From assembly GCA_018971685.1 (NCBI GenBank), contig JAGXAG010000005.1, positions 1,842 through 65,841 of the forward strand: a stretch of DNA of 64,000 nucleotides. The letters are read 5' to 3'. Origin of the DNA: Patescibacteria group bacterium (GTDB taxonomy: Bacteria; Patescibacteriota; Minisyncoccia; Phycocordibacterales; PALSA-1337). Below are positions 1 through 64,000 of the stretch, piece by piece. How positions within the stretch are numbered: the stretch's first letter is position 1; every line of letters starts with the position of its first letter. Position numbers and translations under genes: made by a program. The notes under the pieces were generated by a model. It was not told the DNA's origin, searched no databases, and saw nothing but the letters and a program-made list of their open reading frames with translations.

Positions 1-1
1 A

Positions 2-805
2 CTGAATCCTGGCATCGACTTTACCGGAGGTACACTCATCGATGTGGCGTATTCTTCGGGCAGGCCGGACCAATCTGCGGTTACACAGGCATTGAGCCCG
101 ATCGATCCGACGGCTTCGGTCCGTCCCAGCGGTGACAATGAATTTATCATTCGCATGAAAGCTTTGGACGAGAATCAACACGCGACAGTCAAAAAAGCGT
201 TGACTTTGAACGGATCAGCTCAGCCGATGGAAAAAACTTACGATTCGATCGGTCCGGTTCTTGGCGCGGAAGCCCTGCGCAAAGCATATGTCTCGATCGC
301 TTTGGTCATAATAGGAATCGTCCTTTACATCACTTTCGCTTTCAGGAAAGTTTCTGAGCCGGTCTCTTCCTGGAAATACGGCTTGGTGGCCATAGCCGCT
401 CTGGTGCACGATGTCATCATTCCGACCGGCGCGTTCTCCATTCTGGGCCATTTTGCCGGCTACGAAGTGGACACTTTGTTCGTCACGGCGCTTTTGGTCA
501 TTCTGGGCTTTTCGGTGCACGATACCATCGTAGTCTTTGACCGCGTGCGCGAGAATTTGAAATATTCCTCGGCCAAGAAGCCGTTCAGTGAAGTCGTCGG
601 CGCTAGTATCAGCCAGACTTTCACTCGCTCGATCAACACTTCGGCGACGACCCTGATCGCCCTGGTTGTTCTATACTTCGTCGGGGGCGTTTCGACCGAA
701 CATTTCTCTCTCGCCCTCATCATCGGCATCGCCGCCGGCACCTATTCCTCCATCTTCATCGGCTCGCCGCTCCTGGTTACGATTGAGAGGTGGCAAAAAA
801 AGTGA
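2..805 (+). CDS. secF: Protein translocase subunit SecF (SecD/SecF family), 5'-truncated by window edge
   Basis: The frame is open from base 2 (...LNPGIDFTGGTLID...). GIDFTGG and FSVHDTIVVFDRVREN motifs and C-terminal TM helices are typical of SecF. The listed ORF 44..805 only starts at an internal GTG. Confidence 0.8.
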   Translation: MNPGIDFTGGTLIDVAYSSGRPDQSAVTQALSPIDPTASVRPSGDNEFIIRMKALDENQHATVKKALTLNGSAQPMEKTYDSIGPVLGAEALRKAYVSIALVIIGIVLYITFAFRKVSEPVSSWKYGLVAIAALVHDVIIPTGAFSILGHFAGYEVDTLFVTALLVILGFSVHDTIVVFDRVRENLKYSSAKKPFSEVVGASISQTFTRSINTSATTLIALVVLYFVGGVSTEHFSLALIIGIAAGTYSSIFIGSPLLVTIERWQKK

Positions 806-833
806 TCTTCTTTTTTACAGAAAGGAGTCAGAT

Positions 834-989
834 ATGGCGAAGAAGAAACATAAAAAAATTTCGCGCACTACCAGTCGCAGGTTCACTCGAATATACCGAT
901 CGGAAATGGAAAAACTTGCGCCGGAGTTTGAAAAGATAAAAGCGGCAGAGACGATTACTGCGAAAGACATGGAGATCACAGTAACTTGA
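834..989 (+). CDS. Small basic hypothetical protein (51 aa, MAKKKHKKISRTTSRRF...)
   Basis: ATG at 834 with an AAAGGAG Shine-Dalgarno 5 nt upstream. The N-terminus is Lys/Arg-rich. A strong terminator follows. No family recognised. Confidence 0.35.
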   Translation: MAKKKHKKISRTTSRRFTRIYRSEMEKLAPEFEKIKAAETITAKDMEITVT

Positions 990-1002
990 TTACTTGATCT
1001 CA

Positions 1003-1037
1003 GACCGGCCACAACCATTGTGGCCGGTCGATTTTTA
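1003..1037 (+). terminator. Rho-independent terminator (12-bp perfect stem GACCGGCCACAA/TTGTGGCCGGTC, loop CCAT, then GATTTTT)
   Basis: Perfect inverted repeat plus T-run directly downstream of the secF/small-ORF unit. Confidence 0.7.
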
Positions 1038-1055
1038 TTTGCTATAATTGCGTTC

Positions 1056-1601
1056 ATGTCAAAAACGATCCAAGAGAAAAAGGCATCAGTAATTCCCGTC
1101 GAATCGATCGTGCGGCGCATTTACCTTATTCGCGGGCAGAAGGTGATGCTTGATGCGGATTTGGCGGAATTTTATGGAGTCACAACCAAATATTTAAACA
1201 GAGCAGTATTTAGAAATGTTGGACGATTTCCACAAGATTTTATGTTCCAATTGAGTCGAGAAGAATATCAATCTTTGAGGTGCCAATTTGGCACCTCAAA
1301 GATTGGTAGAGGCGGCAGGAGATATTATCCATTTGTCTTTACGGAACACGGCGTTATGATGTTATCTTCCGTCTTGAGAAGCGAACGGGCCATCCAGATG
1401 AATATATTCATAGTACGAGCTTTTATAAGGATCAGAGAATTATTAGTATCAAACAAAGAACTTGCTTACGAAGTGGACAAATTAAAACAGGAACAAAAGT
1501 TGCAAAACAGGCACATCAATGCCCTGTATTCAATTCTCGGAAAGCTGATCGAAGAACCGGTCAAGAAAAGGGAACCGATGGGATTCCGGCACAGCCCTTG
1601 A
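1056..1601 (+). CDS. ORF6N/KilA-N-like DNA-binding domain protein (phage antirepressor-type N-terminal domain)
   Basis: IRGQKVMLDADLAEFYGVTTKYLNRAVFRNVGRFPQDFMFQLSREE...YPFVFTEHGVMMLSSVLRSERAIQMNIFIVRAF matches the ORF6N domain pattern. TATAAT at 1043-1048 lies 7 nt upstream of the ATG at 1056, so the listed 1020 start is upstream of the -10 box. Confidence 0.7.
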   Translation: MSKTIQEKKASVIPVESIVRRIYLIRGQKVMLDADLAEFYGVTTKYLNRAVFRNVGRFPQDFMFQLSREEYQSLRCQFGTSKIGRGGRRYYPFVFTEHGVMMLSSVLRSERAIQMNIFIVRAFIRIRELLVSNKELAYEVDKLKQEQKLQNRHINALYSILGKLIEEPVKKREPMGFRHSP

Positions 1602-1640
1602 CTTTATTTTGGCCTCAAGTAGTATATAGAACACGCTACG
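1599..1640 (+). promoter_or_regulatory. Candidate 16S rRNA promoter (TTGACT ... TA-rich -10)
   Basis: TTGACT at 1599-1604 with a GTATATAG -10-like box ~18 nt downstream, about 150 nt upstream of the 16S 5' end. Confidence 0.3.
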
Positions 1641-1783
1641 GAGAGTAGCGCGGTACTTTGAAAATTAAAAGTAAGTAGAGAATGTAAATGTGCAAGTAAA
1701 CGAAAATATTCCAAATGAGCTGGAAGCGAATATTAAGTAGGCGCATGTAAAAGTGCTTTCTATTTTGTTCCGTTCGCTTATAG

Positions 1784-3722
<1,939 letters not shown>

Positions 3723-3911
3723 TCTTTGGAGCGGAAAAGGGAAACTTATGTCGATTCGTTCCAACCATTGGGATGAAGGTGATCGCTCTTTGACCGTAAA
3801 CAAGAGCGCTTAGTCTCCGAAGATAGGGGACATACATGGGCGTTTGCAATTGAAACGCTCATGGGTGAACGGAACAAAATAGAGAGCATAGTATCCACTA
3901 TTTAGTGGAGC

Positions 3912-3942
3912 GAAAATACCGCCTAACATGGCGGTATTTTTC
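3912..3942. terminator. Rho-independent terminator after the 16S trailer (stem ATACCGCC/GGCGGTAT, loop TAACAT, TTTTT)
   Basis: 8-bp perfect stem with an A-run upstream and a T-run downstream. Confidence 0.6.
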
Positions 3943-4292
3943 GTGTTTGACTTTCGATTGTATTAATGGTATCTTGTCACAAGATGAAAACTAGACTTGA
4001 GTTCGTCAAAGCACCGATGGTGGAGATAAGCCCGGTGCCAATCAGTATAAACTTCGAGCCACTTCGGAAAGGGGTCGAAAGACTAATTCCGTCGTGGCGG
4101 ACGATATTCTGGATTGCGGTCGCGGGGTTCGCCACACTGTGTGTGGCCATCTTCGCGGAGTGCTTGAAGAACGAGCATTTTCTGGAGTCAATCAAATACT
4201 GATCAGAGTAACCAATCTCAGATCTACAAGGCACCAAGAACCGCAGGGTGCCTTTGTTTTCTGTCATTATTTATCATATAGTAATGCTTACG

Positions 4293-4332
4293 GACGCGTG
4301 GCGGAATCGATACGCATGTACGCTTGATGAGC
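4293..4332 (+). repeat. Degenerate 5'-half copy of the downstream tRNA-Leu gene (pseudo-tRNA fragment)
   Basis: GACGCGTGGCGGAATCGATACGCATGTACGCTTGATGAGC aligns to positions 2-45 of the tRNA at 4367 (GGCGCGTGGCGGAACTGGTATACGCGTACGCTTCAGGAGC). No T-arm or 3' acceptor follows. Confidence 0.5.
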
Positions 4333-4366
4333 TTAATCAGAGTTCGTTATATATTCGAGAAATAAT

Positions 4367-4448
4367 GGGCGCGTGGCGGAACTGGTATACGCGTACGCTT
4401 CAGGAGCGTATGGAGCAATCCTTGGAGGTTCAAATCCTCTCGCGCCCA
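4367..4448 (+). tRNA. tRNA-Leu (anticodon CAG), type II with long variable arm
   Basis: Hand-folded: 7-bp acceptor GGGCGCG/CGCGCCC, 3-bp D-stem with GG in the loop, anticodon stem TACGC/GCGTA with loop TTCAGGA, 13-nt variable arm, T-arm GGAGG-TTCAAAT-CCTCT, discriminator A. CCA is not encoded. Confidence 0.7.
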
Positions 4449-4540
4449 CATCGGCATGGAGTAGCGGTTAACGAAGATTTTTGATAGTATCTTCTTTGTC
4501 GAAGAAGTGTCGATTTTGGTTCGGAAATATAATACGCAAT

Positions 4541-4613
4541 GCGCGCATAGCTCAGCTGGTAGAGCATTCGACTGATACTCGAAAGGTCCTAGGTTCGACC
4601 CCTAGTGCGCGCA
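4541..4613 (+). tRNA. tRNA-Ile (anticodon GAT)
   Basis: Hand-folded cloverleaf: acceptor GCGCGCA/TGCGCGC, D-arm GCTC-AGCTGGTA-GAGC, anticodon stem TTCGA/TCGAA with loop CTGATAC, T-arm CTAGG-TTCGACC-CCTAG. CCA is not encoded. Confidence 0.85.
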
Positions 4614-4721
4614 CAAATTCGCGAAAGGTTAGTAATCAACGGAAAGGTAAAGACAAAAAGAAAACTTGAAATACAAGACCCGGTCGGGCAATTTTCGCTA
4701 CTTTATTGTACAATATAGACC

Positions 4722-5669
4722 ATGAAAACAACCCCGAAAGACTTCTTCCTGCATTTGGGAGCGACTGTCGCTCTGTTTGTATCAGCGGGCGCATTACTCA
4801 ACCTGTACTTCAGCGTCATCAATTACTTCATGCCCGACCGTTTGACCGGTTACTTCTACGCCAGTTCGGTAGTGTGGCCTATATCGATGCTCATAGTGCT
4901 GGTGCCGGTATTGTATGTCCTGGAATGGAACATCGCCCGCGATATTTCCAAGACGCCGGACAAAAGGGAAGTTTGGATCAGAAAGTGGAGAATATACCTG
5001 ACACTGTTCTTGGCCGGAGCGCTGATCATAGGCGACCTAATCGCGCTCATCAATACTTACCTGAACGGGGAAATTTCCGCTCGGTTTATTTCCAAGATCA
5101 TAGCCGTCTTGCTGATCGCGGCGATAATTTTCGCATATTACATATTGGTGCGGTCGGCCGGGGCCAAGAAAACGGCGCAAAAAATTTTAGCGTGGCTGGG
5201 CATCCTGATCGTCATAGCCGGAATCGTGGGCGGTTTCATGGCTGTCGGTTCGCCGGAAAAACAAAGAAATCTGCGTTTCGACGATCAGAGAATTTCAGAC
5301 CTCGAAAATATTCAATGGCGAACGATCGCTTATTGGCAGCAAAAAGGGAAATTGCCGGACACACTCGCAAGCTTGAATGATGCAATAAGCGGGTTTACGG
5401 TACCGACCGATCCGGCCGATCATTCAAGCTATCAATACATCGCGAAAAGCGGCACCCAATTCGAGCTCTGCGCCACATTCGCTTTGCCGTCGCAGGATAC
5501 TAGCGTAATAAGTGTCCCGGGCGCCGGTCCGGTCGCCGTGCCGATGGCCTACTCGGCTGTTTCCGGCAACGACAACTGGGCGCATGAAGCCGGCAAAGCG
5601 TGTTTCGATAGGATGATAGATCCGCAAGCGTATCCGTCTTTTAAAAACCAATCATCAATAACAAAATGA
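4722..5669 (+). CDS. Hypothetical integral membrane protein (N-terminal multi-TM domain plus soluble C-terminal domain)
   Basis: 315-aa ORF with 4-5 hydrophobic helices in the first ~180 aa. TACAAT at 4709-4714 is 7 nt upstream of the ATG. No family recognised. Confidence 0.6.
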   Translation: MKTTPKDFFLHLGATVALFVSAGALLNLYFSVINYFMPDRLTGYFYASSVVWPISMLIVLVPVLYVLEWNIARDISKTPDKREVWIRKWRIYLTLFLAGALIIGDLIALINTYLNGEISARFISKIIAVLLIAAIIFAYYILVRSAGAKKTAQKILAWLGILIVIAGIVGGFMAVGSPEKQRNLRFDDQRISDLENIQWRTIAYWQQKGKLPDTLASLNDAISGFTVPTDPADHSSYQYIAKSGTQFELCATFALPSQDTSVISVPGAGPVAVPMAYSAVSGNDNWAHEAGKACFDRMIDPQAYPSFKNQSSITK

Positions 5670-7081
5670 ACCTGGGCAAAAAAACAAAGATTGTGTGCAC
5701 GATCGGTCCGGCGAGCGAATCGGCAGAGAAGATGGAGCAGTTGGCTGAAGCGGGCATGAATGTGGCGCGGCTCAACTTTTCGCACGGCGATTTCAACGAG
5801 CACCAGCGGCGCGTCGATAACATAAAGAAAGTGACCGTCAAGACCGGCAAGACGATCGCGATCTTGCAGGATCTGTGCGGGCCAAAGATCAGAATCGGCA
5901 CTTTCAAAGATGGTATGATAACGCTTCATGAAGGCCAGCAATTCACTTTAACCACCGAAGAAGTCGAAGGCACATCGGATAAAGTCCATGTCAATTACGC
6001 CGATCTGCCCAAGGAAGTCAAAAAGGGCGGCTTCATCATGCTCCAAGACGGCACCAAGAAACTCGAGGTCGTCAAAGTCGACGGCAACGACATAGTCACC
6101 AGGGTGGTGATCGGCGGCCGATTGTCCAACCACAAGGGCGTCAATGTGCCCGGCGCCAATCTTTCACTGAGCTCGCTTACCGACAAGGATAGGGCTGACA
6201 TCGAATTCGGGGTCAAAAATAAAGCCGATTTTGTGGCGCTTTCATTCGTGCGTAAAGCCGGCGACATACAAGAATTGCGTTCGATTTTGCGGCAAAAAGG
6301 ATCGAATTCGCACATTATCGCCAAGATTGAAACGCCCGAAGCGTTGGCGGACATTGATGGTATTATCGAAGCCGCCGACGGCGTGATGGTGGCCAGGGGC
6401 GATCTGGCGATCGAGATTCCGGCCGAAGAAGTGCCGCTGGTGCAAAAACTGATCATCCATAAATGCAATTCGGCCGGCAAGCCGGTCATTACGGCGACAC
6501 AAATGATGGAATCGATGGTCAAGAACCAGACGCCGACGCGCGCTGAAATTTCCGATGTGGCGAACGCGATCATCGACGGCACTGACGCGGTCATGCTTTC
6601 GGAAGAGACGGCGATCGGCGACTTTCCGGTGGAAGCAGTCGAAGTGATGACCAGGATCGCGCAGAGGATCGAAAGAGAAGTTTATACTCGCGACACGATC
6701 GCCGAATACGACGATGCGCACGGCGTCACGGATACGGTTTCGCAGGCGGCGGTGAGGACGGCGCATACTGTTGGCGCAAAATTGATCGTGGCGTTGACGC
6801 ATTCCGGGCGTACGGCCAGAATGATCGCGCGATATCGCCCGGCGGAGCACATTCTGGCCTTTACCGACGCGGCGGAAAACGCCGACAAGTTGATGCTTTC
6901 TTTCGGCTGTTATCCGATGACGGTACCGACGATGAAGACGGTTGACGAGATTATGGAAATTGTCCGCAAAACGGCCCTTGACCGTGAATTGGCCGGCGCC
7001 GGCGACAAAGTAGTTATCGCGGCAGGCATGCCGTTCGGGACTTCGGCGGAGACAAATATGGTGTTGGTTGAAACATTATGA
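5666..7081 (+). CDS. pyk: Pyruvate kinase
   Basis: KIVCTIGPAS...MNVARLNFSHGDF and MVARGDLAIE motifs; full length with the C-terminal domain. Confidence 0.93.
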   Translation: MNLGKKTKIVCTIGPASESAEKMEQLAEAGMNVARLNFSHGDFNEHQRRVDNIKKVTVKTGKTIAILQDLCGPKIRIGTFKDGMITLHEGQQFTLTTEEVEGTSDKVHVNYADLPKEVKKGGFIMLQDGTKKLEVVKVDGNDIVTRVVIGGRLSNHKGVNVPGANLSLSSLTDKDRADIEFGVKNKADFVALSFVRKAGDIQELRSILRQKGSNSHIIAKIETPEALADIDGIIEAADGVMVARGDLAIEIPAEEVPLVQKLIIHKCNSAGKPVITATQMMESMVKNQTPTRAEISDVANAIIDGTDAVMLSEETAIGDFPVEAVEVMTRIAQRIEREVYTRDTIAEYDDAHGVTDTVSQAAVRTAHTVGAKLIVALTHSGRTARMIARYRPAEHILAFTDAAENADKLMLSFGCYPMTVPTMKTVDEIMEIVRKTALDRELAGAGDKVVIAAGMPFGTSAETNMVLVETL

Positions 7082-7119
7082 GGTTGCATTTATAACGCGT
7101 GTCTGATAAGGTGTTCTGC

Positions 7120-7521
7120 ATGTTAGCAATACGACTTCAAAGAACCGGCAGGAAGCACGAACCGACTTTTCGCGTGGTCTTGACCGATTCAAAGAACGGC
7201 CCGAAGAGCGGAAAGTATTTGAAAAACTTGGGATGGTACGATACGCGGCTCAAGAACAAAGCCGAACAATTGAAGACCGATGAAATAAAACACTGGGTAT
7301 CCAAAGGCGCGAAGCTCTCGATCACTTTGCACAATTTTCTGGTAAATCAAAAAATCATCGATGGCAAGAAGTTAAATGCTCTGCCCAAAAAGACGCCGAT
7401 CAAGAAAGAGGTTCCGGCGGAACCGGTGTCGGCACCCGCCGCACCCGTGCCCGTGCCTGCTCCTGTTGAAAAAGCCGCTCACACTTCCGCGCCTGAACAA
7501 GAAACTCCCGCAGTCAAATAA
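7120..7521 (+). CDS. rpsP: 30S ribosomal protein S16 with a Pro/Ala-rich C-terminal extension
   Basis: MLAIRLQRTGRKHEPTFRVVLTDSKNGPKSGKYLKNLGWYD. AAGGTG lies 8 nt upstream of the ATG at 7120. The C-terminal ~50 aa (PAEPVSAPAAPVPVPAPV...) are an extension. Confidence 0.85.
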   Translation: MLAIRLQRTGRKHEPTFRVVLTDSKNGPKSGKYLKNLGWYDTRLKNKAEQLKTDEIKHWVSKGAKLSITLHNFLVNQKIIDGKKLNALPKKTPIKKEVPAEPVSAPAAPVPVPAPVEKAAHTSAPEQETPAVK

Positions 7522-7533
7522 CACTGCGTTCTC

Positions 7534-7695
7534 AATAAACTTCGGCACTTCCTTTTTGTGAGCCTCCGGGACTCATGTCGTTGAATTGCAAGGTTTTGTC
7601 GCTCTCCAATCCGCGTTCGCGACAAAACCTAGCAATTCGTACTCCATTCGAACAGGTCCTCGGCTCACAAAAAGGAAGTGCCGAAGTTTATTGCG
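7534..7695. repeat. Family-A hairpin element, intergenic copy: 32-bp perfect terminal inverted repeat around a ~98-bp structured core
   Basis: Arms are CAATAAACTTCGGCACTTCCTTTTTGTGAGCC (7534-7565) and the exact reverse complement (7664-7695). The core (GGGACTCATGTCGTTGAATTGCAAGGTTTTGTCGC...GCGACAAAACCTAGCAATTCG...AACAGGTCCTC) is homologous to the cores at 32361-32457 and 60565-60661. Confidence 0.65.
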
Positions 7696-7720
7696 ACTAT
7701 TTGAGATAGTGCAGACAAGT

Positions 7721-7749
7721 TGACGAAAAACTCAATACTGATAGAATGT
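7721..7749 (+). promoter_or_regulatory. Sigma70-like promoter TTGACG-N16-TAGAAT upstream of the KH-domain gene
   Basis: Near-consensus -35 and -10 hexamers with 16-nt spacing, 47 nt upstream of the ATG at 7796. Confidence 0.45.
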
Positions 7750-7795
7750 GCGCAGTACAGCGAACTGTACGATTACAAATTTATCGGAAAATACC

Positions 7796-8143
7796 ATGAA
7801 TCAGCACGCAGACCAGCAGTTCCTAGAGTTTATTATCAAAGCGTTAGTCGACAATCCCGATCAAGTGAAAGTTGCGCGTTCGGTCGATGAGATGGGTGTA
7901 CTCCTGACTCTCGAAGTTGCCGCCGCCGATATGGGCAAAATCATAGGCCGCCAGGGCAATACAGCCAAATCAATCCGCACCCTTCTGCGCGTTGTAGGCA
8001 TGAAAAATAATTCTCGCGTCAACCTAAAGATCAATGAACCCGAAGGCGGATTGAAGTCCCAGCCGCAATCACAAGGTCCGTCCGCCGCCGAGAAGGCCAC
8101 CAAATCAGTCGACGAAGCCATGGCCGATCTCAAGATCGATTAA
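7796..8143 (+). CDS. KH-domain RNA-binding protein (KhpA/UPF0109-like) with C-terminal extension
   Basis: FLEFIIKALVDNPDQVKVARSVDEMGVLLTLEVAAADMGKIIGRQGNTAKSIRTLLRVV. The listed ORF start 7748 lies inside the promoter, so the start is taken at the ATG at 7796. Confidence 0.75.
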   Translation: MNQHADQQFLEFIIKALVDNPDQVKVARSVDEMGVLLTLEVAAADMGKIIGRQGNTAKSIRTLLRVVGMKNNSRVNLKINEPEGGLKSQPQSQGPSAAEKATKSVDEAMADLKID

Positions 8144-8184
8144 CTGAATTTCGCCGTAATAACTGTCTGTTTACGAAAATGTGG

Positions 8185-8221
8185 CAAAAAACCGATCCGC
8201 TATCCAGCGGGTCGATTTTTT
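8185..8221. terminator. Bidirectional intrinsic terminator/attenuator (AAAAAA-CCGATCCGC-TATCCA-GCGGGTCG-ATTTTTT)
   Basis: 8-bp stem (one G·U pair) flanked by an A-run and a T-run, between the KH-domain gene and trmD. Confidence 0.5.
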
Positions 8222-8245
8222 GCCTGTTTGTGATAGATTTAATCT

Positions 8246-8965
8246 ATGATCCATTTCCACATCGTTGCGTTGTTTCCAGAAAGCTTCGAATCCTACCTGG
8301 ACGCGTCGATAATCAAACGCGCTCGAAAGAACAGCCATATTTCCATCAAGTATTACAACCCCAGAGATTTTGTCGTGCCAAAGAAGTCCAGCAAACAATT
8401 GACTTATGCCGATAGGCGGGTTGATGACCGGCCGTACGGCGGCGGGCCGGGCATGGTGATCGAAGCGTTGCCGGTGGCAAGAGCGATTGAGAAGGCGATC
8501 GAAGGAATTAAAAAAAGAAAAGCCAAAAACAAAAGATCGCAAATACGGCCGAAAATCAAAATCATATTTTTCAGCCCGGCCGGGGAACAGTTTACCAATA
8601 AAGCTGCCGATGCTTGGAAAAAGTATTCGGACATAATATTGGTCTGCGGCCGGTATGAGGGTATAGACGCGCGAGTCAATAAAATGTTCAAAATGGCCGA
8701 AGTTTCTGTCGGGCCGTACACTTTGACCGGTGGGGAATTGCCGGCGATGATTGTGATTGATGCTGTGGCCAGGAGAATAGAAGGGGTGCTCGGTGACGAT
8801 ATGTCCGTAGAAGAAAGGAGAGTAGCTGGCCATGAAGTTTACACGCGGCCCGAAGAGGTCAAATTCAAAGGGAAAAGATATCGGGTGCCGAAGATCTTGA
8901 TTAGCGGACACCACGCCAAGATCAACGATTGGAAAATGAAGTTTACTGAAATCAGACACCGATAA
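8246..8965 (+). CDS. trmD: tRNA (guanine37-N1)-methyltransferase TrmD, with a Lys-rich insert
   Basis: MIHFHIVALFPESFESYLDASIIKRARKN..., LVCGRYEGIDARV and SVGPYTLTGGELPAMIVIDAVAR motifs. Insert KAIEGIKKRKAKNKRSQIRPK. Confidence 0.9.
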   Translation: MIHFHIVALFPESFESYLDASIIKRARKNSHISIKYYNPRDFVVPKKSSKQLTYADRRVDDRPYGGGPGMVIEALPVARAIEKAIEGIKKRKAKNKRSQIRPKIKIIFFSPAGEQFTNKAADAWKKYSDIILVCGRYEGIDARVNKMFKMAEVSVGPYTLTGGELPAMIVIDAVARRIEGVLGDDMSVEERRVAGHEVYTRPEEVKFKGKRYRVPKILISGHHAKINDWKMKFTEIRHR

Positions 8966-9160
8966 AAACCCCACTTGTCGATGTCGGGTTGCATAAAATA
9001 AGAAATAGTTATCCATATGTGTCAATATTGACAGGGATAATGTGTATGCTATGGTACCAATCAACTTCGCCGATTGAGTTCTGGCACGGCGCGGAGGATT
9101 AGAGAGGCATAAAATTAATCCTACCCAGTGATTCTCAATCACTAATTTATGCAGCCAAAT

Positions 9161-9186
9161 AACCGTTCAAAAAACGGCGTTTTTTA
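9161..9186 (+). terminator. Weak terminator-like hairpin CCGTT-CAAAAA-AACGG followed by CGTTTTTT
   Basis: 5-bp stem plus T-run at the end of the trmD unit, just before the AT-rich rpoB leader. Confidence 0.3.
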
Positions 9187-9198
9187 ATGTTTAAATAG

Positions 9199-9262
9199 TA
9201 AATTATAAACAAATTGTAATTTATAATATTTAAAATTTACTTATTATTGTTTGTTTATAATT
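9199..9262. promoter_or_regulatory. AT-rich inverted repeat AAATTATAAACAA ... TTGTTTATAATTT upstream of rpoB
   Basis: Arms at 9200-9212 and 9249-9261. The same pair of arm sequences recurs at 62508-62548 upstream of obg. Confidence 0.4.
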
Positions 9263-9284
9263 TTAAATTTACATTACAACCAAA

Positions 9285-12200
9285 ATGACTACCACTTCCG
9301 CCCCCCGTCCCAAAAAGTATTTCTCCCGCTACCAAGCTCCATTGGCGGAGATGCCAAATTTGGTAGAAGCACAGCTTGCTTCGTTCGGTCAATTTCTGAA
9401 AGAGGGCATGCCGAATCTGCTCAAGGAATTCTCTCCGATAAAAGATTACGCCGAGAAAAAGTTCGAACTCTCGCTCGGCGGTTTCGAGATAGTCAAACCA
9501 AAGTACGACGAACATTATGCCAAGAACAACAAGCAAAATTATGAAGGACAAATAAAGGTCAAAGTCACGCTCAAGAATAAATCTTTGGCCGTGGAGAAAG
9601 AACAGGAGATGTTCCTGGCAGACTTGCCGCTCATGACCGATCATGGAACTTTCATAGTAAACGGCGTGGAAAGGGTCATAGTGCCGCAGCTTGCGCGCTC
9701 TTTCGGCGTTTTCTTCACCGGCAACGAAGCCCGCGGCAAAATATATTATGGCGCGAAAATAATCCCGGCGCGCGGCGTTTGGATGGAAATAGAGACGGAT
9801 GTCGACGGGACTATATATTGCCGTATTGATCGCAAGAGAAAATTTCCCATAACCTCGCTTTTGAGAGTACTGGGTGCCGCAAAAGATGAGGAAATCCTGG
9901 CTCTATTCAAGAACGATGTCGTCGCGGAAAAAGCTATAAAACTGACGCTCTCAAAAGACCACGCCAAAACTGTCGACGAAGCTTACATGGAGATCCACAA
10001 GCGATTGCGCGACGGCGACTTGGCTACTGCCGAGAACGCTCGTTCTTTTGTTCAGGCCATACTGAGTCCGGAAAGGTACGATATTTCCAGAGTAGGCCGT
10101 TTCCGGTTCAACAAGCGTTTCAACAAGCCCATGGATGAGAAGTCTTTGGAGCGGCGTACTGTTGACAATGACGATATAGCCACTACAGTCAAACGCGTTG
10201 CGGCATTAGCCGCGGATCCGGATATGCAGGCCGATGACATCGACCATCTAGGTTCGCGACGCGTCAGATATGTTGGAGAACTGCTTGAACAGCGCGTGCG
10301 CCTAGGCTTGACTCAAATGAAAAGAAATATCATGGACCGCATGTCCACCGTTGAGCCGGATGTCACCCTGCCGGTCTCGTTTGTGTATCCTCGGCCTCTG
10401 CAGGCGCGCATCAAAGAGTTTTTTACGACCAATCAGTTGTCACAATTCATGCAGCAATCAAACACGCTCGACGAGATCGAACATATGCGTTTGATGTCAG
10501 CCTTGGGTCCGGGCGGATTGTCGCGCGAACGCGCCGGTTTCGAAGTACGCGATGTACACCCTTCGCACTATGGACGACTTTGCCCGATACACACGCCCGA
10601 AGGACCGAATATCGGTTTGGTATTGCATTTGGCGACCTATGCCAAGATAAATGATTTTGGCATGATAGAAACACCTTACGCCAAAGTCAAAAACGGCAAA
10701 GTAACAGGGGAGATCGTCTATCTGAATGCTCTTGAAGAGGAGAATTATCGTATTGTCCACGCGGCGACGCCGCATGATGCCGATGGTAATATTACCACCG
10801 ACGAAGTCGAAGCGCGCGAGAACGGCAAACCGGTTATGGTCAGCAAAGATAAAGTCGACTTTATGGATGTATCAGCCAATCAAGCGTTTTCCATAGCCAC
10901 ATCGCTTATTCCTTTTTTGAATCATGACGATGCCAACCGCGCGCTCATGGGCTCAAATATGCAAAAACAAGCCACGCCCTGTTTGGTCCCCGAGGCCCCT
11001 ATCGTTGCTACTGGCATGGAGAAAAAGGCCGTACTAGAGACAAGTCGGGTTTTGGTGGCGCCGGAAGATGGAGAGATCATGTCCGTGGATGCCAAAGGAA
11101 TATCTTTCAAATCCGCCAAAGGACAAAAGAAAGATCTCAACCTGATCCTGTTCTCAAGAACCAACGGTTTTACCGTATTCCACCAGCGGCCGGTCGTGTT
11201 TGTCGGGCAAAAAGTTAAAAAAGGTGACATCTTGGCTGACACTTCAACTTCCGATAATGGCGAGATTGCCTTGGGTCACAATGCCTTGGTGGCGTTTATG
11301 TCTTGGTCTGGTTCAAACTACGAAGACGCTATCATACTTTCGGAGCGCGTAGTCAAGAATGCCAAATGGAGCTCTATACACATAGAAGAATTTGTAGTCA
11401 ATGTACGCGACACCAAACTCGGTCCCGAAGTTACCACTTGCGACATACCGAATGTGGGCGAGGCCAAGTTGCGCAATCTGACGGAAGAAGGCATAGTGAG
11501 AATAGGCGCCGAAGTCAGGCCCGGCGATCTTTTGGTCGGCAAGATAAGTCCAAAGAGCGAAACGCAACTCACTCCCGAGGAACGCCTGCTCAGGTCAATC
11601 TTCGGCGAGAAGGCGCGTGATGTAAAAGATACTTCAAAGCGCATGGAAAACGGCAAGCGCGGCCGCGTCATTTCTATCAAAGTGTTTTCTCGAGAAAAAG
11701 GCGACAAACTCGAATCCGGTATCATCAAGAGGATATATGTAGAAGTTGCTCAGGTCAGGAATGTCTCTGTTGGCGACAAAATGGCCGGACGGCACGGCAA
11801 CAAAGGCGTTATCTCGAGGATTTTGCCGGAAGAAGACATGCCGTACATGGAAGACGGCACGCCGATCGATGTCATCTTGACTCCTCTGGGCGTGCCTTCA
11901 CGCATGAATTTGGGACAGATTTTGGAATTGCATTTGGGTTTGGCGGCAAACTCTCTGGGCTATCAAGCAATAGTGCCGCCATTTATGGGCGCTACTGAGC
12001 CGGAGATCAAAGAGGAACTTGTCAAGGCTGGTTTTGACGCTTCGGGCAAAATGAAACTGCGCGATGGCCGCACTGGGGAATATTTCGACCAGCCGGTCGC
12101 TGTCGGTTACATGTACATCATGAAATTGCATCACATGGTCGAAGACAAGATCCACATGCGTTCGATCGGCCCTTATTCGCTCATAACTCAGCAACCATTG

Positions 12201-12473
12201 GGCGGCAAAGCGCAAGGCGGCGGCCAACGCTTCGGCGAAATGGAAGTTTGGGCGCTCTTGGGACATGGCGCCGCACATACCTTGCGCGAGATCCTCACCG
12301 TAAAGTCCGACGATATCATAGGCCGCTCCTCTACTTTCGACTCTATAGTCAAAGGCGAATTGATGAAACAGCCGAACCTGCCGGCATCGTTCAATGTCCT
12401 CTTGAAGACTTTGAGGGGTTTGGCCTTGAATGTGGAACTGCTTAAAAGGTCATCGGATGACGAAAATAATTAA
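9285..12473 (+). CDS. rpoB: DNA-directed RNA polymerase subunit beta
   Basis: 1062-aa ORF with canonical beta-subunit blocks (GRHGNKGV..., MNLGQILELHLG, QRFGEMEVWAL). Confidence 0.97.
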   Translation: MTTTSAPRPKKYFSRYQAPLAEMPNLVEAQLASFGQFLKEGMPNLLKEFSPIKDYAEKKFELSLGGFEIVKPKYDEHYAKNNKQNYEGQIKVKVTLKNKSLAVEKEQEMFLADLPLMTDHGTFIVNGVERVIVPQLARSFGVFFTGNEARGKIYYGAKIIPARGVWMEIETDVDGTIYCRIDRKRKFPITSLLRVLGAAKDEEILALFKNDVVAEKAIKLTLSKDHAKTVDEAYMEIHKRLRDGDLATAENARSFVQAILSPERYDISRVGRFRFNKRFNKPMDEKSLERRTVDNDDIATTVKRVAALAADPDMQADDIDHLGSRRVRYVGELLEQRVRLGLTQMKRNIMDRMSTVEPDVTLPVSFVYPRPLQARIKEFFTTNQLSQFMQQSNTLDEIEHMRLMSALGPGGLSRERAGFEVRDVHPSHYGRLCPIHTPEGPNIGLVLHLATYAKINDFGMIETPYAKVKNGKVTGEIVYLNALEEENYRIVHAATPHDADGNITTDEVEARENGKPVMVSKDKVDFMDVSANQAFSIATSLIPFLNHDDANRALMGSNMQKQATPCLVPEAPIVATGMEKKAVLETSRVLVAPEDGEIMSVDAKGISFKSAKGQKKDLNLILFSRTNGFTVFHQRPVVFVGQKVKKGDILADTSTSDNGEIALGHNALVAFMSWSGSNYEDAIILSERVVKNAKWSSIHIEEFVVNVRDTKLGPEVTTCDIPNVGEAKLRNLTEEGIVRIGAEVRPGDLLVGKISPKSETQLTPEERLLRSIFGEKARDVKDTSKRMENGKRGRVISIKVFSREKGDKLESGIIKRIYVEVAQVRNVSVGDKMAGRHGNKGVISRILPEEDMPYMEDGTPIDVILTPLGVPSRMNLGQILELHLGLAANSLGYQAIVPPFMGATEPEIKEELVKAGFDASGKMKLRDGRTGEYFDQPVAVGYMYIMKLHHMVEDKIHMRSIGPYSLITQQPLGGKAQGGGQRFGEMEVWALLGHGAAHTLREILTVKSDDIIGRSSTFDSIVKGELMKQPNLPASFNVLLKTLRGLALNVELLKRSSDDENN

Positions 12474-12494
12474 TAAGCCCTTAACAAGACAACC

Positions 12495-15400
12495 ATGCCC
12501 ACGCAAACTATCCAAACAAAAAAACCGCACGATCCGCAGGATTTCGATATCATCAAACTAACTTTAGCGTCGCCGGAAAAGATCCAGGAATGGTCGTTCG
12601 GCGAAGTGACCAAGCCGGAGACTATCAATTACAGGACGCAAAGATCCGAGAAAAGCGGTTTGTTCGACGAGCGTATATTCGGGCCGGATAGAGACTATGA
12701 ATGCTACTGCGGCAAATACAGAGGCATCAGATATAAAGGCATTGTCTGCGAGAAATGCGGTGTTGAGATAACCCGTTCTATTGTCAGGCGCGAAAGAATG
12801 GGCCACATAGAACTTGCAACACCGGTGTCGCATGTGTGGTTCTTGAGAAGCGTTCCTTCCAGGATCAGCTTGGTTCTAGGCATGACCTCGGCGGATTTGG
12901 AAAGAGTTGTATATTTTGCCGGCTATATCGTAACTAAAGTGCACGAACAGGAAAAGACCAAATTTTTGAAAGAGCTGGATGGCGAATACAAGGTCAAGGT
13001 GAAAACCGCCCAGGACGATAAGACCAAAGAAGCGCTTAAAGAATTGTTGCTTTCCGCGCGGCGCGAGATCGAAACGATCACGCCCGGTTTTGTCATGGAC
13101 GAGGTTGCGTATCATAAATATGCCCTGAAATATGGCTCACTGTTCGAGTCTGGCATAGGCGCCGAAGCGATCTACGAAATATTGAAGAAGATAGACATGC
13201 CCAAGCTCAAAGAAGAATTGGAAAAAACATACGAGGCGTCCGGTGCCGCCGAACGCGAAAGGATCGCCAAGCGTCTTTCATTGGTGAAACAGATGATCAA
13301 GGCCGATTTGCGGCCTGAGTGGATGTTCCTGACAAAGATACCGGTGATTCCGCCCGGACTGAGGCCGATGGTCGCTCTTGACGGCGGCCGTTTTGCGACC
13401 TCCGATGTCAATGATTTGTATCGCCGTGTCATCAACCGCAACAACCGTCTGCTCAAGTTACGGGAAATCAACGCGCCGGAAGTTATATTGCGCAACGAAA
13501 AACGCATTTTGCAGGAAGCCGTGGACGCGCTCATAGACAATTCCATCCGCCACAGTTCGTCCGCCGGTGCCGCTGCCATCGCGGCTCAGAAGCGCGCGTT
13601 GAAATCACTCTCCGATTCGCTCAAATCAAAGCGTGGATTGTTCCGCCAAAATCTTTTGGGAAAGCGCGTAGATTATTCCGGCCGTTCCGTCATCGTCGTA
13701 GGTCCTGAATTGCGCCTGGACCAATGCGGCTTGCCCAAGCATATGGCTCTCGAATTGTTCCGCCCGTTTGTCATTTCCGGATTGCTAAAGAGGGAACTGG
13801 CGTACAACATTCGCGGCGCCAATCGCCTGATAGACGATGGCGCCAAGGAGGTTTGGGAGATATTGGAAGAAGTGATCAAAGGCAAATATGTACTTTTGAA
13901 CCGCGCACCGACTTTGCACCGCTTGGGCATCCAAGCCTTCCAGCCGATCTTGATCGAAGGCAACGCTATCCAGGTTCATCCTTTGGTTTGCACCGCGTTC
14001 AATGCCGACTTCGATGGCGATCAGATGGCCGTGCATATACCGCTTTCGGCCGAAGCTCAGCTCGAAGCCAAGGAAATCATGGCTTCGGACAAGAATATCT
14101 TGAAACCCGGCAATAATGATCCAACAGTTGTAGCCAAGATGCTCGACATAGTGCTCGGTTGTTTCTGGGTGACGAAGGCAGTTCCGAAGGCTGACGGCAA
14201 CGCCAGATATTTCGAATCGCCGGAAGCCGCCGTGAGAGCTTATGATTTCAATGTGGTCGGTTTGCGCGAGCCGGTAAAGATCATGACCCCAAAAAATGAC
14301 AAATATGCCCAGTTCAGCGAGCAATTGTTAGAGACAACGGTTGGCAGAATACTATTCAATGCGGTTTTGCCGGAGGATTACCCGTTCGTTAATGAAGAAG
14401 TTGGTCGCAAGCGTTTGGGTGCGACCATCGATGACATGATCGCCTTGCACGGAGCCGAAAATATTTCGCCTATCCTGGACAAGATCAAAAATTTCGGTTT
14501 CGGCTATACCACTTATTCCGGTACGACCTGGGGTATCGATGATATAAAGATCCCGGAATCAAAGGACAAGATCATTGCCGGCGCCAAGCGATTGGCCAAT
14601 CTGACCACCGAACAGTTCAACGAAGGACTTTTGACGGAAGAAGAGCGGATAAGGAAGCACATCGAGATTTGGCAAAAAGCAAAAAGCGAAGTTGAGAAAT
14701 CAATACCCCCGTCTCTCGACAAAATGGGCTCGGTTTACGATATGATCACCTCCGGCGCCCGCGGCTCGCTCTCGCAGATTACCCAAATGGCCGGGATGAA
14801 AGGCTTGATCTCATCGGTTTCAGGCGCGACTATCGAATTTCCGATATTATCGTGCTCCAAGGAAGGCTTAACCCCGATCGAATACTTTATTACGACTCAC
14901 GGTTCGCGCAAGGGTCTTACCGATACGGCTCTGAATACCGCCAAAGCAGGATACCTTACCCGTAAACTTTTCGTAGTGGCGCAAGACGTGGTCGTCTCTG
15001 AAGGCGATTGCGGTACAAAAGAATCAATTGTCATACGCAGACAGACTGCTTCGGGCATGAATATACCTTTGAGTAAGAGCGTTAGAGGCAGGGTGCTGGC
15101 TGAAACGGTGAAAAATTCCGCCGGCGAGACATTGTTCGAGAAAGGCCACTTAATAACCAAAAGCGACGCGCAAAAGATCGAAGACGCGGAAATAAGCGAT
15201 GTGCGCGTGCGCTCACCCCTATCGTGCAAAACGCCGCGCGGTGTTTGCGCGCAATGTTACGGTCTTGACCTGGGCAAGAATCGCCTGGTGGAGCTCGGCG
15301 AAGCGGTCGGCACCGTGGCCGCGCAAGCGATCGGCGAGCCGGGTACTCAGCTAACCATGAGGACTTTCCATGCCGGCGGCACAGCGTCGCAAGGCGGAGA

Positions 15401-16172
15401 TATAACCGCTGGATTGCCGCGCGTTGAGGAAATATTCGAGAAGAGAAGGCCGAAGACGCCGGCGGTAGTGGCCACCGTGGATGGTGTTGTTGTGGAAGTC
15501 AAAGATATGGGCAGGGAAAAGCTCATTCGCGTTTTGCCAGAATTGGAAGGCCAAGGCAAGAAGAAGCCGAGCGAAGTTGAGTATATATTTCCCTATCGTA
15601 GAACGACGCTGGTGCGCGTGGGCGACCGCGTCAGGAAAGGCGATCTATTGACTGATGGTTCCGCCGATATTGATGAAGTTTTCAATCATGGCGGCGAAGA
15701 GCGTGCCAAGGATTATGTCATAACCGAGGTTGGTAAAATATACGAACTTCAAGGCGAAACGGTCTCGCGCAAGCACATAGAAATCATCGTCAAACAAATG
15801 TTCTCCCGCCGGCGTGTTATCGATGGCGGCGGTACCAACCTGAATGAAGGCATGATCGTGGATGACGAACAATTGTCCCGAGAGAACGCCGCGGCCAAAG
15901 CCAAGGACGGTAACCCGGCCAAAGTTGAAAAAGTGGTTATGGGTATCACCGAAACTTCGCTCACCCGCCAGAGCTTCTTATCCGCGGCCTCGTTCCAGCA
16001 CACCACGCGCGTCTTGATCGCCAATGCCGTTCGCGCGGCGGAAGACGATCTCAAAGGCCTGATGGAAAATGTCATTATCGGCCGTCTCGTTCCGGCCGGA
16101 ACCGGATTTGACGGATCACCGAAGCAGGAGATGATAAGGGCGGGCGCGCCGAAGGAGGTTATTGAAGATTAA
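12495..16172 (+). CDS. rpoC: DNA-directed RNA polymerase subunit beta'
   Basis: 1225-aa ORF with zinc-finger CGKYRGIRYKGIVCEKCGVE, the NADFDGDQMAVH catalytic motif, and trigger-loop region. Confidence 0.97.
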   Translation: MPTQTIQTKKPHDPQDFDIIKLTLASPEKIQEWSFGEVTKPETINYRTQRSEKSGLFDERIFGPDRDYECYCGKYRGIRYKGIVCEKCGVEITRSIVRRERMGHIELATPVSHVWFLRSVPSRISLVLGMTSADLERVVYFAGYIVTKVHEQEKTKFLKELDGEYKVKVKTAQDDKTKEALKELLLSARREIETITPGFVMDEVAYHKYALKYGSLFESGIGAEAIYEILKKIDMPKLKEELEKTYEASGAAERERIAKRLSLVKQMIKADLRPEWMFLTKIPVIPPGLRPMVALDGGRFATSDVNDLYRRVINRNNRLLKLREINAPEVILRNEKRILQEAVDALIDNSIRHSSSAGAAAIAAQKRALKSLSDSLKSKRGLFRQNLLGKRVDYSGRSVIVVGPELRLDQCGLPKHMALELFRPFVISGLLKRELAYNIRGANRLIDDGAKEVWEILEEVIKGKYVLLNRAPTLHRLGIQAFQPILIEGNAIQVHPLVCTAFNADFDGDQMAVHIPLSAEAQLEAKEIMASDKNILKPGNNDPTVVAKMLDIVLGCFWVTKAVPKADGNARYFESPEAAVRAYDFNVVGLREPVKIMTPKNDKYAQFSEQLLETTVGRILFNAVLPEDYPFVNEEVGRKRLGATIDDMIALHGAENISPILDKIKNFGFGYTTYSGTTWGIDDIKIPESKDKIIAGAKRLANLTTEQFNEGLLTEEERIRKHIEIWQKAKSEVEKSIPPSLDKMGSVYDMITSGARGSLSQITQMAGMKGLISSVSGATIEFPILSCSKEGLTPIEYFITTHGSRKGLTDTALNTAKAGYLTRKLFVVAQDVVVSEGDCGTKESIVIRRQTASGMNIPLSKSVRGRVLAETVKNSAGETLFEKGHLITKSDAQKIEDAEISDVRVRSPLSCKTPRGVCAQCYGLDLGKNRLVELGEAVGTVAAQAIGEPGTQLTMRTFHAGGTASQGGDITAGLPRVEEIFEKRRPKTPAVVATVDGVVVEVKDMGREKLIRVLPELEGQGKKKPSEVEYIFPYRRTTLVRVGDRVRKGDLLTDGSADIDEVFNHGGEERAKDYVITEVGKIYELQGETVSRKHIEIIVKQMFSRRRVIDGGGTNLNEGMIVDDEQLSRENAAAKAKDGNPAKVEKVVMGITETSLTRQSFLSAASFQHTTRVLIANAVRAAEDDLKGLMENVIIGRLVPAGTGFDGSPKQEMIRAGAPKEVIED

Positions 16173-18120
16173 AGATCTGCTATTTAAGATTTATGAGTCG
16201 TTGGATTATAATTCACTCATGAATCACACAACCGTCGAAGAGATAAAAGCCAAATTGACGATCGAGGATGTTATCGGATCGTATGTCAAGCTGGAAAAAG
16301 CCGGCAAATCATTCAAGGCAAGATGCCCGTTCCACAACGAGAAAACCGCCAGCTTTTTCGTCTCGCCTGAACGAGGCGGCTACTATTGTTTCGGTTGCGG
16401 CGCCAAGGGCGACATCTTCAGTTTCGTCGAACAATTCGAGGGCCTCGATTTTCGCGGGGCTTTGAAGTTATTGGCCGAAAAAGCCGGCGTCACTCTCTCA
16501 TTCGACCGCAAAGCCGACAGTGAACGCGACATGTTTTTGCAAGCCACGGAAGAGGCCGCCAAGTATTTCGAAACGCAATTCGATAAGTCAAAAGCCCCGC
16601 AAGCGTATGTCAAAAGCCGCGGAATCTCCGACGCCACCCGCAAATCATTCCGCATCGGTTGGGCTCCCGACGGCTGGCGCAACCTATCCGTTTACCTCAA
16701 AGGCAGAGGTTACAGCGACGCCATTCTCGAAAAAGTCGGTTTAATAAAGCGCAAGGATTCAAGTTCAATTATTGTAGACAAGTCCGCCGCTCTCGAAGCC
16801 GGTACTCCCTCCGCGAGCCTTACCGGCGGGATGCGACGCGGCTCGACGGGGGGAGCCGTCGGCAAAGAGAGCGGCGGGCTCGGAACCTCGAACGCTCTCA
16901 GTAATAACTACGACCGTTTTCGCGGCCGAATCATGTTTCCGATAAGCGATTCCAGCGGCCGCGTTATTGCATTTTCCGGCAGGATCCTGCATGACGACGG
17001 CAAATCGGCCAAGTACTTGAACAGTCCCGACACGCCGCTTTACGACAAATCAACCGTTCTCTACGGCCTCGACAAGGCCAAAAGCGAGATTCGACGCCTC
17101 AACTATTCCATTCTCGTCGAAGGCCAAATGGACCTCGTTATGTCCCACCAGTCCGGCATCAAAAATACTGTCGCCGCTTCCGGCACCGCCCTTTCCGACG
17201 AAACATTCAATGAAAATGGCATAATCAGCAATCTTGGCCTGGTCAGGCGACTGTCGCCAAACATCATCATAGCTTTTGATTCGGACGCTGCCGGTCGCAA
17301 AGCCGCTTTGCGCGCTTCCGGCATCGCGCTTTCGCTCGGCATGGATGTCAAAATCGCCGATATTGTCGGCGGCAAAGATCCTGCCGACCTGATCAAGGAA
17401 AATGCCGATAATTGGAAAGCGGTATTGCGCGCCGCCAAGCCGATCATCGAATTTGAATTGAATAATGTCATGCGCGAAGTCGCCGATGCGCGCAAGCTGC
17501 CCAAGGCTCTGGAGGAGCGCGTTCTGCCGTTATTGGCGAAAATCGAAAGCGGCGGCGACAGGTCGTATTTTGTGCAAATGATAGCCGTCAAAGCTAAGAT
17601 ACCGATCGACATTGTCTGGCAGGATTTGCGGATCGTCGAGGGTCGTACAAAGGCAGCTGACAGGTCCGGGCACGCAAATCTGGCCGCGGCCGTTCACACT
17701 TCCGGTGAACAGAACAAGAGGATAGATCTGATAGAAAGACGGTTATTTGGCTTGTTAAATTTGATGGAAAAGGACGGCATGTCGCAAGCCGAAGATATTA
17801 GAAAGGAAATGGAAAAATTGGCCGGCAATTCATTCGAGGCGCGGAAAGAACGCGCGAAAAAAATCATGGATGATCTGGCATTCGAGGCGGAAGCTTTCTT
17901 TGGCGGAGATAAAACAGGTTGGCAAAAGAACGCGCGGGAATTACTGTTCAATTTCGAGGAGGATATAATAAATGAAGAATTGATCCAAGCTATGCAAGAA
18001 TTAAGAGCCGTCGAAATCGCCGGCAACAGGGAACTCTTGGCCGAATTGGCGAAAAAGTGCCAAGCGCTTTCCGTCCGCAAAGCGGAGATCGGCCGTCGCA
18101 GGACGAAAATATCAAATTAA
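16162..18120 (+). CDS. dnaG: DNA primase DnaG (with Gly-rich insert)
   Basis: CPFHNEKTASFFVSPERGGYYCFGCGAKGDIFSFV zinc-ribbon and a TOPRIM region (LVEGQMDLVMSHQSG). TTG start at 16162 sits 3 nt after AGGAGG and overlaps rpoC by 11 nt. Alternative ATG at 16219. Confidence 0.88.
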   Translation: MKIKDLLFKIYESLDYNSLMNHTTVEEIKAKLTIEDVIGSYVKLEKAGKSFKARCPFHNEKTASFFVSPERGGYYCFGCGAKGDIFSFVEQFEGLDFRGALKLLAEKAGVTLSFDRKADSERDMFLQATEEAAKYFETQFDKSKAPQAYVKSRGISDATRKSFRIGWAPDGWRNLSVYLKGRGYSDAILEKVGLIKRKDSSSIIVDKSAALEAGTPSASLTGGMRRGSTGGAVGKESGGLGTSNALSNNYDRFRGRIMFPISDSSGRVIAFSGRILHDDGKSAKYLNSPDTPLYDKSTVLYGLDKAKSEIRRLNYSILVEGQMDLVMSHQSGIKNTVAASGTALSDETFNENGIISNLGLVRRLSPNIIIAFDSDAAGRKAALRASGIALSLGMDVKIADIVGGKDPADLIKENADNWKAVLRAAKPIIEFELNNVMREVADARKLPKALEERVLPLLAKIESGGDRSYFVQMIAVKAKIPIDIVWQDLRIVEGRTKAADRSGHANLAAAVHTSGEQNKRIDLIERRLFGLLNLMEKDGMSQAEDIRKEMEKLAGNSFEARKERAKKIMDDLAFEAEAFFGGDKTGWQKNARELLFNFEEDIINEELIQAMQELRAVEIAGNRELLAELAKKCQALSVRKAEIGRRRTKISN

Positions 18121-18199
18121 GTCCTTGATGTGTCTCATATCAAGAACCGGCCTGGATATTTTCACCCTTGACCGCTTGTAAATATGCTACAATATAGCT

Positions 18200-18931
18200 A
18201 TGCAGTCATACGCCATCAGACCTAGCGCGCTTATACTCGATCCGCCGACGGGCCGCGAGTACATACTCACGATCCGCGATTTGCCTGCGGAAGAAAAGCC
18301 GCGTGAAAAGCTGATTTTGCAAGGACCGGAAGCTTTGAGCATACGGGAGCTCATGGCTGTGGTTTTTACGACCGGCACTGTCAAGGAAGATGTCCTGGAA
18401 ATGGCCGATCGCGTGGTTCGAGAATATGGCGAAAGGACCATATTGGCCGAACGGGATCCGGAAAAGTTATCGCGCGAGTCAAAATTGCCGATTGTCAAAG
18501 CGTGCCAAGTCGTAGCTGTCGGCGAGCTTGGCAGGCGCTTTTACGATCGTAACCAATCCGGCTTCACAACCATACGGAATGCCAAGGAAGCGTACGAATA
18601 TCTGCATGATATGCGCAATTTATCCAAAGAGCATCTGCGGGGACTTTATCTGAACAGCCGCAACCGTGTTATCAGAGATGAAGTTATATCCATCGGTACT
18701 GTCAATTCCAACATAGTACATCCGCGCGAAGTTTTCAGGCCTGGCATAGAATACAATGCCGCCGCCGTGATCTTGGCGCACAATCATCCTTCTGGAGATG
18801 CGGCGCCCAGCGATGAAGACACAAAGATAACCGAACAGCTTATCAGAGCTGGGAAAATTCTGGGCATATCGATACTCGACCATATTATCGTCGCGAAAGA
18901 CGCCTTCGCCAGCGTTAAGGCGGACTATTAA
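18200..18931 (+). CDS. radC: RadC-like JAB/MPN domain protein
   Basis: C-terminal LAHNHPSGDAAPSDEDTKITEQL (HxHPSG...S..D JAMM motif). TACAAT at 18188-18193 is 6 nt upstream of the ATG. Confidence 0.85.
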   Translation: MQSYAIRPSALILDPPTGREYILTIRDLPAEEKPREKLILQGPEALSIRELMAVVFTTGTVKEDVLEMADRVVREYGERTILAERDPEKLSRESKLPIVKACQVVAVGELGRRFYDRNQSGFTTIRNAKEAYEYLHDMRNLSKEHLRGLYLNSRNRVIRDEVISIGTVNSNIVHPREVFRPGIEYNAAAVILAHNHPSGDAAPSDEDTKITEQLIRAGKILGISILDHIIVAKDAFASVKADY

Positions 18932-18935
18932 CAAA

Positions 18936-19277
18936 ATGATCAGGGATTACCAGGTAGTTTCTCCGTCACTTGACGGAGTTTTGACGCGTGAGACTTTGGC
19001 TTACGATGGTTTGGAAAGGCCGGATGGATTGGATCGATTGTTCGACAGATCGCCGGAATATGAACTAACCGATCTTAACGAATCATCGGATAGGCGTTGT
19101 GCCATCGAACAGTATTTCCACGACCTGTACGGCATTCTCGTCAAGAACATTTCCCAATTCGCCATCGAATCCGAGCCGACGCCGGACGAGTCGGTAAGAT
19201 TGATTGCCATGCTGCAAGAGTTTGTGAAAGTGAAAGGGTTGCTGGTTAGCGGCACGCCAAGATCCGTCCCGCAATAA
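18936..19277 (+). CDS. Hypothetical protein (113 aa, acidic)
   Basis: ORF immediately after radC; no recognisable motifs. Confidence 0.4.
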   Translation: MIRDYQVVSPSLDGVLTRETLAYDGLERPDGLDRLFDRSPEYELTDLNESSDRRCAIEQYFHDLYGILVKNISQFAIESEPTPDESVRLIAMLQEFVKVKGLLVSGTPRSVPQ

Positions 19278-19298
19278 GTGTAGTAAATAAAAAAGGTG

Positions 19299-19322
19299 TC
19301 GCATCTCGCAGGTAAGATGCGA
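19299..19322 (+). terminator. Hairpin TCGCATCT-CGCAGGTA-AGATGCGA downstream of the 18936 gene (T-run is distant)
   Basis: 8-bp perfect stem; the nearest T-run lies ~14 nt further on, so this is a weak terminator candidate. Confidence 0.3.
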
Positions 19323-19366
19323 TGCTTAGACTTTCAATTTTTCTCGCCAGAATGTAAACTGTCGTC

Positions 19367-20665
19367 ATGACAGCTAAAGATTACTTCAAGGGTAAAAGGA
19401 TAGCGCTTATCGGTTTGGGATCATACGGAGAGGAGGTCGAAGATGCCAAATTCATGATAAGGGCCGGCGCTATATTGTCGATATACGACTTGCGCAGTGA
19501 AGCCAGGCTTAAAAGCCATCTTGTCTTTTTGCGTTCTGTCGGTTTGGCCAATTATGTTTGCGGTTCTATTCCGGCCGAAGATCTTCCCGATATGGACCTG
19601 ATAATCTTGTCCAGAGAATATTCACGCAGTTCTTCTTTCTTGGAGAAAGCCACGGAAAAAGGCGTGATGATAGAATATCCGGAAACTTTGTTTTTCAAAT
19701 TGGCTCCGCCCATAACGGTGGTGGGCGTTATGGGCGCGTGCGGCAAGACGACCGTTATTTCTATGTTGGCACCGATGCTATCCGAATCTTGCGGCGGACT
19801 GTACATAAGTGACGGCGCATCCGGCGGCTTGCTGCTTTTCCTGAAGAAGATAAGGAATGGAGACATATTGATCATGAGAATTGACAGTGTGATCGCGGCT
19901 GAACTTAAGGGATTGAATATAAGCCCCCAAGTGGCGGTGCTTACGGGCGTGCCGCCAAAAGGCGTTTACAGCGATTCTCCGTTCGATGTGTTAGCCAACC
20001 AAACTTACAACAATTTCATTGTAGCTTCAGACGAAGTTATCGATGCCACGCGCGTTTACGGATTCAAGCCGCGGGCAAAGATGCTCAGGACGAAAACTTC
20101 CGTCATCCCGGAATCATGGCTGTTCAATGGTCGCACACATGACCGTGAAAATGCAGCGCTGGCCTTACAAACCGCCAAATTGTTCAAGGTGTCGGAAGAT
20201 ACGGCACAAAAAGTTCTCGAAGTATGGAAACCGCTCAAAGGCAGAGTTGAGCTAGTAAAAAAGGTAAAGATGGTCGAGTTTTACAACGACGCCGCCTCGG
20301 CGGTGCCGGAAGCGACCATGGCCGGTATTATTTCGTTGGCACAAAACCGTAATATAGTTTTGATTTTAGGCGGTGCGCACAGTGGTCATGATTACCGCGC
20401 GCTAAACGCGCTTATCCCGCAATATGCGCATACTGTGGTGCTATTGCCCGGCAGCGGGACCATCTTGGAGCGCAAGGAATTGGAGCGTTTGGACAATGTG
20501 GATGTTTTATCGGCACCATCAGTCGAAGAGGCCGTCAGGTTGGCGCAGGATCATGCGCGTTCCGGGGACCGAGTTTTGTTCAGTCCGGGCTTTGATGCCG
20601 CCGGGATCGATTCTTCGTGCAAGGAAAGAGGTGAAAGGTTCGTCAGGGCGGTTAGAGCGTTGTGA
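19367..20665 (+). CDS. murD: UDP-N-acetylmuramoylalanine--D-glutamate ligase-like Mur ligase
   Basis: VVGVMGACGKTTVISMLA P-loop in the Mur ligase central domain; about 430 aa; C-terminal Mur ligase domain. Confidence 0.7.
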   Translation: MTAKDYFKGKRIALIGLGSYGEEVEDAKFMIRAGAILSIYDLRSEARLKSHLVFLRSVGLANYVCGSIPAEDLPDMDLIILSREYSRSSSFLEKATEKGVMIEYPETLFFKLAPPITVVGVMGACGKTTVISMLAPMLSESCGGLYISDGASGGLLLFLKKIRNGDILIMRIDSVIAAELKGLNISPQVAVLTGVPPKGVYSDSPFDVLANQTYNNFIVASDEVIDATRVYGFKPRAKMLRTKTSVIPESWLFNGRTHDRENAALALQTAKLFKVSEDTAQKVLEVWKPLKGRVELVKKVKMVEFYNDAASAVPEATMAGIISLAQNRNIVLILGGAHSGHDYRALNALIPQYAHTVVLLPGSGTILERKELERLDNVDVLSAPSVEEAVRLAQDHARSGDRVLFSPGFDAAGIDSSCKERGERFVRAVRAL

Positions 20666-20675
20666 GTCGTACGGT

Positions 20676-21569
20676 TCAATCGCCGCAAATCAAGCATACG
20701 GCCGAACCGTTGACCTTGAAATTCATGCGCGCGGCTTGCATAACGCCGACAACTGACAGGGCGCCGTTACTTGAGATCTTCAAGCCAGCATGTTTCTCCA
20801 CCAATTCCCGCACAGATCTGATCTCTTCATTCGAAGCGATCCAGCCGTGGCCGCCGGTTTTCTCTATAAGCGGCACCAGTGTATTTTTACGGTAGGCAAT
20901 ATGGTCGACAACGGCGTCAGCGTCTGATTTTTCTTCCGGAATATCGAAAGGACCGAATGCGTCGGCAATCGGGTGACAAGACGAAGTCTGGACAATGTGA
21001 ACCTGTGTCGGCTGTTTATTTTCCAAGAATGATTGGGCGAGCGCTTGCGCCGTCGTACCAGAAGATGTGCCGATAAATACGGCGCCAACATTTTCGATAC
21101 CAGCCAATTCTTCGGCAAGCGTTTTGTAGCCGATGAGCGCTGTGTCATCTGTGGACTGTCTCAAGCTCCGCGAACCGTCGCCGGTCGCCTGCGCCAAAGC
21201 TTGCAGTGGCCGATCCTTCTTTTTTACTTGAATGTTATCGTCAACCAGTGCTTTCAACTTATCGAGCTTTGCGGGTGATATATTCGATCCGACAAATACG
21301 GCCAAATGCACAGGTCCGACCTGTGACACATGTCCGACATCGGCATTGAGCCGTTTTATGTGCATTGCGGCGGCCAAAGCGGCGTTGCCGGAAGAGGAGA
21401 TAGCGAATTTACGATCCCCGCGTTCGAGATAGTAGCTGATCATTACGGGAATGGAACGTCCCTTATGCGAACCGTAAGGGTGCAAATCCTCGCGTTTGAA
21501 GTATAGATCGGACGCGTTGATCGCTTTCGCCAACTCAGGGTAATGTCCGGTAGGGGTTATGGTATTCAC
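20676..21569 (-). CDS. PLP-dependent fold-type-II enzyme, ACC deaminase/D-cysteine desulfhydrase-like
   Basis: YFKREDLHPYGSHKGRSIPVMISYYLERGDRKFAISSSGNAALAAA resembles the KREDL...GGNKxRKLE...SxGGxQSN pattern of that family. Confidence 0.6.
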   Translation of the reverse strand: MNTITPTGHYPELAKAINASDLYFKREDLHPYGSHKGRSIPVMISYYLERGDRKFAISSSGNAALAAAMHIKRLNADVGHVSQVGPVHLAVFVGSNISPAKLDKLKALVDDNIQVKKKDRPLQALAQATGDGSRSLRQSTDDTALIGYKTLAEELAGIENVGAVFIGTSSGTTAQALAQSFLENKQPTQVHIVQTSSCHPIADAFGPFDIPEEKSDADAVVDHIAYRKNTLVPLIEKTGGHGWIASNEEIRSVRELVEKHAGLKISSNGALSVVGVMQAARMNFKVNGSAVCLICGD

Positions 21570-21639
21570 ATTGTCATATTACTATTTTTCCGTTAGTATT
21601 GAAAGCGCGTTACCAAGGTTGGACCTTGGAAATAAAACA

Positions 21640-21834
21640 ATGATTCAACAAAATATCAAAGACGAAAATTCGTTGCTCGTTTGTCCGGAATGCAAGAATG
21701 CAGTCGATCTCTCCCGTTATCCCAACCTCGCGCCCGGCATGGTGGTTGAATGCAACCACTGCGGCATGACGCTTTTGGTCAAGGAGATTATGAGTAAAGA
21801 GATCAAGGCCGATATAGTTGACGAGGGGAAATAG
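21640..21834 (+). CDS. LysW-like zinc-ribbon small protein (64 aa)
   Basis: MIQQNIKDENSLLVCPECKNAVDLSRYPNLAPGMVVECNHCGMTLLVKEI follows the CPECx...L...GxxVxCxxCGxxLxV arrangement of LysW carrier proteins, but the C-terminus ends ...VDEGK rather than in Glu. Overlaps convergently with the end of the Mpl-like gene. Confidence 0.4.
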   Translation: MIQQNIKDENSLLVCPECKNAVDLSRYPNLAPGMVVECNHCGMTLLVKEIMSKEIKADIVDEGK

Positions 21835-23248
21835 TCTCTTCAATCATTCCCCTGAATCCGTGAGAACCCAGAAAGACGATGATATCGCCATCGACGGTTT
21901 GTGATTTCAAGAAAGAAACAACTTCTTCATCGTCTTCAAAATAATGAACAGAATGATGCGTCTTGCCAATGATCTCTGCCAATTCGGCGCCTTCGAGAGA
22001 CGTATTTGATTTTTCAGATCCATCCTCGACAGTCTTTAGTTTGGTCAATCTCGGAATAACCACAATATCCGCGTCTTTGAAAGCGCGGTCGTATTTCAGG
22101 GTCGATTTCCGACTGCGTCCGCCGATGTTCGGCTCGAAAACCGCGATGATTTTTCCGGAATAAATTTCCCTAAGGTTCCTCAATACCGAAGCCGCCTTTT
22201 CCGGAGAATGGGCGATATCGTCGAACACGGTAACGCCTTTTCCGTCAGAGCTGTCATTCGAAGGATCGCCGATCATCCTTTTCTCAAGCCTCCTTTTAAG
22301 CCCCTTGAATCGGGCAACCGCTTTGATTATTGTTTCGGGGTTTATGCCGATGCTATGTGCCATGGCGAAACAGCCGGTGATATTCTCCGCTTGGAACGCG
22401 CCGATCATTGGCGAATGTATGTCGAACGAATCATGTCCATGTTTTATGGTAAAATAGATGCCATTTTCTGATTGCCTGACATTTTCATAAGAATATTCAA
22501 CGCCACTCTTGCCGTATGAAATAGCCTTGCCGCGATAATCGCCCAAAACCTTGCTTACTCCCGGTGCGTTTGTGTTTGCGACGATAAACCCGGTTTTTGG
22601 CATGGAAACAATCAGCCGTCCAAAGGCCTTGAAGTAACTCTCCTCCGTAGGATACAGGTCGGCATGATCCCAAGAAACAGCCGTCAATAATAGGTGAGTC
22701 GGCTTGTAGTAGAAAAATTTCGCGGTCGGATCGGTCGGCGAGCTCTTGTATTCATCGCCCTCGAAAACACCCCAATCGCCGCCGGCCAATTTTGCCGATT
22801 GATGGGAAAGGGAAATGCCGCCGAACATATAGCTAGGATCATAGCCGGCTTGGTCAATGATGAACGACAAAAGCGCCGCCGAAGAAGTCTTGCCCCAGGT
22901 GCCGGCGCAAACGATATTGTTTTTGCGGGTGAAAAATTCACCTATGGCTCCGGCGAAAGAATAAATCGGGATGCCGTGTTCTTTGGCGTAAACAGTTTCC
23001 GGATTGCGGCTGCCGGAAGCCGTGCCGACGATGATCGCTTCCGGTACGCCGCCGGCGACCATTTTGTCCGGATGCCAACCGGCGTAATATTCGACGCCGG
23101 TTTCAGCAAGATATGTGGATACCGGCGGATAGAAACCTTTGTCGGAGCCGGTCACTTTGACGCCCACTTTGTGCAAGGCAACAGCTAAAGCGCTTGTTGC
23201 TACGCCGCATATGCCTATTACATGGATCCGTTTCGGCAGTTCCATCAT
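21803..23248 (-). CDS. Mur ligase of the MurC/Mpl subfamily (UDP-MurNAc:tripeptide ligase-like)
   Basis: N-terminus RIHVIGICGVATSALAVALHKVGVKVTGSD...YPPVSTYL and AGTWGKTSSAALLSFII closely parallel Mpl/MurC (HILGICGT...VTGSD...YPPMST; AGTHGKTTT). Confidence 0.8.
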   Translation of the reverse strand: MMELPKRIHVIGICGVATSALAVALHKVGVKVTGSDKGFYPPVSTYLAETGVEYYAGWHPDKMVAGGVPEAIIVGTASGSRNPETVYAKEHGIPIYSFAGAIGEFFTRKNNIVCAGTWGKTSSAALLSFIIDQAGYDPSYMFGGISLSHQSAKLAGGDWGVFEGDEYKSSPTDPTAKFFYYKPTHLLLTAVSWDHADLYPTEESYFKAFGRLIVSMPKTGFIVANTNAPGVSKVLGDYRGKAISYGKSGVEYSYENVRQSENGIYFTIKHGHDSFDIHSPMIGAFQAENITGCFAMAHSIGINPETIIKAVARFKGLKRRLEKRMIGDPSNDSSDGKGVTVFDDIAHSPEKAASVLRNLREIYSGKIIAVFEPNIGGRSRKSTLKYDRAFKDADIVVIPRLTKLKTVEDGSEKSNTSLEGAELAEIIGKTHHSVHYFEDDEEVVSFLKSQTVDGDIIVFLGSHGFRGMIEETISPRQLYRP

Positions 23249-23949
23249 GGCTGGTTAATGTTATTAGACGCTAGTATTCTTTTCACTTCCTCGATATCAC
23301 CCGACCATTTTTTGCCGTCGAACCATTCAATACCATGGAATTGGAGTTTGTAGGTGTCGCTTGGCCGTTGAAGTGAACCCATGTAGAAAAAATTTTTGCC
23401 AACATCCTTGGCGTGTTGGATCGCCATGATCATCATGCCGAGCCCGATGTCTTTGGGCGAAGCGTTAAGATCATAGAACGGATAAGAATAATGCATGAAT
23501 GAAGCTACGGAATAGACAATCGCGTATCCGACATGCTGCGGTACGACCTCGGTGCTCTGAAGTCGTACCGCAGTAGAATAAGTCAATAATCGGTTGAAAT
23601 TGCTTTTTGTTTCATCCGTAATCATCTCTTTGATTTTTTGTGCACTCATTATTCCGGGCCCGAATTTTGTGTCGTAAAAATCTTTTGCCATTTTCGCAAT
23701 CTTCCAATCGTATTTTTCCGGCGGCATGGGCAAACTGACTTTTTTCGGTTTTATGTCGCCGACCTTTTTCAGTATTCTGCGATTTTCGCTTGTCAATTCG
23801 AATTTCGACAGATCTATTCTGGCGCTTCGGGTCTGATCCATGATCCCTTTGCCGAGGCGAGTGAAAAGGTAACCGCGGCTGTACATTCCGGCGACATTTG
23901 GTTCCGAAAAATCGGTTATTATTTTTTCATCCCATTTTAAATACGGCAT
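23245..23949 (-). CDS. Bpt/ATE-like aminoacyl-tRNA--protein transferase family protein (GNAT fold)
   Basis: FELTSENRRILKKV matches the ATE_C ...SxxxRRVLKxN motif. HYSYPFYDLNASPKDIGLGMMIMAIQHAKDVGKNFFYMGSLQRPSDTYKLQFHGIEWFDGKKW matches the YxYYDP...G...YLGY...MxYK..F.P.E...G.W block. Confidence 0.5.
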   Translation of the reverse strand: MPYLKWDEKIITDFSEPNVAGMYSRGYLFTRLGKGIMDQTRSARIDLSKFELTSENRRILKKVGDIKPKKVSLPMPPEKYDWKIAKMAKDFYDTKFGPGIMSAQKIKEMITDETKSNFNRLLTYSTAVRLQSTEVVPQHVGYAIVYSVASFMHYSYPFYDLNASPKDIGLGMMIMAIQHAKDVGKNFFYMGSLQRPSDTYKLQFHGIEWFDGKKWSGDIEEVKRILASNNINQP

Positions 23950-23953
23950 GAGA

Positions 23954-25081
23954 TCAATGCAACGCCAGCCAGAATCCGAATACGACGAAAATAAAATGAA
24001 TCACCCAGAACCTCATGACTGTTTTCTCCTCGCTCCATCCTTTGAGCTCGAAATGGTGATGCAGCGGTGCCATCGCAAACACTTTTTTGCCGAAAAGATA
24101 TTTCGAGATCACTTGGATGATTACTGACAACGCTTCGACATAGAACATAAAACCCAAGAAAGGCAAAGAGCCGATCTCTCCGATTGCCATCGCATTCACG
24201 GCCAGAAGTGCGCCCAAGCCCAATGAACCGACATCGCCCATCATGAATCGCGCCGGTTTGATATTGAAATAAGTGTAAGCCGACAGTGCGCCGACGGCCG
24301 TGGCGTTCAGGATCGCGATCTCACCGAAGCCGTTGATCCACGAGATCAACGAGAGTGCACTGAAAGTGATGATGAGCATGCCGCCGGTCATGCCGTCCAT
24401 GCCGTCGGTGATGTTGACCGCATTGGCGGTGAACATGACGATGAATATCACTATGGGTACGATCAGCCAGCCGGCGTTCCAGTCAAAACCGAAAGGAAAA
24501 TAGACGAAATGCCAAGCCGGGCCGAGCTTTGCGTATATCCAATACGCGGCGATGGCGCCGGCCGCGAATTGTAATAAAAGTTTCTCGTGAACGAAGACGC
24601 CGCGGCGGGTGCGCGAGCCGAACCAGACAGACAGGCGCTTGAAAGCGGTCCATGGCAAAGAAATGAGGTACCAAAGACGCATGCGCCATTCTTTATGGAC
24701 TTTGATCAGATTCCAGACATGGCCGATCTTGCGCGAGCGGCGCTCGGTGCCGTAAATATTCAAAAGGTCGTCGATGGCGCCCAACAGGGCGGCGATTATC
24801 ATTATTCCCACCGGCACCCAGGTGAAGCTCCGGGACCAATTCAAGGCGTAAGTGACGACGGCGATGGTGACTATGACGAGCAATCCGCCCATGACCGGGG
24901 TGGATGTTTTGTAGGCGTGGGAACCGACGGCGGCGAGTTCGGTTTTGGCGCCTTTGACGACCTTGAAATGGTAAAGGATGCGAGTCAGAAATGGCGCCCA
25001 CGCGAATGCGACAACGGCGCTGATCAGCATGAAACTGATGATGTAAGCGAGATCGGCGGTGCCCTGCAAAATCGTTAACAT
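23954..25081 (-). CDS. mraY: Phospho-N-acetylmuramoyl-pentapeptide transferase (GT4 MraY/WecA family)
   Basis: About 10 TM helices; NAVNITDGMDGMTGG (NxxNxxDGxDGL signature); PLHHHFEL near the C-terminus. Confidence 0.85.
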   Translation of the reverse strand: MLTILQGTADLAYIISFMLISAVVAFAWAPFLTRILYHFKVVKGAKTELAAVGSHAYKTSTPVMGGLLVIVTIAVVTYALNWSRSFTWVPVGIMIIAALLGAIDDLLNIYGTERRSRKIGHVWNLIKVHKEWRMRLWYLISLPWTAFKRLSVWFGSRTRRGVFVHEKLLLQFAAGAIAAYWIYAKLGPAWHFVYFPFGFDWNAGWLIVPIVIFIVMFTANAVNITDGMDGMTGGMLIITFSALSLISWINGFGEIAILNATAVGALSAYTYFNIKPARFMMGDVGSLGLGALLAVNAMAIGEIGSLPFLGFMFYVEALSVIIQVISKYLFGKKVFAMAPLHHHFELKGWSEEKTVMRFWVIHFIFVVFGFWLALH

Positions 25082-25162
25082 GACGGCATATTACCATATT
25101 TTTCAGGCCTTGAATATGGACGCGAACGCCCCGCTCCCGAAATTATCTCGTGAGCGGGGCGT

Positions 25163-25933
25163 TCAGAACCAATTGAGGCGCCGGATTTCGGTCTTTGAAT
25201 TTCGGGCGCGTTCGAAGATACGGAGATTGTCGCCGAGCCACTTTTGTTCAACGAGCGATTTTTCCGTATCAGTGATTTCGATGGCGCCTTGCCTGACGCC
25301 GGTGCCGTATAGGCCATCTTCAGGATAGGCGACGGCGTGAGTGTAATAAAGTTTGGTCGGTGTGAAATTTTGGTAGTCGGCTTGGTGAATTATCAACACA
25401 TGATCCCTGTCATCGCCGCGCGCGGTTACTGATTTTCCGATCATGGTGATGATGTCTCCCGGCCGGATTTCTTTGATGCTGATCGTACCGCTGTTTCTAT
25501 TGTTTGCCAATGTGGCAATATCGCAGTTTTCGGCGGGACGCATGGAGCAGCGGATCTTGCCGACAATGCCTTTACAATTTACAAAATGAAGATGTTTGTC
25601 GATGACGCCTTTGCCGCGGTCTCCGTTCTCGGCGTTCAGTACATAATACGCGAATCCGGAACAGTCAATGCCGATATTTTCGTCAACCAACAACATCTTC
25701 AAGGACTGGTCGGCCAAAGAATCTGCGGTTATGTGATTTTTCGTTGCGACGGCTTGGATTTCCTCGAATATGTCTTTGGGACTGCCCTTGCCGACTCTGG
25801 CTCTGAGCGCGGCTCTCATCCGCGCGGTTTTATTGTTGAAATACGGGACCGAGCAAACGGCGTTGCCAAATTTGAAGTGTATATATTGATCGATCACTGA
25901 CAGCGCGCGATTTGAAACAGTTTTGGTGTTCAT
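25163..25933 (-). CDS. Cytoplasmic NlpC/P60 (C40) family cysteine peptidase-like protein
   Basis: IGIDCSGFAYYVL (catalytic Cys motif), then RPGDIITM...DHVLIIHQ (pGDLxff...HVgIy motif). No signal peptide or TM segment. Confidence 0.55.
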   Translation of the reverse strand: MNTKTVSNRALSVIDQYIHFKFGNAVCSVPYFNNKTARMRAALRARVGKGSPKDIFEEIQAVATKNHITADSLADQSLKMLLVDENIGIDCSGFAYYVLNAENGDRGKGVIDKHLHFVNCKGIVGKIRCSMRPAENCDIATLANNRNSGTISIKEIRPGDIITMIGKSVTARGDDRDHVLIIHQADYQNFTPTKLYYTHAVAYPEDGLYGTGVRQGAIEITDTEKSLVEQKWLGDNLRIFERARNSKTEIRRLNWF

Positions 25934-27126
25934 GGCCGTTGTTTGATAATTTCCGCGATCTCTTTCCCGCTTTTATTCAGTTTGCCGTGGCTCTCTACGA
26001 AACTGTGAATGCTTCGGATCCTCAACAGATCGGAATTTATCTTAACATTTGAATAAACGGTTGTCTTATATCCGGCGGATTCCATGGCAGAGATGGCGTT
26101 GGCGGGAACTTCGACGGTATCCTTGGTGACGCGCTGGATGATCTGTCCGCCATCGGAGATTTTAATCAGCGGCTGATCTATAGGCTGTTCGAGCAGAGCG
26201 AGCAGATGGGCTTCGAATATACTGAGGTCGGACTTCGATGTTGAGCTCAGGTCGGACCTCGGTAAACTTTGCAACTGCGATTCGAAAGTGGCCGAAGCCG
26301 GCTGGCGGGCATTGATCTCTATAAGGAAAATACGGCCGGATTGTTCGTCTTTGATGGCATCGACGCCGAAAAGGCCGCGCCAACCATCGGCGCGCATCCG
26401 TTCGCCGATCTCACGCGCAATGGTTTCAATCTGCGCGATTTCATTGTCGGCCAAGATCGTATGCGCGGCGCCCCAATCATTGCCGACGGTGCTGAACGGA
26501 TTGTCGGTAAACGGCGCCATGCCGGTTATTTGGTAACTGACATTGCCAACCATGATTTTGTTTTTCGCCGCGACGACATTTGCCGTGAATGACGGGCCGG
26601 CCACAAATGTCATCGCGCGCGCGGGGCGTTCCGTGAATTTTTCTTGAACCGCGCGCAATTCCTCGGCGGATCCTATTGAGACAGTGCCGTCGCCGGTATG
26701 TCCGTGCGCCCATTGAACGACCATTTTGGAGGATTTACACATGTCCGACATGTGCAGATCTTTGGTTGGAGCGATCTTATGCGCCGGCAAATACTTCAAG
26801 GCCAAGTCGCCAAGCCATTCAACTTGAGTTATTTTGTTCTCGATCTTCTCGGCGAGCGCTGCGGACGGATTCAATAATTCCCAACCGTTCTTGTTGCATA
26901 TATCTTCTATTTGCGAATTATTTTTGAACACCAGCACCGCCGCACCGCTGTTGCCGATAATTTTACGCGTCGAGTCAAGTTGTAACAATTCGGCGGTTGA
27001 GAGCGGCCTCGAATCGCGTCGCGAACTGTCGTTTGAGATTATTTTATAATCATCGCTTTCCGGCACGCCCTGCGCGCGTTCCGCATCCCGCGTTACATAA
27101 ACGATTTTCTTTTTGAACGGCTGCAT
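25930..27126 (-). CDS. ATP-grasp family ligase of unknown specificity
   Basis: WRGLFGVDAIKDEQSGRIFLIEINARQPAS is a typical ATP-grasp C-terminal Mg/ATP motif; ~400 aa. Confidence 0.55.
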   Translation of the reverse strand: MQPFKKKIVYVTRDAERAQGVPESDDYKIISNDSSRRDSRPLSTAELLQLDSTRKIIGNSGAAVLVFKNNSQIEDICNKNGWELLNPSAALAEKIENKITQVEWLGDLALKYLPAHKIAPTKDLHMSDMCKSSKMVVQWAHGHTGDGTVSIGSAEELRAVQEKFTERPARAMTFVAGPSFTANVVAAKNKIMVGNVSYQITGMAPFTDNPFSTVGNDWGAAHTILADNEIAQIETIAREIGERMRADGWRGLFGVDAIKDEQSGRIFLIEINARQPASATFESQLQSLPRSDLSSTSKSDLSIFEAHLLALLEQPIDQPLIKISDGGQIIQRVTKDTVEVPANAISAMESAGYKTTVYSNVKINSDLLRIRSIHSFVESHGKLNKSGKEIAEIIKQRP

Positions 27127-27224
27127 GCTGAAAGTTTAGTACAGTTTTAATTTGGAAACAATCTGCCAAAACGATGACTTTCTTGTCGTTTGAAGATCGA
27201 AGCCTCTCGTGTTAATTTGAATTA

Positions 27225-28028
27225 ATGGCATCATTATCCGTCGTCGGCACGCCGATAGGCAATATGGGCGACATTTCATTGAGGGCGCTCGAAACGCTGA
27301 AAAACGCCGACCTTATTTTGTGCGAAGATACCAGGGTGACGCGCAAATTATTGGACAAGTATGAAATAAAAACGGCGACGCTTTCATACCATTCGCACAG
27401 TAAAATATCGAGAATCGAAGAAATAATCGGGCGGTTGAAAGAAGGCAAAAATATCGCATTAGTCTCGGACGCCGGCACGCCGGGGATTTCCGATCCGGGC
27501 GCAGAATTGGTCGGGCGTGTCAGGCAAGAATTGAAAAGCGAGATCTGTTCCGGAGAATTGAAAATCGTTTCGGTGCCCGGTCCGTCGGCTCTGATTGCCG
27601 CGCTTTCGATCGCCGGAATCAGGTGCGACCAAAGTGCCGGCGGTTTCGTCTTCCTCGGATTTTTGCCGCACAAAAAGGGCAGGGAAACGCTTTTTCGGGA
27701 GATGGCGGTTTCAAAGCGCACCACGATATTTTACGAATCGCCGCACAGGATTATAAAGACGCTGGAGTCGTTACAAAAATCCAACGCTTCATTTCCCGAA
27801 GCAGCCTGTCTTAAAAAAGCGGATTCCGCACGGTCCACATCGTCAACTTCTTTAAAAAAGGCAGTACCCGAACAGAGGAAAATTCTCGACAAGCGGATAA
27901 CTGTTTGCCGCGAGCTTACGAAAATCTTCGAAGAAGTCACAAGCGGCACCGCCGAGGAAGTCAAGGAGTTTTTCGAGAAAAATCCCGATAAGATCAGGGG
28001 GGAATTCGTGGTGATTGTTTCCAAATGA
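27225..28028 (+). CDS. rsmI: 16S rRNA (cytidine1402-2'-O)-methyltransferase RsmI, with C-terminal region insert
   Basis: SLSVVGTPIGNMGDISLRALETLKNADLILCEDTRVTRKLL and LVSDAGTPGISDPG are tetrapyrrole-methylase-fold RsmI signatures. Confidence 0.85.
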   Translation: MASLSVVGTPIGNMGDISLRALETLKNADLILCEDTRVTRKLLDKYEIKTATLSYHSHSKISRIEEIIGRLKEGKNIALVSDAGTPGISDPGAELVGRVRQELKSEICSGELKIVSVPGPSALIAALSIAGIRCDQSAGGFVFLGFLPHKKGRETLFREMAVSKRTTIFYESPHRIIKTLESLQKSNASFPEAACLKKADSARSTSSTSLKKAVPEQRKILDKRITVCRELTKIFEEVTSGTAEEVKEFFEKNPDKIRGEFVVIVSK

Positions 28029-28031
28029 AAA

Positions 28032-28067
28032 CCTCCGCCACGACCTCTCGGGGTTTAGTGGCGGAGG
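28032..28067. terminator. Bidirectional hairpin terminator between convergent rsmI and the 28055-28414 gene (CCTCCGCCAC/GTGGCGGAGG)
   Basis: 10-bp perfect stem, preceded by AAAA, overlapping the stop codon of the minus-strand gene. Confidence 0.45.
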
Positions 28068-28414
28068 ATGATGAGTCCTTCTCTCACAAGCGACATAACA
28101 ACCGAAGTGTCTTCGTGCATGCAAGAGAGGATTATCAGGTCTCCTTCCATTGACCTGACCTTGATGCGTTGAACGGAATTCTTTTCCACCGAGCAATCGA
28201 ATTTGAATTCGTAATCCGTAAACATTTTCCCGTTCCCGTCGCAATGCCATTCTGCTGGCACGCTGCCATTTTTTCGTATCCGTACCATCAAGTCGAACAC
28301 TAATGACAGGTGCCGCCCGACAAATTCGACGCTTTTGATCAGTCCGGCGTAATGATCGCCAGATACCGCGTGGATCCAGCCAACTTTGTATGTTTCGGTA
28401 GCCATAGTAGCCAC
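28055..28414 (-). CDS. Hypothetical protein (119 aa)
   Basis: Strong SD GGAAAGGAGGTGGC (reverse complement of 28420-28433) upstream of the ATG; no family recognised. Confidence 0.5.
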   Translation of the reverse strand: MATMATETYKVGWIHAVSGDHYAGLIKSVEFVGRHLSLVFDLMVRIRKNGSVPAEWHCDGNGKMFTDYEFKFDCSVEKNSVQRIKVRSMEGDLIILSCMHEDTSVVMSLVREGLIILRH

Positions 28415-28550
28415 CTCCTTTCCGGCACCATAATATCATTTTGTGCCATATTCGCAAGGACTGCATACATTAGATTTAGTACACAGCATATATTCCGGCA
28501 CATACATAAAAATGTTGCCATATGCCATCACTTGCCGTTATAATAGCGAT

Positions 28551-28829
28551 ATGTCGAAAAGGCAATGGCTGATAATATTCGGAGTCATCGTAGTCGCTTT
28601 GCCTTTTTTGGGATTTCCGTTGAATTGGAACGCGGCGTTCTCGGTCGCGTTAGGATTGCTGATAATAATCGTAGCGTATAGGATAGCGCCAACAACTGAG
28701 GCAATGGCAACAAACAGTGAAGACTTGCCTTACGCGGAACATCATTCAGATATTGCGACAAAGACAATACCGAAACAAGCGAATATTCCGGAAGAGAGCA
28801 TTACCAGCGACAGTCAATCAAATCAGTAA
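28551..28829 (+). CDS. Small membrane protein (2 TM helices)
   Basis: MSKRQWLIIFGVIVVALPFLGFPLNWNAAFSVALGLLIIIVAY... TATAAT at 28539-28544 is 6 nt upstream of the ATG. Stop TAA abuts the ATG of the next gene. Confidence 0.4.
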   Translation: MSKRQWLIIFGVIVVALPFLGFPLNWNAAFSVALGLLIIIVAYRIAPTTEAMATNSEDLPYAEHHSDIATKTIPKQANIPEESITSDSQSNQ

Positions 28830-30257
28830 ATGAGCATACCGTGGCGCAAGTTTGGAGCGACCAAAATCGCCACACTGGTGATAGGAACGCTCGTTATTTT
28901 GCTTATAGGACTGTGGATAACATGGGGATTTCCTGTGGGCACCATTGATTACGCTACACAGCCTATCGCTTCCAATACCGATAATGACCCGAGCGCGGCA
29001 AGTACGGGTATTGCCTCATCAACCGAAAATGATTTGCCGTCCAAACCGATCGTGACTCATTTGCCGACACCCGATCCGCTCAAGGCTGTGTACATAACCG
29101 CTTGCACTGCCAGCGAAAGGCGTTTGCGCGACAAAGTAGTATCACTTTTCAGCGGTTCGGAATTGAATGCCATTATTATAGATATAAAGGATTACACGGG
29201 CACTCTGGCTTATTCGTCGTCCACATTACGCACTGGCCGGACCGGAAACGGCTGTGTGATCATTGACCTGCCGGAGTTTTTACATAAGCTTCATGAAAAA
29301 GGAATTTATACGATAGCACGCGTTACCGTTTTTCAGGATCCGCTATACGCCGAAGAGCATCCTGAATCTGCTATTAAAAAAGTTTCAAATCCCCAAGCAT
29401 TGTGGCGCGATCCGAAAGGTTTGGCCTATATAGATCCGGGCGCGGTTCCATTCTGGGACTATATAGTGAATATTTCCAAAGAGGCGTACTCGATAGGTTT
29501 CGATGAAATCAATTATGATTACATACGCTTCCCGTCGGACGGCGATTTGAAAGATATGAAGTTGCTGCCCGAGGATAATCGTCCGGTTCATGTGAGTGTG
29601 GCCGCCTCGATCTCAACTCCGACAAGCGCTTCGACCTCGGGTTCGTTTTTAGGTGCGGCAACTACCACATCGGCTGGCCAAAAGATAAATACCGGGCAGC
29701 GTATATTGTCGTATGAAACTTCAAAGTCGAGAATCATTACCGAATTCTTCAAATATTTGAAAGAACATATGGCGGACACGCCGGTGAAATTGTCAGCGGA
29801 TTTATTCGGCCTGACGACAAGCGCCGAGAGCGACTTGGGCATAGGCCAAATTCTGGAAAACGCCTTGCCTTATTTCGACTATGTTTGTCCGATGGTGTAT
29901 CCGTCGCACTTCGCTTACGGCTTCATCGGCATACCGCGCCCGGCGACGAAGCCGTACGAGGTGATCAGTTATTCCATGAGCCACGCGATCATGAAGGTTG
30001 ACGCGGCGTCTTCCACGCCGTCGAAATTGCGCCCATGGCTGCAGGCTTTCGATCTGGGGGCGGTTTATACGCCGGCTATGGTGGAGGCCGAGAAGCAAGC
30101 GGTCTACGATTCGGGACTTTCGAGCTGGTCTCTCTGGAATGCGGGGAGTATTTACACTTCCGCGGAATTGGCGCCGGCGACAAAGATGGTTACATACAAG
30201 AACGCTTCGACTTCCGCTGAAATCTCGGCTTCAACCGCCACTACTACAGTTAGATAA
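28830..30257 (+). CDS. Membrane-anchored putative glycoside-hydrolase-like protein (DUF4015/GHL-type TIM-barrel)
   Basis: N-terminal TM helix; KAVYITACTASERRLRDKVVSLFSGSELNAIIIDIKDYTG resembles the family's conserved start; Ser/Thr-rich C-terminal tail. Confidence 0.45.
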   Translation: MSIPWRKFGATKIATLVIGTLVILLIGLWITWGFPVGTIDYATQPIASNTDNDPSAASTGIASSTENDLPSKPIVTHLPTPDPLKAVYITACTASERRLRDKVVSLFSGSELNAIIIDIKDYTGTLAYSSSTLRTGRTGNGCVIIDLPEFLHKLHEKGIYTIARVTVFQDPLYAEEHPESAIKKVSNPQALWRDPKGLAYIDPGAVPFWDYIVNISKEAYSIGFDEINYDYIRFPSDGDLKDMKLLPEDNRPVHVSVAASISTPTSASTSGSFLGAATTTSAGQKINTGQRILSYETSKSRIITEFFKYLKEHMADTPVKLSADLFGLTTSAESDLGIGQILENALPYFDYVCPMVYPSHFAYGFIGIPRPATKPYEVISYSMSHAIMKVDAASSTPSKLRPWLQAFDLGAVYTPAMVEAEKQAVYDSGLSSWSLWNAGSIYTSAELAPATKMVTYKNASTSAEISASTATTTVR

Positions 30258-30436
30258 CAAAATTTGTTATCCACTTGCGCATATTTTCTTTTGGTGGTAA
30301 TTTATTACTCCGGAGCGTGCGATGAAGCGTCTCGATTCAAAACGACGCAAGCTGAGTATTTTCGGATCGACTGGAGCCGATCTATTAATACTCGGGTCGA
30401 GATTGAAGTAATCGCACACAAGTCAGAAACAACTAT

Positions 30437-30652
30437 ATGGCAAAATCAGGAAGTGGAAAAACGGTTGGACGAGCGTCTTCTGTTGAGATTCTCGGCATGT
30501 GTGAGACAAGAAAACCTTCAGATGAAGAACTGAAGGAACAACGCCAACATTTTCGTGAAGCGATGAAAAGTTGCGCGAGGGCGTTTGGCAACGATGTGAG
30601 TGCTGGTGTCGCACGAGTGATGGCTTCAGAGTACAGACCGTTCATCTATTGA
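30437..30652 (+). CDS. Hypothetical small protein (71 aa, MAKSGSGKTVGRAS...)
   Basis: ORF only; shares the MAKS N-terminus with the next ORF. Confidence 0.25.
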   Translation: MAKSGSGKTVGRASSVEILGMCETRKPSDEELKEQRQHFREAMKSCARAFGNDVSAGVARVMASEYRPFIY

Positions 30653-30664
30653 CATTACAGGGTT

Positions 30665-30883
30665 ATGGCAAAGTCTATCTTGGTGACAGAAGAAACCATT
30701 GGAATAGCTGTTCCACTGACTCTTTCCGAGAGGAAGGTCAATGGAAACAGAATCACTCTCCGTTTGCAGGGGAAAAGTGGGCGTGAGTTTTTCAAAGACG
30801 CCCAGCCATACCCGAGGGCAGTGACTGCGGTTCTGACAACCTGCGTCAGACAGCATGGTGGTGCGGTAACTCTGAGGCTCTAA
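30665..30883 (+). CDS. Hypothetical small protein (72 aa, MAKSILVTEETIGIAVPL...)
   Basis: ORF only; followed by hairpin CCGGCG-N17-CGCCGG plus CTTTTTG (30906-30942). Confidence 0.25.
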   Translation: MAKSILVTEETIGIAVPLTLSERKVNGNRITLRLQGKSGREFFKDAQPYPRAVTAVLTTCVRQHGGAVTLRL

Positions 30884-30971
30884 TCTCTGAAACAGTTTTT
30901 TACCCGGCGTACTATATGGAGCAGTGCGCCGGCTTTTTGTATTCGACTTTTCCGTTCCGTGGTACAATACT

Positions 30972-33074
30972 ATGCATCAATCGTTCGCGGGAACGGCAAC
31001 CGCATTTAATTCAATGGACGAGAATCGCGTAACATATTTTGCGGAGACAGACGCGCGTAACAAGCGGGTCAAATTTGGCATAAAGAGCAAGGACAGGACC
31101 AAGCATCTGTACGCCATCGGCAAAACCGGCATGGGCAAATCCACCATGTTGGAAAACATGGCCGTGCAAGACATTCAGGCCGGAGAAGGAATGTGTTTCA
31201 TCGATCCGCATGGCAAGACCGCCGACCTGCTCTTGGAATATGTGCCCAAAGAGCGCGTGAACGATGTCATATACATCGCGCCGTTCGATACCGACTTTCC
31301 GATATCGTTCAATGTGCTCGAAAGCGTCGATCCGGACAAGAGGCACTTGGTGGTGTCTGGCCTCATGAGTACATTCAAGAAAATCTGGGTCGACGCCTGG
31401 TCCGCCAGAATGGAATACATATTGACCAACACCCTTTTGGCATTGCTCGAAGCGCCGGGTTCCACGCTTCTCGGCGTGAATAGGTTGCTGTCGGACAAGG
31501 AATACAGGAGAGACATCGTGTCGAAAGTGCAGGATCCGTCGGTCAAAGCTTTCTGGACCAAGGAGTTCGCCAATTACAGCGAACGCATGGCTCAAGACGC
31601 TGTGCCCGCCATCCAGAACAAAGTCGGCCAATTCACCGCGAACCCGCTCATCAGGAACATGATCGGCCAGCCGCAGTCGTCGTTTGATTTCCGCCAGGCG
31701 ATGGATAACAGGAAAATAGTCATTATCAACCTTTCCAAAGGCCGGGTCGGCGACGAGAACATGAAGCTTTTGGGCGGCATGCTGGTGACGAAGATTTATT
31801 TGGCGGCAATGTCCAGGGCCGATACGCCGGATCGTATAGCCAGGACTCTGCCGAACTTCTATTTGTTCGTCGATGAATTCCAGAACTTCGCCAACGCCTC
31901 GTTTGCCGATATTCTTTCGGAGGCCAGGAAGTACAAGCTGAATTTGACGATCGCGCATCAATATATCGAGCAGATGGACGAGGATGTGCGCGCGGCGGTC
32001 TTCGGCAATGTGGGCACGATGATAGCTTTTCGGGTCGGCGCGACCGATGCGGAAGCGCTGGAGAAGGAATTTGCGCCGACTTTCACGATCGAGGATTTGG
32101 TGAATCTTGGATTCACCCAAATTTACCTAAAGTTAATGATCGACGGCCTGACCTCGTCGCCTTTTTCGGCGGTGACTTTGCCGCCGATCGCGCACCCGGG
32201 TTCTTCATTTGTAAAAGAAATTATCGAGGCGTCTAGAACACAATTCGCGCGGCCGCGAGTAATGGTTGAAGCTGAGATAGTGAAATTCCACGAACCGACG
32301 CAGAAATCGGCGCGGTCTGCTATTCCCGCGCCCGCAGGCGAAGCGCTTGCCGGTTCGAGTCTGCGGAACTCGCGTCGTGAAGTTGCCAGGTTTTCGGGCT
32401 CGACAGCGCGACCCGAAAACCTGGCAACTTCTACGCCGCTCAAACAGAGTCCTCGACTCGAACCGGCAAGCGCTTCGCCTGCGGGCGCGGCTGACGCAAG
32501 TACTTCAGTCGCTGCCAATATTTCCACTGATTCCAAAACTTCATCAGCGCCGTCGGCAAAGACGGATACGGTTTCCGAACCCTCTTCGGAGACGGGTTGG
32601 AGACAAAATCCGCATACTACCGACTCCCCGCCGAGAAAAGGCGGCGACGGCGGGCGTCCTGTTGTTCCGCTGTCACCGACCGTGGGTGAGGGAAACCGTG
32701 TTCGTAGAGCCGAAAAGCGCGAAGAGCTTGGACAGCATAACCAACAACATATTTCACTATCGTCGCTCAGTCGCAATCAACCCAAGCGCGACCTGAAGAC
32801 GCAATCGAAAGAGAATGTCAGTCAATTGAGAAACGCCCTGCAAGCCGCGCTCGGCAAGACCGAACGCGCCGCGCCCACTTTCTCGCCGACCGATGCCGCC
32901 GCGTCCGTTCCAGCCACAGCGCCTGCCGCGACAACCCAAAATACAATTGCCTCACAACCCGTACGGCAAAACCAAGCACTTCAAAAAACACCTGAAATTC
33001 CAAAAGTTCCGAAAACCGATAAAGTTCCTGAAGTCCCCGAAGAAGTCTTGAAAAAGGTCTTGAAAGTTGATTGA
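30972..33074 (+). CDS. Soluble VirD4/TraD-like type IV coupling-protein-family ATPase with ~250-aa low-complexity C-terminal tail
   Basis: Walker A AIGKTGMGKST; Walker B FYLFVDEFQNF; LTIAHQYIEQMDEDVRAAVFGNVGTMIAFRVGATDAEALEKEF matches the T4CP C-terminal block. No N-terminal TM. An extended -10 TGGTACAAT lies just upstream. The start is ambiguous (30972 or 31014). Confidence 0.65.
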   Translation: MHQSFAGTATAFNSMDENRVTYFAETDARNKRVKFGIKSKDRTKHLYAIGKTGMGKSTMLENMAVQDIQAGEGMCFIDPHGKTADLLLEYVPKERVNDVIYIAPFDTDFPISFNVLESVDPDKRHLVVSGLMSTFKKIWVDAWSARMEYILTNTLLALLEAPGSTLLGVNRLLSDKEYRRDIVSKVQDPSVKAFWTKEFANYSERMAQDAVPAIQNKVGQFTANPLIRNMIGQPQSSFDFRQAMDNRKIVIINLSKGRVGDENMKLLGGMLVTKIYLAAMSRADTPDRIARTLPNFYLFVDEFQNFANASFADILSEARKYKLNLTIAHQYIEQMDEDVRAAVFGNVGTMIAFRVGATDAEALEKEFAPTFTIEDLVNLGFTQIYLKLMIDGLTSSPFSAVTLPPIAHPGSSFVKEIIEASRTQFARPRVMVEAEIVKFHEPTQKSARSAIPAPAGEALAGSSLRNSRREVARFSGSTARPENLATSTPLKQSPRLEPASASPAGAADASTSVAANISTDSKTSSAPSAKTDTVSEPSSETGWRQNPHTTDSPPRKGGDGGRPVVPLSPTVGEGNRVRRAEKREELGQHNQQHISLSSLSRNQPKRDLKTQSKENVSQLRNALQAALGKTERAAPTFSPTDAAASVPATAPAATTQNTIASQPVRQNQALQKTPEIPKVPKTDKVPEVPEEVLKKVLKVD
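32329..32489. repeat. Family-A hairpin element, in-frame copy inside the T4CP-like gene (32-bp perfect terminal inverted repeat)
   Basis: GCGCCCGCAGGCGAAGCGCTTGCCGGTTCGAG (32329-32360) is the exact reverse complement of 32458-32489. Inner stem GTTGCCAGGTTTTCGGG/CCCGAAAACCTGGCAAC around loop CTCGACAGCGCGA. Encodes ...PAGEALAGSSLRNSRREVARFSGSTARPENLATSTPLKQSPRLEPASASPAG... Confidence 0.7.
32633..32700. repeat. Family-B GC-rich repeat, in-frame copy in the T4CP-like gene
   Basis: ACTCCCCGCCGAGAAAAGGCGGCGACGGCGGGCGTCCTGTTGTTCCGC...CGTGGGTGAGGGAAACC is ~80 percent identical to 58881-58958 in secA. Confidence 0.55.
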
Positions 33075-34285
33075 ATGCGATTATGCGCCGCATCCTCATA
33101 TTTTCGCTGGTGTACTATCCGAACATGATCGGCGGGGCCGAGGTGGCGATAAAAGAAATCACCGATCGGATTCCGGACAGTGAAATCGAATTCGACATGG
33201 TGGCATTGCGATTGGACCGTAAACTCCCTAAGTTCGAAAAGATCGGCAATGTAAATATTCACAGAATCGGCTGGACAGGCAAACAAAAGACATTGTCAGA
33301 TTCTTTGCCGCCATATCTGCATTTGAATAAATACGCGTATCTCGCCCTGGGACTATTCAAGGCAATTTCCTTGAATCGAAAAAGGAAATATGACGCCATC
33401 TGGTCGCTAATGGCGACATATAATTCATTCGCGGCCGTGCTTTTCAAATTGGCGCATCCGAAAATACCGTTCATCTTCACTCTACAAGACGGCGATCCGA
33501 TCCCGTATTTGAAAAGGCGCGCCCGGCCGCTATATCCAATGTTCAAGATGATGTTTACCCGCGCGGACGCCATTCAGGCCATTTCGAAATATCTTGCAGA
33601 TTGGGCGCTGGATATGGGCGCGAAATGTCCCGTTACAATCGTGCCAAACGGGGTAGATTATCGATTTTTCTCAAAACAGGTCTCCGGCGGGCGTTTAGGG
33701 GCTTTAAAAGCGCAACTAGGCAAGCGGGAAGGCGATATTTTCCTCATTACGGTCTCTAGATTGGTAGCCAAAAACGCCGTTGGCGACATCATTCAAGCTT
33801 TGAATTATTTGCCGATTAATATCAAGTTGCTCATCGCGGGAACAGGCTATGAAGAGGAAAGGTTGAAGAAGATGGTTCGCACCGGTCCGACCGGTGTACA
33901 CCGGTCGGACCGGTGCGAACCCAGCGTCATATTCCTAGGACATGTGCCGCATGCAGATCTGCCGATGTATCTCCAAGCCTCGAACATATTCATCCGCCCG
34001 TCGCTCTCCGAAGGTTTCGGCAATTCATTTGTCGAAGCGATGGCCGCCGGCATTCCCGTCATCGCCACGCCGGTCGGCGGTATTGTTGACTTTTTGCGCG
34101 ACGGCGAAACCGGACTTTTCTGTGAAGTTAGAAACCCAAGATCGATCGCGGAAAAAGTCGAACGGTTGATCGACAACGAGGGGTTGCAGAATTCTTTGGT
34201 GATAAATGCGAGGAGAATGGTTGAAGACAAATATGACTGGAATAAAATTGCCAATGAAATGAAAATGATATTTGCCGGAGTCTGA
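33071..34285 (+). CDS. Glycosyltransferase family 4 (GT-B, Glycos_transf_1)
   Basis: SLSEGFGNSFVEAMAAGIPVIATPVGGIVDFL (E-x7-E motif). Contains the in-frame 48-bp palindrome at 33875-33922 encoding VRTGPTGVHRSDRCEP. Confidence 0.85.
   Translation: MNAIMRRILIFSLVYYPNMIGGAEVAIKEITDRIPDSEIEFDMVALRLDRKLPKFEKIGNVNIHRIGWTGKQKTLSDSLPPYLHLNKYAYLALGLFKAISLNRKRKYDAIWSLMATYNSFAAVLFKLAHPKIPFIFTLQDGDPIPYLKRRARPLYPMFKMMFTRADAIQAISKYLADWALDMGAKCPVTIVPNGVDYRFFSKQVSGGRLGALKAQLGKREGDIFLITVSRLVAKNAVGDIIQALNYLPINIKLLIAGTGYEEERLKKMVRTGPTGVHRSDRCEPSVIFLGHVPHADLPMYLQASNIFIRPSLSEGFGNSFVEAMAAGIPVIATPVGGIVDFLRDGETGLFCEVRNPRSIAEKVERLIDNEGLQNSLVINARRMVEDKYDWNKIANEMKMIFAGV
33875..33922. repeat. Family-D motif as a perfect 48-bp palindrome GGTTCGCACCGGTCCGACCGGTGTA|TACACCGGTCGGACCGGTGCGAACC, in-frame in the GT4 gene
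   Basis: Exact reverse-complement symmetry. Contains the CACCGGTCCGACCGGTG motif, which is also tandemly repeated at the obg 3' end. Confidence 0.7.
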
Positions 34286-34330
34286 CCTCAGTAATCGCGG
34301 CGCCAACACTATTATGCTAGACTTTGAATC

Positions 34331-35371
34331 ATGAAAATCTTGATTGCCACCGGCATTTATCCGCCTGATATTGGAGGCCCCGCCCAGTACGCCCGGAATC
34401 TCTATGAAACTTGGAAGAACGCCAAAGGCGCCGACGGCAAACCGCTTCATCGCGTAAAGGTAGCGGCGTATCGTTGGGAGCGTGCGTTTCCGCCAGGCGT
34501 GCGGCACTTGTTGTATTTATTGAAAGTAATCCGAAAAGGATGGGATGCGGATCTTATCTTGGTCTTAGATACCTGGTCGGCGGCGATGCCGGCGATGCAC
34601 GCATGCAATATTATGCATAAAAAATATGTTATCCGCACCGGCGGCGACTTTCTCTGGGAAACTTACGCCGAAAGGACCGGCGATCTGGTTAGATTTAAAA
34701 ACTTTTACGGAACGAGGATGGAAAAATTTTCCAGAAAAGAGAAATTGATTTTCAGGCTTGGCGGTCAGGCACTCCGTAAGGCGAAGGTGGTTATATTCAG
34801 TACGGCATGGCAAAAGGAAATATTCGAGAAGGCGTATGGTTTGGACCCTAGAAAGTCCGCGATCGTCGAGAATTATTGCGGCGAGAGATTGGAACCGACG
34901 GAACCGGAAAACCGCGCGTTCGTTGCCGCGACGCGACCGCTCAAATGGAAAAATGTTGAATTATTGAAAGAAGCGTTCGAGGCGGCGAGAGTCAAGGTCA
35001 AGAAGGCGGGTCTGCAAGATATTGAACTCGATACCGGCAAGGCGGTCTACGACAGCTTCGTGGAGAAAATAAGGCACTCGTATGCGGTTATTCTGGCGTC
35101 TTTGGGCGATATCAGTCCGAATATGATATTTGACGCAATACGCGCCGGCACGCCGTTTATTTTGACGAAAGAGACAGGGATTGCGGAGAGGGTCAAAGAT
35201 TGCGCGGTATTCGTCGATCCGGAAGACGAGAACGAGATCGCGGACAAAATTACATGGCTTTCCGAACCGGGCAACCGCGCGCGGCAGGCGGAGTTGGTGA
35301 GAAAGTTTTCTTGGAAACATTCGTGGCGGGAAATTGCGGATGAAATAGTAGCGGTTTGGGAAAAATTTTAA
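34331..35371 (+). CDS. Glycosyltransferase (GT-B, GT4-like)
   Basis: N-terminal MKILIATGIYPPDIGGPAQYARNL is typical of GT4 N-domains; ~345 aa. Confidence 0.65.
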   Translation: MKILIATGIYPPDIGGPAQYARNLYETWKNAKGADGKPLHRVKVAAYRWERAFPPGVRHLLYLLKVIRKGWDADLILVLDTWSAAMPAMHACNIMHKKYVIRTGGDFLWETYAERTGDLVRFKNFYGTRMEKFSRKEKLIFRLGGQALRKAKVVIFSTAWQKEIFEKAYGLDPRKSAIVENYCGERLEPTEPENRAFVAATRPLKWKNVELLKEAFEAARVKVKKAGLQDIELDTGKAVYDSFVEKIRHSYAVILASLGDISPNMIFDAIRAGTPFILTKETGIAERVKDCAVFVDPEDENEIADKITWLSEPGNRARQAELVRKFSWKHSWREIADEIVAVWEKF

Positions 35372-35387
35372 CTTAAACACTATACGC

Positions 35388-36548
35388 ATGAATAATGCAA
35401 GCAAGAAACTGTTAATGATCTCGTCGGACCGCGATATTTTCAGAGAGGACAGTGCGGTACGCGCGCGACAGGCGGAGTACGCGAAAAACTACGATGAAGT
35501 GCATATCGTGGTGTTCGAGAAACGAAATAGTCGGCGGACGCCGCCTCCCCCGTCGCAGGTGCCGCTAAGTGTCAAACGAGGCGATCCGCCAATCGGCGGA
35601 GAATGTGAGACACTATGTCGCGCTGAGGAGGGAGAGGCGGCTGACGCGGACGCGTTGTCGAATAACTGCTTTGCGTATTCGACGAGGTCATGGTCGAAAT
35701 TTCTTTATCCACTGGACGCTATAAGACTGGGCAGATTCATTGTCGATAGGAGACATATAGACGAAGTCACTTGCCAGGATTCGGTCGCGGCGGTGGCGGG
35801 AATTTCGCTGAAAAAACAATTTGACATTCAGCTTGAAATTCAGGTCCATGAAGATATCGGCAGTCCTTACTATGCGACGAATGTGATGCGCAAAATCCGC
35901 AAGTATCTTTATCTGTCGTATTTGCCGAAGGCGGACAAAATAAGGGTGGTTTCGGACAGGATCAGACTGTATCTTATCGATGCATTCGGCCGGAATAGTG
36001 AGGCGGGCGGCATAAATGATCCCGAGCTTGCCTCAAAGATTGAAGTCAGGCCGATCGCCGTCGATGTCGAAAAGATAAAGAGCGCGCCGATTTTGGAAGG
36101 CGCGGATCTGCGGCGGAAATATCCGCAGTTCGAAAAGATTGTCTTGATGGCCTCGAGGTTGGAGAAAGAGAAAAATATCGAGCTCGCAATTCATTCATGG
36201 AAAAAGGTGGTTGAGAAGATTCCAAGGGCGGGATTGATAATAGTTGGCCGCGGCTCGTTGCTCGCAAACCTTAAATCGTCAACCATAAATCTCGGCCTAG
36301 TCGATTCTGTCATCTTCGAAAATTGGATTGACCGGCCGACTCTCTTTTCGTACTATAAAACCGCCGACTTATTACTAAACACTTCACTGTTCGAAGGCTA
36401 TGGCATGGCGCTGGTCGAGGCAAAAGCGGCGGGATGCAGGATTGTATCGACGGATGTCGGGGTGGCGAAGGAGGTGGGGGCGGAGATTGTTGGGCGGGAT
36501 GAAAAAGCGGTTACTAATGCCATTATTCTAATTTTAGAAAAATTATGA
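35388..36548 (+). CDS. Glycosyltransferase family 1/4 with a Pro-rich N-terminal insert
   Basis: SLFEGYGMALVEAKAAGCRIVSTDVGVAKEV. Insert RRTPPPPSQVPLSVKRGDPPIGGECETLCRAEEGEAADADA is encoded by GC-rich hairpin-forming DNA. Confidence 0.8.
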   Translation: MNNASKKLLMISSDRDIFREDSAVRARQAEYAKNYDEVHIVVFEKRNSRRTPPPPSQVPLSVKRGDPPIGGECETLCRAEEGEAADADALSNNCFAYSTRSWSKFLYPLDAIRLGRFIVDRRHIDEVTCQDSVAAVAGISLKKQFDIQLEIQVHEDIGSPYYATNVMRKIRKYLYLSYLPKADKIRVVSDRIRLYLIDAFGRNSEAGGINDPELASKIEVRPIAVDVEKIKSAPILEGADLRRKYPQFEKIVLMASRLEKEKNIELAIHSWKKVVEKIPRAGLIIVGRGSLLANLKSSTINLGLVDSVIFENWIDRPTLFSYYKTADLLLNTSLFEGYGMALVEAKAAGCRIVSTDVGVAKEVGAEIVGRDEKAVTNAIILILEKL

Positions 36549-37489
36549 AGGAAAATCTAAAGAATAAGAAAATCGCAGTTATAGGAGGGGCCGGATTTAT
36601 CGGTTCGCACATTGTCGAAGCGCTTGTCAAGATCGGGTCGAAAGTGATCGTGATAGATGACCTGTCTACAGGTAACATTGATAATATAAATGAGGTAAAA
36701 GATGTTATTGAGTTTGTGCGGCAATCTGTCGTTGATACAGACAAACTGGCCGATTTATTGACGGGAGTAGACATGGTCTGCCATCAGGCAGCTTTGCCGT
36801 CTGTTCCTAAAAGTATAAATTTGCCAATGGAGACTAACGCCGCCAATTTGACCGGCACGCTTTCGATGTTTACTGCCGCCGTTAAGGCCAAAGTGCCGCG
36901 CGTGGTTTACGCTTCTTCAAGTTCCGTATACGGCAATACCCCCGTTTTGCCAAAGGTCGAAACGATGCCGGCAAATCCGCTGTCGCCTTATGCCGCACAA
37001 AAATTTGGCGGGGAAATATATGCCAAGATTTTTCATTCGCTCTACGGGTTGGAAACGATCGGTCTGAGATATTTCAATGTTTTTGGTCCTAAGCAAAATC
37101 CAAATTCCGAATACGCGGCGGTCGTGCCGAAATTTATCTCGTCTATGAAGAGGGGTAAACGGCCTGTCATATACGGCGACGGCACACAGACCAGGGATTT
37201 CACTTTTGTAGACAATGTGGTAGCGGCGAATCTGGCGGCGCTTTCATCTAGCGGCGGCGCCGGAGAAGTCTTCAATATAGCGAGCGGCGGCAGAATATCG
37301 CTCAATGAACTTATGTCGAAATTGAATTCGTTGCTGGCCGTGAATATCAAGCCGGAATATGCGAATCCGAGGATAGGCGACATCAAAGACAGCTATGCCG
37401 ATATTTCCAAGGCTGGTAAAATTCTGGGCTACAGACCGGAAGTCTCTTTTGACGAGGGGCTAAAAAAGACGATAGAGTGGTATTCATGA
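36545..37489 (+). CDS. NAD-dependent sugar-nucleotide epimerase/dehydratase (UDP-hexose 4-epimerase-like SDR)
   Basis: KKIAVIGGAGFIGSHIVEAL (GxxGxxG), YASSSSVYG and YAAQK (YxxxK) motifs. Confidence 0.85.
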   Translation: MKENLKNKKIAVIGGAGFIGSHIVEALVKIGSKVIVIDDLSTGNIDNINEVKDVIEFVRQSVVDTDKLADLLTGVDMVCHQAALPSVPKSINLPMETNAANLTGTLSMFTAAVKAKVPRVVYASSSSVYGNTPVLPKVETMPANPLSPYAAQKFGGEIYAKIFHSLYGLETIGLRYFNVFGPKQNPNSEYAAVVPKFISSMKRGKRPVIYGDGTQTRDFTFVDNVVAANLAALSSSGGAGEVFNIASGGRISLNELMSKLNSLLAVNIKPEYANPRIGDIKDSYADISKAGKILGYRPEVSFDEGLKKTIEWYS

Positions 37490-38406
37490 AATTACTCATC
37501 ATCACCCAAAAAGTAGACAAGGACGACCCGATCCTGGGCTTTTTTCACCGCTGGATAGAGGAATTCGCCAAGAGGTTCGAAAAGGTGACAGTCGTATGCT
37601 TGGAGAAAGGTCGGAATGAATTGCCGGCCGAAGTGAAAGTGCTGTCGCTAGGCAAAGAAAACGGCCGCTCGAGGATGAAGTATTTGGCCTGGTTCTATAG
37701 GTATATTTGGCAAGAACGCAAGAATTACGACGCGGTCTTCGTGCATATGAATCAGGAATATGTCATTTTGGGCGGTCTTGTCTGGAAGCTATTTGGCAAG
37801 AAGGTAGCGCTGTGGAGGAATCATCGCAAGGGGAATTGGCTGACTCGCCTGGCGGTGTCGCTTGCCGATATTGTTTTCTACACTTCGCCGCAATCATTCA
37901 CGGCCGGGTTCAAGAAGGCCATGATGATGCCTGTAGGCGTAGATACCGATCTGTTCAGACCGCATCCGGAGATAGAGCGCAACCCGAATTCCATATTGTT
38001 CCTAGGGCGGATATCGCCGGTAAAGAGAGTGGATGTTTTCGTCGAGCGCCTGAAGGAGATGCGGCGGGCGGGCAAACCATTCACGGCTACTATAGTTGGA
38101 AGTCCGACGGATAGGGACGGCGCGTATCACGAGAAAATAAAGAAGATGATAAGTGATTACAGCCTGGGCGATCTCGTAATCATGAAGCCGGCCGTGAAGC
38201 ATGAGGATACGGTCGGGTATTACTGCAGTCACGAAATATACGCGAATTTTACTGAAATCGGCAGTATGGACAAGACTATATTTGAAGCGGCTGCCTGTGG
38301 AGCCAAGGTGGAGACGGAAAACGGGATTATATGGAAAGATGTCGATCTGAAGGGTCAGGGATTAGAGAGGCTTGCCGATAAAATCACACATGAAATATCT
38401 GCTTAA
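37477..38406 (+). CDS. Glycosyltransferase (GT-B)
   Basis: ILFLGRISPVKRVDVFVERL and EIGSMDKTIFEAAACGAKV (GT1 C-domain E-x7-E-like). Confidence 0.6.
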   Translation: MVFMKLLIITQKVDKDDPILGFFHRWIEEFAKRFEKVTVVCLEKGRNELPAEVKVLSLGKENGRSRMKYLAWFYRYIWQERKNYDAVFVHMNQEYVILGGLVWKLFGKKVALWRNHRKGNWLTRLAVSLADIVFYTSPQSFTAGFKKAMMMPVGVDTDLFRPHPEIERNPNSILFLGRISPVKRVDVFVERLKEMRRAGKPFTATIVGSPTDRDGAYHEKIKKMISDYSLGDLVIMKPAVKHEDTVGYYCSHEIYANFTEIGSMDKTIFEAAACGAKVETENGIIWKDVDLKGQGLERLADKITHEISA

Positions 38407-39172
38407 AAATATATTTTTCAAATCAGCCAATTTGTTTGCCGGCCATCCCGTCGGCAAGGCCAGTATACTTATGTACCATTCTATAGGTTACAACAGGGCT
38501 TTTTTTACTGTAACACCGGAAAATCTAGAAGAGCAACTCTTATACCTAAGATCAAACAATTTCAATGTAATCAGCTTATCTGAATTGGTAAACAAAATCA
38601 AAACCGGCGCCGATCTCTCTCACTGCGTGTCCATAACATTAGATGACGGCTATCATGACAATTTGGCGCACGCTTTTCCTATATTTGAGAAATACAATAT
38701 GCCAAGGACATATTTTATAGCCACAGACCCAATCGGCCGTTACATGAATACGAGCGACGGCGTAAGTCTTTCGATTATGACCGAAGATGAATTGAAAAAA
38801 GTCAGCAAGAGCAGTCTGGTCGAAATCATGCCGCATACAGCCTCGCACAAACTTTTAACGACATACAACGACGATTCCTGGAAAGATGATATTGAGAAGT
38901 CACGCCGGTTCTTGATAGAAAGGTTCGGCTCCAGGGCGGACATATTCGCCTATCCGCAAGGTAAATTTTCTGACAAGCACGCGAATTATCTGAAGAATTC
39001 CGGATATATAGCCGCAGTTACCGTAAAAGAAGGTTTAGTGAAATCCAGAGACGATACATATAGACTTGATAGGAATTCCATAGATTCCACGACCACGATC
39101 GATCAATTCGCCGGTAAATTGTCCGAAACGATCGAATGGTATTCAAAGATCAAGCGCTATATCCGATCATGA
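38372..39172 (+). CDS. Polysaccharide deacetylase (NodB homology, CE4)
   Basis: VSITLDDGYHDN (TFDDG motif) and HTASHKLL (His motif); alternative start at 38390. Confidence 0.75.
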   Translation: MPIKSHMKYLLKNIFFKSANLFAGHPVGKASILMYHSIGYNRAFFTVTPENLEEQLLYLRSNNFNVISLSELVNKIKTGADLSHCVSITLDDGYHDNLAHAFPIFEKYNMPRTYFIATDPIGRYMNTSDGVSLSIMTEDELKKVSKSSLVEIMPHTASHKLLTTYNDDSWKDDIEKSRRFLIERFGSRADIFAYPQGKFSDKHANYLKNSGYIAAVTVKEGLVKSRDDTYRLDRNSIDSTTTIDQFAGKLSETIEWYSKIKRYIRS

Positions 39173-40225
39173 AGATGATAATTTATCGTGAATTGCCATG
39201 ATCACATCTTCCACGGTCAAATCATAAGTGCAACGCCGGTATTCTTTGCCATCTTCATATGTTGTACAAGAGCCGACCTTGTCTCCTTTGCATAGGCACC
39301 GTGAATTATTCGTCAATATGACTCCATTAGGATTGTATCGCGGTAACCACATCGGATCGGTATTATGGCCTATCACTACGCTTTTTATTCCCTGAACCGC
39401 CGCCAGATGGGTGATGCCGGTATCGACACCTATATAAAGAGCGGAATCATGGATAATACTAGCCACTTCCAATACCGGACGGTTTATGAATAGTAATATC
39501 CCTTCGATGCCCGACGTGATTTCTTTTATGATGACTTCGTCTTTTTTGGCGCCGGTCAAGACCAATCTATATCCAGGAAATATCCTGCGCAGTTCGTATA
39601 ATAATGAGCGCCATCTTTTTGGCGGAAATGAATAACGGGCGCGTGTGCCGAACATGTGTACTACGAAATACCCGCCGGATTTGAAGGGAAAATCAACCGG
39701 CTTGTGAAGATTGAGATTGACGCGCGGCGGCCGCGGCTCGAGGTTTTTGCCCGGCAGAAAATCGGGAATAAGCCGGCGATAATTGTTGATAATGGACATC
39801 TTGAAATCGTAGCCGTAAGATTTGTCGAAAGGCAGCCAGCCCTGCATGCCAGTCCATTCCTTGAAGCCCACGACCAGATTGCCCGGCCTCATCGAGAGTA
39901 GATAAAAAAAGTATTTCAATCGAGACGAATATGTTCTTGCCACTCCGGGTACAATTACTGTGGATTGATATCTGAACAGTTTGGCAAGGAACGGTAACAT
40001 GCCGAGTATTTCCGGGATTTGGACGACTTCGATCGATGGATAGGCCGATGACAATTCACGGATAATCTTTACATTTGTGCTGGCCAATACCGTGAACCGC
40101 ATGTCCGGTTCCAATCGAAGCAGATCGTCGAAGAAGGCCAGCATAAGCAGAGTATCGCCGATCGGACCGAATGACATCCATATGATTCTATTAGTACTTC
40201 CTTTTTTCATGAATAAATTATACAC
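39167..40225 (-). CDS. Glycosyltransferase family 9 (heptosyltransferase-like)
   Basis: RIIWMSFGPIGDTLLMLAFFDDL (GT9 GDxL motif) and GVDTGITHLAAVQGIKSVVI. Confidence 0.75.
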   Translation of the reverse strand: MYNLFMKKGSTNRIIWMSFGPIGDTLLMLAFFDDLLRLEPDMRFTVLASTNVKIIRELSSAYPSIEVVQIPEILGMLPFLAKLFRYQSTVIVPGVARTYSSRLKYFFYLLSMRPGNLVVGFKEWTGMQGWLPFDKSYGYDFKMSIINNYRRLIPDFLPGKNLEPRPPRVNLNLHKPVDFPFKSGGYFVVHMFGTRARYSFPPKRWRSLLYELRRIFPGYRLVLTGAKKDEVIIKEITSGIEGILLFINRPVLEVASIIHDSALYIGVDTGITHLAAVQGIKSVVIGHNTDPMWLPRYNPNGVILTNNSRCLCKGDKVGSCTTYEDGKEYRRCTYDLTVEDVIMAIHDKLSSS

Positions 40226-40234
40226 TTTCTTGAT

Positions 40235-40831
40235 ATGAGCGAGCCAACCTTAGCGGAACGGGTATTTACCAGGAATGGTGTCACTACGGATAATGTAGTG
40301 AACGGATTAACTGTCATAGACATAGGTTCTGGCGGCCACAAGCTTCCGGGATCCGTCGGTCTTGATATATTGCAATCGTTCAGTCCCGATATACTGCATG
40401 ACATCACAATCTTTCCATGGCCTGTAAAAAGCGGATCATTCGACGCGGCAGTGCTCAGTCATGTTCTCGAGCATGTGCCTGATGTTATAAGGACAATGAA
40501 TGAAGTTCATCGGATCCTGAAACCCGGAGGCAGGGCATTGATTCAGGTGCCATATTTCAGATCAATAGATTCGGTGACCGATCCTACTCATATCCATTTT
40601 TTCACATCTCGTTCCCTTGATTATATATGCCAGGGCACGAAACTGTCGCTACGCGCTTATACGAAATCTTTTTTTCGCAAAGAAAGGTTCTGGTACGGTC
40701 CGCCGCACAATCCGACTACCGGTATAGGCCGTCTAAAAAAGATGTTGCAGAAAGATAATTTCTTCTACGATCAATATATATCGGTTCTATTACCGGCTCA
40801 AACACTGACCTGGCAACTCATCTCTATCTAA
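40235..40831 (+). CDS. Class I SAM-dependent methyltransferase
   Basis: VIDIGSGGHKL (motif I) and LKPGGRALIQVP. Confidence 0.75.
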   Translation: MSEPTLAERVFTRNGVTTDNVVNGLTVIDIGSGGHKLPGSVGLDILQSFSPDILHDITIFPWPVKSGSFDAAVLSHVLEHVPDVIRTMNEVHRILKPGGRALIQVPYFRSIDSVTDPTHIHFFTSRSLDYICQGTKLSLRAYTKSFFRKERFWYGPPHNPTTGIGRLKKMLQKDNFFYDQYISVLLPAQTLTWQLISI

Positions 40832-40838
40832 AGAATCC

Positions 40839-41954
40839 ATGAGACTTGTCTATTTGACCACATTGAATTATCCGTCCGAGACGGCCACTAATCAGCAGGC
40901 CAAAGCGATGGCCGTCGCTTTTCATGGTCTTCTTGGCAATCAATTTGTTTTTGTGGCTAATCGTATTCGCAATCCGGAAATATTTAGCGGAATAAAAGTC
41001 GAGAATATCGATTGCAATTGGAGACGATTTAGAACGATCTATGGTATCTGGTGGCTCATCAGGCACGCCAAGATTTTAATAGCCGGCGACCGACAGGCAG
41101 TCTTATACACTAAAGATTCGTACCTATGTGCCATCGCCATTCTTTTAAGACCATTCTTAGGTTACCGAGTCGCATTTGAGTCGCATTTGATCTATCACAG
41201 CTGGCGCGATCTTTTGATAGCCAAGCAATGTGACGCCATCTTCACCGTAACTGCTTTTCTGAAGTCTAGTCTCGTAAAAGATTTTGGCGCGGCCGAATCC
41301 AAAGTCACAGTCGCGCCGGACGCCGTTGACTTATCAGTCTTTGACATCAGTATGGATCGAGAAACTGCTCGTGAACGGCTCGATCTTCCAAAAGACAAAA
41401 AGATCTTCGTCTATACTGGCCGGTTCAAGACGCTCGGCATGGACAAAGGCATCGCTGTCGCATTAGAGGCCTTGAAGTCCATGAATGATCAACAGCTCGT
41501 TGTTTTAGCAATAGGCGGTTCGAAATCGGATGTCGATGAATATAAGGCCATAGCTAACCGCCTTGGTGTCGGCGGCCAATCCATATTCATCGGATATGTT
41601 TCGCAATCGAAGCTGGCTCTTTATCAGAAAGCCGCTGATGCGCTCCTGATGCCGTTCCCTTATTCAGAGCACTTCGCCTACTATATGTCGCCGCTGAAGA
41701 TGTTCGAGTACATGGCGAGCCGCGTGCCCATCATCGCTTCCGACCTGCCGGCCGTCCGCGATGTTCTTGATGAATCGACTGCGCTTATCGTCAAACCAGG
41801 CGATCCTAAGAGTCTGGCCGAAGCCATGAATGAGGTGGCTTACGGCGGCCAGCGCGTTGAAGAATTAGCTATGGCTGCTTATGAAAAGGTCAAAGAGTAT
41901 ACTTGGCAAAAGCGAGCTAGAAAGATTATAGATTTTATATCGCATCGAACTTAA
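40839..41954 (+). CDS. Glycosyltransferase family 4
   Basis: MPFPYSEHFAYYMSPLKMFEYMASRVPIIASDLPAVRDVL. Confidence 0.8.
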   Translation: MRLVYLTTLNYPSETATNQQAKAMAVAFHGLLGNQFVFVANRIRNPEIFSGIKVENIDCNWRRFRTIYGIWWLIRHAKILIAGDRQAVLYTKDSYLCAIAILLRPFLGYRVAFESHLIYHSWRDLLIAKQCDAIFTVTAFLKSSLVKDFGAAESKVTVAPDAVDLSVFDISMDRETARERLDLPKDKKIFVYTGRFKTLGMDKGIAVALEALKSMNDQQLVVLAIGGSKSDVDEYKAIANRLGVGGQSIFIGYVSQSKLALYQKAADALLMPFPYSEHFAYYMSPLKMFEYMASRVPIIASDLPAVRDVLDESTALIVKPGDPKSLAEAMNEVAYGGQRVEELAMAAYEKVKEYTWQKRARKIIDFISHRT

Positions 41955-41958
41955 ATAT

Positions 41959-43059
41959 ATGCGTGTTCTGATTATAACCAACCATATGGAAGGCACAGAC
42001 GGCTGGAGCCGATACAGTCTAGATCTTGCCAACGAACTGGAGCGGCGCCATGTAGAGATTGTTTGTGTTGTCTCCCGAAAGAGCCGTGCCGGCTTATCCG
42101 AACGCGTATGTCTTGCAGGGCCGATGGAATATCTCTGCAACATGGCCATGTCTAGGTTAGATGCGCAGAAAATGCAATCTGTTATAAATGAATTCAGGCC
42201 CGATGCTATCCATGTAGTTGTCGAACCATACTTATCTCTGCTTCCATTTATAGAAGTGCCTGATAAGACCCGGATTGTTGCCACTATGCACGGCACTTAT
42301 GCATATATTCCCGGCATATTCAGAAATCCTATAAAGAAAGCGGTGTCGGCATTAATGTATCTTAGGAGCACGAAGAAAGTTGACAAATTTATTATTGTCA
42401 GTGATTACACAAAAAATAAAATCGTCCAGAAACCACTTTCCAGAATTGCCGGAGTTTTAGGTAAAATGGTAGTGATAAAGAACGCTATTGATTTTGATTC
42501 CATAAAACCTGCTGATTTGTTAGCAAGAGTTGATGGCAGGAAACATGTCTTATTTGTAGGAGCCATTAAACCGCGCAAAGGCATTGCCAATCTCATAAGA
42601 GCATTCCATTTGTATAACGAAAAGTATAACAGAAAAGCTGTTCTTGATATCGTAGGCTCTGGCGATATGAGCAATCTGGTGACCAATGGTGATGTGAGGA
42701 TTCATGGCCGAGTCAAAGCTGACGAGCTAGATCGCCTATACTCAGCAACAGATGCTTTCGCGCTCCTGGCTGTCCCGAATAAGCATACTTTCGAAGGGTT
42801 TGGACTTGTTTATTTGGAGGCAAATGCACGAGGGGTGCCAACTTTGGGTTCTCGTGATTCGGGGGCCAGCGATGCCATAGTTCACGGCAAGACAGGATAT
42901 TTGGCAGATGATCCTTATGATATCGATGAATGCGCTTGGTATCTGCACAAGATCCTAGATGAAAAGGCGATCATGCCGGGAGATTGTATAGAATGGGCTA
43001 AAGCTCACGATGTTAAGCTTGCTGTCGACAAGATCATCAGCCAATATCAAATAATATGA
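41959..43059 (+). CDS. Glycosyltransferase family 4
   Basis: VPNKHTFEGFGLVYLEANARGVPTLGSRDSGASDAIVHGKTGYL. Confidence 0.8.
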   Translation: MRVLIITNHMEGTDGWSRYSLDLANELERRHVEIVCVVSRKSRAGLSERVCLAGPMEYLCNMAMSRLDAQKMQSVINEFRPDAIHVVVEPYLSLLPFIEVPDKTRIVATMHGTYAYIPGIFRNPIKKAVSALMYLRSTKKVDKFIIVSDYTKNKIVQKPLSRIAGVLGKMVVIKNAIDFDSIKPADLLARVDGRKHVLFVGAIKPRKGIANLIRAFHLYNEKYNRKAVLDIVGSGDMSNLVTNGDVRIHGRVKADELDRLYSATDAFALLAVPNKHTFEGFGLVYLEANARGVPTLGSRDSGASDAIVHGKTGYLADDPYDIDECAWYLHKILDEKAIMPGDCIEWAKAHDVKLAVDKIISQYQII

Positions 43060-44300
43060 AAATATTAGTATTATCTGATGATTTTCCCCCACACAGTTTC
43101 GGCGGTGCCGGCATGGTTGCTTTCAATTTGTCCAAGGAGATGCAAAGGCGCGGCCATCAGGTCAGAGTAGTCACAACAGTCCGCACAGATTCGGATGCGG
43201 GTCGCTTTGAATATGAAGGTCTCGCTATCGATCGTATTGCCTCCGATTACGATCTCAAATGGCAATCATTCAGGTGCCTGAAGAATCAACTGACGGTCGA
43301 TAAGGTCGCGGCGATTATCGCCGAATACAAACCGGATGTTGTCCATGCGCATAATATTCACGCACATCTCTCGTATCATTCACTCTCGCTTGCCAAGCAA
43401 TCCGGAGCCAAAGTGATTCTCACATGCCACGACATTATGACCTTCCATTTCGGCAAGTTCACTGAATACATCGATCCACATTTTCTGGACATGCCCCAGT
43501 CGTTTGATTATCACATCAGTCCGTTCCGCCAGCTTCGGGCCTACAGATTGCGTTACAACCCATGGAGGAATATGGTCATTCGCCGTGTCCTACGGCAATC
43601 CGTCGATAATGTCGTGGCCGTGAGCGATTCTTTGAAGCAAGCCATGGAGCAGAATGGCATTACGAATGTCGAGCGCATCTACAACGGCATTGGCGTGAAT
43701 GAATGGCAAGTGCCGATGTTGACGGTTCAGGCATTCAAGGCGAAGCATGGTTTGGCAGGGAAGAGAGTCGCGATGTTTTCCGGCCGCCTCGAGGGCGCCA
43801 AGGGCGCTTGGGAGCTTTTCAAATCATTTGAGAAGATCGCTGCAGAGATGCCCGAAGCTCGATTGCTGGTCGTCGCCAAGCGCGACAGATCGGCTGAATC
43901 GAAGCTCGCCTATGCCGCAGAGAAGGGCTTTGCCGATAAGGTAGTCTTTACCGGCTGGCTCTCCGGTTCGGATCTGCACGCGGCGTATGCGGCCGCCGAT
44001 GTCATCGTGAATCCATCAGTCTGCCTGGACACATTCGGTCTGGTGAATATCGAAGCCATGGCCTTGAGGAAGCCGGTCGTCGCCACCTGCTTTGGCGGCT
44101 CGCCGGAGATCGTCGTCGATGGCCAGACGGGATATATCGTGAATCCCCTCGATTTGGACTTGATGGCGCAGAAAGTGAAAAGCTTGCTTACCGATCACGC
44201 GAAAGCGGTGCGGTTTGGGGAGGCAGGATATGCTCGGGTGAAAAACGATTTCTCACTGGTGAAGCAAGCCGACGAATACGAGAAGGTCTATCGAGGATGA
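43056..44300 (+). CDS. Glycosyltransferase family 4
   Basis: MKILVLSDDFPPHSFGGAGMVAFNL and PSVCLDTFGLVNIEAMALRKPVVATCFGGSPEIVVDGQTGYIV. Confidence 0.85.
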   Translation: MKILVLSDDFPPHSFGGAGMVAFNLSKEMQRRGHQVRVVTTVRTDSDAGRFEYEGLAIDRIASDYDLKWQSFRCLKNQLTVDKVAAIIAEYKPDVVHAHNIHAHLSYHSLSLAKQSGAKVILTCHDIMTFHFGKFTEYIDPHFLDMPQSFDYHISPFRQLRAYRLRYNPWRNMVIRRVLRQSVDNVVAVSDSLKQAMEQNGITNVERIYNGIGVNEWQVPMLTVQAFKAKHGLAGKRVAMFSGRLEGAKGAWELFKSFEKIAAEMPEARLLVVAKRDRSAESKLAYAAEKGFADKVVFTGWLSGSDLHAAYAAADVIVNPSVCLDTFGLVNIEAMALRKPVVATCFGGSPEIVVDGQTGYIVNPLDLDLMAQKVKSLLTDHAKAVRFGEAGYARVKNDFSLVKQADEYEKVYRG

Positions 44301-44352
44301 TCGGCCAATCCTGGCTCTACCGATTTTCGTCCATGTATGATAATGTCCTTTC

Positions 44353-45426
44353 ATGTCAATAAGCGCCGATAACATAAATCCCCATCCTCGCCTCATCGAG
44401 CATCTGGTCGGCAAAAAAGTTTTTTCGAAATCGCCGCTCGTCGTTATCGATGTTGGCGCACGAGGCGGCGCCGGCAAGGAATGGAAAGTATTTGGGGATC
44501 AATACAAGGTTATCGGCTTCGAAGCCGACCCGACAGAGTGCGAGCGCCTCAATCAGGCGGCGCCGAACCATGAGCGCTATTATCCCGCCGCGCTGTGGTC
44601 CAAGAAGGGAAAGCGCAAGTTCTATATCCATGGCCGCCATGCGCCGACTTCCAGCTTCTATGATTCTGACTCCGAATACCTATCCCGTTTCCCGGGCTGG
44701 GAGCCCTGGATGCCGCATCGCACGGTTACATTGAATACGACTGACTTCGCTTCATTCCTGAAAGAGAACCGCATCCGTGAACTCGATGTCATGAAGCTCG
44801 ATGTCGAAGGTTCCGAGCTCGAGGTGCTCCGTGGCCTCGGCGCGAAGGCGTGGAACGAGCTCGTGGCCGTCAGTCTCGAAGCGTACTTCCAGTCCTGGGG
44901 GAAGGGCATGCCCACATTTTCGGAAATAGATGCTCTCATGCGCAAGAAAGGATTCGTCCTCTACGATTTACCGACATTCCGGTGGGAGAGGAGGCCGACA
45001 TCGCCGTACATGTTCACTGATGGCATATTCGGGCCGACGGATAGGGGACAGGTCATATTCACACAGGCGCTTTATGTACGCGATGCCGCAGCCGAGCTCA
45101 AGGATGCGCGGCGACGGAAATTCTGGACAAGCGATAAGGTTTTGAAATTGGCGGCTGTCATGGAGCTCTTCAGATTCGAGGATAGCGCTATGGAGCTCAT
45201 ACAGGAAGCAGCTTCGAAAGGCTTGCTCAAGGGTCATGATCTCGATACGATGCTCGACCTCCTTACTCCGGACATAGATGGGAGGCAGGTGAGCTACAAG
45301 AATTTTGTTGAACATATCAGGCGCGAAGGTCCGCCGCGCTACATTCAAGGCCGCCGCGTCAGCCAGACGGATTACGCCAAGCATCTCGAGGAGAAGGCTA
45401 AAAAGGAAAAAGAAAAGCGGGCCTAA
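44353..45426 (+). CDS. FkbM-family methyltransferase
   Basis: VIDVGARGGAGKEW...VIGFEADP...MKLDVEGSELEVLRG are FkbM-domain hallmarks. Confidence 0.75.
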   Translation: MSISADNINPHPRLIEHLVGKKVFSKSPLVVIDVGARGGAGKEWKVFGDQYKVIGFEADPTECERLNQAAPNHERYYPAALWSKKGKRKFYIHGRHAPTSSFYDSDSEYLSRFPGWEPWMPHRTVTLNTTDFASFLKENRIRELDVMKLDVEGSELEVLRGLGAKAWNELVAVSLEAYFQSWGKGMPTFSEIDALMRKKGFVLYDLPTFRWERRPTSPYMFTDGIFGPTDRGQVIFTQALYVRDAAAELKDARRRKFWTSDKVLKLAAVMELFRFEDSAMELIQEAASKGLLKGHDLDTMLDLLTPDIDGRQVSYKNFVEHIRREGPPRYIQGRRVSQTDYAKHLEEKAKKEKEKRA

Positions 45427-46259
45427 GCTCGCTTTTTATCTGGATGTCGGCGCCTAAATTCCTCTACCATCCGTTTCAAGCCTTCTTCCAAGCTGATCTG
45501 TGGTTCCCAACCAGGAATTCTATCGTGGCTCGGCAAGTTTCTATGCGAGAATCCTATTTTCTCTCCGGGAATGACTTTGGCGCCCGTCATGCCAGCGATC
45601 ATCTCGGCCACTTCGCGGATAGATGTCCATCTTCCCGAGCTGATGTCATAGATGCCGCCCTTTATCTTTTCTGTGAGTATTTTGTGATAGGCACGGGCGC
45701 TGTCTTCGACATGAATGAACTGGCGCATCTCCTCGCCGGTCGTCATCATGACGATGGTGCCGGTGGTAAATGCCTGGTTGATGAAGTCGCCGATAACATG
45801 ACTGCGGTCATTCGAGTCCTCGAGCTCGCCATAGACGTTCCATTGGCGGCCCCAATAGCCATGCGGGACGAGGCGGACCCAGATCTCTCCCAAGCGCTTG
45901 GTGGCGCCATAGGGCGTGCCGTATTCCTCGGCGAACTGGCTTGAGACGTAAAAGAAGGGAACTGAATTGGATTGGAGCTGCTTCATGACATTCTCGAGGA
46001 GCTTCATGTTCCATTCGAGCTGGTGGATGAGAGCATCCTCGCGGAAAAGGTATTTGGCGCCGCCCACATCCCAGGCCAGGAAGTAGACACGGTCGACTTT
46101 GTCGAGAGGCAGCGTGGCAAATCGGGCATCCTCATCGGGGCTCCTGCGGATATCGAAAGGCACGACTTCCTCGCCCTGCGCCTCTAGAAATCGGCAGAAT
46201 GGCACGCCGATGAAACCGCTTGAGCCGAGTACGAGGTTTCGTATCTTTCCTTCTTGCAT
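45423..46259 (-). CDS. NAD(P)-dependent epimerase/dehydratase/reductase (short SDR, sugar-nucleotide modifying)
   Basis: NLVLGSSGFIGVPFCRFL and YGATK (YxxxK). Confidence 0.7.
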   Translation of the reverse strand: MQEGKIRNLVLGSSGFIGVPFCRFLEAQGEEVVPFDIRRSPDEDARFATLPLDKVDRVYFLAWDVGGAKYLFREDALIHQLEWNMKLLENVMKQLQSNSVPFFYVSSQFAEEYGTPYGATKRLGEIWVRLVPHGYWGRQWNVYGELEDSNDRSHVIGDFINQAFTTGTIVMMTTGEEMRQFIHVEDSARAYHKILTEKIKGGIYDISSGRWTSIREVAEMIAGMTGAKVIPGEKIGFSHRNLPSHDRIPGWEPQISLEEGLKRMVEEFRRRHPDKKRA

Positions 46260-46288
46260 AACGATAATAGTCGTATATACTTTGATTT

Positions 46289-47326
46289 ATGTCAACGAAA
46301 TGTCCTCCAGTCCTCTTCATCATCTATCGCCGGCCGGAGACGACCAAGCGCGCCTTTGAGGCTATCCGACAGGCCCGGCCAGCAAAACTATTCATCAGCC
46401 AAGAAGCCCTGCCCGCTGACCGCCTCGAGCAGTCCGGCTTTGCCGAGAGGCACGCCGAAGCGCGCAAGATCGCCACGGATGTCGACTGGCCTTGTGAAGT
46501 GAAGACGCTCTTCTTCACGGAGCACCAAGGCATCATCCAAGGCTTCAAGAAATCGCTCGACTGGTTCTTCGAGAACGTCGAGGACGGCATGATGATCGAG
46601 GATGATGAGATCATCGAGCCGACATATTTTCGATTTGCGGCGGAGATGCTCGAAAAATATAAAAACAACGAGCGCGTCATGTGCGTGACCGGCAGCGACG
46701 CGCTCCATTATTATAATCAGCCGTACAAGGAAAATAGTTATTATTTTCTTTCCATCCCGTGCGTCTGGGGCATGGCCACCTGGCGCCGCGCTTGGAAATT
46801 GTACGATCCGGAGGTAAAACAATGGCCACAGGTTCGCGACAGCAAGCTACTCTACGACCTTCTGCCGACTCGAGCGGCCGCGCATTATTTCAGCCAGAAA
46901 TTCCAACTCTATCACGACCACCTAGTGAACAGTTGGGACGGCCAATGGATATTCGCTTGTCTGGCGAACAAAGGCCTCACTATCTATCCGACCAAGAATC
47001 TGATCTCAAACATTGGCTTCGGCAGTGTCGGAGCTTTGCACAAAGCTGTGCCGGGAGATAATCTATGGGCCGACCTCGCCATGGAGCCGCTCTCGTTCCC
47101 GCTCAAGCATCCGCCCGAAGTTGCCGTGAATAAAGTCTGGGATGAATATGCCGTCGGCGCCCGCTACGCAAAATCGAAACTATCGACCGTTCAGAAACTG
47201 AAATGGTCAGTCGAGTCCGCGTTTCCGGGCGCGTATATCGCCGTGAAAAAATTCTATGACCGGATCTTCCGACCGAAGCAGTTCGCGTCGCATGATTACA
47301 AAGCCGAGAGGCAGCTTTTACCTTAG
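46289..47326 (+). CDS. Hypothetical protein, possibly a GT-A-like nucleotide-sugar transferase
   Basis: PVLFIIYRRPETTKRAFEAIRQARPAKLFISQEA resembles some GT-A N-termini; this is a weak call. Confidence 0.35.
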   Translation: MSTKCPPVLFIIYRRPETTKRAFEAIRQARPAKLFISQEALPADRLEQSGFAERHAEARKIATDVDWPCEVKTLFFTEHQGIIQGFKKSLDWFFENVEDGMMIEDDEIIEPTYFRFAAEMLEKYKNNERVMCVTGSDALHYYNQPYKENSYYFLSIPCVWGMATWRRAWKLYDPEVKQWPQVRDSKLLYDLLPTRAAAHYFSQKFQLYHDHLVNSWDGQWIFACLANKGLTIYPTKNLISNIGFGSVGALHKAVPGDNLWADLAMEPLSFPLKHPPEVAVNKVWDEYAVGARYAKSKLSTVQKLKWSVESAFPGAYIAVKKFYDRIFRPKQFASHDYKAERQLLP

Positions 47327-48336
47327 TTCGTCAGTCCAGATTTGAACATGCGCCGCAGGGTAGTAATGACAAGTTCGCGGCGCATGTCTTTGTAGCATAG
47401 TATAGCTTGCCACTGTTCCTCGGTTGTATGTGCGCCCTTCGCAACATATTCTTGTACGATCAGTTTGTATCTTTTGAGCGAAGCAAAGGCCGGCCCCGTT
47501 TTCATTGGCCAGCCATTTATAAAAGCAATCATATCCTCCAGTTGGGGGCGCGTCAGCTTTAGATATGGTTTCAAGTTCCTCTCGTTTACTTGATACGCAT
47601 GTTCGGCTTGGATCTTTTGTGTGGAGGAGGCGAGCACAGATACTGAACCCGGTTGGCTGCGGAATCTGATGAGTATTTCCGGTATATTGGCGAGCTCATA
47701 GCCGGCATCCGCATATCGGCACCAGAGGTCATAGTCTTCGGCATAGAGATAGTTTGTATCATAACCGCCGAGCATGTTGAAAGCGTCCTTGCGCATCATC
47801 ACAGCCGAGTGGATGAATTGCGTGCCGAGGATGAGCTTGAAATGTATGCGTTCGTTGTTTTCGGCTTTTATTTTTATTTTTTGCGGCGTCCCGTTTTGAT
47901 CGATCATTTGGGCATAAGATCCGACAGCCGACACATTCGGGTGCGAATCGAGGAAGGCGACTTGTTTGGCGAAGCGTTCAGGAAGGCATAGGTCATCGGC
48001 ATCGAGCACGGCCAGATATTCGCCTCGCGCGATCTTCACCGCTTCATTCCGGGCAATGGCTTGGCCGGAATTCTTGGATAGGTGAATGACATTGATGCGA
48101 GGATCTTTCCTTGCGTATTCGTCGGCAATGCGGCCAGTTGCGTCTTTGGCCGCATCATCCGCGATTATGAGCTCCCAGTTCGTGTAGGTCTGCGCCTGCA
48201 CGCTCTCGATGGCTTCGCCGATGTACTTCTCGGCGTTATACGCGGCCATGATGACGGAGACTAGAGGTTTGCGGGTATTCGTATCCATGTTGGTGGACAA
48301 ATGTCCTTGTTTTCCAGGCGTGGGTCGCGGAACCAC
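47323..48336 (-). CDS. Glycosyltransferase family 2
   Basis: PLVSVIMAAYNAEKYIGEAIESVQAQTYTNWELIIADDAAKD and YLAVLDADD (DxD). Confidence 0.85.
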   Translation of the reverse strand: MVPRPTPGKQGHLSTNMDTNTRKPLVSVIMAAYNAEKYIGEAIESVQAQTYTNWELIIADDAAKDATGRIADEYARKDPRINVIHLSKNSGQAIARNEAVKIARGEYLAVLDADDLCLPERFAKQVAFLDSHPNVSAVGSYAQMIDQNGTPQKIKIKAENNERIHFKLILGTQFIHSAVMMRKDAFNMLGGYDTNYLYAEDYDLWCRYADAGYELANIPEILIRFRSQPGSVSVLASSTQKIQAEHAYQVNERNLKPYLKLTRPQLEDMIAFINGWPMKTGPAFASLKRYKLIVQEYVAKGAHTTEEQWQAILCYKDMRRELVITTLRRMFKSGLTN

Positions 48337-49142
48337 GGTATGGGCGCGATAACAATTTTATCAGGTCTTGGGTCCAGCCAGGCACCCCACCAGGAGAATG
48401 AGCTGTTCGAGATGACATGTCGGCGGCAGAGGCTCATGAGGCGCATCTCCTCCCAATCCTTGAGGTCGAGCTCGGATACATAGACGGTATTAGTCGGCAG
48501 ATCGAGCGAGCTTCGTACCCAGGCGATGTCGTCAGAAAATGCGAAGATCCGCGGATAGCCCAAAGCATCGGCCGCTTTTTGCAGAGCCGCTTTGTAATAA
48601 TCGGCGCTCTTCGCTCCGATCACTTCTGCAGCGCCTCGGTGCGTCACATAATCGCCGCGGCGGACATGAAGAGATACGCTTGATTCATCTATCATGCGTT
48701 GTAGATCCGAGGCCGTTGAACTCAAGGGAGGAAAATGCGAGAAAGCCTTGCGGATCTCATCTTGTACGGAGGCGAAATATCTTTCGCTTTGCCAATTGCC
48801 GCGGAAGTAGGCATTGCCCCGGACCTTGAATACGAACGGGTCGAAAGAGCCGAATCGTTCAGAGATATATGCGGGCGAGCTCGGTCGGATGGCGTGCGTA
48901 ATGAATGAGACTTTCGGGTGCGCGCGGCCGCACTGGAAGACGGCCGATTCTCCAGCCGATGCCAGCCGGGCTTCTATACCGAAGACTTCTTTCAAGCGAT
49001 ATTCGCGTTTCGCGTCATTCGGCGTGATGAGTCCAACGAGGTCGAGCGCGATCTCGTCGCCGGTTGATGCGGCAAGGCTGTGCGCAAAAGCGTACTGGAA
49101 CATCTGATTGCCCAAGCCTCCTTCTATGCGGATAATCTTCAT
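48261..49142 (-). CDS. Alpha-1,2-fucosyltransferase (GT11)
   Basis: MKIIRIEGGLGNQMFQYAFAHSLA is the GT11 N-terminal signature. C-terminal HVRRGDY and ...WWGAWL blocks. Confidence 0.85.
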   Translation of the reverse strand: MKIIRIEGGLGNQMFQYAFAHSLAASTGDEIALDLVGLITPNDAKREYRLKEVFGIEARLASAGESAVFQCGRAHPKVSFITHAIRPSSPAYISERFGSFDPFVFKVRGNAYFRGNWQSERYFASVQDEIRKAFSHFPPLSSTASDLQRMIDESSVSLHVRRGDYVTHRGAAEVIGAKSADYYKAALQKAADALGYPRIFAFSDDIAWVRSSLDLPTNTVYVSELDLKDWEEMRLMSLCRRHVISNSSFSWWGAWLDPRPDKIVIAPIPWFRDPRLENKDICPPTWIRIPANL

Positions 49143-50371
49143 AGCGATTTCAATTGGTCGATGAATGAGGCGGCGCGATGATATGTCGTATGCTTTTCGA
49201 ATACCTCTTTCTGTGCCGCGAGCGCGTGCCTGGTACCGATGTCAGGATTATGGATTATATTCTCGAAATGCGCCAGGTATGCTTCAGGCGTATCGGCGAT
49301 GAAAAGCGAGTCAGGGCCGAATATTTTATCGAGCAGCTTGGCATGGTCGGTCACTTGCGGCACGCCGCAGGCAGCCAGTTGGTATGTCCTTTCATTTGTC
49401 TCACAGGGCCAATTGATTTGTTCCGGCAAGTGCAGATTGAGTCCGACTTTCGCCCGAGCATAGACATAACGATCTCTGTCACGATTGAATCTGAATTTTT
49501 TTATGCGTTCCCAACCGGGTCCATCGATGAATCCAGGATATTCGGTCATTATCGGTGATAAAAAATCCAGCATAGCGGGCTTCGAGCTCTGCTTTGAGGC
49601 CAAGTATACATAATTGAGGTCGCGCTCGAATCCGGCGACAGGGAAGTAGCGGCTTATGTGCGCGCCGAAAGGCATGAAGAGCACTTTGTATCCAGCGTCA
49701 AAGAATGGCCGGTATTCTTTCCGTGAATGGATGTATTCCGGATCGCGGAACGAATAATAGAAATCGACGCTGTGAGCTTTGGCCCAAGCCAATCTGCCGG
49801 CCAATGGCGAATTCCCGTATTCCTCGAGGGAAGCGGTCAGTCCAATCTTCAGATGATGAATCTTTTTCCGATCTTTGACCGTTCGCCAGTCTATCTTTTC
49901 CAAGTAGCTCGCGTGATCGCTCGTGAGGAGAATGGTCGGCTTAAAAGAATCCAAGATCGGGCCTATCGGCTCATTCCAGTCAAGCTCTTTGGTTGGTACG
50001 CCAATGAACTCAAAGGCCTCTTTGAAATTCGTGAACAAGGAATAACCGGCTGGCGATATATTCTGGTCAGGTATGTGGATGACGATGCGTTCAAAGTGTC
50101 GGTTTTCGAGTATGCCGCTGAATTCCGTTTCAATCTTCTTTTTCAGCGTATGTCCTTGAATGACAATCGGATCGTTCGAAACCCCGTAGGCTTCTTCCGA
50201 TTCGTATGAGCCGCGATCGGCGAGGGCCAATTCCGCGTTTGCCAATATGCCGGCCCGATTTTTCCAAGTATCCTTTTTTATGCGATCCTCAAAAACGGTT
50301 TTATGCCACGCATGGTCTGGCCGACCCAGGATCTTTTTTATGTAATGTTTTGTATATCTGTTGAATTTCAT
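49139..50371 (-). CDS. CgeB-like/Glyco_trans_1_2-type glycosyltransferase
   Basis: C-terminal LNLHLPEQINWPCETNERTYQLAACGVPQVTDHAKLLDKIFGPDSLFIA...HTTYHRAASFIDQL resembles the CgeB/DUF3880 family. Confidence 0.5.
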   Translation of the reverse strand: MKFNRYTKHYIKKILGRPDHAWHKTVFEDRIKKDTWKNRAGILANAELALADRGSYESEEAYGVSNDPIVIQGHTLKKKIETEFSGILENRHFERIVIHIPDQNISPAGYSLFTNFKEAFEFIGVPTKELDWNEPIGPILDSFKPTILLTSDHASYLEKIDWRTVKDRKKIHHLKIGLTASLEEYGNSPLAGRLAWAKAHSVDFYYSFRDPEYIHSRKEYRPFFDAGYKVLFMPFGAHISRYFPVAGFERDLNYVYLASKQSSKPAMLDFLSPIMTEYPGFIDGPGWERIKKFRFNRDRDRYVYARAKVGLNLHLPEQINWPCETNERTYQLAACGVPQVTDHAKLLDKIFGPDSLFIADTPEAYLAHFENIIHNPDIGTRHALAAQKEVFEKHTTYHRAASFIDQLKSL

Positions 50372-50381
50372 CTGCTATTGC

Positions 50382-51110
50382 TCAAGGTTTGACGAACCAA
50401 AAACAGCCGCAGCCGTAAGATTGCTTGTCGGCGAACGCAGGGTCGGCCTTCGGTATTAAGCCGACTTTTTCTCCATTGTCAGGCACCATGCTAAAATCTT
50501 TAAGCTCGAACCCGTCAAACATGCTCATAACCATATCGTAAGAATAAATACGATGGGCGTTGAAAATTATTTGCGGTTTGCCTATAGGGACAACGAAAAG
50601 TATAGTACCTCCGTGAGCCGCGACCCTTTTTAGTTCCATGACGGCCTTAAGATCGCCTTCAGGATCTAGCGGATCCCCATATCGCCCCAGACCAATATGT
50701 TCTATTACATGCATACATGATAAAGAATCGATGCTATTGTCCAGGAATGGCAAAGCCGTCAAGTCAGCACGCTTTGATGTAAGGTTGCTGAGCCTGATGT
50801 TGGCGGGCCGGTAATCATAAAAATCGACAGGTATAAAGGCTGAAACTATTGAACAAAAATATAGCGTTGAAGAGAAATCAACATGCTTTGCCGGTTTTGT
50901 TACGGCCAAGATACGAGCGGCCCATGAGGGATGATATATATAATGGGCGTCAAAGCGTGTTTCCGTATCATTTTCATACATAGCCTGATGTTCTCGCCAT
51001 GACAGATGGAATGGACGGTTTGATGAGATCATATTTTTAAATACATCAAAATCACGGCGAAGTTTTCGGTTTAGAGAACCTCTATATATTATTTTTCGCA
51101 ATACCTTCAT
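50382..51110 (-). CDS. DUF268-like putative SAM-dependent methyltransferase
   Basis: LSCMHVIEHIGLGRYGDPLDPEGDLKAVMELKRVAAHGGTILFVVPIG. Confidence 0.55.
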   Translation of the reverse strand: MKVLRKIIYRGSLNRKLRRDFDVFKNMISSNRPFHLSWREHQAMYENDTETRFDAHYIYHPSWAARILAVTKPAKHVDFSSTLYFCSIVSAFIPVDFYDYRPANIRLSNLTSKRADLTALPFLDNSIDSLSCMHVIEHIGLGRYGDPLDPEGDLKAVMELKRVAAHGGTILFVVPIGKPQIIFNAHRIYSYDMVMSMFDGFELKDFSMVPDNGEKVGLIPKADPAFADKQSYGCGCFWFVKP

Positions 51111-51685
51111 TTTGGGATGATAGTTATCATATCGTCTTTAATTGATGACCTGTACCCATTTTTTGTGGCTAGTTCAAATACAGCTTTTTGAACAGGATAA
51201 TTGTTAGTTCCGTCGAACAGCCTAGCGTCGTCAATCAATATTACATGTCGGCGCACGGGGTGAGACATGATTGCTTGGAGCTCTTTTACGATCGGAGTAT
51301 CTATTTGTCCGCGGGCAGTGATACCGCCAGAGTAATGTCCGTCTAACCAAAATAATGCAGGCTCCACGAGCTCGTTTATTACTGTGGGCAATATCACACC
51401 ACTATCTCCTTTGTATAAGCGGACATTTCGGTATTGCGCAAAGCGTCTTTGCGCTGCGATGAACAGATCTGTATCAAGCTCTATAGATATCACGGAAGCG
51501 AACATGTCTTTGGCCCGATTGAGCGTATCTCCCAGGTATGTTCCTGTTTCAATGAATATTTCGGTACCATAGCGCTTCCGAAGCCTGTATATAGTCTTTA
51601 TTTTAACTTCGAATAAGGCGGGATGTTTTCCATCAGTCATCGCTTTTCGTATACGAGACAGTGATTCCGATAATATAGACATCAT
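51107..51685 (-). CDS. Class I SAM-dependent methyltransferase (FkbM/TylF-like)
   Basis: EIFIETGTYLGDTLNRA...VISIELD...WLDGHYS. Confidence 0.55.
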   Translation of the reverse strand: MMSILSESLSRIRKAMTDGKHPALFEVKIKTIYRLRKRYGTEIFIETGTYLGDTLNRAKDMFASVISIELDTDLFIAAQRRFAQYRNVRLYKGDSGVILPTVINELVEPALFWLDGHYSGGITARGQIDTPIVKELQAIMSHPVRRHVILIDDARLFDGTNNYPVQKAVFELATKNGYRSSIKDDMITIIPK

Positions 51686-52941
51686 CGGTATTCGTGATCA
51701 AGATTCCATTCCGAAATAGCATTCATAGGGCCCCTGTTTTCCTGTATAGTCATTTGTTTGCCGTGCGGGCTGACTTCAAGGACGGCCTGGTATGGTTCGT
51801 AGTAGCTTATCTCCTTGTCGCGCGTTATGCCTAAGCCGATATGATAATTGCCCGGGCGCAGCATATGTTCTATTTTTACATCAAATTCGTGCCGGCCCGG
51901 TTCCAATGTCTCGCCGGCGTGCTCTTTTTGGTCTGAGTTTCTGACAATGAATAACAATTGATCGTTTAAGCTATTGCATGAAATAGCAAAGTTCATGTTC
52001 TCTAACCGCTCATTCACTTCTATGGAAAGCTTAAGATGAATCGGTTGATCATAGGCGATACCGAATGTACCGATCATACCATCGACGAGCTCAATTGAGG
52101 TTATTTTGTACCCTTTTCCCGCGAACGCATCAGATTCTGGTATTACCTTATGGGCAGTGCGGCTTACATTGAGATAATGGCTTATGATATCCCTCGTGTC
52201 ACCGGTCATGGCCACGCGCCCTTTTTCGAGTAGCACCGTTTTCTTGCAGAGTCGTTCGATTGCTGACATTGAATGGCTGACGAATATAATGGTCCGGCCG
52301 TCTTTGTGTGTAACCTCCTCCATTTTATTCAGACACTTGCGTTGAAATTCCGCATCGCCAACGGCCAAGACCTCGTCAACAAGCAAAATATCCGGCTCCA
52401 TATGCGCCGCGACTGAGAATGCCAATCTCACATACATGCCGCTTGAATAGTACTTGACCGGCGTGTCCAAAAACTTCGATATGCCCGCGAAATCAACGAT
52501 TTGGTCGAATTTTCGGGATATTTCTCGTTTGGTCATGCCGATAATGGCTCCGTTTAGGAATATATTCTCGCGCCCGGTTAATTCTGGATTGAAACCGGTA
52601 CCAACCTCCAAAAGTGATCCGACCTTGCCGCGGATGATTACCTCGCCTTTGGTCGGGGGAGTTATTTGCGAAAGAATCTTGAGCAATGTTGATTTGCCGG
52701 CGCCGTTGTGGCCTATGATGCCTATAACATCCCCGCGGTTGATTTCAATATTTATGTTATCAAGAGCCCAAAATTCTTCTTTCTTCTCGAATCCTGCCAC
52801 AGTCCGTGCCTTCTCTTTGACGAAAGAAAAAGGACTTTTGATGACATTCATGATCACATCCCGCAACGCTATATAGCCACCCCTCTCATGAGAGATCTTG
52901 TAACTTTTCGATATGCTTTTTATTTCGATGACTGGTTTCAT
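51682..52941 (-). CDS. Polysaccharide ABC transporter ATP-binding protein (Wzt/TagH-like) with ~170-aa C-terminal beta-rich extension
   Basis: GIIGHNGAGKSTLLKIL (Walker A), YSSGMYVRLAFSVA (ABC signature), ILLVDEVLAVGD (Walker B). The likely start is the ATG at 52941 (MKPVIEIKSISKSYK), not the listed 53010. Confidence 0.85.
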   Translation of the reverse strand: MKPVIEIKSISKSYKISHERGGYIALRDVIMNVIKSPFSFVKEKARTVAGFEKKEEFWALDNINIEINRGDVIGIIGHNGAGKSTLLKILSQITPPTKGEVIIRGKVGSLLEVGTGFNPELTGRENIFLNGAIIGMTKREISRKFDQIVDFAGISKFLDTPVKYYSSGMYVRLAFSVAAHMEPDILLVDEVLAVGDAEFQRKCLNKMEEVTHKDGRTIIFVSHSMSAIERLCKKTVLLEKGRVAMTGDTRDIISHYLNVSRTAHKVIPESDAFAGKGYKITSIELVDGMIGTFGIAYDQPIHLKLSIEVNERLENMNFAISCNSLNDQLLFIVRNSDQKEHAGETLEPGRHEFDVKIEHMLRPGNYHIGLGITRDKEISYYEPYQAVLEVSPHGKQMTIQENRGPMNAISEWNLDHEYR

Positions 52942-53762
52942 ACGATATCTGCGAAATATCTTTCGACCTTTTTGAACATATATACTCCTGCAACAAGCAA
53001 GATCACACACCCCATGAACGATATTGCCAAAAGAAACCAGTTGATCGGCGCCGTGCCCAAGAGCGCGGCGCGAGCGTTTTGGATGACGCCGGTCATGGGG
53101 TTTATGGCTAACAGTTTGGAATATTTTCCAGCAATCGATGCCGGATATATTACCGGGGTGACAAACAGGAGTATTTGTACGAAGTAAGGTAATACATAAC
53201 GAACATCCCTGTATTTAACATTAATTGCTGCCAGGAATAGGCCGCCGCCGACCGAAGCCATGAATGTGATGACAAGCAATAGCGGTATCATAAGAAGTCC
53301 GGTGAAGCTCGGCATGAACCCGTAATATATCATGAGTCCGACCATGATTATCGCGGCTATGAAGAAATCAACAAGTTGGGTAATGACCGAAGATATCGGC
53401 AATATTAGGCGCGGGAAGTAGACTTTGGTGATCAGGGCCTGATTGCCAACCAATGAATTGGCCGTGCCGGAAAGAGCCGCGGAGAAGAATTGCCAGAATA
53501 ATAGACCTGTGTATACAAAGATTGGATAGGGCACATTGTCAGAGGGTATTTTTGCCAGACCGCCGAAGAAGACCGAAAAGACCACCATAGACATGAACGG
53601 CTGGAATACGGCCCATGCCGCTCCTATAAAGGTTTGCTTGTATCTGACTTTAAGATCACGCCAGGTAAGGAAATATAGTAGCTCCTTGTATATCCATAAC
53701 TCTTTCAGATCCGACAGGTGGAATATTTTCTTGGGGCGGATGACTGTTACTTGTGTGGACAT
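52938..53762 (-). CDS. ABC-2 type polysaccharide export permease (Wzm-like)
   Basis: Six TM helices; LVGNQALITKVYFPRLILPISSVITQLVDF is the ABC-2 signature. Confidence 0.85.
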   Translation of the reverse strand: MSTQVTVIRPKKIFHLSDLKELWIYKELLYFLTWRDLKVRYKQTFIGAAWAVFQPFMSMVVFSVFFGGLAKIPSDNVPYPIFVYTGLLFWQFFSAALSGTANSLVGNQALITKVYFPRLILPISSVITQLVDFFIAAIIMVGLMIYYGFMPSFTGLLMIPLLLVITFMASVGGGLFLAAINVKYRDVRYVLPYFVQILLFVTPVIYPASIAGKYSKLLAINPMTGVIQNARAALLGTAPINWFLLAISFMGCVILLVAGVYMFKKVERYFADIV

Positions 53763-53876
53763 GCGGCTATCCTATCACATTACAAAGTCGTTGTTGAGCT
53801 TTTGTCTGCCATGATATATGATAGTTTCATTACTCTAAGCCGCACGACGATTAGTCGCGGAATTACCATAACGCAC

Positions 53877-56132
53877 ATGACCATCAAAAAAACCACTCGC
53901 TTTGTAACGATCGCCGCTCTCTTCCTCGTCCCCATTTTCGCTCTGATCGTAGCCAACTCGCTCTTTTTCCCGTTTATTACCGGCAAGGCATTCTATTTCC
54001 GCCTCATGGTTGAGATCGCTTTCGCCGCCTGGGTGATTCTGGCTTTTCTTGATGCCAGATACCGGCCGAAGCTGAATGCTCTCACGGTCGGCGTGACACT
54101 TTTTACTGTTGTCGCCCTCATTGCCGACCTTCTGGGCGTGAATCCGATCCGAAGCATGTGGTCCAATTTCGAACGCATGGAGGGCTGGATAACGATCGTT
54201 CATCTGTGGGCGTTCTTCATCGCGGCGGCGGCGGTGTTCGGCGCGGAAGGGGAGGCGAAAAAGTGGTGGCATCGGTTCTTCAATTTCGAATTGGCGGTGG
54301 CTTTTGTCGTCGGGCTTTACGGCTTGGGACAATTGCTCGGCTGGTTCGCGATCCATCAGGGTTCGACCAGGATCGACGCGTCGCTGGGCAATGCGGCGTA
54401 CATGGCGGTTTACATGCTCATGAACGCCGGTTTGGCGGCGTACTTGTTCCTGGCGGAAAAGGCGAAGCGCGCGGCGGCAAAATCGCCGGGCATTTCATTC
54501 ATGGGCTGGATATATATTGTTCTTACCGTACTCTTTTCTTTCCTCCTCTTTGAAACTTCCACTCGCGGCACGATTCTCGGCTTTACCGGCGGACTCATGC
54601 TGGCGCTTTTCCTCTATGCGCTTTTTGCCAAGAATGGATCCAAGCGGTCGCGCATGATCTCAGGCGGCGTCGTGGCGCTCATTGTGATCGCGGGCATCGG
54701 CATTTACGCTTTGCGCAACCAGCCGATCGTCAAGAACAACGAGGTCTTGAACCGCATGACGAGCATTTCCTTGAGCAATACCGAGTCGACGGCGCGCCTT
54801 TATATCTGGCAAATGGCTCTGACCGGCTGGACCGAAAGGCCGGTTTTGGGTTGGGGCCAGGAGAATTTCAACTACATCTTCAACGCCAATTACAATCCGA
54901 AAATGTGGTCGCAGGAGCAGTGGTTCGATCGCGCGCACAGCGTATACTTCGACTGGCTGGTGGCTGGAGGGTTGGTGGGACTCATGGCTTATCTCGCGCT
55001 GTATGTATTGTTGTTGCGCGGAATTTGGAAATCGGGATTTACCATGTCCGAAAAGTGCGCCTTGACCGGACTGGTGGCCGGCTACGCGGTGCACAACATA
55101 TTTGTGTTCGATAACTTGGCGAGCTATGTCTTGTTCTTTACTCTGCTCGGATTCGTTGCGTCGATAAAATCCTCCGCTGCTTTGCGGCACCCCCTTTTGC
55201 AAAGGGGGAATTCATCGCAAGAATCTTTCACTAACGGCGCTTCAACCATAGGCGGAACGAAGGAAGTCAGGCCCGAGATAGTCGAATATGTGGTGGCGCC
55301 GATATCGATCGTCGCCTTGGTTATCGTGATTTTCTTCTTTGAACTGCGCCCATACCAAGCCAATACCGCTCTTATCACCGCTTTGCAATCATGCTCCGGA
55401 CCGACGCCGGACGCTACATTGTTCGACAAGGCGCTTGCCGTGAACACTTATGTTGCCAACCAGGAAATCCGCGAGCAGTCGCTCTCTTGCGCCGGTTCGG
55501 TCATCGGAAGCCAGAGTGCGCCCGGACCGACGAAGCAGGCTTTCTTCCAGTTGGCCGTGAATAATATCCAGGCTCAGATTGCCGCCACGCCGAAAGATGC
55601 GAGGATGTATGTGCTCGGCGGCGGATTCTTGCTGGGTGCGGGACAAAACGCGCAAGCCCTGCAGCTGCTCGTCGACGCGCACGCGCTGTCGCCGGCCAAA
55701 CAGTCGATTGATTTTCAATTGGCGCAAGCGTATTTGAATGCCGGCCAGATACCGGAATCAGTGGCGGTATTGCGGCAAGCCTATGAAGGCGATCCGTCGT
55801 ATGGCGAAGCGCGCTCGGCCTATGCCACCGGGTTGGTTCTGACCGGGCAGGAAAGTTTGGCGCACCAATTGTTCGGCGACGATCCGGCGGTATTCCAGAC
55901 CGAGCAGATGGCGGGCGTATATGCCAACCTGAAGCAATACCAAAAAGCGATCTCGATCTATGTTGCGCTCATCAAAAACAGCCCGACGGATGTCAACTTG
56001 CTTTCCAGGCTTGCGCAAATACAATACGCGGCGGGCATGAAGACGCAAGCGATTGCGACCTTGCGCAGTATTGAGAAGGATCATCCGGAATACAAAGACC
56101 AGATCGAGGCGGCGATCAAGCAGGTGCAGTAG
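53877..56132 (+). CDS. O-antigen ligase/Wzy_C-domain polytopic membrane protein fused to C-terminal TPR repeats (candidate glycan ligase/O-oligosaccharyltransferase)
   Basis: About 12 TM helices with a large loop (Wzy_C-like); the C-terminal ~250 aa carry TPR-like repeats (AQAYLNAGQIPESVAVLRQAYEGDPSYGEA...). The start is taken at the ATG at 53877; the listed 53718 start overlaps Wzm. Confidence 0.65.
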   Translation: MTIKKTTRFVTIAALFLVPIFALIVANSLFFPFITGKAFYFRLMVEIAFAAWVILAFLDARYRPKLNALTVGVTLFTVVALIADLLGVNPIRSMWSNFERMEGWITIVHLWAFFIAAAAVFGAEGEAKKWWHRFFNFELAVAFVVGLYGLGQLLGWFAIHQGSTRIDASLGNAAYMAVYMLMNAGLAAYLFLAEKAKRAAAKSPGISFMGWIYIVLTVLFSFLLFETSTRGTILGFTGGLMLALFLYALFAKNGSKRSRMISGGVVALIVIAGIGIYALRNQPIVKNNEVLNRMTSISLSNTESTARLYIWQMALTGWTERPVLGWGQENFNYIFNANYNPKMWSQEQWFDRAHSVYFDWLVAGGLVGLMAYLALYVLLLRGIWKSGFTMSEKCALTGLVAGYAVHNIFVFDNLASYVLFFTLLGFVASIKSSAALRHPLLQRGNSSQESFTNGASTIGGTKEVRPEIVEYVVAPISIVALVIVIFFFELRPYQANTALITALQSCSGPTPDATLFDKALAVNTYVANQEIREQSLSCAGSVIGSQSAPGPTKQAFFQLAVNNIQAQIAATPKDARMYVLGGGFLLGAGQNAQALQLLVDAHALSPAKQSIDFQLAQAYLNAGQIPESVAVLRQAYEGDPSYGEARSAYATGLVLTGQESLAHQLFGDDPAVFQTEQMAGVYANLKQYQKAISIYVALIKNSPTDVNLLSRLAQIQYAAGMKTQAIATLRSIEKDHPEYKDQIEAAIKQVQ
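55184..55213. repeat. Family-C small hairpin element (CCCCCTTT-TGC-AAAGGGGG) in-frame in the Wzy_C-TPR gene
   Basis: GCGGCACCCCCTTTTGCAAAGGGGGAATTC is the near reverse complement of 60714-60742 in secA. Confidence 0.5.
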
Positions 56133-56157
56133 TATCGGAATACCTCGCGCTCAAAGC

Positions 56158-56196
56158 AACAATCAACAGAGGGGCACCCTCTGTTGATTGTTTTGT
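56158..56196 (+). terminator. Intrinsic terminator (15-bp perfect stem AACAATCAACAGAGG/CCTCTGTTGATTGTT, loop GGCAC, then TTG/T-rich)
   Basis: Directly after the Wzy_C-TPR gene stop. Confidence 0.6.
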
Positions 56197-56251
56197 CAAG
56201 GTTGTCCGGTAATGTGCACACACATATGGCGGTTTCTCCTAGAATGGAGGA

Positions 56252-56608
56252 ATGAGCATTGATCCTATAGGTTTTGTAGGCCCGATGACCGAAGCAGCGA
56301 TCGAATCAGCGGTCCAGAGTCTTTCGAACGCATCATCCACACCCGCCGCCGCTCCACAGACTTCGGTCGGTTTGACTTCGGCGGCTTTGATCCGCACTCT
56401 GTCGGTCGGTGAATCAGGCGCCGATGTCACGGCCCTGCAGACATTCTTGGAAAACAAAGGGTATCTGACGATCCCGCCGGGAATCGCCAAGGGCTACTTT
56501 GGCGCTTTGACTAAAAAGGCGGTAGTCGTCTTCCAGAAAGAAAACAGCATCGATCCGATCGGCATCGTCGGACCCATGACCCGCGCGGCAATCGAGAAAC
56601 TGCAGTGA
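56252..56608 (+). CDS. Small protein with two peptidoglycan-binding-like (PG_binding_1) repeats
   Basis: ADVTALQTFLENKGYLTIPPGIAKGYFGALTKKAVVVFQKENSIDPIGIVGPMTRAAI, with the internal repeat IDPIGFVGPMTEAAIE / IDPIGIVGPMTRAAIE. GGAGGA SD upstream. Confidence 0.65.
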   Translation: MSIDPIGFVGPMTEAAIESAVQSLSNASSTPAAAPQTSVGLTSAALIRTLSVGESGADVTALQTFLENKGYLTIPPGIAKGYFGALTKKAVVVFQKENSIDPIGIVGPMTRAAIEKLQ

Positions 56609-56683
56609 TTTCATGGTGCCTCCGGCGCGGAGTTATCCACTCCCATAACTTGCAAAATCTGTCAAATGTGCTATATTAGGAGC

Positions 56684-56745
56684 GTGTGAGTGTGTGAGAA
56701 ACCAAGAAAATGTCTACGCAAAGCCCCGCCCTCGGCGGGTTTTTG
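56684..56745 (+). ncRNA. Candidate small RNA between a TTGCAA-N16-TATATT promoter (56650-56677) and a terminator (CCCGCC-CTC-GGCGGG-TTTTT, 56725-56745)
   Basis: Promoter and terminator bracket ~60 nt in a 350-bp intergenic region. No known family recognised. Confidence 0.2.
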
Positions 56746-56957
56746 CGTGTTTTTCGGCACCCTTGTCGTGCAAAGCCGATTCATACTATAATAATTTCAG
56801 ATTGCACCAAGTGACGGCCGCGGCTGTACTCACATATATTTAGACATTATATTTTGGAGCTCACACCCGCGGCCATCATTTGGCGCAAAGACAATTGAAT
56901 ATTGAACAAATTTAATATTGAGAATTGGCGATTGTGGATCGGCGCAGTCTTTAATTT

Positions 56958-58160
56958 TTGATGAAGATATCGAAAAATATTCTCTTGGCGCAATATACGA
57001 CTTTCAAGATCGGCGGCCCGGCGCGCTTTTTCTGCGCAGTTGCGGATGAAAAAGAGTTGGTTGAAGCGGTCAAATTCGCCAAAGAAAAAAGTCTCAGGAT
57101 TTTCGTCCTGGGCGGCGGGTCGAACATTTTGGTTTCCGATGACGGTTTCAGCGGATTGGTCATAAAAAACGAGATGAAAGGCGTCGGCGGCGGTAATAAT
57201 TTTTATTTCAAGACGGATGAGGAAGCCGGAAACGCTCTCGGTGGCGGTAACAGTATCGACAATGAATCGATCGCGGCCGCGGCAGGGGAAATCTGGGACG
57301 ATCTGGTCAAATATACCGTTGAGAGAAATCTGGCTGGCATAGAAAATTTGTCGGGGATACCGGGTACCGTCGGCGCCGCGCCGGTGCAAAACATCGGCGC
57401 TTACGGCACCGATGCGGCCCAGACGATCGAAACAGTAAGAGTGCTTGATTTAAACAGCATGAAATTCAAGGAGCTGACAAACAAAGAATGCGAATTTGGT
57501 TACAGGGATAGTATTTTCAAGAAACAAAAAGGGCGGTATATCGTCACGGCGGTTTCATTCCGGCTCAAAAAGGGCGGCCGGGCCAATATTGACTATGCTG
57601 ATCTGCAGGAATATTTCGGCCGCAAACAAGCCCGGAATCCCATGCCGAAAACGGCCAAACTGCCGATTTTCAATCCGAAACGGTCAAGCGCCGACGGTTC
57701 CGGCGGCGCGATTGCCGGAATACACGCCGCCGCGGGCGGGTTTGATGAGCCGCTGAAGTTCGAGCCGAGCATCGTCGATGTGCGTGATGCGGTTGTGGAA
57801 ATTCGCCGGAATAAATTGCCGGATTGGACGCATTGGGGAACAGCCGGATCGTATTTCAAGAATCCGGTAGTGGACGAGGCCAAGTGCCGAGAATTGACGA
57901 ACAAATTTCCGGGAATTGTCTGTTTTCGCGAAAGCGCCGGCATGCACAAATTTTCGTTAGGATGGATCATCGACAAAATCTGCCACATGAAAGGCGTTAC
58001 CGTCGGCAATGTCGGCACGCACGATCGCCAAGCGCTCGTTCTGATCGCCAAGCCAGGCGCTTCCGCCAAAGAAGTAGTGGCATTGTCGGAAAACATCATG
58101 CGGCGCGTGCGCGAAGAAACCGGCCTTGAGATCGAGATGGAGGTGGAGTGGGTGAATTGA
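56958..58160 (+). CDS. murB: UDP-N-acetylenolpyruvoylglucosamine reductase MurB, with ~50-aa Gly/Ala-rich insert
   Basis: LAQYTTFKIGGPARFF, RIFVLGGGSNILVSD and GTAGSYFKNPVV. Insert ...KRSSADGSGGAIAGIHAAAGGFDEP... Confidence 0.85.
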   Translation: MMKISKNILLAQYTTFKIGGPARFFCAVADEKELVEAVKFAKEKSLRIFVLGGGSNILVSDDGFSGLVIKNEMKGVGGGNNFYFKTDEEAGNALGGGNSIDNESIAAAAGEIWDDLVKYTVERNLAGIENLSGIPGTVGAAPVQNIGAYGTDAAQTIETVRVLDLNSMKFKELTNKECEFGYRDSIFKKQKGRYIVTAVSFRLKKGGRANIDYADLQEYFGRKQARNPMPKTAKLPIFNPKRSSADGSGGAIAGIHAAAGGFDEPLKFEPSIVDVRDAVVEIRRNKLPDWTHWGTAGSYFKNPVVDEAKCRELTNKFPGIVCFRESAGMHKFSLGWIIDKICHMKGVTVGNVGTHDRQALVLIAKPGASAKEVVALSENIMRRVREETGLEIEMEVEWVN

Positions 58161-58237
58161 CGAGGTTAGTCCTCGAGGACTAACCTCGAAGCGAAAGTAT
58201 GTTATAGTAGCGATTACCGAGATCGAATCTCGGCACT

Positions 58238-61200
58238 ATGTCATTTTTCGGCAAATTATTGGGCAATACGCAACATACGCAGAGCGTCAAACACTTCGAG
58301 CCTTTAGTAGCGAAAATCAACGCGCTTGAGGAATCTTTTAAGGCGCTTTCGGACCAAGAATTAAAGGCGAAGACGGTTGAATTTCGCAGGCGTTTGGGGG
58401 TAGCGCCATCGGTTTCGCCGCTTCCTGCAGTTGCAGAGGGTGCTCCTATGCAAGCCTCTGTAGAGGCCGTCATCCCCGGTGACATCCTGTCCGAAGCCTT
58501 TGCCGCCGTGCGCGAGGCGGCCAGGAGAACGCTTGGCCAGAGGCATTTTGATGTGCAGCTTATAGGCGGCATGGTCCTCGATTCCGGAGCGATCGCGGAG
58601 ATGAGGACCGGCGAAGGCAAAACGCTCGTAGCGACCTTGTCGGCGTATTTGAATGCTCTTTCCGGCAAAGGCGTCCACATTGTCACTGTCAACGATTATC
58701 TTTCCCGCCGAGATGCTGTGTGGATGGGGCAGATTTACGATTTTCTAGGTTTGACTGTAGGAGTAATAAACCATGAAGCCAGCTTTCTGTACGATTCGAG
58801 CATCGCGCCCCAAGGTGCAGCGGGAACGGATTCTGGACCCTCTTCGGAGGCGGGGGGTGTACCAACTTCACCTACCTCGTACTCCCCGCCGAGAAAAGAC
58901 GGCGCCGGCGGGCGTTCCGTTGTTCCGCCGGCGACGATCGTGGGTGAAGAACCCGTTCCCGCGAAGCCGACAGGACGCGATACCGATGTTCGTGTCGACC
59001 ATAAACTCGACAAGGAGCGTGACGATGTTGGCGCGTTCAAGGTCGTCCACGAATTTTTGCGGCCGTGTACCCGCCGTGAAGCCTATGCCGCCGATATCAC
59101 CTACGGCACCAACAACGAATTTGGCTTCGACTATCTGCGCGACAACCTCGAATATTCTCCGGCCGCTTTGCGCCAACGGCCATTCAACTACGCCATAGTC
59201 GACGAAATCGACTCCATCTTGATCGACGAGGCGCGTACGCCCTTGATCATCTCCGCGCCATCGCGCGACGCCGAGAGCACTTACAAACAGTTCGCCGCGC
59301 TTGTTGTTTCATTCAAGGAAAATGAAGACTATGAAAAAGACGAGAAGAGAAAAGCCATATCGCTTTTGCCGGCCGGCATAGAGAAAGCCGAGAAAGCGCT
59401 CGGCATCGACAATATTTACACCAATGCCGGCATAAAATATGTGCACCATTTGGAGACGGCGGTCAGAGCCAAAGCGCTGTTTAAGCGCGACAAAGAATAT
59501 GTCGTCAAGGACAACCAGATAGTGATCGTCGATGAATTCACCGGCCGATTGCAGCCCGGACGAAGATGGTCGGAAGGATTGCACCAGGCCATCGAAGCCA
59601 AAGAAGGCGTGGTGATACAGCAGGAGTCCAGGACTTACGCCACGATCACATTCCAAAATTTCTTCCGCATGTATCCGAAGCTTTCCGGCATGACCGGCAC
59701 GGCGGCAACTTCCAGCGAAGAATTTTATAAAGTCTACGGCTTGGATGTGTATATGGTGCCGCCGAATGTGCCGGTGGTGCGCGCCGATAAGAACGACCAA
59801 ATATTCAGGACCGAGCCGGGCAAATTCAAGGCCATTGCCAGGAAAGTGAAAGAACTGCACGACAAGGGCCAGCCGGTTCTGATCGGCACGGTGTCGATCG
59901 AGCGCAACGAGCTCTTGTCACAATTCTTGAAAGCCGAAGGCATACCGCATACGATGTTGAATGCCAAGCCGGAATATGCCGAGCGCGAAGGCGAAACGGT
60001 GGCGCAGGCGGGCAAGAAAGGCGCGGTCACGATCGCGACCAACATGGCGGGCCGCGGCGTGGACATCAAGCTCGGCGGCAATCCGAATACCAAGGAAGCG
60101 TATGAAGAAGTAAAACGCCTGGGCGGGCTTTTCGTCTTGGGCACGGAAAGGCACGAAGCGCGGCGCATCGACAATCAGCTTCGCGGGCGATCGGGCAGGC
60201 AGGGCGATCCGGGCGAGACGCAATTCTTCGTTTCGTTGGAAGACACGCTGATGCGAGTGTTCGCGTCGGATACCTTGAAGTCGATGATGGGGCGCCTGGG
60301 CATGGCGGAAGACGAGCCGATCGAGCATCGGCTGATTTCTAAGGCGTTGGAGAGCGCGCAGGAGAAAATAGAGGGTTTCAATTTCGATTCGCGCAAGCAT
60401 GTGCTGGAATTTGACGATGTGATCAATACGCAACGCTCGAGTGTGTATTCGAGGCGCAGGAGATTGCTCTTGGGCAATGTTGACGATGTGGAAAAAGAGC
60501 TGTTTGAGATTTTGGGCTTGAATGACACCGCCGCCTCGCCGGACGGAACATTCTCGGCCGCGAGTCTGCGGGACTCGCGTCGTGAAATTGCAAGGTTTTC
60601 CGGCTCGACAGCGCGACCGGAAAACCTTGCAATTTCAACGCCGCTCAAACAGAGTCCTCGCCTCGCGGCCGAGAATGTTCCGTCCGGCGAGGCGGCGGCT
60701 GACGCGATTGATGGAAATTCTCCCTTTGGAAAAGGGGGTGCTCCGGAGCGAAGCGGAGGGGCGGGGGATTTTGAGTCGGTAATTCAAAAGAAAATCTCCG
60801 AATTCGGACGCGATAACTTCTTGAATGCGGCGCGAATAATATTACTGCAGACGATTGACATGTACTGGGTGGAGCATCTGGAGGTGATGGATTACACCAG
60901 GGGCAGCGTGAATTTGCGGGCGTACGGGCAGAGGGATCCATTGGTGGAATACAAAAAGGAGGGTTTGCGGCTGTTTCGGGAAATGCAAAACGCCGTGCGC
61001 GAGCAGGTTGTGCGCATTTTGCCGAACATCGTGCCGGTCATTCAGGGCCAGGCGGCGCAAAACATTTCATCGAACGCCGCGCCGAAGAATTCGGTTCTAA
61101 CTCCCGAAATGCGCGAAGTGCACGAAAACGCGCGAATCATCGGATCGCAAGACGGCTCCGGCAAAGCGGTTCAGTCTGCCAAAAAGGAGCCGCAGTTTGG

Positions 61201-61267
61201 CCGGAATGATCCCTGCTGGTGCGGCAGTGGGAAAAAGTACAAGAAGTGCCATGGGAAGAATGTCTAA
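58238..61267 (+). CDS. secA: Preprotein translocase ATPase SecA with C-terminal zinc-binding tail and two repeat-element-derived inserts
   Basis: LHAMRTGEGKTLVATL (Walker A) and VTIATNMAGRGVDIKLGG (motif VI); the C-terminus is CWCGSGKKYKKCHG. Foreign inserts at 58881-58958 and 60528-60698. Confidence 0.97.
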   Translation: MSFFGKLLGNTQHTQSVKHFEPLVAKINALEESFKALSDQELKAKTVEFRRRLGVAPSVSPLPAVAEGAPMQASVEAVIPGDILSEAFAAVREAARRTLGQRHFDVQLIGGMVLDSGAIAEMRTGEGKTLVATLSAYLNALSGKGVHIVTVNDYLSRRDAVWMGQIYDFLGLTVGVINHEASFLYDSSIAPQGAAGTDSGPSSEAGGVPTSPTSYSPPRKDGAGGRSVVPPATIVGEEPVPAKPTGRDTDVRVDHKLDKERDDVGAFKVVHEFLRPCTRREAYAADITYGTNNEFGFDYLRDNLEYSPAALRQRPFNYAIVDEIDSILIDEARTPLIISAPSRDAESTYKQFAALVVSFKENEDYEKDEKRKAISLLPAGIEKAEKALGIDNIYTNAGIKYVHHLETAVRAKALFKRDKEYVVKDNQIVIVDEFTGRLQPGRRWSEGLHQAIEAKEGVVIQQESRTYATITFQNFFRMYPKLSGMTGTAATSSEEFYKVYGLDVYMVPPNVPVVRADKNDQIFRTEPGKFKAIARKVKELHDKGQPVLIGTVSIERNELLSQFLKAEGIPHTMLNAKPEYAEREGETVAQAGKKGAVTIATNMAGRGVDIKLGGNPNTKEAYEEVKRLGGLFVLGTERHEARRIDNQLRGRSGRQGDPGETQFFVSLEDTLMRVFASDTLKSMMGRLGMAEDEPIEHRLISKALESAQEKIEGFNFDSRKHVLEFDDVINTQRSSVYSRRRRLLLGNVDDVEKELFEILGLNDTAASPDGTFSAASLRDSRREIARFSGSTARPENLAISTPLKQSPRLAAENVPSGEAAADAIDGNSPFGKGGAPERSGGAGDFESVIQKKISEFGRDNFLNAARIILLQTIDMYWVEHLEVMDYTRGSVNLRAYGQRDPLVEYKKEGLRLFREMQNAVREQVVRILPNIVPVIQGQAAQNISSNAAPKNSVLTPEMREVHENARIIGSQDGSGKAVQSAKKEPQFGRNDPCWCGSGKKYKKCHGKNV
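58881..58958. repeat. Family-B GC-rich repeat, in-frame copy in secA
   Basis: ACTCCCCGCCGAGAAAAGACGGCGCCGGCGGGCGTTCCGTTGTTCCGCC...CGTGGGTGAAGAACCCGTTCC; flanked by GCGGGAACGG (58819-58828) / CCGTTCCCGC (58953-58962). Confidence 0.55.
60528..60698. repeat. Family-A hairpin element, in-frame copy inside secA (about 37-bp perfect terminal inverted repeat)
   Basis: CCGCCGCCTCGCCGGACGGAACATTCTCGGCCGCGAG (60528-60564) is the reverse complement of 60662-60698. Inner stem ATTGCAAGGTTTTCCGG/CCGGAAAACCTTGCAAT with the same loop CTCGACAGCGCGA as the 32329 copy. Encodes ...SAASLRDSRREIARFSGSTARPENLAISTPLKQSPRLAAENVPSGEAAA... Confidence 0.7.
60714..60742. repeat. Family-C small hairpin element, in-frame copy in secA (inverted relative to 55184-55213)
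   Basis: GAAATTCTCCCTTTGGAAAAGGGGGTGCT versus reverse complement of 55184-55213 GAATTCCCCCTTTGCAAAAGGGGGTGCC. Confidence 0.5.
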
Positions 61268-61412
61268 ATCAAAAATAAAAATAGCTGAAGAAATCTTGTC
61301 GCATTTCTGTTGCGGCTTCTGCGGCAAATGGTGGACGATCGGGGACGCGCCGAAAAAGAGGAAGATGTGGTTTTGTCCGTGGTGTGGCAAGAAGACTGAT
61401 TTTACGAAATGA
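61260..61412 (+). CDS. Small C4 zinc-ribbon protein (50 aa)
   Basis: MSKSKIKIAEEILSHFCCGFCGKWWTIGDAPKKRKMWFCPWCGKKTDFTK; ATG at 61260 overlaps the secA stop (61265-61267). Confidence 0.45.
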   Translation: MSKSKIKIAEEILSHFCCGFCGKWWTIGDAPKKRKMWFCPWCGKKTDFTK

Positions 61413-61437
61413 CCGGGGCGTGTTATGATGCTGGCAA

Positions 61438-62505
61438 ATGAATTCGCGCATTTCGTCGTACTTTTTCTTCATATTATTACTCCTCGCAGCGATCGCGGCG
61501 GTTTTCATATTCTTGCCTTTTTTGACTCCGCTCGTGCTCGGCGCGGCGGCGGCGGTCGTGGCGCACCCGATATACAGGGGAGTCGGCAGAATGCTCGGCG
61601 TCAGGGGGCAGAGAAGCAATTTGGCGGCTTTGATCACGGTCATACTGGTATTGGTCATCGTGCTCGTTCCGTTATTCTTGGTTATCGGCAACATGTATTC
61701 GGAAGTGCAATCGCTCTACGCGTCGCTCACCGACGAGGGCGGGCGTTCGCAGACGATCACGACACTGAATAATTTCTCGCAAAAATTATCCGATGCCGTT
61801 TTCGGAGTTTTCCCGGCGTACAGTTTCGACAACTTGAATGTTACCGACTATATCAAGAGCGCGCTCGAATGGGTGTTCGCCAACCTCGACACGATCGTCG
61901 GCGGACTCATCAAGGTTGCCGGTTACGCCTTCATTTTCCTGGTGTCGCTATTTTATTTTCTGCGCGACGGGGAACTGTTCAAGCGGCGGTTTATCGCTTG
62001 GAGTCCGCTTTTGGACGACCGAGATGAATATATCACGCGCACGATGAGGCGCGCGGTCTTCTCGGTTTTTGCCGGAACTTTGGCTGTTTCCGTCATCCAG
62101 GGCGCACTGACCGGATTGGGGTTCTACCTTTTTCATATACCTGCGCCGGTCGTTTGGGGCAGTGCCGCATCGGTAGCTTCGATGATACCGGGCATAGGCA
62201 CCAGCTTGATCATTGTTCCCGGCATTGTTTATCTCGTCATTACCGGACAGTATCTTTATGGCATAGGTCTGGCAATCTGGGGAATATTCGCTGTCGGATT
62301 GGTGGATAATTTTCTCGGGCCGCATTTGGTCAACAAGGGAGTCAATGCGCACCCGTTCCTCATCTTGATATCAGTTTTGGGCGGAATCGCAACATTCGGA
62401 CCGATCGGATTTGTTTTGGGACCGCTAATTTTGGCGTTTTTGTTCGCATTGCTGGATATTTATAAAGTTTCATTTGCGGATAAAAATAATAAAGAGCGAG
62501 AATAA
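61438..62505 (+). CDS. AI-2E family transporter (PerM/UPF0118)
   Basis: 8 TM helices; ...LDDRDEYITRTMRRAVFSVFAGTLAVSVIQGALTGLGFYLFHIPAPVVWG... is typical of this family. Confidence 0.75.
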   Translation: MNSRISSYFFFILLLLAAIAAVFIFLPFLTPLVLGAAAAVVAHPIYRGVGRMLGVRGQRSNLAALITVILVLVIVLVPLFLVIGNMYSEVQSLYASLTDEGGRSQTITTLNNFSQKLSDAVFGVFPAYSFDNLNVTDYIKSALEWVFANLDTIVGGLIKVAGYAFIFLVSLFYFLRDGELFKRRFIAWSPLLDDRDEYITRTMRRAVFSVFAGTLAVSVIQGALTGLGFYLFHIPAPVVWGSAASVASMIPGIGTSLIIVPGIVYLVITGQYLYGIGLAIWGIFAVGLVDNFLGPHLVNKGVNAHPFLILISVLGGIATFGPIGFVLGPLILAFLFALLDIYKVSFADKNNKERE

Positions 62506-62507
62506 AG

Positions 62508-62548
62508 AAATTATAAACAATTAGTAAATCGTAAATTGTTTATAATTT
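62508..62548. promoter_or_regulatory. Perfect 15-bp inverted repeat AAATTATAAACAATT-N11-AATTGTTTATAATTT embedding TATAAT 8 nt upstream of the obg ATG
   Basis: Same arm sequences as the rpoB-upstream repeat at 9199-9262. TATAAT at 62541-62546. Confidence 0.45.
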
Positions 62549-62554
62549 ACTCAA

Positions 62555-63592
62555 ATGTCATTCATCGACGAAATAACTTTCCATGCATCAGCCGGCCGCG
62601 GCGGCAATGGGGTTGTCCGCTGGCGTCATGAGAAGGCGAAAGAATTCGCCGGCGCGGCGGGAGGCAACGGCGGCCGAGGCGGTTCGGTATTCGTGCGCGC
62701 GGTTAGGGATATCAATATCCTCTCGCGGCACAAAACGACCAAAAACTTCAGGGCGGGGAACGGGGAAGACGGCATGGGTCTTTCCAAGCACGGCAAGAAT
62801 GGCGAGGACTTTTTCATAGACTTGCCGATCGGTTCGATCGCCGTCAATCGCGAAACCGGACGGACGGTGGAATTGCTCGAAGAAGGCCAGACGATATTGA
62901 TCCTTCACGGCGGGCGAGGCGGACTGGGCAATGAGCACTTCAAAGCATCGACCAATGTTAAGCCTGAACAGTCGACAAATGGAATGCCCGGCGAAGAAGC
63001 CGACTTTACCGTCGAGCTGAACTTGATCGCCGATATCGGACTGGTCGGTTTGCCCAATGCCGGCAAATCGAGTTTGCTCAATGCTATGACCGGCGCGCGC
63101 GCCAAAGTCGCCTCCTACGCTTTCACCACCCTCGATCCCAATCTCGGAGTCTTGCCGGGCGGCTTTATCGTCGCTGACATTCCCGGCCTCATCGAAGGCG
63201 CCGCCGAAGGCAAAGGCCTCGGCGACAAATTCTTGCGGCACATAAAACGCACCAAGATGATCATGCACCTGATCTCCCTCGAAGAAAGCAATAATATCTC
63301 CAATAAAACTGTGGATAACTCGTATCGCGTAATTCGTCGCGAGTTGGAAAAATTCGGTAACGGTCTTGCCGACAAGCGCGAAATAATTGTCCTGACAAAA
63401 ACCGATCTCGCTAGCCCAGAAGAGGTTGCAGCCGCCGAAGCAACATTACTAAAGTATAATAAAGAAATATCAAAGGTTACTATTCTGGACGACTATTCCG
63501 TTAAGAAATTGACCGAAGCCGTCATCAAGAAGGTCTCGGTCACCGGTCCGACCGGTGCCACCGGTCCGACCGGTGTTTGCGCGGGCGTATAA
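62555..63592 (+). CDS. obg: GTPase Obg/CgtA with C-terminal GPTG tandem motif
   Basis: MSFIDEITFHASAGRGGNGVVRWRHEKAKEFAGAAGGNGGRGGSV (Obg fold), GLVGLPNAGKSSLLNAMT (G1) and DIPGLIEGA (G3). The C-terminus VSVTGPTGATGPTGVCAGV is encoded by a tandem CACCGGTCCGACCGGTG motif. Confidence 0.9.
   Translation: MSFIDEITFHASAGRGGNGVVRWRHEKAKEFAGAAGGNGGRGGSVFVRAVRDINILSRHKTTKNFRAGNGEDGMGLSKHGKNGEDFFIDLPIGSIAVNRETGRTVELLEEGQTILILHGGRGGLGNEHFKASTNVKPEQSTNGMPGEEADFTVELNLIADIGLVGLPNAGKSSLLNAMTGARAKVASYAFTTLDPNLGVLPGGFIVADIPGLIEGAAEGKGLGDKFLRHIKRTKMIMHLISLEESNNISNKTVDNSYRVIRRELEKFGNGLADKREIIVLTKTDLASPEEVAAAEATLLKYNKEISKVTILDDYSVKKLTEAVIKKVSVTGPTGATGPTGVCAGV
63541..63575. repeat. Family-D motif CACCGGTCCGACCGGTG in direct tandem (x2) at the obg 3' end
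   Basis: CACCGGTCCGACCGGTGCCACCGGTCCGACCGGTG; the same motif forms the 48-bp palindrome at 33875-33922. Confidence 0.6.
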
Positions 63593-63653
63593 TTCGTGTT
63601 AAAAAAACGAGTTTTTTGCTTGCGTCAATGGAAACCGATGCTAGACTGTGCGC

Positions 63654-64000
63654 ATGGAATATTTGCCGACCATCGGGCTCGAAATCCACGCGGAATTGGC
63701 GACCGCTTCGAAGATGTTTTGTTCCTGCAAAAACGATCCCGACGAAGAATGCTCGAATACAAATGTTTGTCCGATCTGTCTCGGACACCCCGGCACTTTG
63801 CCGGTGTTAAATCGCGAAGCCATAGGCAAAGTGCTTTCGATCGGCGTCGCCGTGAATGGAACGCCGGCTGATTTTACCGAATGGGACCGCAAACAATATT
63901 TCTATCCGGATATTCCGAAAGGTTACCAGATCAGCCAATACGCGTATCCGTTGGTCTCGGGCGGCGCGTTAGCCGGCGTCGAGCTCGAACGGATTCATCT
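63654..64000 (+). CDS. gatB: Asp/Glu-tRNA amidotransferase subunit B (GatB), 3'-truncated by window end
   Basis: MEYLPTIGLEIHAEL...FCSC...CPICLGHPGTLPVLN...WDRKQYFYPDIPKGYQISQ; the ORF runs off the window end. Confidence 0.85.
   Translation, partial: MEYLPTIGLEIHAELATASKMFCSCKNDPDEECSNTNVCPICLGHPGTLPVLNREAIGKVLSIGVAVNGTPADFTEWDRKQYFYPDIPKGYQISQYAYPLVSGGALAGVELERIH

Follow-up and report, generated by a model that had tools for sequence, protein, structure and literature searches.

The spacer between rpsP and a KhpA-type KH-domain gene in this Patescibacteria genome holds a long hairpin, and the locus raises the question of whether this hairpin evolved to serve the rpsP/KH/trmD ribosome-maturation cluster or arrived there as a piece of mobile DNA. 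It was analyzed here within the window, i.e., the whole stretch of 64,000 nucleotides under study, and in comparison with related genomes and metagenome contigs.

The hairpin between rpsP and the KH-domain gene

The hairpin, hereafter c1, spanned window positions 7530–7696 and formed a 167-nt rod with a nested stem. Its inverted repeat was perfect over 32 bp (7533–7564 / 7662–7693) and could be extended to arms of 35 nt (7530–7564 / 7662–7696) with one mismatch (97% complementarity); the nested inverted repeat was 20 nt long (95%). The perfect repeat began 11 nt past the rpsP stop codon and finished 26 nt ahead of the −35 box of the KH gene. Within the window, the arm sequence occurred at these two sites only, and it had no match in 100 shuffles. 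These coordinates bore out the initial annotation, which had placed a hairpin with 32-bp perfect arms and a nested core between the rpsP stop codon and the promoter TTGACG-16-TAGAAT. The parts of the element and its neighbors were as follows:

7120–7521, + strand: rpsP (ribosomal protein S16), upstream gene; stop codon at 7519–7521
7530–7564, + strand: left arm of c1, perfect from 7533; copy-specific; T-run at 7553–7557 near the core
7565–7582, + strand: 5' junction motif of the core, TCCGGGACTCATGTCGTT, matching the family consensus TCTGCGGRACTC
7583–7638, + strand: inner stem-loop with 20-bp arms (7583–7602 / 7619–7638) and a 16-nt apical loop
7639–7661, + strand: 3' junction motif of the core, GTACTCCATTCGAACAGGTCCTC (consensus CTCAAACAG(A)GTCCTCG), forming an asymmetric internal loop
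7662–7696, + strand: right arm of c1, reverse complement of the left arm, perfect to 7693
7720–7747, + strand: promoter-like TTGACG-16-TAGAAT of the KH gene with TG extension, outside the element and kept in relatives
7796–8143, + strand: KhpA-type KH-domain gene, downstream, followed by TrmD

The RNA fold of c1 was a single rod of −94.7 kcal/mol (z = −14.3). The RNA of the opposite strand folded equally well (−95.3 kcal/mol), and the single-stranded DNA reached −58.9 (z = −12.8). No T-run followed the element (the sequence after 7696 is CTATTTGAGATAG) and a terminator scan gave no site there, in agreement with the initial annotation, which had pointed out the missing T-run. An intrinsic terminator was therefore rejected for this stem without a U-run.

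The comparison of rpsP–KH spacers that the initial annotation had proposed turned out unfavorably for a role in the cluster. In the closest syntenic relative (L026), which has the identical gene order PK-S16-KhpA-TrmD and shares 88% identity in KhpA and 80% in S16, the element was missing: the S16–KhpA spacer is 79 nt long and has no hairpin, and the −35 TTGACG shares bases with the S16 stop codon. The window spacer is longer by about 198 bases. The KH promoter and a leader hairpin were kept in three relatives, and the element was not. By these comparisons, c1 appears to be a lineage-specific insertion rather than a conserved part of the operon, and it can be dated only as younger than a deep split, that marked by the 88% KhpA identity.

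The leader AGTACAGCGAACTGTACGATTACAA (window 7754–7778; also in L025, L026, and L027) was itself conserved and starts at the predicted KH transcription start. With a 6-bp stem and a CGAA loop, it may be a 5'-terminal stabilizer or a regulatory hairpin of the khpA-trmD transcript. In one relative (L027, 327–1358), a reverse-transcriptase gene (RVT_1) stands in place of rpsP upstream of the conserved KH promoter. Elsewhere in the window, AT-rich inverted repeats on AAATTATAAACAA lie at 9192–9271 and 62508–62549, upstream of rpoB and of obg. The 16S rRNA gene (1780–3702) measures 1923 nt against a 1533-nt model, with about 390 nt of insertions, and is flanked by a 22-nt inverted repeat (1754–1775 / 3867–3888) that resembles a processing stem. 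A 44-nt stretch at 4292–4335 shares 75% identity with the 5' portion of tRNA-Leu(CAG) (4367–4449), and neither tRNA tool called a tRNA there.

Family members inside and outside the window

The window holds two further copies, both in frame within protein-coding genes:

32326–32490, + strand: c2, 165 nt with 36-bp perfect arms, in frame in a 716-aa VirD4/TraG-like ORF (30924–33074)
60528–60698, + strand: c3, 171 nt with 37-bp perfect arms, in frame in SecA (58238–61267)

Core conservation with these intragenic copies was present on formal alignment, at 68–71% identity of c1 to c2 and c3 and 92% between c2 and c3, so that the initial annotation was right to place c1 in the same repeat family (family A). 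A covariance model of the core scored 119 bits for c1, 107 for c2, and 110 for c3, and found no further family A copy in the window. Both coding copies are read in the same frame, which yields the peptide SLR[ND]SRRE[VI]ARFSGSTARPENLA[TI]STPLKQSPRL; the SecA peptide at c3 is SLRDSRREIARFSGSTARPENLAISTPLK. In SecA, the c3 site falls within a loop of the wing/scaffold region whose length is hypervariable. The shortest SecA orthologues were without the entire c3 insert, two others carried different, decayed palindromes at this loop, and the c3 region stayed unaligned in the PDB alignment of SecA. In the alignment of orthologues, which confirmed the hypervariable loop at c3, a similarity to GTF-type sequences was at most suggestive.

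Outside the window, at least 11 copies of identical architecture were found in related groundwater MAGs and metagenome contigs, giving a small sample of about 14 copies from 4–5 genomes. Copy lengths ranged from 149 to 182 nt and none had an ORF of its own. The intergenic copies (c1, L001, L005, L028, and others) upheld the earlier remark, made from c1, that the family is not restricted to coding DNA. Pattern scans of genome and metagenome collections gave genuine copies only in the MAGs CAYHFU01 and CAYIQG01 and in Hainich groundwater metagenomes, where they belong to the same populations; matches at L004 and L014 in these scans were rejected as chance, as were L023 and L024, which had been picked up by a looser 17-base pattern and had no surrounding element. 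One typical, one very divergent, and one degenerate copy were present at L028, from a relative of the window organism. This locus was reached through a 54-aa ORF call in an exhaustive peptide profile search, in which the only other coding match was the c2 fragment of the window itself; a word-indexed peptide search gave no match. No description of such elements in Patescibacteria was found in the literature.

Occupied and empty sites could also be paired at other loci. DUF5671 and PK overlap in the window, and at L028 a copy lies between them. The MurB–SecA spacer is element-free in the window, and in CAYHFU01 it carries a copy whose arm starts inside the MurB stop codon. CAYHFU01 and the window have the Wzy/TPR-MurB-SecA synteny in common, with 51–65% protein identity, and spread across classes was dropped because it is MAGs titled Saccharibacteria that share this synteny and identity with the window. 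All hosts are treated here as one broad lineage, which judging by SecA matches would be related to Paceibacteria-like genomes.

Contigs of GCA_028870795.1 match the window and their ends adjoin element copies; SecA is annotated as partial in this assembly because the contig ends in c3. Public short-read assemblies were seen to break at or within about 20 nt of the family A copies L006, L007, L008, L015, L016, L018, L019, and L020. DnaA-box-like 9-mers (TGTGGATAA, TGTGGATAG / CTATCCACA) lie 5–25 nt from the copies L002, L003/L010, and L009 on different contigs.

Other in-frame repeats occur in the same genes. Family B (32563–32689 and 58821–58947; 77% identity) is in frame in the two genes that also hold c2 and c3, encodes ..SPPRK[DG]G.GG..VVP..., and again combines a conserved core with complementary arms of 9–15 nt that differ between copies. 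It is also present in the SecA of a relative (L022, about 1170–1310), in the same loop. Additionally, the 26-nt GCACCCCCTTTTGCAAAGGGGGAATT occurs as inverted copies at 55187–55212 in the Wzy/TPR gene and at 60716–60741 in SecA, 18 nt past c3, and is probably a third small in-frame palindromic repeat.

Arms and core

The consensus structure of eight complete copies comprised 69 pairs, which were paired in 96.6% of cases, compared with 70.6% in shuffles (0 of 500 reached the observed value) and 36–44% in slid controls. Its outer stem (37 pairs) was 97.6% paired, with changes on both sides in 36 of the 37 pairs; the 288 cells of this stem included 282 Watson-Crick pairs, one G·U, and five mismatches. 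The middle helix was short and imperfect in a conserved fashion, with an invariant G·U/G·T pair in the junction that hints at one functional strand. The inner helix covaried between subfamilies, and in the divergent L028 copy it was wholly different with pairing retained, conservation being limited to the junction motifs (5' TCTGCGGAACTCGC, 3' GCTCAAACAGTCCTCG). The apical part of the inner stem-loop was genome- or subfamily-specific: it was identical within CAYHFU01 and freely different between genomes.

The unusual trait of the family is a near-identical center between long, perfectly matched arms that differ from copy to copy. Perfect arms spanned 27–38 bp across all complete copies. Arms were about 35–47% identical across copies and cores 77–97%; for the six copies of CAYHFU01 the values were 47% for the arms and 97% for core plus apex, and the cores of L001 and L003 were 100% identical over about 100 nt. 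Arms of about 47% identity next to cores of 97–100% indicate that arms and core had separate histories. Purifying selection on the core cannot explain this contrast, since the apex varies between genomes and is uniform within CAYHFU01. Similarity decayed outward from the core into the proximal arms.

Arms copied from elsewhere were rejected as an explanation, since BLAST of 14 arms against all sequence in the analysis matched every arm to its own partner and to nothing else. The distal arm tip CCGCGCCCGC and a CTGAC flank were common to c2 and to L007b, which lies upstream of a metG-like gene in another genome. The arms of L003 and L006 were about 60% alike along their length, and the distal arm of L003 recurred in the degenerate L028 element (1108–1247). 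Judging from these likenesses, the arms are probably not simply host flank. Uncompensated single changes, seen in the population variants L010/L016 relative to L003 and also in L005, imply that arm perfection is restored after mutation and not built in. On the right side, CGACTA follows c1, L003, and L015, and CTGAC follows the right arm of c2, c3, and L007b (right flanks in the window: 7694–7699, 32491–32495, and 60699–60703); these motifs might either mark where the element truly ends or reflect a preference for certain targets.

The window was also rich in other palindromes. Short-loop perfect palindromes numbered 8 compared with about 1 in shuffles, i.e., they were enriched about 8-fold. 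The one at 1269–1305, with 18-bp arms, lies in an ORF6N-domain gene, where it encodes the conserved motif SLRCQFGTSKIG and is length-neutral; by analogy with known cases, it would be a signature of template-switch correction. A perfect 48-bp zero-spacer palindrome (33874–33921; 16 codons) occupies a loop of a GT4 glycosyltransferase, and one with 11-bp arms (19707–19736) is part of a Mur-ligase-like gene. A further perfect palindrome, of 28 bp and with zero spacer (58161–58188), starts right behind the MurB stop codon. Its center holds AGTCCTCG, the 3'-junction 8-mer of c2 and c3; the palindrome might be a footprint or a landing site, or the likeness might be coincidental. At L008 (1280–1394), a hairpin with 36-bp perfect arms around an unrelated 43-nt center was found just past an intrinsic terminator that follows the Wzy/TPR gene. 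Its arm and window 56145–56207 have TCGCG...GTCAAGGTTGT in common, a score reached by 0 of 2000 shuffles in what was a post hoc comparison.

Several histories could leave a common core between copy-specific arms. The copies might be old, with their cores homogenized within each genome by gene conversion (concerted evolution) while their arms drift neutrally and are mutually corrected, which we consider possible but doubtful. Since the arms are non-homologous between copies, they would have to drift at the neutral rate with correction only against each other. An apex that is identical within CAYHFU01 and different between genomes is the classic signature of concerted evolution, and the fall in similarity from core into proximal arms, the uncompensated changes in L010/L016 and L005, and the loose dating of c1 are in line with it. 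However, unhomogenized subfamilies coexist in the window (c1 vs. c2/c3) and in CAYIQG01 (L005 vs. L009), c1 is most similar to L009, a copy in a different genome, and frequent conversion tracts of about 100 bp would be needed without flanking homology. Somewhat unlikely is a mobile core that by itself homes into the center of pre-existing perfect palindromes, be they native post-stop hairpins or older palindromic elements. The empty rpsP–KH site of L026 is without any palindrome, solo palindromes have arms of 11–24 bp compared with 27–38 bp in the elements, and none clearly matches an element arm. Such homing would nevertheless account for the arm/core decoupling, for perfect arms of about 36 bp around unrelated or truncated centers (L008:1280–1394 and L028:1108–1247), for random orientation, and for the missing target-site duplication. 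Core-less perfect palindromes are moreover enriched in the window, some directly post-stop; the MurB–SecA spacer holds a 28-bp palindrome in the window and a full copy in the MAG, and the insertion of IS1397/ISKpn1 into REP loops offers a precedent.

Alternatively, the arms could stem from fold-back or template-switch copying of host sequence next to the element, during insertion or later, which would amount to an inverted duplication or inverted-repeat expansion with one native arm. This is unlikely, as c2 and L007b, at unrelated loci in different genomes, have an arm tip and flank in common, the L003 and L006 arms are alike lengthwise, the L003 distal arm recurs at L028, and the narrow range of arm lengths is unexpected for random expansion. 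What speaks for such copying is that the arms are locus-unique and strictly Watson-Crick perfect, that template switching is known to homogenize and expand inverted-repeat arms (PMC13100816, PMC8604942), and that the ORF6N coding palindrome suggests an active process in this genome. The c3 left-arm peptide GTFSAAS also resembles GTFG-type sequences in the same SecA loop of several orthologues, and strings of the L008 arm recur in the window at the orthologous 3' region of Wzy. Arms of 27–38 nt that are copy-specific on a constant scaffold might also suggest functional guides, with the dsRNA hairpin diced to small RNAs or acting like a spacer against invaders; this is very improbable, since the arms match only their own partners in all sequence in the analysis, 22-mers from the c1 and c3 arms had 0 matches in 2.9 million viral contigs, and copies sit inside essential genes in both orientations. 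The junction signature likewise had 0 matches in viral contigs, and a phage origin was rejected together with spacer-like arms. The probability of an assembly or amplification artifact, e.g., a chimeric fold-back, is negligible: palindromes do coincide with contig ends in public assemblies, but the same sequences recur in independent ones (the window and the GCA_028870795.1 contigs; MAGs and Hainich metagenome contigs), and copies are internal to long contigs, where the SecA and VirD4-like reading frames stay open.

Transcripts, mobility, and known systems

Family A showed no orientation bias relative to transcription or GC skew, and relative to the upstream gene three intergenic copies had the same and three the opposite orientation. 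Six of eight intergenic copies lay at most 17 nt from the upstream stop codon, a placement that could go beyond mere tolerance and point to a function like that of a terminator. A known RNA family was rejected: Rfam 15 at gathering thresholds matched only the 16S rRNA and two tRNAs in the whole window, and the permissive mode returned for c1 and c3 only hairpin-like miRNA models, with 15–25 bits compared with thresholds of 59–79. The family likewise lacked the marks of a structured functional RNA in general: covariation was massive, but the outer stem had a single G·U in 288 cells, orientation was mixed, and the element was absent at the L026 locus. An outer stem nearly free of G·U, equal folding of both strands, random orientation, and in-frame copies together point to a DNA palindrome in which one arm is copied from the other.

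The initial annotation had suggested that c1 could act as a transcriptional insulator or terminator or as an RNA-processing site within the rpsP/KH/trmD cluster. As an evolved cis-acting RNA of this cluster, c1 would be either a terminator or insulator without a T-run or an RNase III site that separates the rpsP and KH/trmD transcripts. Its very stable fold and its placement exactly between stop codon and promoter are what one might cite for such a role, together with the position of most intergenic copies just past stop codons, the native short palindromes of the genome, which are also post-stop and in several cases without T-runs, and the conserved junction with its invariant G·U pair. Correia elements, hairpin repeats that are bound or cleaved by RNase III, provide a precedent (PMC2649163). 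An evolved regulatory role in the cluster was nevertheless left unsupported and is distinctly unlikely: the hairpin is missing in L026, in which stop codon and −35 box overlap, copies are oriented at random to transcription, two copies are in frame inside SecA and the VirD4-like gene, the outer stem has hardly any G·U pairs, Rfam gave no match, and no T-run lies behind the element.

We therefore read window 7530–7696 as, probably, a non-autonomous, hairpin-forming, RPE- or MITE-like mobile DNA element of Patescibacteria, with transcript effects as by-products. The analysis showed the structure of the hairpin and its family, a relative with an empty site, copies that are read in frame, independence of orientation, and a decoupling of arms from core; mobility, presumably in trans, is suggested by comparisons between fairly distant genomes. 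The element would have been inserted between the rpsP stop codon and an already existing KH promoter, presumably one of the few spots in a compact genome that tolerate about 170 bp. It would consist of a core of about 100 nt with an asymmetric junction, an inner stem-loop, and paired outer arms of 27–38 bp, and the junction (5' TCTGCGGRACTC, 3' CTCAAACAG-GTCCTCG) would be the site at which an enzyme encoded elsewhere recognizes the element in trans. Neither the roughly 50 ORFs of the window nor 20 copy-flanking ORFs of MAG contigs included a transposase, recombinase, HUH enzyme, or reverse transcriptase, and Pfam gave no RAYT (Y1 HUH transposase) among about 70 ORFs, a search that covered 64 kb of this genome. 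Direct repeats indicating a target-site duplication were not found at the arm boundaries of 10 complete copies.

Complementarity of the arms in such a mobile element may be kept by intramolecular templating, arm onto arm, through template switching in replication or hairpin-templated repair. The perfect-palindrome pattern of the window is the one ascribed to template switching and repeat conversion (PMC6649704, PMC13100816, PMC8604942). Decoupling would then arise either by exchange or homogenization of cores between copies or by renewal of the arms. If c1 is transcribed with rpsP, the duplex would act as a barrier to 3' exonucleases and as a textbook substrate of RNase III, in both cases as a side effect only; a 3'-end barrier or RNase III site is plausible because the stem is a 32-bp perfect duplex. 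A more far-reaching suggestion, which we put forward tentatively and with considerable doubt, is that family A and similarly built sister families are previously undescribed mobile hairpin DNA in which the core and the arms of about 35 bp are inherited separately. In that case, the core would move or be exchanged between palindromes, or the arms would be rewritten at each transposition and then self-templated, and the element could colonize gene ends and loops of essential proteins (e.g., SecA) throughout Patescibacteria.

For annotation, c1 should accordingly be described as a mobile-element insertion, and no conserved regulatory role in the ribosome-maturation cluster should be assigned to it. 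Selfish DNA is poorly documented in the genomes of Patescibacteria, which are tiny and densely packed with genes. As a family that enters SecA and a secretion ATPase in frame, lies at gene ends, and interrupts short-read assemblies, family A affects the assembly of MAGs, the annotation of proteins (unexplained inserts in conserved proteins), and the reading of 3' ends. The decoupling of arms and core makes it a clean natural case for the origin and upkeep of long perfect bacterial palindromes, and if the core is recognized by a dedicated enzyme, this would be a new structure-specific DNA transaction. As a regulator of the rpsP cluster the family is ordinary, and as mobile DNA it is moderately surprising.

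Among known systems, IS1397 and ISKpn1 are mobile sequences that target the apex of a pre-existing palindromic unit, so that the palindrome then resembles arms. They are full insertion sequences with transposase genes, whereas family A would insert only a core of about 100 nt that carries no gene. Palindromes in coding regions of Nematomorpha mitochondria resemble those of the window in being long perfect inverted repeats within protein genes, and their perfection is all-or-none, which suggests that one arm actively converts its partner (PMC6649704; PMC13100816; PMC8604942). In contrast to family A, however, they form no dispersed family with a shared core, and they overwrite native conserved sequence without adding an insert. 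REPINs are, like family A, mobile hairpins of about 100 nt whose stem pairing is kept by compensatory changes, and are mobilized in trans by a single-copy RAYT located elsewhere (PMC3116915). They have conserved outer ends, a variable inner spacer, and an exclusively extragenic distribution, whereas family A has a conserved center, variable arms, and coding copies; the conserved inverted ends around a variable spacer that mark REP/REPIN sequences were thus not seen here.

Classical MITEs are likewise short, gene-less, dispersed multi-copy repeats, as is family A (149–182 nt; three copies in the window and at least 11 elsewhere). They have terminal inverted repeats conserved across the family and direct target-site duplications, whereas the termini of family A were copy-specific, no duplication was found in the 10 complete copies, and no parent IS was found. 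CREE/nemis elements of Neisseria are comparable as short, non-autonomous intergenic hairpin repeats that can be co-transcribed; RNase III binds or cleaves them, and they can change how neighboring genes are expressed (PMC2649163). RPEs are gene-less palindromic repeats of about 100–170 bp. They occur between genes and also as in-frame inserts in unrelated protein genes, some of them essential, and the conserved peptide that they encode there sits at surface or loop sites that tolerate it (PMC10969869). The same combination of in-frame and intergenic palindromic inserts with a conserved peptide was found in c2, c3, and the intergenic copies. The likeness noted here is one of behavior; homology in sequence is not expected because the host phylum differs (Rickettsia vs. 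Patescibacteria). RPE copies lose their repeat identity with time (PMC6649704), whereas the arms of family A stay perfect and differ between copies, only the center being conserved. In its behavior, family A is closest to RPEs and to hairpin MITEs such as the Correia elements.

Follow-up and report, generated by a model that had tools for sequence, protein, structure and literature searches.

A syntenic mur gene block in Patescibacteria and a possible non-canonical start of the peptidoglycan stem peptide

Introduction

How does a Patescibacterium with a reduced genome begin the stem peptide of its peptidoglycan? The question is raised by a stretch of 64,000 nucleotides of genomic DNA (the window), in which a Mur-type ligase gene lies beside that of MraY, the phospho-MurNAc-pentapeptide translocase whose product is lipid I, and beside genes for an ATP-grasp ligase, an NlpC/P60-like hydrolase, a Bpt-like transferase and a PLP enzyme. 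A sequence-only reading had proposed a pathway for the salvage of murein peptides. The explanation favoured here, held tentatively and at a little under even confidence, is that the block consists of CPR cell-wall precursor genes for non-canonical de novo early steps, and not for salvage. No description of such a gene block or route was found in the literature searched.

Layout of the locus

The six open reading frames first proposed are all present on the minus strand with unaltered coordinates (20676–27126; Table 1). A MurD-like gene is convergent with the PLP gene, and a MurB gene is also present within the window. The proposed operon with 4-bp overlaps holds in part. The ATP-grasp and P60-like genes overlap by 4 bp, as do the Bpt-like and ligase genes; the MraY and Bpt-like genes are separated by 4 bp, and the P60-like and MraY genes by 81 bp. 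The ligase is predicted to be translationally coupled to the Bpt-like transferase and MraY. The PLP gene does not belong to the operon. The 233 bp between it and the ligase gene contain a conserved plus-strand gene absent from the earlier reading, which encodes a LysW-like protein and is convergent with the ligase gene (32-bp overlap) and divergent from the PLP gene. The divergent arrangement is found in 65 of 65 loci, and in two loci the pair is inverted jointly. Because the LysW-like gene intervenes and the two invert together, the PLP gene represents a separate transcription unit. Scans for promoters and terminators gave nothing significant.

Table 1. Coordinates of the block and its MurD-like neighbour, with the basis of each assignment
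Feature	Position	Strand	Basis or remark
ATP-grasp carboxylate-amine ligase, 398 aa	25930..27126	-	operon's first gene
Cytoplasmic NlpC/P60-superfamily Cys/His hydrolase (predicted), 256 aa	25163..25933	-	12/36 orthologues match NLPC_P60; invariant C91, H178
MraY, 375 aa	23954..25081	-	TIGR00445, Pfam Glycos_transf_4, E. coli MraY identity
Bpt/ATE-like aminoacyl-tRNA-dependent transferase (predicted), 234 aa	23245..23949	-	PRK01305, predicted fold
Mpl-type UDP-MurNAc ligase (putative), 481 aa	21803..23248	-	BLASTP, indels, NJ tree, nearest relatives
LysW-like zinc-ribbon protein, 64 aa	21640..21834	+	Pfam Zn_ribbon_LysW
Fold-type-II PLP enzyme, 297 aa	20676..21569	-	Pfam PALP, profile vs PDB
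MurD-like protein, 432 aa	19367..20665	+	NCBIfam murD, MurD-like_N + Mur_ligase_C

Synteny among Patescibacteria

Gene order and strands are identical in essentially every sufficiently long locus from 80 Patescibacteria species. The recurring order is ATP-grasp, P60-like, MraY, Bpt-like and ligase, followed by the LysW-like/PLP pair and the MurD-like gene; median gaps within the conserved block are 10–55 bp, and an 825-kb contig carries the same block. Because order and strands recur across about 80 species, the arrangement is not due to chance. This deep synteny argues that MraY, the P60-like protein, the Bpt-like protein, the ATP-grasp ligase and the PLP enzyme are functionally linked.

The housekeeping neighbours RsmI, RadC and DnaG are likewise syntenic. 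In some loci, unrelated genes and group II introns are inserted between members of the block.

Related genes are found in other CPR classes. Microgenomatia-type contigs have block genes within a complete dcw cluster that includes MurA, MurE, MurF, FtsW and MurG. In one locus (L096) the order is mraZ-rsmH-ftsI-MurE-Bpt-like-ligase-murA-mraY-LysW-like-PLP-ATP-grasp-ftsW-murG-ftsA-ftsZ, and a locus of Candidatus Shapirobacteria (L099) has the same order, plus MurF. The LysW-like, PLP and ATP-grasp genes thus fill the normal slot of murD, between mraY and ftsW, and MurC, MurD and Ddl were not seen in the Microgenomatia-type clusters at these loci. A third locus (L097) reads ligase-LysW-like-PLP-ATP-grasp-P60-like. 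In all three, the PLP gene overlaps the ATP-grasp gene by 4–8 bp. The Bpt-like gene adjoins the ligase gene in L096 and L099 as it does in the window family. The P60-like gene comes after that of the ATP-grasp ligase in L097, again as in the window family, but the dcw clusters of L096 and L099 lack it. DUF1611 replaces the Bpt-like protein as the partner of the ligase in some lineages, and another locus (L101) has a canonical FemAB gene in the same mur neighbourhood and no Bpt-like gene. Conservation in the roughly 80 species sampled, together with recurrence in other CPR classes, fits a core and not an optional pathway.

A ligase of the Mpl lineage

The ligase contains three Mur ligase domains (Pfam), as does Mpl (E. 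coli b4233; Psychrobacter arcticus PDB 3hn7). It falls under both NCBIfam cut-offs, with 243 bits on the murC model (cut-off 335) and 194 bits on the mpl model (cut-off 388.7). In a calibration of these models, E. coli Mpl scored 273 on murC, more than the ligase itself, and E. coli MurC scored 182 on mpl; because genuine proteins cross-score so highly, the HMM score does not decide between MurC and Mpl.

By BLASTP the ligase scores 173 bits with E. coli Mpl versus 99 bits with E. coli MurC. In a plasmid collection, annotated Mpl proteins match at 161–207 bits and annotated MurC proteins at 122–147, and a Kitasatospora MurC-type sequence that carries no annotation scores 100. A neighbour-joining tree (300 bootstraps) places the CPR proteins and Mpl in sister clades with 91% support, and a grouping with MurC has 1%. 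The ligase family and Mpl also have indels in common: one additional residue at the YPP motif, a 7-residue insertion after DEY that corresponds to Mpl (S/T)AFFDKRSK, and a C-terminal GGFxG. These are missing in six MurC sequences from four phyla and in the MurD outgroup. Further common signatures are the GICG loop, GSDxx(Y/F)PPxST and the Tyr after DE. Of the 150 top-ranking representatives in a library of 1.84 billion proteins, 135 are full length, and 132 of these are nearer Mpl than MurC. Taken together, the BLAST scores, indels, tree and library relatives show the putative UDP-MurNAc ligase to be of Mpl and not MurC lineage, and at family level they uphold the original claim that it is Mpl-type and not a canonical MurC.

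The substrate domain fits neither enzyme. Unlike Mpl, the ligase lacks the peptide-binding residues specific to the Mpl C-terminal domain (EPN(I/T)G(G/N)R stands in place of EPRSNTM, and IAHS in place of FAHH), and its gene lies among de novo genes in clusters of the dcw type, whereas the Magnetococcus mpl gene adjoins ampD. MurC belongs to the same superfamily, and the ligase would use the same UDP-MurNAc; it has a C-domain loop of MurC length and retains the residues aligned with Arg380 and His348, but lacks three of the five MurC L-Ala-binding residues, those aligned with His376, Arg377 and Tyr346. Because both residue sets are incomplete, the putative substrate is not fixed to the Mpl or the MurC type. 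Perhaps the ligase simply adds L-Ala. It may be the sole candidate MurC/Mpl-family enzyme of these genomes. To our knowledge, every peptidoglycan-making organism must have a MurC-type step.

The neighbouring proteins

MraY reaches 176 bits on the TIGR00445 mraY model (cut-off 192) but no more than 34 bits for WecA. The protein also matches Pfam Glycos_transf_4 (86 bits), is 37% identical to E. coli MraY over 214 aa, and has seven predicted TM-like segments; its orthologues are 55–83% identical, mostly about 75%.

For the Bpt-like window protein, Pfam ATE_C gives 20.2 bits (gathering cut-off 25), and the assignment is rescued by predicted structure. The protein also matches the NCBIfam arginyltransferase PRK01305 (E 5.6e-11, residues 41–216). 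The predicted structure has a pLDDT of 89.8, and all 20 of its best Foldseek PDB matches are aminoacyl-tRNA transferases, including aminoacyl-PG synthases/MprF, ATE1 (TMq 0.66), FemX and L/F-transferase. According to this model, the fold is that of an aminoacyl-tRNA transferase. Homologues number more than 1300, and those among the matches listed are 200–255 aa in length with 56–66% identity. FemX/FemABX, MurM and the Bpt/ATE1/L,F-transferase group thus resemble it in predicted fold and by sequence homology over the Bpt/ATE core. Unlike them, it shows no FemAB Pfam match, no coiled-coil insertion and no Cys-rich ATE_N motif, and its conserved position has the ligase on one side and MraY or MurE on the other. 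It could, as Weissella FemX does, modify a nucleotide precursor in the cytoplasm ahead of the MraY step.

The ATP-grasp ligase, which is syntenic and was correctly named, is closest in structural type to PurK, L-amino-acid ligases and PylC. E. coli DdlB weakly matches the ATP-grasp protein of locus L078 (27% over 174 aa, E 3e-5).

With NLPC_P60 the P60-like protein of the window reaches 16.8 bits (gathering cut-off 23), yet family-wide scans and the conserved Cys/His pair rescue the assignment. This model is matched by 12 of 36 orthologues, with E 5.5e-5 at best, and Amidase_6, CHAP and DUF1287 by one member each. C91, in the motif G-I-D-C-S-G, and H178 are invariant, H199 is nearly so, and the Cys motif aligns to LytE. 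The protein has a conserved N-terminal extension and an 87-residue insertion between the catalytic Cys and His. It has no hydrophobic N-terminus and no signal peptide, in keeping with the cytoplasmic location first proposed. The YkfC type is not supported, as Pfam detects no SH3b or YkfC-type match in the window protein or its 36 orthologues.

Pfam Zn_ribbon_LysW is matched by 33 of 33 aligned LysW-like members (best E 5.8e-10), and the family profile weakly matches the solved LysW chains 5k2m_E and 3wwl_A. Of 1660 homologues, the 120 listed all contain CxxC..CxxC and have GK as their last two residues, within a terminal VDEGK in 119; the tail is acidic and conserved, with a C-terminal Gly-Lys. 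Identity in related loci is 52–80%, and tails from distant lineages read ..IIEEEK and ..IVEEGK. In the LysW/LysX systems of Thermus, Sulfolobus and Thermococcus, too, a small zinc-ribbon protein carries a C-terminal tail that is flexible and acidic, and its gene has neighbours for a hydrolase, a modifying enzyme and a ligase of the ATP-grasp type. Two differences from these systems count against the favoured reading: the tail here ends in Lys, not Glu, and in structure the ATP-grasp ligase resembles PurK and L-amino-acid ligases more closely than it does LysX. The LysX/Z/Y/J/K-type enzymes, which define LysW pathways, were not found in the Pfam annotation of neighbouring genes.

The PLP enzyme is real and syntenic (Pfam PALP, 115 bits), with the PLP-lysine motif GSHKGRS and the SSSGN loop conserved. 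Its best NCBIfam match is threonine synthase (49.6 bits), and its profile matches PDB entries for ThrC (54, 49 and 44 bits), Asp racemase 5ybw (38 bits, full length) and Ser dehydratase/racemase. Neither ACC deaminase nor D-Cys desulfhydrase, the family first proposed, is among the matches.

The MurD-like protein scores 132 bits on NCBIfam murD in two stretches (cut-off 212). MurD-like_N and Mur_ligase_C are present, and Mur_ligase_M was not found by Pfam in the window or in precomputed annotation. A P-loop is present, and the central domain is degenerate. In an alignment with residue labels about one position off, the E. coli MurD residues labelled E157, H183, carbamylated K198, K319/T321 and K348 are substituted or deleted in the window protein and in each of the 14 orthologues displayed. 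By this alignment the protein has lost the catalytic residues that E. coli MurD carries in its central domain. Since this domain is degenerate, the protein may not be an active ligase.

What might the block do?

In the reading that we favour, the accessory module would supply and activate an amino acid or short peptide with a D-residue. The PLP enzyme would serve as racemase or epimerase, and the ATP-grasp ligase would form an amide bond; the NlpC/P60 enzyme might hydrolyse or edit an isopeptide, and the LysW-like tail might be a carrier or docking element. The Bpt-like enzyme could transfer one aminoacyl-tRNA residue to the free amino group of a module intermediate or of the nucleotide precursor. 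The Mpl-type ligase would couple this amino acid or peptide to the UDP-MurNAc that MurA and MurB produce, in place of the MurC step and possibly of the MurD step as well. MurE and MurF would complete the stem, and MraY would then form lipid I. There is a precedent for lineage-specific replacement of an early stem-peptide step in Xanthomonas MurD2/MurL, where D-Glu is formed after ligation and not by a free-amino-acid racemase (PMC8788868); those proteins are unrelated and from other taxa, and MurD2 is an intact MurD paralogue. It should be pointed out that the P60-like gene missing from L096 and L099, and the DUF1611 partner in some lineages, count against the proposed de novo module.

The analysis covered the window and the related loci, and canonical MurC, MurD, Ddl, Alr or MurI may be encoded elsewhere in these genomes. 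If they are, the accessory genes could be mere tailoring enzymes. Such a conservative explanation, which we regard as rather doubtful, makes the Mpl-type ligase the MurC of the phylum, adding L-Ala, with canonical MurD, MurE and MurF elsewhere. The PLP enzyme and ATP-grasp ligase would be a non-orthologous racemase and D-Ala-D-Ala ligase, or an Aslfm-like ligase for a D-amino-acid side chain with its racemase; the Bpt-like protein would be a Fem analogue and provide UDP-MurNAc-pentapeptide with a cross-bridge residue, wrong products would be edited by the P60-like enzyme, and the LysW-like protein would be an accessory subunit. An ATP-grasp gene beside mur genes is in the usual place of ddl, and the weak DdlB match agrees with this. 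The PLP/ATP-grasp overlaps are as expected of a supplier and its ligase, and the full-length Asp racemase match, the FemX/MprF/ATE fold, the FemAB gene of L101 in place of a Bpt-like gene, and the MurC-like loop, Arg380 and His348 of the ligase point the same way. Published reconstructions, moreover, call CPR peptidoglycan pathways 'essentially complete' (PMC7143001). However, tailoring gives no role to the Lys-ending tail or to the P60-like hydrolase, and leaves unexplained the Mpl lineage of the ligase, the module in the murD slot of dcw clusters without MurC, MurD and Ddl, and the lost catalytic residues of the Paceibacterial MurD-like protein. Aslfm with its racemase (Enterococcus faecium) and PylC show no specific sequence match here, where the racemase-like enzyme has a PALP fold, and these systems have no counterpart of the LysW-like or P60-like protein.

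The salvage pathway first proposed, in which imported host muropeptides would be trimmed by a YkfC-like enzyme, re-ligated to UDP-MurNAc by the Mpl-type ligase, remodelled, and passed to MraY for lipid I, now appears improbable. It draws on the reduced genome of the organism, the dcw clusters of related lineages without MurC and MurD, a cytoplasmic P60-like protein with its Cys/His pair intact, and a ligase of a lineage that accepts di-, tri-, tetra- and pentapeptides (PMC3060825). Cytoplasmic NlpC/P60 enzymes and Mpl do meet in YkfA-C and AmpD-LdcA-Mpl recycling. Yet the genes annotated in the window and related loci were found to include neither an importer of the AmpG or Opp type nor AmpD, LdcA or NagZ; unlike the recycling systems, the annotated loci have no genes for a transporter, an amidase, an L,D-carboxypeptidase or a dipeptide epimerase, and the P60-like protein has a Cys-His insertion and no SH3b domains. 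The block sits amid the de novo genes MurA, MurB, MurE, MurF, MurG and FtsW, its ligase lacks the residues thought to bind the tripeptide, and its conservation fits a core pathway. Salvage, moreover, needs no ATP-grasp ligase, PLP enzyme, carrier-like protein or tRNA-dependent transferase.

Equally improbable is that the accessory genes have nothing to do with the peptidoglycan peptide and are tied to mur genes by inherited gene order alone (the Bpt-like protein as an N-degron transferase, since Bpt/ATE enzymes normally act on protein N-termini, and the other four as a small amino-acid or cofactor pathway, since LysW systems yield lysine or arginine): RsmI, RadC and DnaG are syntenic too, and unrelated genes and group II introns interrupt some blocks, but the linkage outlasts large rearrangements across CPR classes, always beside mur/dcw genes (MurE-Bpt-like-ligase plus the module between mraY and ftsW in L096 and L099, ligase plus module alone in L097), the Bpt-like gene is coupled to the ligase gene by its 4-bp overlap, and LysX/Z/Y/J/K-type enzymes are absent from the annotation of neighbours.

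Overall, the conserved gene block suggests that Patescibacteria start the peptidoglycan stem peptide by an undescribed route.

Gene order and conservation of the block

All six minus-strand reading frames lie exactly where the sequence-only reading placed them. Other genes of the window around the block encode the RNA polymerase subunit Rpb1/RpoC, DnaG, RadC, an RsmI-like protein, many glycosyltransferases, MurB, SecA and Obg, and GatB and a giant protein follow past the window end. The window DNA is also present in Logan and NCBI assemblies, and its Bpt-like protein has the same sequence as NCBI KGQ27_02750. The 4 bp overlaps thought to indicate an operon are found between the ATP-grasp and P60-like genes and between the Bpt-like and ligase genes, but there is a space of 4 bp between the MraY and Bpt-like genes and one of 81 bp between the P60-like and MraY genes.

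The 233 bp 'gap' between the ligase and PLP enzyme genes holds a plus-strand gene of 64 amino acids, overlooked in the earlier reading, which encodes a LysW-like protein. It shows 52–80% identity across related loci. In each of 65 loci it converges on the ligase gene and diverges from the PLP gene, and two loci have the LysW-like and PLP genes inverted as one unit. Because the two genes are divergent and invert together, the PLP gene lies outside the operon running from ATP-grasp to ligase, to which it had been assigned.

When each species was represented by one genome, the scan for the Bpt-like protein gave 192 relatives; the 80 loci retrieved have names that include Paceibacteria, Taylorbacteria, Magasanikbacteria and Minisyncoccia. 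The order in loci of sufficient length is RsmI (opposite strand), ATP-grasp, P60-like, MraY, Bpt-like, ligase, LysW-like (opposite strand), PLP enzyme, and then MurD-like, the 113-aa protein and RadC (opposite strand). Within the conserved block the median distances between genes are 10–55 bp, and an 825-kb contig (L093) carries the same block. Some loci have unrelated genes within the block, for the reverse transcriptase of a group II intron, for a NUDIX protein, for a 23S rRNA-intervening-sequence protein, and for proteins that match no family. Reverse transcriptase reading frames located between cluster genes in three loci leave the gene order undisturbed and are probably group II introns. 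Single in-frame stops occur in some metagenome-assembled genomes, in the genes for ATP-grasp (L018, L046, L066, L067, L076), ligase (L029, L050, L051, L062), P60-like (L008) and MurD-like (L055) proteins; these stops may reflect assembly errors, pseudogenes or recoding.

The proteins of the block are all small and, except for MraY, predicted to be soluble. Over positions 18000–29000 no RNA family was matched in Rfam, and promoter and terminator scans gave results not beyond shuffled expectation.

Coordinates of features in the window and in related loci (L numbers)
Feature	Sequence	Position	Strand	Remarks
113-aa protein	window	18936-19277	+	between RadC and MurD-like; same place in 47 related loci, 31-54% identity; no family matches
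MurD-like protein	window	19367-20665	+	432 aa
PLP enzyme	window	20676-21569	-	297 aa
LysW-like protein	window	21640-21834	+	64 aa
ATP-grasp, P60-like, MraY, Bpt-like, ligase	window	27126-21803	-	in order of transcription
RsmI-like TP_methylase	window	27225-28028	+	fixed place upstream of ATP-grasp in 53/81 related loci
DUF4015 putative glycosyl hydrolase	window	28830-30257	+	fixed place upstream of ATP-grasp in 44/81 loci
TrwB/TraG-type coupling-protein-domain protein	window	30924-33074	+	716 aa; long low-complexity C-terminus; beside glycosyltransferases; also on L093
Large surface-polysaccharide locus	window	33071-56132		about ten glycosyltransferases, epimerases, methyltransferases, polysaccharide deacetylase, Wzt/ABC-2 exporter pair, 804-aa O-antigen-ligase-like protein with TPR repeats
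MurB	window	56958-58160		after polysaccharide locus
293-aa reading frame	L008	10111-10989		after ligase
Reverse transcriptase	L009	4416-5111		RVT_1 match
Reverse transcriptase	L016	2326-2976
Reverse transcriptase	L047	3090-4148
True mpl directly after ampD	L085	1-1807		Candidatus Magnetococcus massalia
MurE-DUF1611-ligase	L101	7720-10085
MurE-DUF1611-ligase	L102	8904-11392

The ligase

The 481-aa ligase was described as Mpl-type, which stands for its lineage but not for the equivalog cut-off or the Mpl C-domain residues. It scores 194 bits with the NCBIfam mpl model TIGR01081 (188–232 in six orthologues; cut-off 388.7; E. coli Mpl 914) and 243 bits with the murC model TIGR01082 (cut-off 335.1; E. 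coli MurC 610). From these values it was first accepted as MurC, an assignment dropped after calibration, BLAST, indels and the tree had been considered. Run against each other's model, genuine E. coli Mpl reaches 273 bits (murC) and genuine E. coli MurC 182 bits (mpl), and therefore NCBIfam scores are uninformative for this ligase. Thus the HMM discrimination between Mpl and MurC that had been proposed as a check was run, but it returned scores below cut-off for both models and settles nothing.

Direct comparisons all point one way. In BLASTP, the ligase matches E. coli Mpl at 173 bits vs 99 for E. coli MurC. In a plasmid collection, which includes many mislabelled chromosomes, annotated Mpl sequences score 161–207 bits, whereas annotated MurC sequences from Proteobacteria, Firmicutes and Chlamydiae score 122–147, and two unannotated actinobacterial MurC-type sequences 146 and 100. 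Mpl is marked by a GI(C/G)GTFM loop, Tyr182, and a (S/T)AFFDKRSK loop without counterpart in other Mur ligases (Das 2011, PMC3060825). In the ligase family, the corresponding sequences are GICGVAT, DEY, and a loop with the pattern xxxxDxxxKF, identical in length to that of Mpl and conserved in sequence in part only; the loop is the 7-residue insertion after D-E-Y. Four marks are common to the family and Mpl, i.e. GICG, GSDxx(Y/F)PPxST (one residue longer), the D-E-Y insertion, and a C-terminal GGFxG (one residue longer). None of these marks is present in the MurD outgroup or in six MurC sequences that represent four phyla. A distance-based neighbour-joining tree with four Mpl and six MurC references (457 columns, 300 bootstraps) joins the sequences from Patescibacteria (CPR) to Mpl with 91% support, and to MurC with 1%. 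When cluster representatives, 1.84 billion in total, were searched, 135 of the best 150 were full-length; 132 of these are closer to Mpl than to MurC, and nearly all have the long loop. Since BLASTP, plasmid scores, signatures, tree and representatives agree, the ligase is assigned by its sequence to the Mpl-type lineage, which is a statement of family membership and not of substrate.

The C-terminal substrate-binding domain tells a different story. Residues proposed for tripeptide binding in the Mpl C-domain are FAHH, EPRSNT and SNG. The ligase family does not have FAHH or EPRSNTM; IAHS and EPN(I/T)G(G/N)R are found instead, one residue shorter. With the L-Ala-binding residues of Haemophilus influenzae MurC as reference (Tyr346, His348, His376, Arg377, Arg380), two of five are kept, the equivalents of His348 and Arg380, and the positions aligned to Tyr346, His376 and Arg377 are Ile, Asn and Ile/Thr. 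Judged by these residues, the domain fits neither Mpl nor MurC. The genomic context also differs from that of true mpl, which in its best-scoring example, on a 40-kb plasmid of Candidatus Magnetococcus massalia, directly follows ampD, i.e. a recycling context.

The LysW-like protein

The window protein scores 25.4 bits on Pfam Zn_ribbon_LysW (PF21344), just under the 27-bit gathering score, and 33 of 33 aligned members of the family match this entry at E<=0.01 (best 5.8e-10). Used as a homologue query, the family profile returned the same family and nothing else. The best 120 homologues all have CxxC..CxxC and end in Gly-Lys, and 119 have VDEGK. Tails in distant lineages read ..IIEEEK and ..IVEEGK, and therefore a C-terminal Lys behind acidic residues is kept.

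In the LysW carrier, the substrate is attached to the last Glu of a C-terminal ..EDWGE tail. The LysW-like family has VDEGK, EEEK or EEGK in its place. In addition, the ATP-grasp protein is not like the RimK-like loading ligase LysX, and no LysZ, LysY, LysJ or LysK genes were seen near the LysW-like gene. Thus the Zn-ribbon domain is common to the two systems, whereas the tail end and partner genes differ.

MraY and the accessory enzymes

The MraY assignment is clear. The protein scores 176 bits on TIGR00445 mraY vs 34 for WecA, is 37% identical to E. coli MraY, and has seven predicted TM-like segments; the score is slightly under the equivalog cut-off (192), as is likewise the case for the ligase and the MurD-like protein.

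The cytoplasmic NlpC/P60 call is partly upheld. The window protein scores 16.8 bits on PF00877, under the 23-bit gathering score, but 12 of 36 orthologues match NLPC_P60 at E<=0.01 (best 5.5e-5), with related matches to Amidase_6, CHAP and DUF1287. In the 36 sequences C91 (in G-I-D-C-S-G, which aligns to LytE) and H178 are invariant and H199 nearly so. The protein is taken to be cytoplasmic because its N-terminus is not hydrophobic. It had also been likened to YkfC. There are no SH3b matches, and LdcA-like, dipeptide epimerase and peptide transporter genes are not in the window region or related loci, which speaks against a peptidase of that type.

The Bpt-like transferase call is borne out by an NCBIfam arginyltransferase match (E 5.6e-11, under equivalog cut-offs) and by an aminoacyl-tRNA transferase fold. 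The structural model of the 234-aa protein has a pLDDT of 89.8, and the 20 best Foldseek PDB matches, at probability 1.00, are aminoacyl-phosphatidylglycerol synthases/MprF, ATE1 (TMq 0.66), FemX and L/F-transferase. It was the fold search that settled the assignment; the family profile against PDB sequences gave noise only. Many homologues contain PF04377. ATE_N is not matched, and no conserved Cys is present in the aligned N-terminal region. The window protein has no match to Pfam FemAB (PF02388), and the resemblance to FemX is in fold only.

The ATP-grasp protein (398 aa) is above the cut-off for Pfam ATP-grasp_3, and searches of PDB sequences with the single sequence and with a profile gave no useful relatives. 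Ddl was considered as its identity and rejected, judged by Dala_Dala_lig matches in Pfam or NCBIfam and by closest structural neighbours. The PLP enzyme has a solid PALP fold (115 bits), with threonine synthases as nearest NCBIfam and PDB relatives, followed by aspartate racemase, serine dehydratases and a serine racemase. It had been placed with ACC deaminase and D-cysteine desulfhydrase, neither of which is among the NCBIfam and PDB matches listed. Database names of the accessory proteins are 'hypothetical', 'ATP-grasp domain-containing', 'arginyl-tRNA-protein transferase' and 'RNA polymerase subunit RPC12'.

The MurD-like neighbour

The MurD match of this protein is confined to the N- and C-terminal domains (132 bits on TIGR01087 vs a cut-off of 212), and the Mur_ligase_M domain was undetected in the window protein and in precomputed annotations. 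The window protein and the 14 orthologues shown all have substitutions or deletions at the positions of E. coli MurD E157, H183, carbamylated K198, the SKATN residues (K319/T321) and K348, the residue labels in this alignment being about one position off. The P-loop is retained. On this alignment the protein may be a pseudo-enzyme, or its function may have changed. It lacks the central catalytic residues, and therefore provides weak evidence for canonical MurC-to-MurD steps.

Relation to division and cell-wall clusters

Searches with E. coli MurE, MurF, Ddl, MurG and FtsW found none of these in the window or 8 kb either side across the 80 loci. Distant relatives of the ligase, at 32–39% identity, provide other contexts. 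In two loci (L096, and L099 from Candidatus Shapirobacteria), block genes are within a full division/cell-wall (dcw) cluster, in the order mraZ-rsmH-ftsL-ftsI-MurE-Bpt-like-ligase-murA-(MurF in L099)-mraY-LysW-like-PLP-ATP-grasp-ftsW-murG-x-ftsA-ftsZ. E. coli queries match MurE at E 1e-38 to 3e-45 and MurF at 2e-27, and no MurC, MurD or Ddl was seen within these clusters. The LysW-like, PLP and ATP-grasp genes fill the mraY-ftsW interval, the normal site of murD, with an 8 bp overlap of the PLP and ATP-grasp genes. RsmH, encoded at the start of the cluster, is a methyltransferase related to the RsmI-like protein.

In another distant locus (L097), the ligase, LysW-like, PLP, ATP-grasp and P60-like genes are contiguous, and the PLP and ATP-grasp genes overlap by 4 bp. 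Loci of other lineages (L101, L102) have MurE-DUF1611-ligase, and in L101 a canonical FemAB gene also lies upstream of MurA. Such contexts point to alternative partner modules for the same ligase. Two sub-modules emerge, the Bpt-like transferase with the Mpl-type ligase, and the LysW-like, PLP, ATP-grasp and P60-like genes, both tied to mur/dcw genes. In L008, a reading frame after the ligase gene has a weak C-terminal match to EPSP_synthase (MurA family) and may, from that match, be a MurA remnant.

Interpretation

The nearest known systems are Mpl, MurC, FemX, Bpt/ATE1, LysW/LysX, Aslfm, PylC, YkfC/Mpl recycling, and the MurD2/MurL alternative route (PMC8788868). As far as domains and motifs indicate, the block has single features of each and fails the defining features of each. 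A full-text literature search found no description of this gene cluster, and peptidoglycan pathways of CPR are described as 'essentially complete' (PMC7143001).

The block is tentatively viewed as starting stem-peptide synthesis de novo by non-canonical steps, a reading to which we lean with some reserve. More conservatively, it could be a tailoring system in which the ligase is MurC, the Bpt-like enzyme is a Fem analogue, and the PLP and ATP-grasp enzymes either substitute for racemase and Ddl or work in the manner of Aslfm; this leaves the LysW-like and P60-like proteins unexplained and is rather unlikely. Salvage of murein peptides, originally proposed for these genes, is improbable, as import and recycling genes were not found among the genes annotated in the window and related loci, and the block sits among de novo genes. 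It is similarly hard to credit that the accessory genes have unrelated functions.

In a non-canonical de novo pathway, the ligase would stand in for MurC and possibly for MurD too. The PLP enzyme would supply a D-residue, the ATP-grasp enzyme would make an amide or isopeptide bond, and the Bpt-like enzyme would add a residue from aminoacyl-tRNA. The P60-like enzyme would hydrolyse or edit, and the LysW-like tail would be a carrier or docking element.

A more specific and distinctly speculative scheme, which we consider doubtful as a whole, has the accessory enzymes assemble L-Ala-D-Glu on a carrier protein, away from the nucleotide, as a substitute for MurC, MurD and glutamate racemase. An ATP-grasp enzyme of the PylC/L-amino-acid-ligase type would join the gamma-carboxyl of L-Glu to the epsilon-amine of the LysW-like C-terminal Lys, and the tethered Glu, with its alpha-amine free, would be epimerized by the fold-type-II PLP enzyme. 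The Bpt/ATE family aminoacylates N-terminal Asp/Glu of proteins; here, the transferase would add L-Ala from Ala-tRNA. The cytoplasmic NlpC/P60 enzyme would then cut the gamma-D-Glu-Lys isopeptide to release the dipeptide, and the Mpl-type ligase would couple it to UDP-MurNAc, ready for MurE. By analogy, each step would be chemistry typical of its protein family. If true, the route would give every component a role, and would explain the Lys-ending tail, the Mpl ancestry, the module in the murD slot and the degenerate MurD-like protein.

The pathway to peptidoglycan precursors through MurA-F, Ddl and MraY, a major target of antibiotics, is regarded as nearly universal, and the Patescibacteria are a very large and mostly uncultured radiation. 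The block suggests that Patescibacteria run the first stem-peptide steps differently, with an Mpl-lineage ligase where MurC is expected and five conserved accessory proteins. Two of the five, the tRNA-dependent transferase of Bpt/ATE type and the LysW-like protein whose tail ends in Lys, are unusual in a cell-wall setting. There is a real chance that the block, as a variant of peptidoglycan precursor synthesis, follows a new biochemical route. If true, this would add a new route to a textbook pathway, clarify the origin of Mpl, and correct the automatic 'MurC' and 'MurD' labels that make CPR pathways seem canonical.

Follow-up and report, generated by a model that had tools for sequence, protein, structure and literature searches.

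A cysteine-less relative of the ATE/Bpt aminoacyl-tRNA transferases with a proposed role in peptidoglycan-precursor synthesis of Patescibacteria

Gene organization of the locus

The window analyzed in this study, a 64-kb stretch of a Patescibacteria genome, contained a cysteine-less homolog of the ATE/Bpt-like aminoacyl-tRNA transferases at positions 23245–23949 of the minus strand (ATG start, 234 aa). The gene is preceded by that for the phospho-MurNAc-pentapeptide transferase MraY (23954–25081, minus strand, 375 aa; Glycos_transf_4, E = 3.5e-24) and followed by that for a MurC/Mpl-family UDP-MurNAc ligase with three Mur-ligase Pfam domains (21803–23248, minus strand, 481 aa). MraY matched TIGR00445 with E = 1.3e-51 and 176 bits (cutoff 192). 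The original prediction, which was made from the sequence alone, proved exact in the coordinates of the open reading frame, in its position between MraY and the ligase, and in all of its motifs. ENRRILKK occupies residues 55–62 of the protein, YPFYD residues 156–160, YMGS residues 189–192, and YKLQFHGIEWFDGKKW residues 200–215. A search for homologs returned 1305 database proteins at E ≤ 1e-3, with about 60% identity across Paceibacteria, Taylorbacteria, and Magasanikbacteria, and 66 columns were invariant in an alignment of 30 family members. These results indicate that the open reading frame is a real gene rather than a chance occurrence.

The start codon of the transferase-like gene lies 4 nt past the mraY stop codon, and its TGA overlaps the ATG of the ligase gene as ATGA. 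As far as gene layout can establish it, this 4-nt gap and the overlaps show the gene to be translationally coupled and co-transcribed with those for MraY and the ligase. Scans for promoters and terminators around the operon gave only consensus-level matches that were not clearly above those in shuffled sequences, and the operon structure is therefore argued from the gap and the overlaps. The only Rfam matches in the 64-kb window were a 16S rRNA and two tRNAs; neither a riboswitch nor a T-box was identified close to the operon.

Several further genes surround these three. A divergent papain/NlpC-P60-like protein (25163–25933, minus strand, 256 aa; Pfam NlpC_P60, E = 0.007) and an orphan ATP-grasp ligase (25930–27126, minus strand, 398 aa; ATP-grasp_3, E = 4e-6; NF005096, E = 1e-19) are encoded upstream of mraY, the stop codon of the latter gene overlapping the start of the former. 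On the other side, a small protein of the LysW zinc-ribbon type (21640–21834, plus strand, about 64 aa; the listed open reading frame starts at 21559) overlaps the 3' end of the ligase gene and adjoins a fold-type II PLP enzyme (PALP; 20676–21569, minus strand, 297 aa; E = 4.9e-33). A divergent MurD-like ligase with MurD-like_N and Mur_ligase_C domains is located at 19367–20665 on the plus strand (432 aa).

Family and fold of the transferase-like protein

The match of the protein to Pfam ATE_C was weak for the single sequence (E = 1e-3, 20.2 bits, under the gathering cutoff of 25) and solid for the family, all 30 members of which matched ATE_C (E ≤ 0.1; best E = 1.7e-7); judged by these profile matches, the homology is real. 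None of the 30 members matched FemAB (PF02388), ATE_N (PF04376), or Leu_Phe_trans, and 17 of them weakly matched the generic GNAT family Acetyltransf_6. In addition, an NCBIfam arginyltransferase model was matched at E = 5.6e-11, the best equivalog score (PRK01305 models) being 42.1 bits against an unmet cutoff of 267, and hhalign gave a probability of 93% for the canonical Bpt of S. meliloti. The AlphaFold (AF2) model had a pLDDT of 93.3, and its best PDB matches in Foldseek were all aminoacyl-tRNA transferases, with ATE1 closest (TM 0.68), followed by MprF, FemX, and L/F-transferase. The family profile found no match among PDB sequences, so that the evidence for a link to ATE1 comes from Pfam, NCBIfam, hhalign, and the comparison of folds. 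An ATE/Bpt-type rather than a Fem-type fold had been predicted originally, with profiles PF04377/PF04376 against PF02388 as the check; run on the family, this comparison, the hhalign result, and the ATE1 match all agree with that assignment. We regard the protein, on sequence grounds, as a distant cysteine-less relative of Bpt/ATE1 that fails every curated membership cutoff. Its relatives are labeled in JGI and UniRef as arginyltransferases or as N-end-rule transferase domains.

The protein shares with Bpt and ATE1 the ATE_C homology, the overall fold, a Tyr-Lys pair, a helix of the form S-x-x-R-R-x-L-K-K, and Y-x-F-x-D and Y-L-G motifs, and it is about the size of Bpt. Unlike these enzymes, it has neither ATE_N nor the Cys4 metal motif, their GFRRSG segment is changed to G(Y/F)L(F/P)TR, and its genetic setting is peptidoglycan synthesis rather than proteolysis, including fusions to Mur ligases in some genomes. 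The gene for the canonical Bpt of S. meliloti had no cell-wall neighbors linked in this way.

FemX, FemAB, and MurM acylate UDP-MurNAc-pentapeptide or lipid II at the amine of position 3, with aminoacyl-tRNA as the donor. The logic predicted for the present protein, with an aminoacyl-tRNA donor and a peptidoglycan-precursor acceptor, is the same, and both belong to one GNAT-derived superfamily. However, the structural match to FemX is limited (TM 0.44–0.45 over about 200 of 335 residues), PF02388 is absent, and the protein is a single unit of 234 aa, whereas Fem enzymes have about 335–420 aa and two GNAT domains, with an added coiled coil in FemA. The genetic association with peptidoglycan-precursor synthesis that marks the Fem type is met by the present gene; we know of no Fem genes that are embedded in dcw clusters or fused to MurC-type ligases. 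L/F-transferase (Aat) and MprF are also members of the superfamily (Foldseek: 2dpt, TM 0.47; 4v36, E = 1.4e-7, TM 0.45), but the protein has no Pfam match to either, lacks the membrane flippase domain of MprF, and differs from both in context.

Predicted catalytic and tRNA-binding residues

Catalytic and tRNA-binding residues were mapped through hhalign-based alignments onto the Ate1 mutagenesis data of PMC9351520, in which the Cys metal-binding motif of ATE_N was also defined. Y200, K201, R58, and Y159 were invariant across the family and belong to a core common to Bpt in the alignment. Y200-K201 align with the catalytic-site pair Y303-K304 of K. lactis Ate1, and SENRRILKK, the basic helix for binding of the tRNA 3' region, aligns with SKSHKKVLKK of hATE1; this helix is invariant or nearly so in the family, as are the positions that in Ate1 touch the 3' end of the tRNA. 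No invariant Cys was present in the 30-sequence alignment, and the YRPACETCRAC segment of Bpt aligns with non-Cys residues.

The GFRRSG segment of K. lactis Ate1, which includes Arg80, an essential basic pocket residue for recognition of acidic N-termini, corresponds to GYLFTR in the protein and to GFLP(T/Y)R in its relatives, leaving Leu at the Arg80 position; this segment was aligned by motif only, as hhalign left residues 1–38 uncovered. An invariant Arg31 stands three residues past the Arg80-equivalent position. Ala occupies the position of Ate1 Glu277, the residue that binds the arginine side chain, and the arginine pocket contains no acidic residue. An inference of donor size from pocket residues was dropped, since the residues of S. 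meliloti Bpt (M, M, H, V) differ from those reported for V. vulnificus in PMC9351520.

Partner ligase and genomic context

The partner ligase resembles the MurC/Mpl family in its three Mur-ligase domains, in a GSD..YPP motif, and in an insertion after DEY (Tyr182) that is equal in length to the Mpl insertion; only Mpl has such an insertion, after DE(Y/H/F). Its scores in the NCBIfam murC and mpl models (243 and 194 bits, respectively) were both under the cutoffs. The Mpl segment (S/T)AFFDKRSK reads SPTDPTAK in the window ligase and is closer in the ligases of two related loci (YFDEKSKF in L105 and NYDMNAKF in L115), and the equivalents of the L-Ala-binding residues Tyr346, His376, and Arg377 of MurC are not conserved. 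Identification as Mpl was favored in comparison with E. coli alone and was dropped after a broader PDB comparison, in which the ligase was equidistant from MurC and Mpl structures (105–125 bits to each). The "Mpl-like" ligase of the original prediction is thus borne out in the Mpl-type insertion and not in overall similarity, and we refer to the protein as a MurC/Mpl-family ligase. Mpl loads recycled tripeptide onto UDP-MurNAc.

The gene order was widely conserved in 103 related loci, with MraY encoded upstream of the transferase-like gene in 69 of 70 loci and the MurC/Mpl-like ligase downstream in 61 of 63. Natural transferase-ligase fusions, in the order transferase then ligase, were found in three loci and in at least nine distinct 90%-identity protein clusters, which were 53–62% identical to the query fusion. 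In divergent lineages of the Candidate Phyla Radiation (CPR; 30–40% identity), the homolog occurs in textbook dcw clusters and always beside the same ligase. Loci of the Magasanikbacteria type, also a dcw context, have the order PBP-MurF-MraY-transferase-ligase, L105 has MraZ-RsmH-PBP-MurA-MurE-MurE'-transferase-ligase, and L115 has transferase-ligase-PgeF-MurB-MurA-MraZ. PgeF, a position-1 editing factor, also adjoins in L120. Mur ligases without the UDP-binding N-domain are encoded directly upstream of the transferase-like gene in L105, L120, and L121, and the full-length MurE of L105 scores as DAP-type. MraY was not found in the ±8-kb region around the homolog in L105; the invariant partner of the protein is the MurC/Mpl-like ligase, not MraY. 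Taken together, the 103 loci, the divergent and shuffled CPR loci, and the fusion clusters bear out the cell-wall context that had been proposed from the window alone.

Members of the cysteine-less clade outside the CPR showed no linkage to Mur genes, which indicates that a tie to the cell wall is not an intrinsic property of the family. Neighborhoods were covered to ±10 kb around the matches and not as whole genomes. No tRNA gene was consistently linked to the cluster as a hint of the donor; in some Paceibacteria, genes for tRNA-Ile/Leu occur at a distance of 8–19 kb, within a wider synteny. DNA inserted between the cluster genes elsewhere encodes toxin-antitoxin systems, a group II intron reverse transcriptase, Nudix, RlmH, and hypothetical proteins, a miscellaneous set that was taken to add no further component.

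Co-conserved genes around the operon

The gene for the LysW-like protein was conserved in 47 of 50 loci, and Pfam Zn_ribbon_LysW (PF21344) was the best match for all 16 orthologs compared (best E = 1.9e-9), although the window copy reached 25.4 bits against a cutoff of 27. A profile of the orthologs found the LysW entries 3wwl and 5k2m as its top two PDB matches (E about 0.01), and the L120 ortholog, encoded directly upstream of the transferase-like gene, had a strong precomputed PF21344 match. The small open reading frame therefore meets the criterion for a predicted LysW-type zinc-ribbon globular domain. It resembles LysW in its zinc ribbon of about 54 aa with the CPxC...CxxCG layout, its acidic C-terminal tail, and the nearby ATP-grasp gene. 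In the window family, this tail is a nearly invariant (I/V)VDEGK, whereas the L120 and L105 proteins end in IEEEK or LEEEK; Glu at −3 and Lys at −1 are invariant. Unlike the tail of LysW systems, it ends in Lys, and the EDWGE tail with its terminal Glu attachment site is absent. Further differences from LysW systems are the dcw context and an ATP-grasp enzyme that is not of the RimK/LysX type. In LysW systems, an ATP-grasp enzyme loads the carrier and a hydrolase serves for release; the partners LysZ, LysY, LysJ, and LysK were not present in the module loci.

The ATP-grasp gene was identified in 45 of 55 loci. Its product had no sequence relative in the PDB, even with a profile of 16 family sequences, and a LysX-like or Ddl-like identity could not be demonstrated. 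The papain-like gene, found in 48 of 55 loci and fused to the ATP-grasp gene in four, encodes a protein with an invariant C91 (DCSGF) and H178 and, by inspection, no signal peptide. Its AF2 model (pLDDT 84.9) was weakly similar to IdeS, NlpC/P60, and Tae2, and Foldseek gave no match at E ≤ 1e-3. The PALP gene, present in 47 of 50 loci as well as in L105, where it again adjoins the LysW-like gene, and in L120, encodes a weakly threonine-synthase-like enzyme (at most 50 bits in ThrC models, far under the cutoff; E of about 1e-7 for PDB threonine synthases). The MurD-like ligase, which scored 132 bits in TIGR01087 murD (cutoff 212), occurred within 10 kb in 24 of 43 loci. In L120, the genes for the LysW-like, ATP-grasp, papain-like, PALP, and transferase-like proteins, the ligase, and MraY form one collinear array, and they recur in shuffled order elsewhere.

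Proposed function and alternative explanations

A cell-wall role of the protein is strongly supported by comparative genomics, in the absence of biochemical proof. We estimate a probability of roughly 70% that it performs a tRNA-dependent step in peptidoglycan-precursor synthesis; this activity is inferred, and both donor and acceptor are unidentified. The protein would be a cytoplasmic, aminoacyl-tRNA-dependent, peptide-bond-forming enzyme that was recruited from the ATE/Bpt (N-degron) branch into the peptidoglycan-precursor synthesis of the ultrasmall Patescibacteria. It is inferred to acylate a free amino group on an intermediate of the peptidoglycan stem peptide, with aminoacyl-tRNA as the donor of an uncharged L-amino acid rather than of Arg. 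A repurposed, tRNA-dependent aminoacylation of a cell-wall precursor, as originally predicted, is thus supported at the computational level only, by the ATE/Bpt homology and the conserved Mur context.

By analogy with Fem enzymes, the version that we hold most likely, although only tentatively, is that the protein acylates UDP-MurNAc-peptide or lipid I at the side chain of the diamino acid in position 3, on its amine, and so introduces a branch or cross-bridge residue. A different type of acceptor is possible, because the module also includes the LysW-like carrier, the ATP-grasp ligase, the papain-like protein, and the PLP enzyme, for which a Fem-like reaction has no role. Also at odds with it are the invariant partner of the position-1 type (MurC/Mpl family), sometimes with PgeF, in place of the expected MurE, MurF, or MurG; the DAP-type MurE of L105, as DAP-type walls are usually directly cross-linked; the preference of ATE/Bpt enzymes, which normally acylate N-terminal alpha-amines and not side-chain amines; the lack of a dedicated linked tRNA gene; and the non-CPR clade members without Mur linkage.

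Some of these observations fit a route, possible but doubtful in our judgment, in which the acceptor is a peptide or amino acid that begins with D-Glu and is either unbound or attached to the LysW-like protein. The transferase would acylate its free alpha-amine and thereby supply the N-terminal residue, for instance L-Ala donated by Ala-tRNA, and the ligase would then load the peptide onto UDP-MurNAc in the manner of Mpl. Production, extension, and release of the other parts would fall to the PLP enzyme, the papain-like protein, and either the ATP-grasp enzyme or an N-terminally truncated Mur ligase. The ligase as invariant neighbor and as fusion partner with the transferase first, its Mpl-only insertion, and its loss of the L-Ala-binding residues of MurC are in favor of this route, as are the recurring module, the truncated Mur ligases upstream of the transferase-like gene, and the adjacent PgeF. 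The ancestral ATE/Bpt specificity for alpha-amines of N-terminal Asp/Glu (PMC9351520) would suit it as well, but the protein has lost the equivalent of Ate1 Arg80, the residue that binds the acidic side chain at the N-terminus. Moreover, a ligase equidistant from MurC and Mpl may simply be the MurC of the organism, the MurD-like ligase and a full-length MurE coexist with the module and suggest an intact canonical route, the VDEGK/EEEK tail differs from the functional EDWGE, and no solved relative indicates what the ATP-grasp enzyme ligates. It is unlikely, and yet not excluded, that the carrier, the transferase, the PLP enzyme, the papain-like protein as release enzyme, and either the ATP-grasp enzyme or the Mur ligase that lacks the UDP-binding domain assemble a peptide or an unusual amino-acid unit separately from the nucleotide. 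The unit would be built on the carrier or with its help, aminoacyl-tRNA would be one activated donor, and the MurC/Mpl-like ligase would load the product onto UDP-MurNAc; this would be a previously unrecognized, tRNA- and carrier-protein-dependent synthesis of the stem peptide, a Patescibacteria-specific alternative or supplement to MurC-MurD-MurE. We consider it improbable that the carrier, the ATP-grasp and PLP enzymes, the papain-like hydrolase, and the transferase only produce, on the carrier, a non-proteinogenic or diamino acid that feeds the Mur ligases, the transferase acylating or protecting the carrier-bound amine without direct contact with the precursor. The LysW assignment of all 16 orthologs, the pairing of carrier, loader, and hydrolase in LysW systems, the co-conservation in 45–48 of 50–55 loci, and the position of the carrier gene beside PALP or the transferase-like gene are consistent with such a pathway; however, the kinase, reductase, and aminotransferase of known LysW pathways do not recur, the ATP-grasp enzyme is of another type, it is the Mur ligase, not the carrier, to which the transferase is tightly coupled and fused, and we know of no LysW pathway that uses aminoacyl-tRNA.

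The remaining explanations do not involve a tRNA-dependent cell-wall reaction. That the protein retains the fold without using tRNA, and acts either as a GNAT-type enzyme on a different acyl donor or as a scaffold subunit without catalytic activity in a Mur-enzyme complex, appears quite improbable: the weak Acetyltransf_6 matches and the known complexes and non-sequential fusions of Mur enzymes (PMC10214165) would allow it, but the conserved tRNA 3'-end contacts and basic helix speak against it, and conservation as high as 66 invariant columns favors a catalyst over a scaffold. Very improbable, in our assessment, is the N-degron function that the original prediction had offered as its alternative, in which a destabilizing residue would be attached, as by Bpt, to N-terminal Asp/Glu of proteins, possibly the neighboring Mur enzymes, for degradation by Clp. 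The homology to Bpt/ATE1 and the database labels are its support, whereas the protein misses all Bpt equivalog cutoffs (42 bits vs. 267), lacks ATE_N, the Cys motif, and the Arg80 equivalent, and is fused to a Mur ligase without a rationale in proteolysis. ClpS, ClpA, and Aat genes were not found in the 64-kb window or among the recurrent neighbors of the 103 loci, and the canonical Bpt of S. meliloti has no comparable cell-wall linkage.

Implications for cell-wall synthesis in the CPR

A literature search returned no earlier account that places an ATE/Bpt-like gene among dcw or Mur genes. To our knowledge, the only function assigned to the ATE/Bpt family is the marking of protein N-termini for degradation, and tRNA-dependent addition of amino acids to peptidoglycan is known only from the Fem/MurM family. 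The widespread automatic label "arginyl-tRNA--protein arginylyltransferase" is probably wrong on both donor and acceptor. The function of the protein is directly testable with recombinant protein, for which the natural fusions should aid expression, and the muropeptides of the few cultured Paceibacteria offer another route. The co-conservation of the LysW-type carrier, the ATP-grasp ligase, the papain-like protein, and the PLP enzyme suggests that CPR peptidoglycan precursors are made or modified non-canonically, which bears on the supply of D-amino and diamino acids in these reduced, host-dependent cells and on their susceptibility to antibiotics. If the proposed tRNA-dependent role is true, the protein would represent a second, independently recruited branch of aminoacyl-tRNA transferases in cell-wall synthesis, and this in the CPR, which makes up a very large part of the bacterial tree, has hardly any cultured members, and is of undetermined wall chemistry.

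Gene arrangement and family identity

The ORF at positions 23245-23949 on the minus strand was found to be genuine, with an ATG start and 234 encoded residues, and all motifs quoted in the original prediction of a Bpt/arginyltransferase (ATE)-family enzyme were present in it. The predicted placement was likewise confirmed, as the gene is flanked by genes encoding MraY (23954-25081; Glycos_transf_4, E=3.5e-24; TIGR00445, E=1.3e-51) and a three-domain Mur ligase (21803-23248). Its ATG is only 4 nt from the stop codon of MraY, and its TGA and the ATG of the ligase overlap in the sequence ATGA. Given this spacing and overlap, the three genes must share a transcript, and their translation is probably coupled. 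The window belongs to a genome of the Patescibacteria (CPR), and the identical database protein is named 'hypothetical protein KGQ27_02750 [Patescibacteria group bacterium]', and public annotations of the family read 'arginyl-tRNA--protein arginylyltransferase' or 'hypothetical'.

Taken alone, the ATE-like protein matched Pfam ATE_C weakly (E=1e-3, 20.2 bits; gathering cutoff 25) and the NCBIfam arginyltransferase (Bpt) models at E=5.6e-11, yet with 42 bits against a cutoff of 267 bits. The family comprised 1305 matches (identity approximately 60%), with 66 invariant columns in a 30-sequence alignment. All 30 aligned members matched ATE_C (best E=1.7e-7) and 17 weakly matched the GNAT family Acetyltransf_6, whereas none matched ATE_N, FemAB, or Leu_Phe_trans; of the profiles that the original prediction proposed to compare (ATE_C and ATE_N versus FemAB), only ATE_C matched. 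A profile-profile comparison with the annotated Bpt of Sinorhizobium meliloti gave 93% probability (E=2.5e-7, 163 columns), and the family profile had no match by sequence among PDB chains. On these sequence comparisons, homology to ATE_C is firm at the family level. The confident AlphaFold2 model (pLDDT 93.3, pTM 0.90) had exclusively aminoacyl-tRNA-dependent transferases as its best PDB matches in Foldseek, with query TM-scores of 0.68 for human ATE1, 0.62 for K. lactis Ate1, 0.47 for L/F-transferase, 0.44-0.45 for FemX, and 0.40-0.45 for the MprF synthase domain.

Residues were mapped onto K. lactis Ate1 (PMC9351520) by two chained alignments, Bpt to Ate1 and the family to Bpt. Tyr303-Lys304 of Ate1 corresponds to the invariant Y200-K201 and Trp260 to the invariant Y159, while SENRRILKK, the counterpart of the basic helix binding the 3' region of the tRNA, has an invariant R58 and at least 90% conservation of R57, K61, and K62. 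The mapping therefore indicates that the tRNA-handling and catalytic core has been kept. In contrast, the four zinc-binding cysteines of Ate1 are missing, with no invariant Cys in the family. GYLFTR stands in place of GFRRSG, in which Arg80, the first Arg, is essential to the recognition of acidic N-termini (PMC9351520), and Ala176 in place of Glu277, which binds the arginine side chain (PMC9351520). As judged from these substitutions, Arg is very unlikely to be the donor, and the acceptor pocket appears altered relative to Ate1. The size of the donor cannot be inferred from the pocket, because pocket residues vary even between true Bpt enzymes.

Conservation of the cell-wall context

Relatives with 45-64% identity to the window copy were identified at 103 loci, 23 from a scan of species-representative genomes and 80 from a metagenome scan. 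Neighbours were counted by tblastn with the genes of the window, scoring only loci with sufficient flanking sequence. MraY was upstream on the same strand in 69 of 70 loci (within 150 nt in 54), and the MurC/Mpl-like ligase was downstream in 61 of 63. Other recurrent neighbours were a small zinc-ribbon ORF and a PLP enzyme (PALP; 47/50 loci each), an NlpC-like protein (48/55), an ATP-grasp protein (45/55), and a MurD-like ligase (24/43), and MurB and FtsZ also recurred nearby. Loci without the upstream ATP-grasp/NlpC pair had the order class-B PBP, MurF, MraY, ATE-like gene, and ligase, which is a true division/cell-wall (dcw) cluster.

The ATE-like domain (N-terminal) and the ligase (C-terminal) were fused into a single polypeptide at three loci (L041, L046, and L049), each with a different linker. 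A search with one fusion recovered no fewer than nine separate clusters (at 90% identity) from JGI, NCBI, ENA, and Logan, at approximately 100% query coverage and 53-62% identity to the query. One natural fusion, P0125, is 747 aa long. The Mur chimeras of a published survey are MurE-MurF, MurC-Ddl, MurC-MurB, MurG-MurC, MurD-FtsW, and MraY-MurG, with no ATE-like/ligase fusion among them (PMC10214165).

DNA sporadically inserted between the cluster genes was miscellaneous in content; in some genomes, the otherwise tight operon was interrupted by toxin-antitoxin-like pairs and by ORFs for reverse transcriptases of the group II intron type (L002:2326-2976(-), L066:4154-5185(-)). Additionally, public MAG records with a Paceibacteria/Magasanikbacteria-type cluster were labelled 'uncultured Gammaproteobacteria' (L007, L009, and L018) or 'Candidatus Saccharibacteria' (L001, L002, and L021), labels that seem at odds with contig content, suggesting mis-binning or mislabelling.

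When 1.84 billion representatives were searched exhaustively with the profile, just 441 proteins reached E<=1e-3, and 83 reached E<=1e-30. A tier ranking beneath the core family consisted of proteins of 250-275 aa that share its motifs and are also without the Cys motif. Among ten of these examined for genomic context, four were Mur-linked, five were not, and one (P0294) was on a contig too short to judge. In the CPR assembly GCA_001792305.1, the gene for P0310 (137 bits) had start/stop codon overlaps on both sides and followed MraZ, RsmH, FtsL-like, PBP, MurA, MurE, NlpC-like (opposite strand), and a second MurE-type ligase; the MurC/Mpl-like ligase came next and was directly followed by another NlpC-like gene, with a LysW-like ORF and a PALP gene farther downstream and no MraY within the retrieved ±8-kb region. 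The locus of P0278 (195 bits) had the order ATE-like, ligase, PgeF-like, MurB, MurA, MraZ, and RsmH, and that of P0302 (156 bits) a Mur ligase followed by the ATE-like gene with a 4-nt overlap. For P0283 (189 bits; locus L120), one strand encoded a Mur ligase, PgeF-like protein, LysW zinc ribbon, ATE-like protein, MurC/Mpl-like ligase, PALP, ATP-grasp, NlpC-like protein, and MraY. No Mur linkage was found for P0312, P0392, P0350, P0362, and P0399 (86-135 bits), which were on Bacteroidota-like or other non-CPR contigs. Linkage to cell-wall genes is thus a derived trait of CPR lineages; it survives gene-order shuffling, and the ligase is the invariant partner.

The cysteine-less ATE_C clade outside CPR, which includes these five proteins (loci L109-L114, L117, and L122), bears a distinct signature, HYW...YK(V/I)R, and one of its contigs carries CDC48/WD40 genes. 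Its function is likewise unknown, and it is probably not canonical Bpt.

Partner ligase and other module components

The ligase scored below both NCBIfam cutoffs in the window (murC 243, mpl 194 bits) and at the P0310 (L105; mpl 211, murC 204 bits) and P0278 (L115; murC 253, mpl 241 bits) loci. The original description as Mpl-like was supported in part: the ligase was nearer to Mpl than to MurC of E. coli (BLAST, 173 vs 99 bits; family HMM, 264 vs 196), shared the Mpl-only insertion after DE(Y/H/F) and the GSD..YPP motif, and lacked equivalents of Tyr346, His376, and Arg377 of the MurC L-Ala site, but was equidistant from the two among all solved structures (MurC 110-125 bits, Mpl 106-120 bits). 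We call it a MurC/Mpl-family ligase with Mpl-like features, the substrate of which is not settled.

Several Mur ligases just upstream of the ATE-like gene lacked the N-terminal UDP-MurNAc-binding domain (L105:6739-8004, L120:985-2514, and L121:58-1377), as did a MurF-like family, c23, encoded directly upstream of the ATE-like gene or MraY (e.g., L017:2447-3739). The P-loop was at approximately residues 30-45 in the L120 and c23 ligases, and the MurE-type L105 ligase spanned only profile positions 68-471 and coexisted with a full-length MurE. Such ligases might act on non-nucleotide-linked substrates. A PgeF/YfiH-type (Cu-oxidase_4) gene adjoined the ATE-like/ligase pair in two divergent lineages (L115:3355-4179 and L120:2574-3443); in E. 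coli, PgeF is a factor editing stem-peptide position 1.

The small ORF (21559-21834, plus strand; likely start 21640) encodes a LysW-type zinc ribbon of approximately 54 aa, with counterparts at L120:3569-3772 and L105:12491-12643(-). Zn_ribbon_LysW was the top Pfam match for 16 of 16 orthologs, and LysW proteins were the top two matches in a PDB profile search. Within the cell-wall module of several CPR lineages, its acidic tail ends in Lys, as a nearly invariant (I/V)VDEGK or, in distant lineages, IEEEK/LEEEK. LysW-like carriers are familiar from lysine/arginine and secondary-metabolite pathways; the known partners (kinase, reductase, and aminotransferase) did not recur among the target loci. 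The literature searched held no report of LysW-like proteins from dcw or Mur settings.

The ATP-grasp protein (25930-27126) had no relative among solved structures. The NlpC-like protein (25163-25933) retains the DCSGF cysteine and a histidine, and its model had only weak papain-like structural neighbours, none significant. The two were fused at four loci (L089:6550-8622, L092:5982-8009, L097:661-2631, and L101:773-2872), recalling the domain pairing of glutathionylspermidine synthetase/amidase, but in reversed order. The PLP enzyme was only remotely threonine-synthase-like.

Other genes in the window

The other genes of the window comprised a housekeeping set, a glycosyltransferase cluster, and MurB. 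UDP-MurNAc synthesis by the organism is confirmed by MurB (FAD_binding_4 and MurB_C; 56958-58160, plus strand), which is encoded 33 kb away from the module. The region 30924-53762 starts with a type IV coupling protein of the TrwB/TraG type (30924-33074). The cluster of approximately 20 kb that comes after it encodes GT4, GT2, GT9, and GT11 glycosyltransferases, epimerases, methyltransferases, a polysaccharide deacetylase, and a Wzt/Wzm ABC exporter, with an O-antigen-ligase/TPR protein at 53718-56132; this is a surface-glycan locus, large for so small a genome. The 16S rRNA gene (1780-3702, plus strand) spans 1923 nt against a 1533-position model and thus carries an approximately 390-nt insertion, a feature described for many rRNA genes of CPR.

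Proposed function

Two roles had been envisaged, N-degron tagging and a Fem-like aminoacylation. No Clp, ClpS, or Aat gene was found in the 64-kb window or among the recurrent neighbours of the 103 loci, which speaks against the former, and a canonical Bpt (that of S. meliloti) has no comparable cell-wall linkage; we regard a canonical N-degron role as highly improbable. The evidence strongly supports a cell-wall role (probability of approximately 70%). Most likely, the protein is a transferase that depends on aminoacyl-tRNA and whose target is an amino group in a peptide intermediate of peptidoglycan; both donor and acceptor are inferred.

In the simplest model, which has direct precedent, the enzyme would aminoacylate the position-3 amine by analogy with Fem-type branching, a proposal that remains tentative. 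It is also possible, though doubtful, that a peptide, either free or bound to a carrier, is lengthened by the enzyme and then attached to UDP-MurNAc by the ligase. This alternative fits the LysW-like carrier, the nearby PgeF genes, the Mur ligases that lack a UDP-binding domain, and a constant partner that is Mpl-like and of the position-1 type. The literature searched yielded no account of ATE/Bpt-like enzymes encoded in dcw or Mur settings. What would be new here is tRNA-dependent aminoacylation of peptidoglycan, an inferred activity, by another transferase lineage, and the ATE-like enzyme may be one part of a new pathway.
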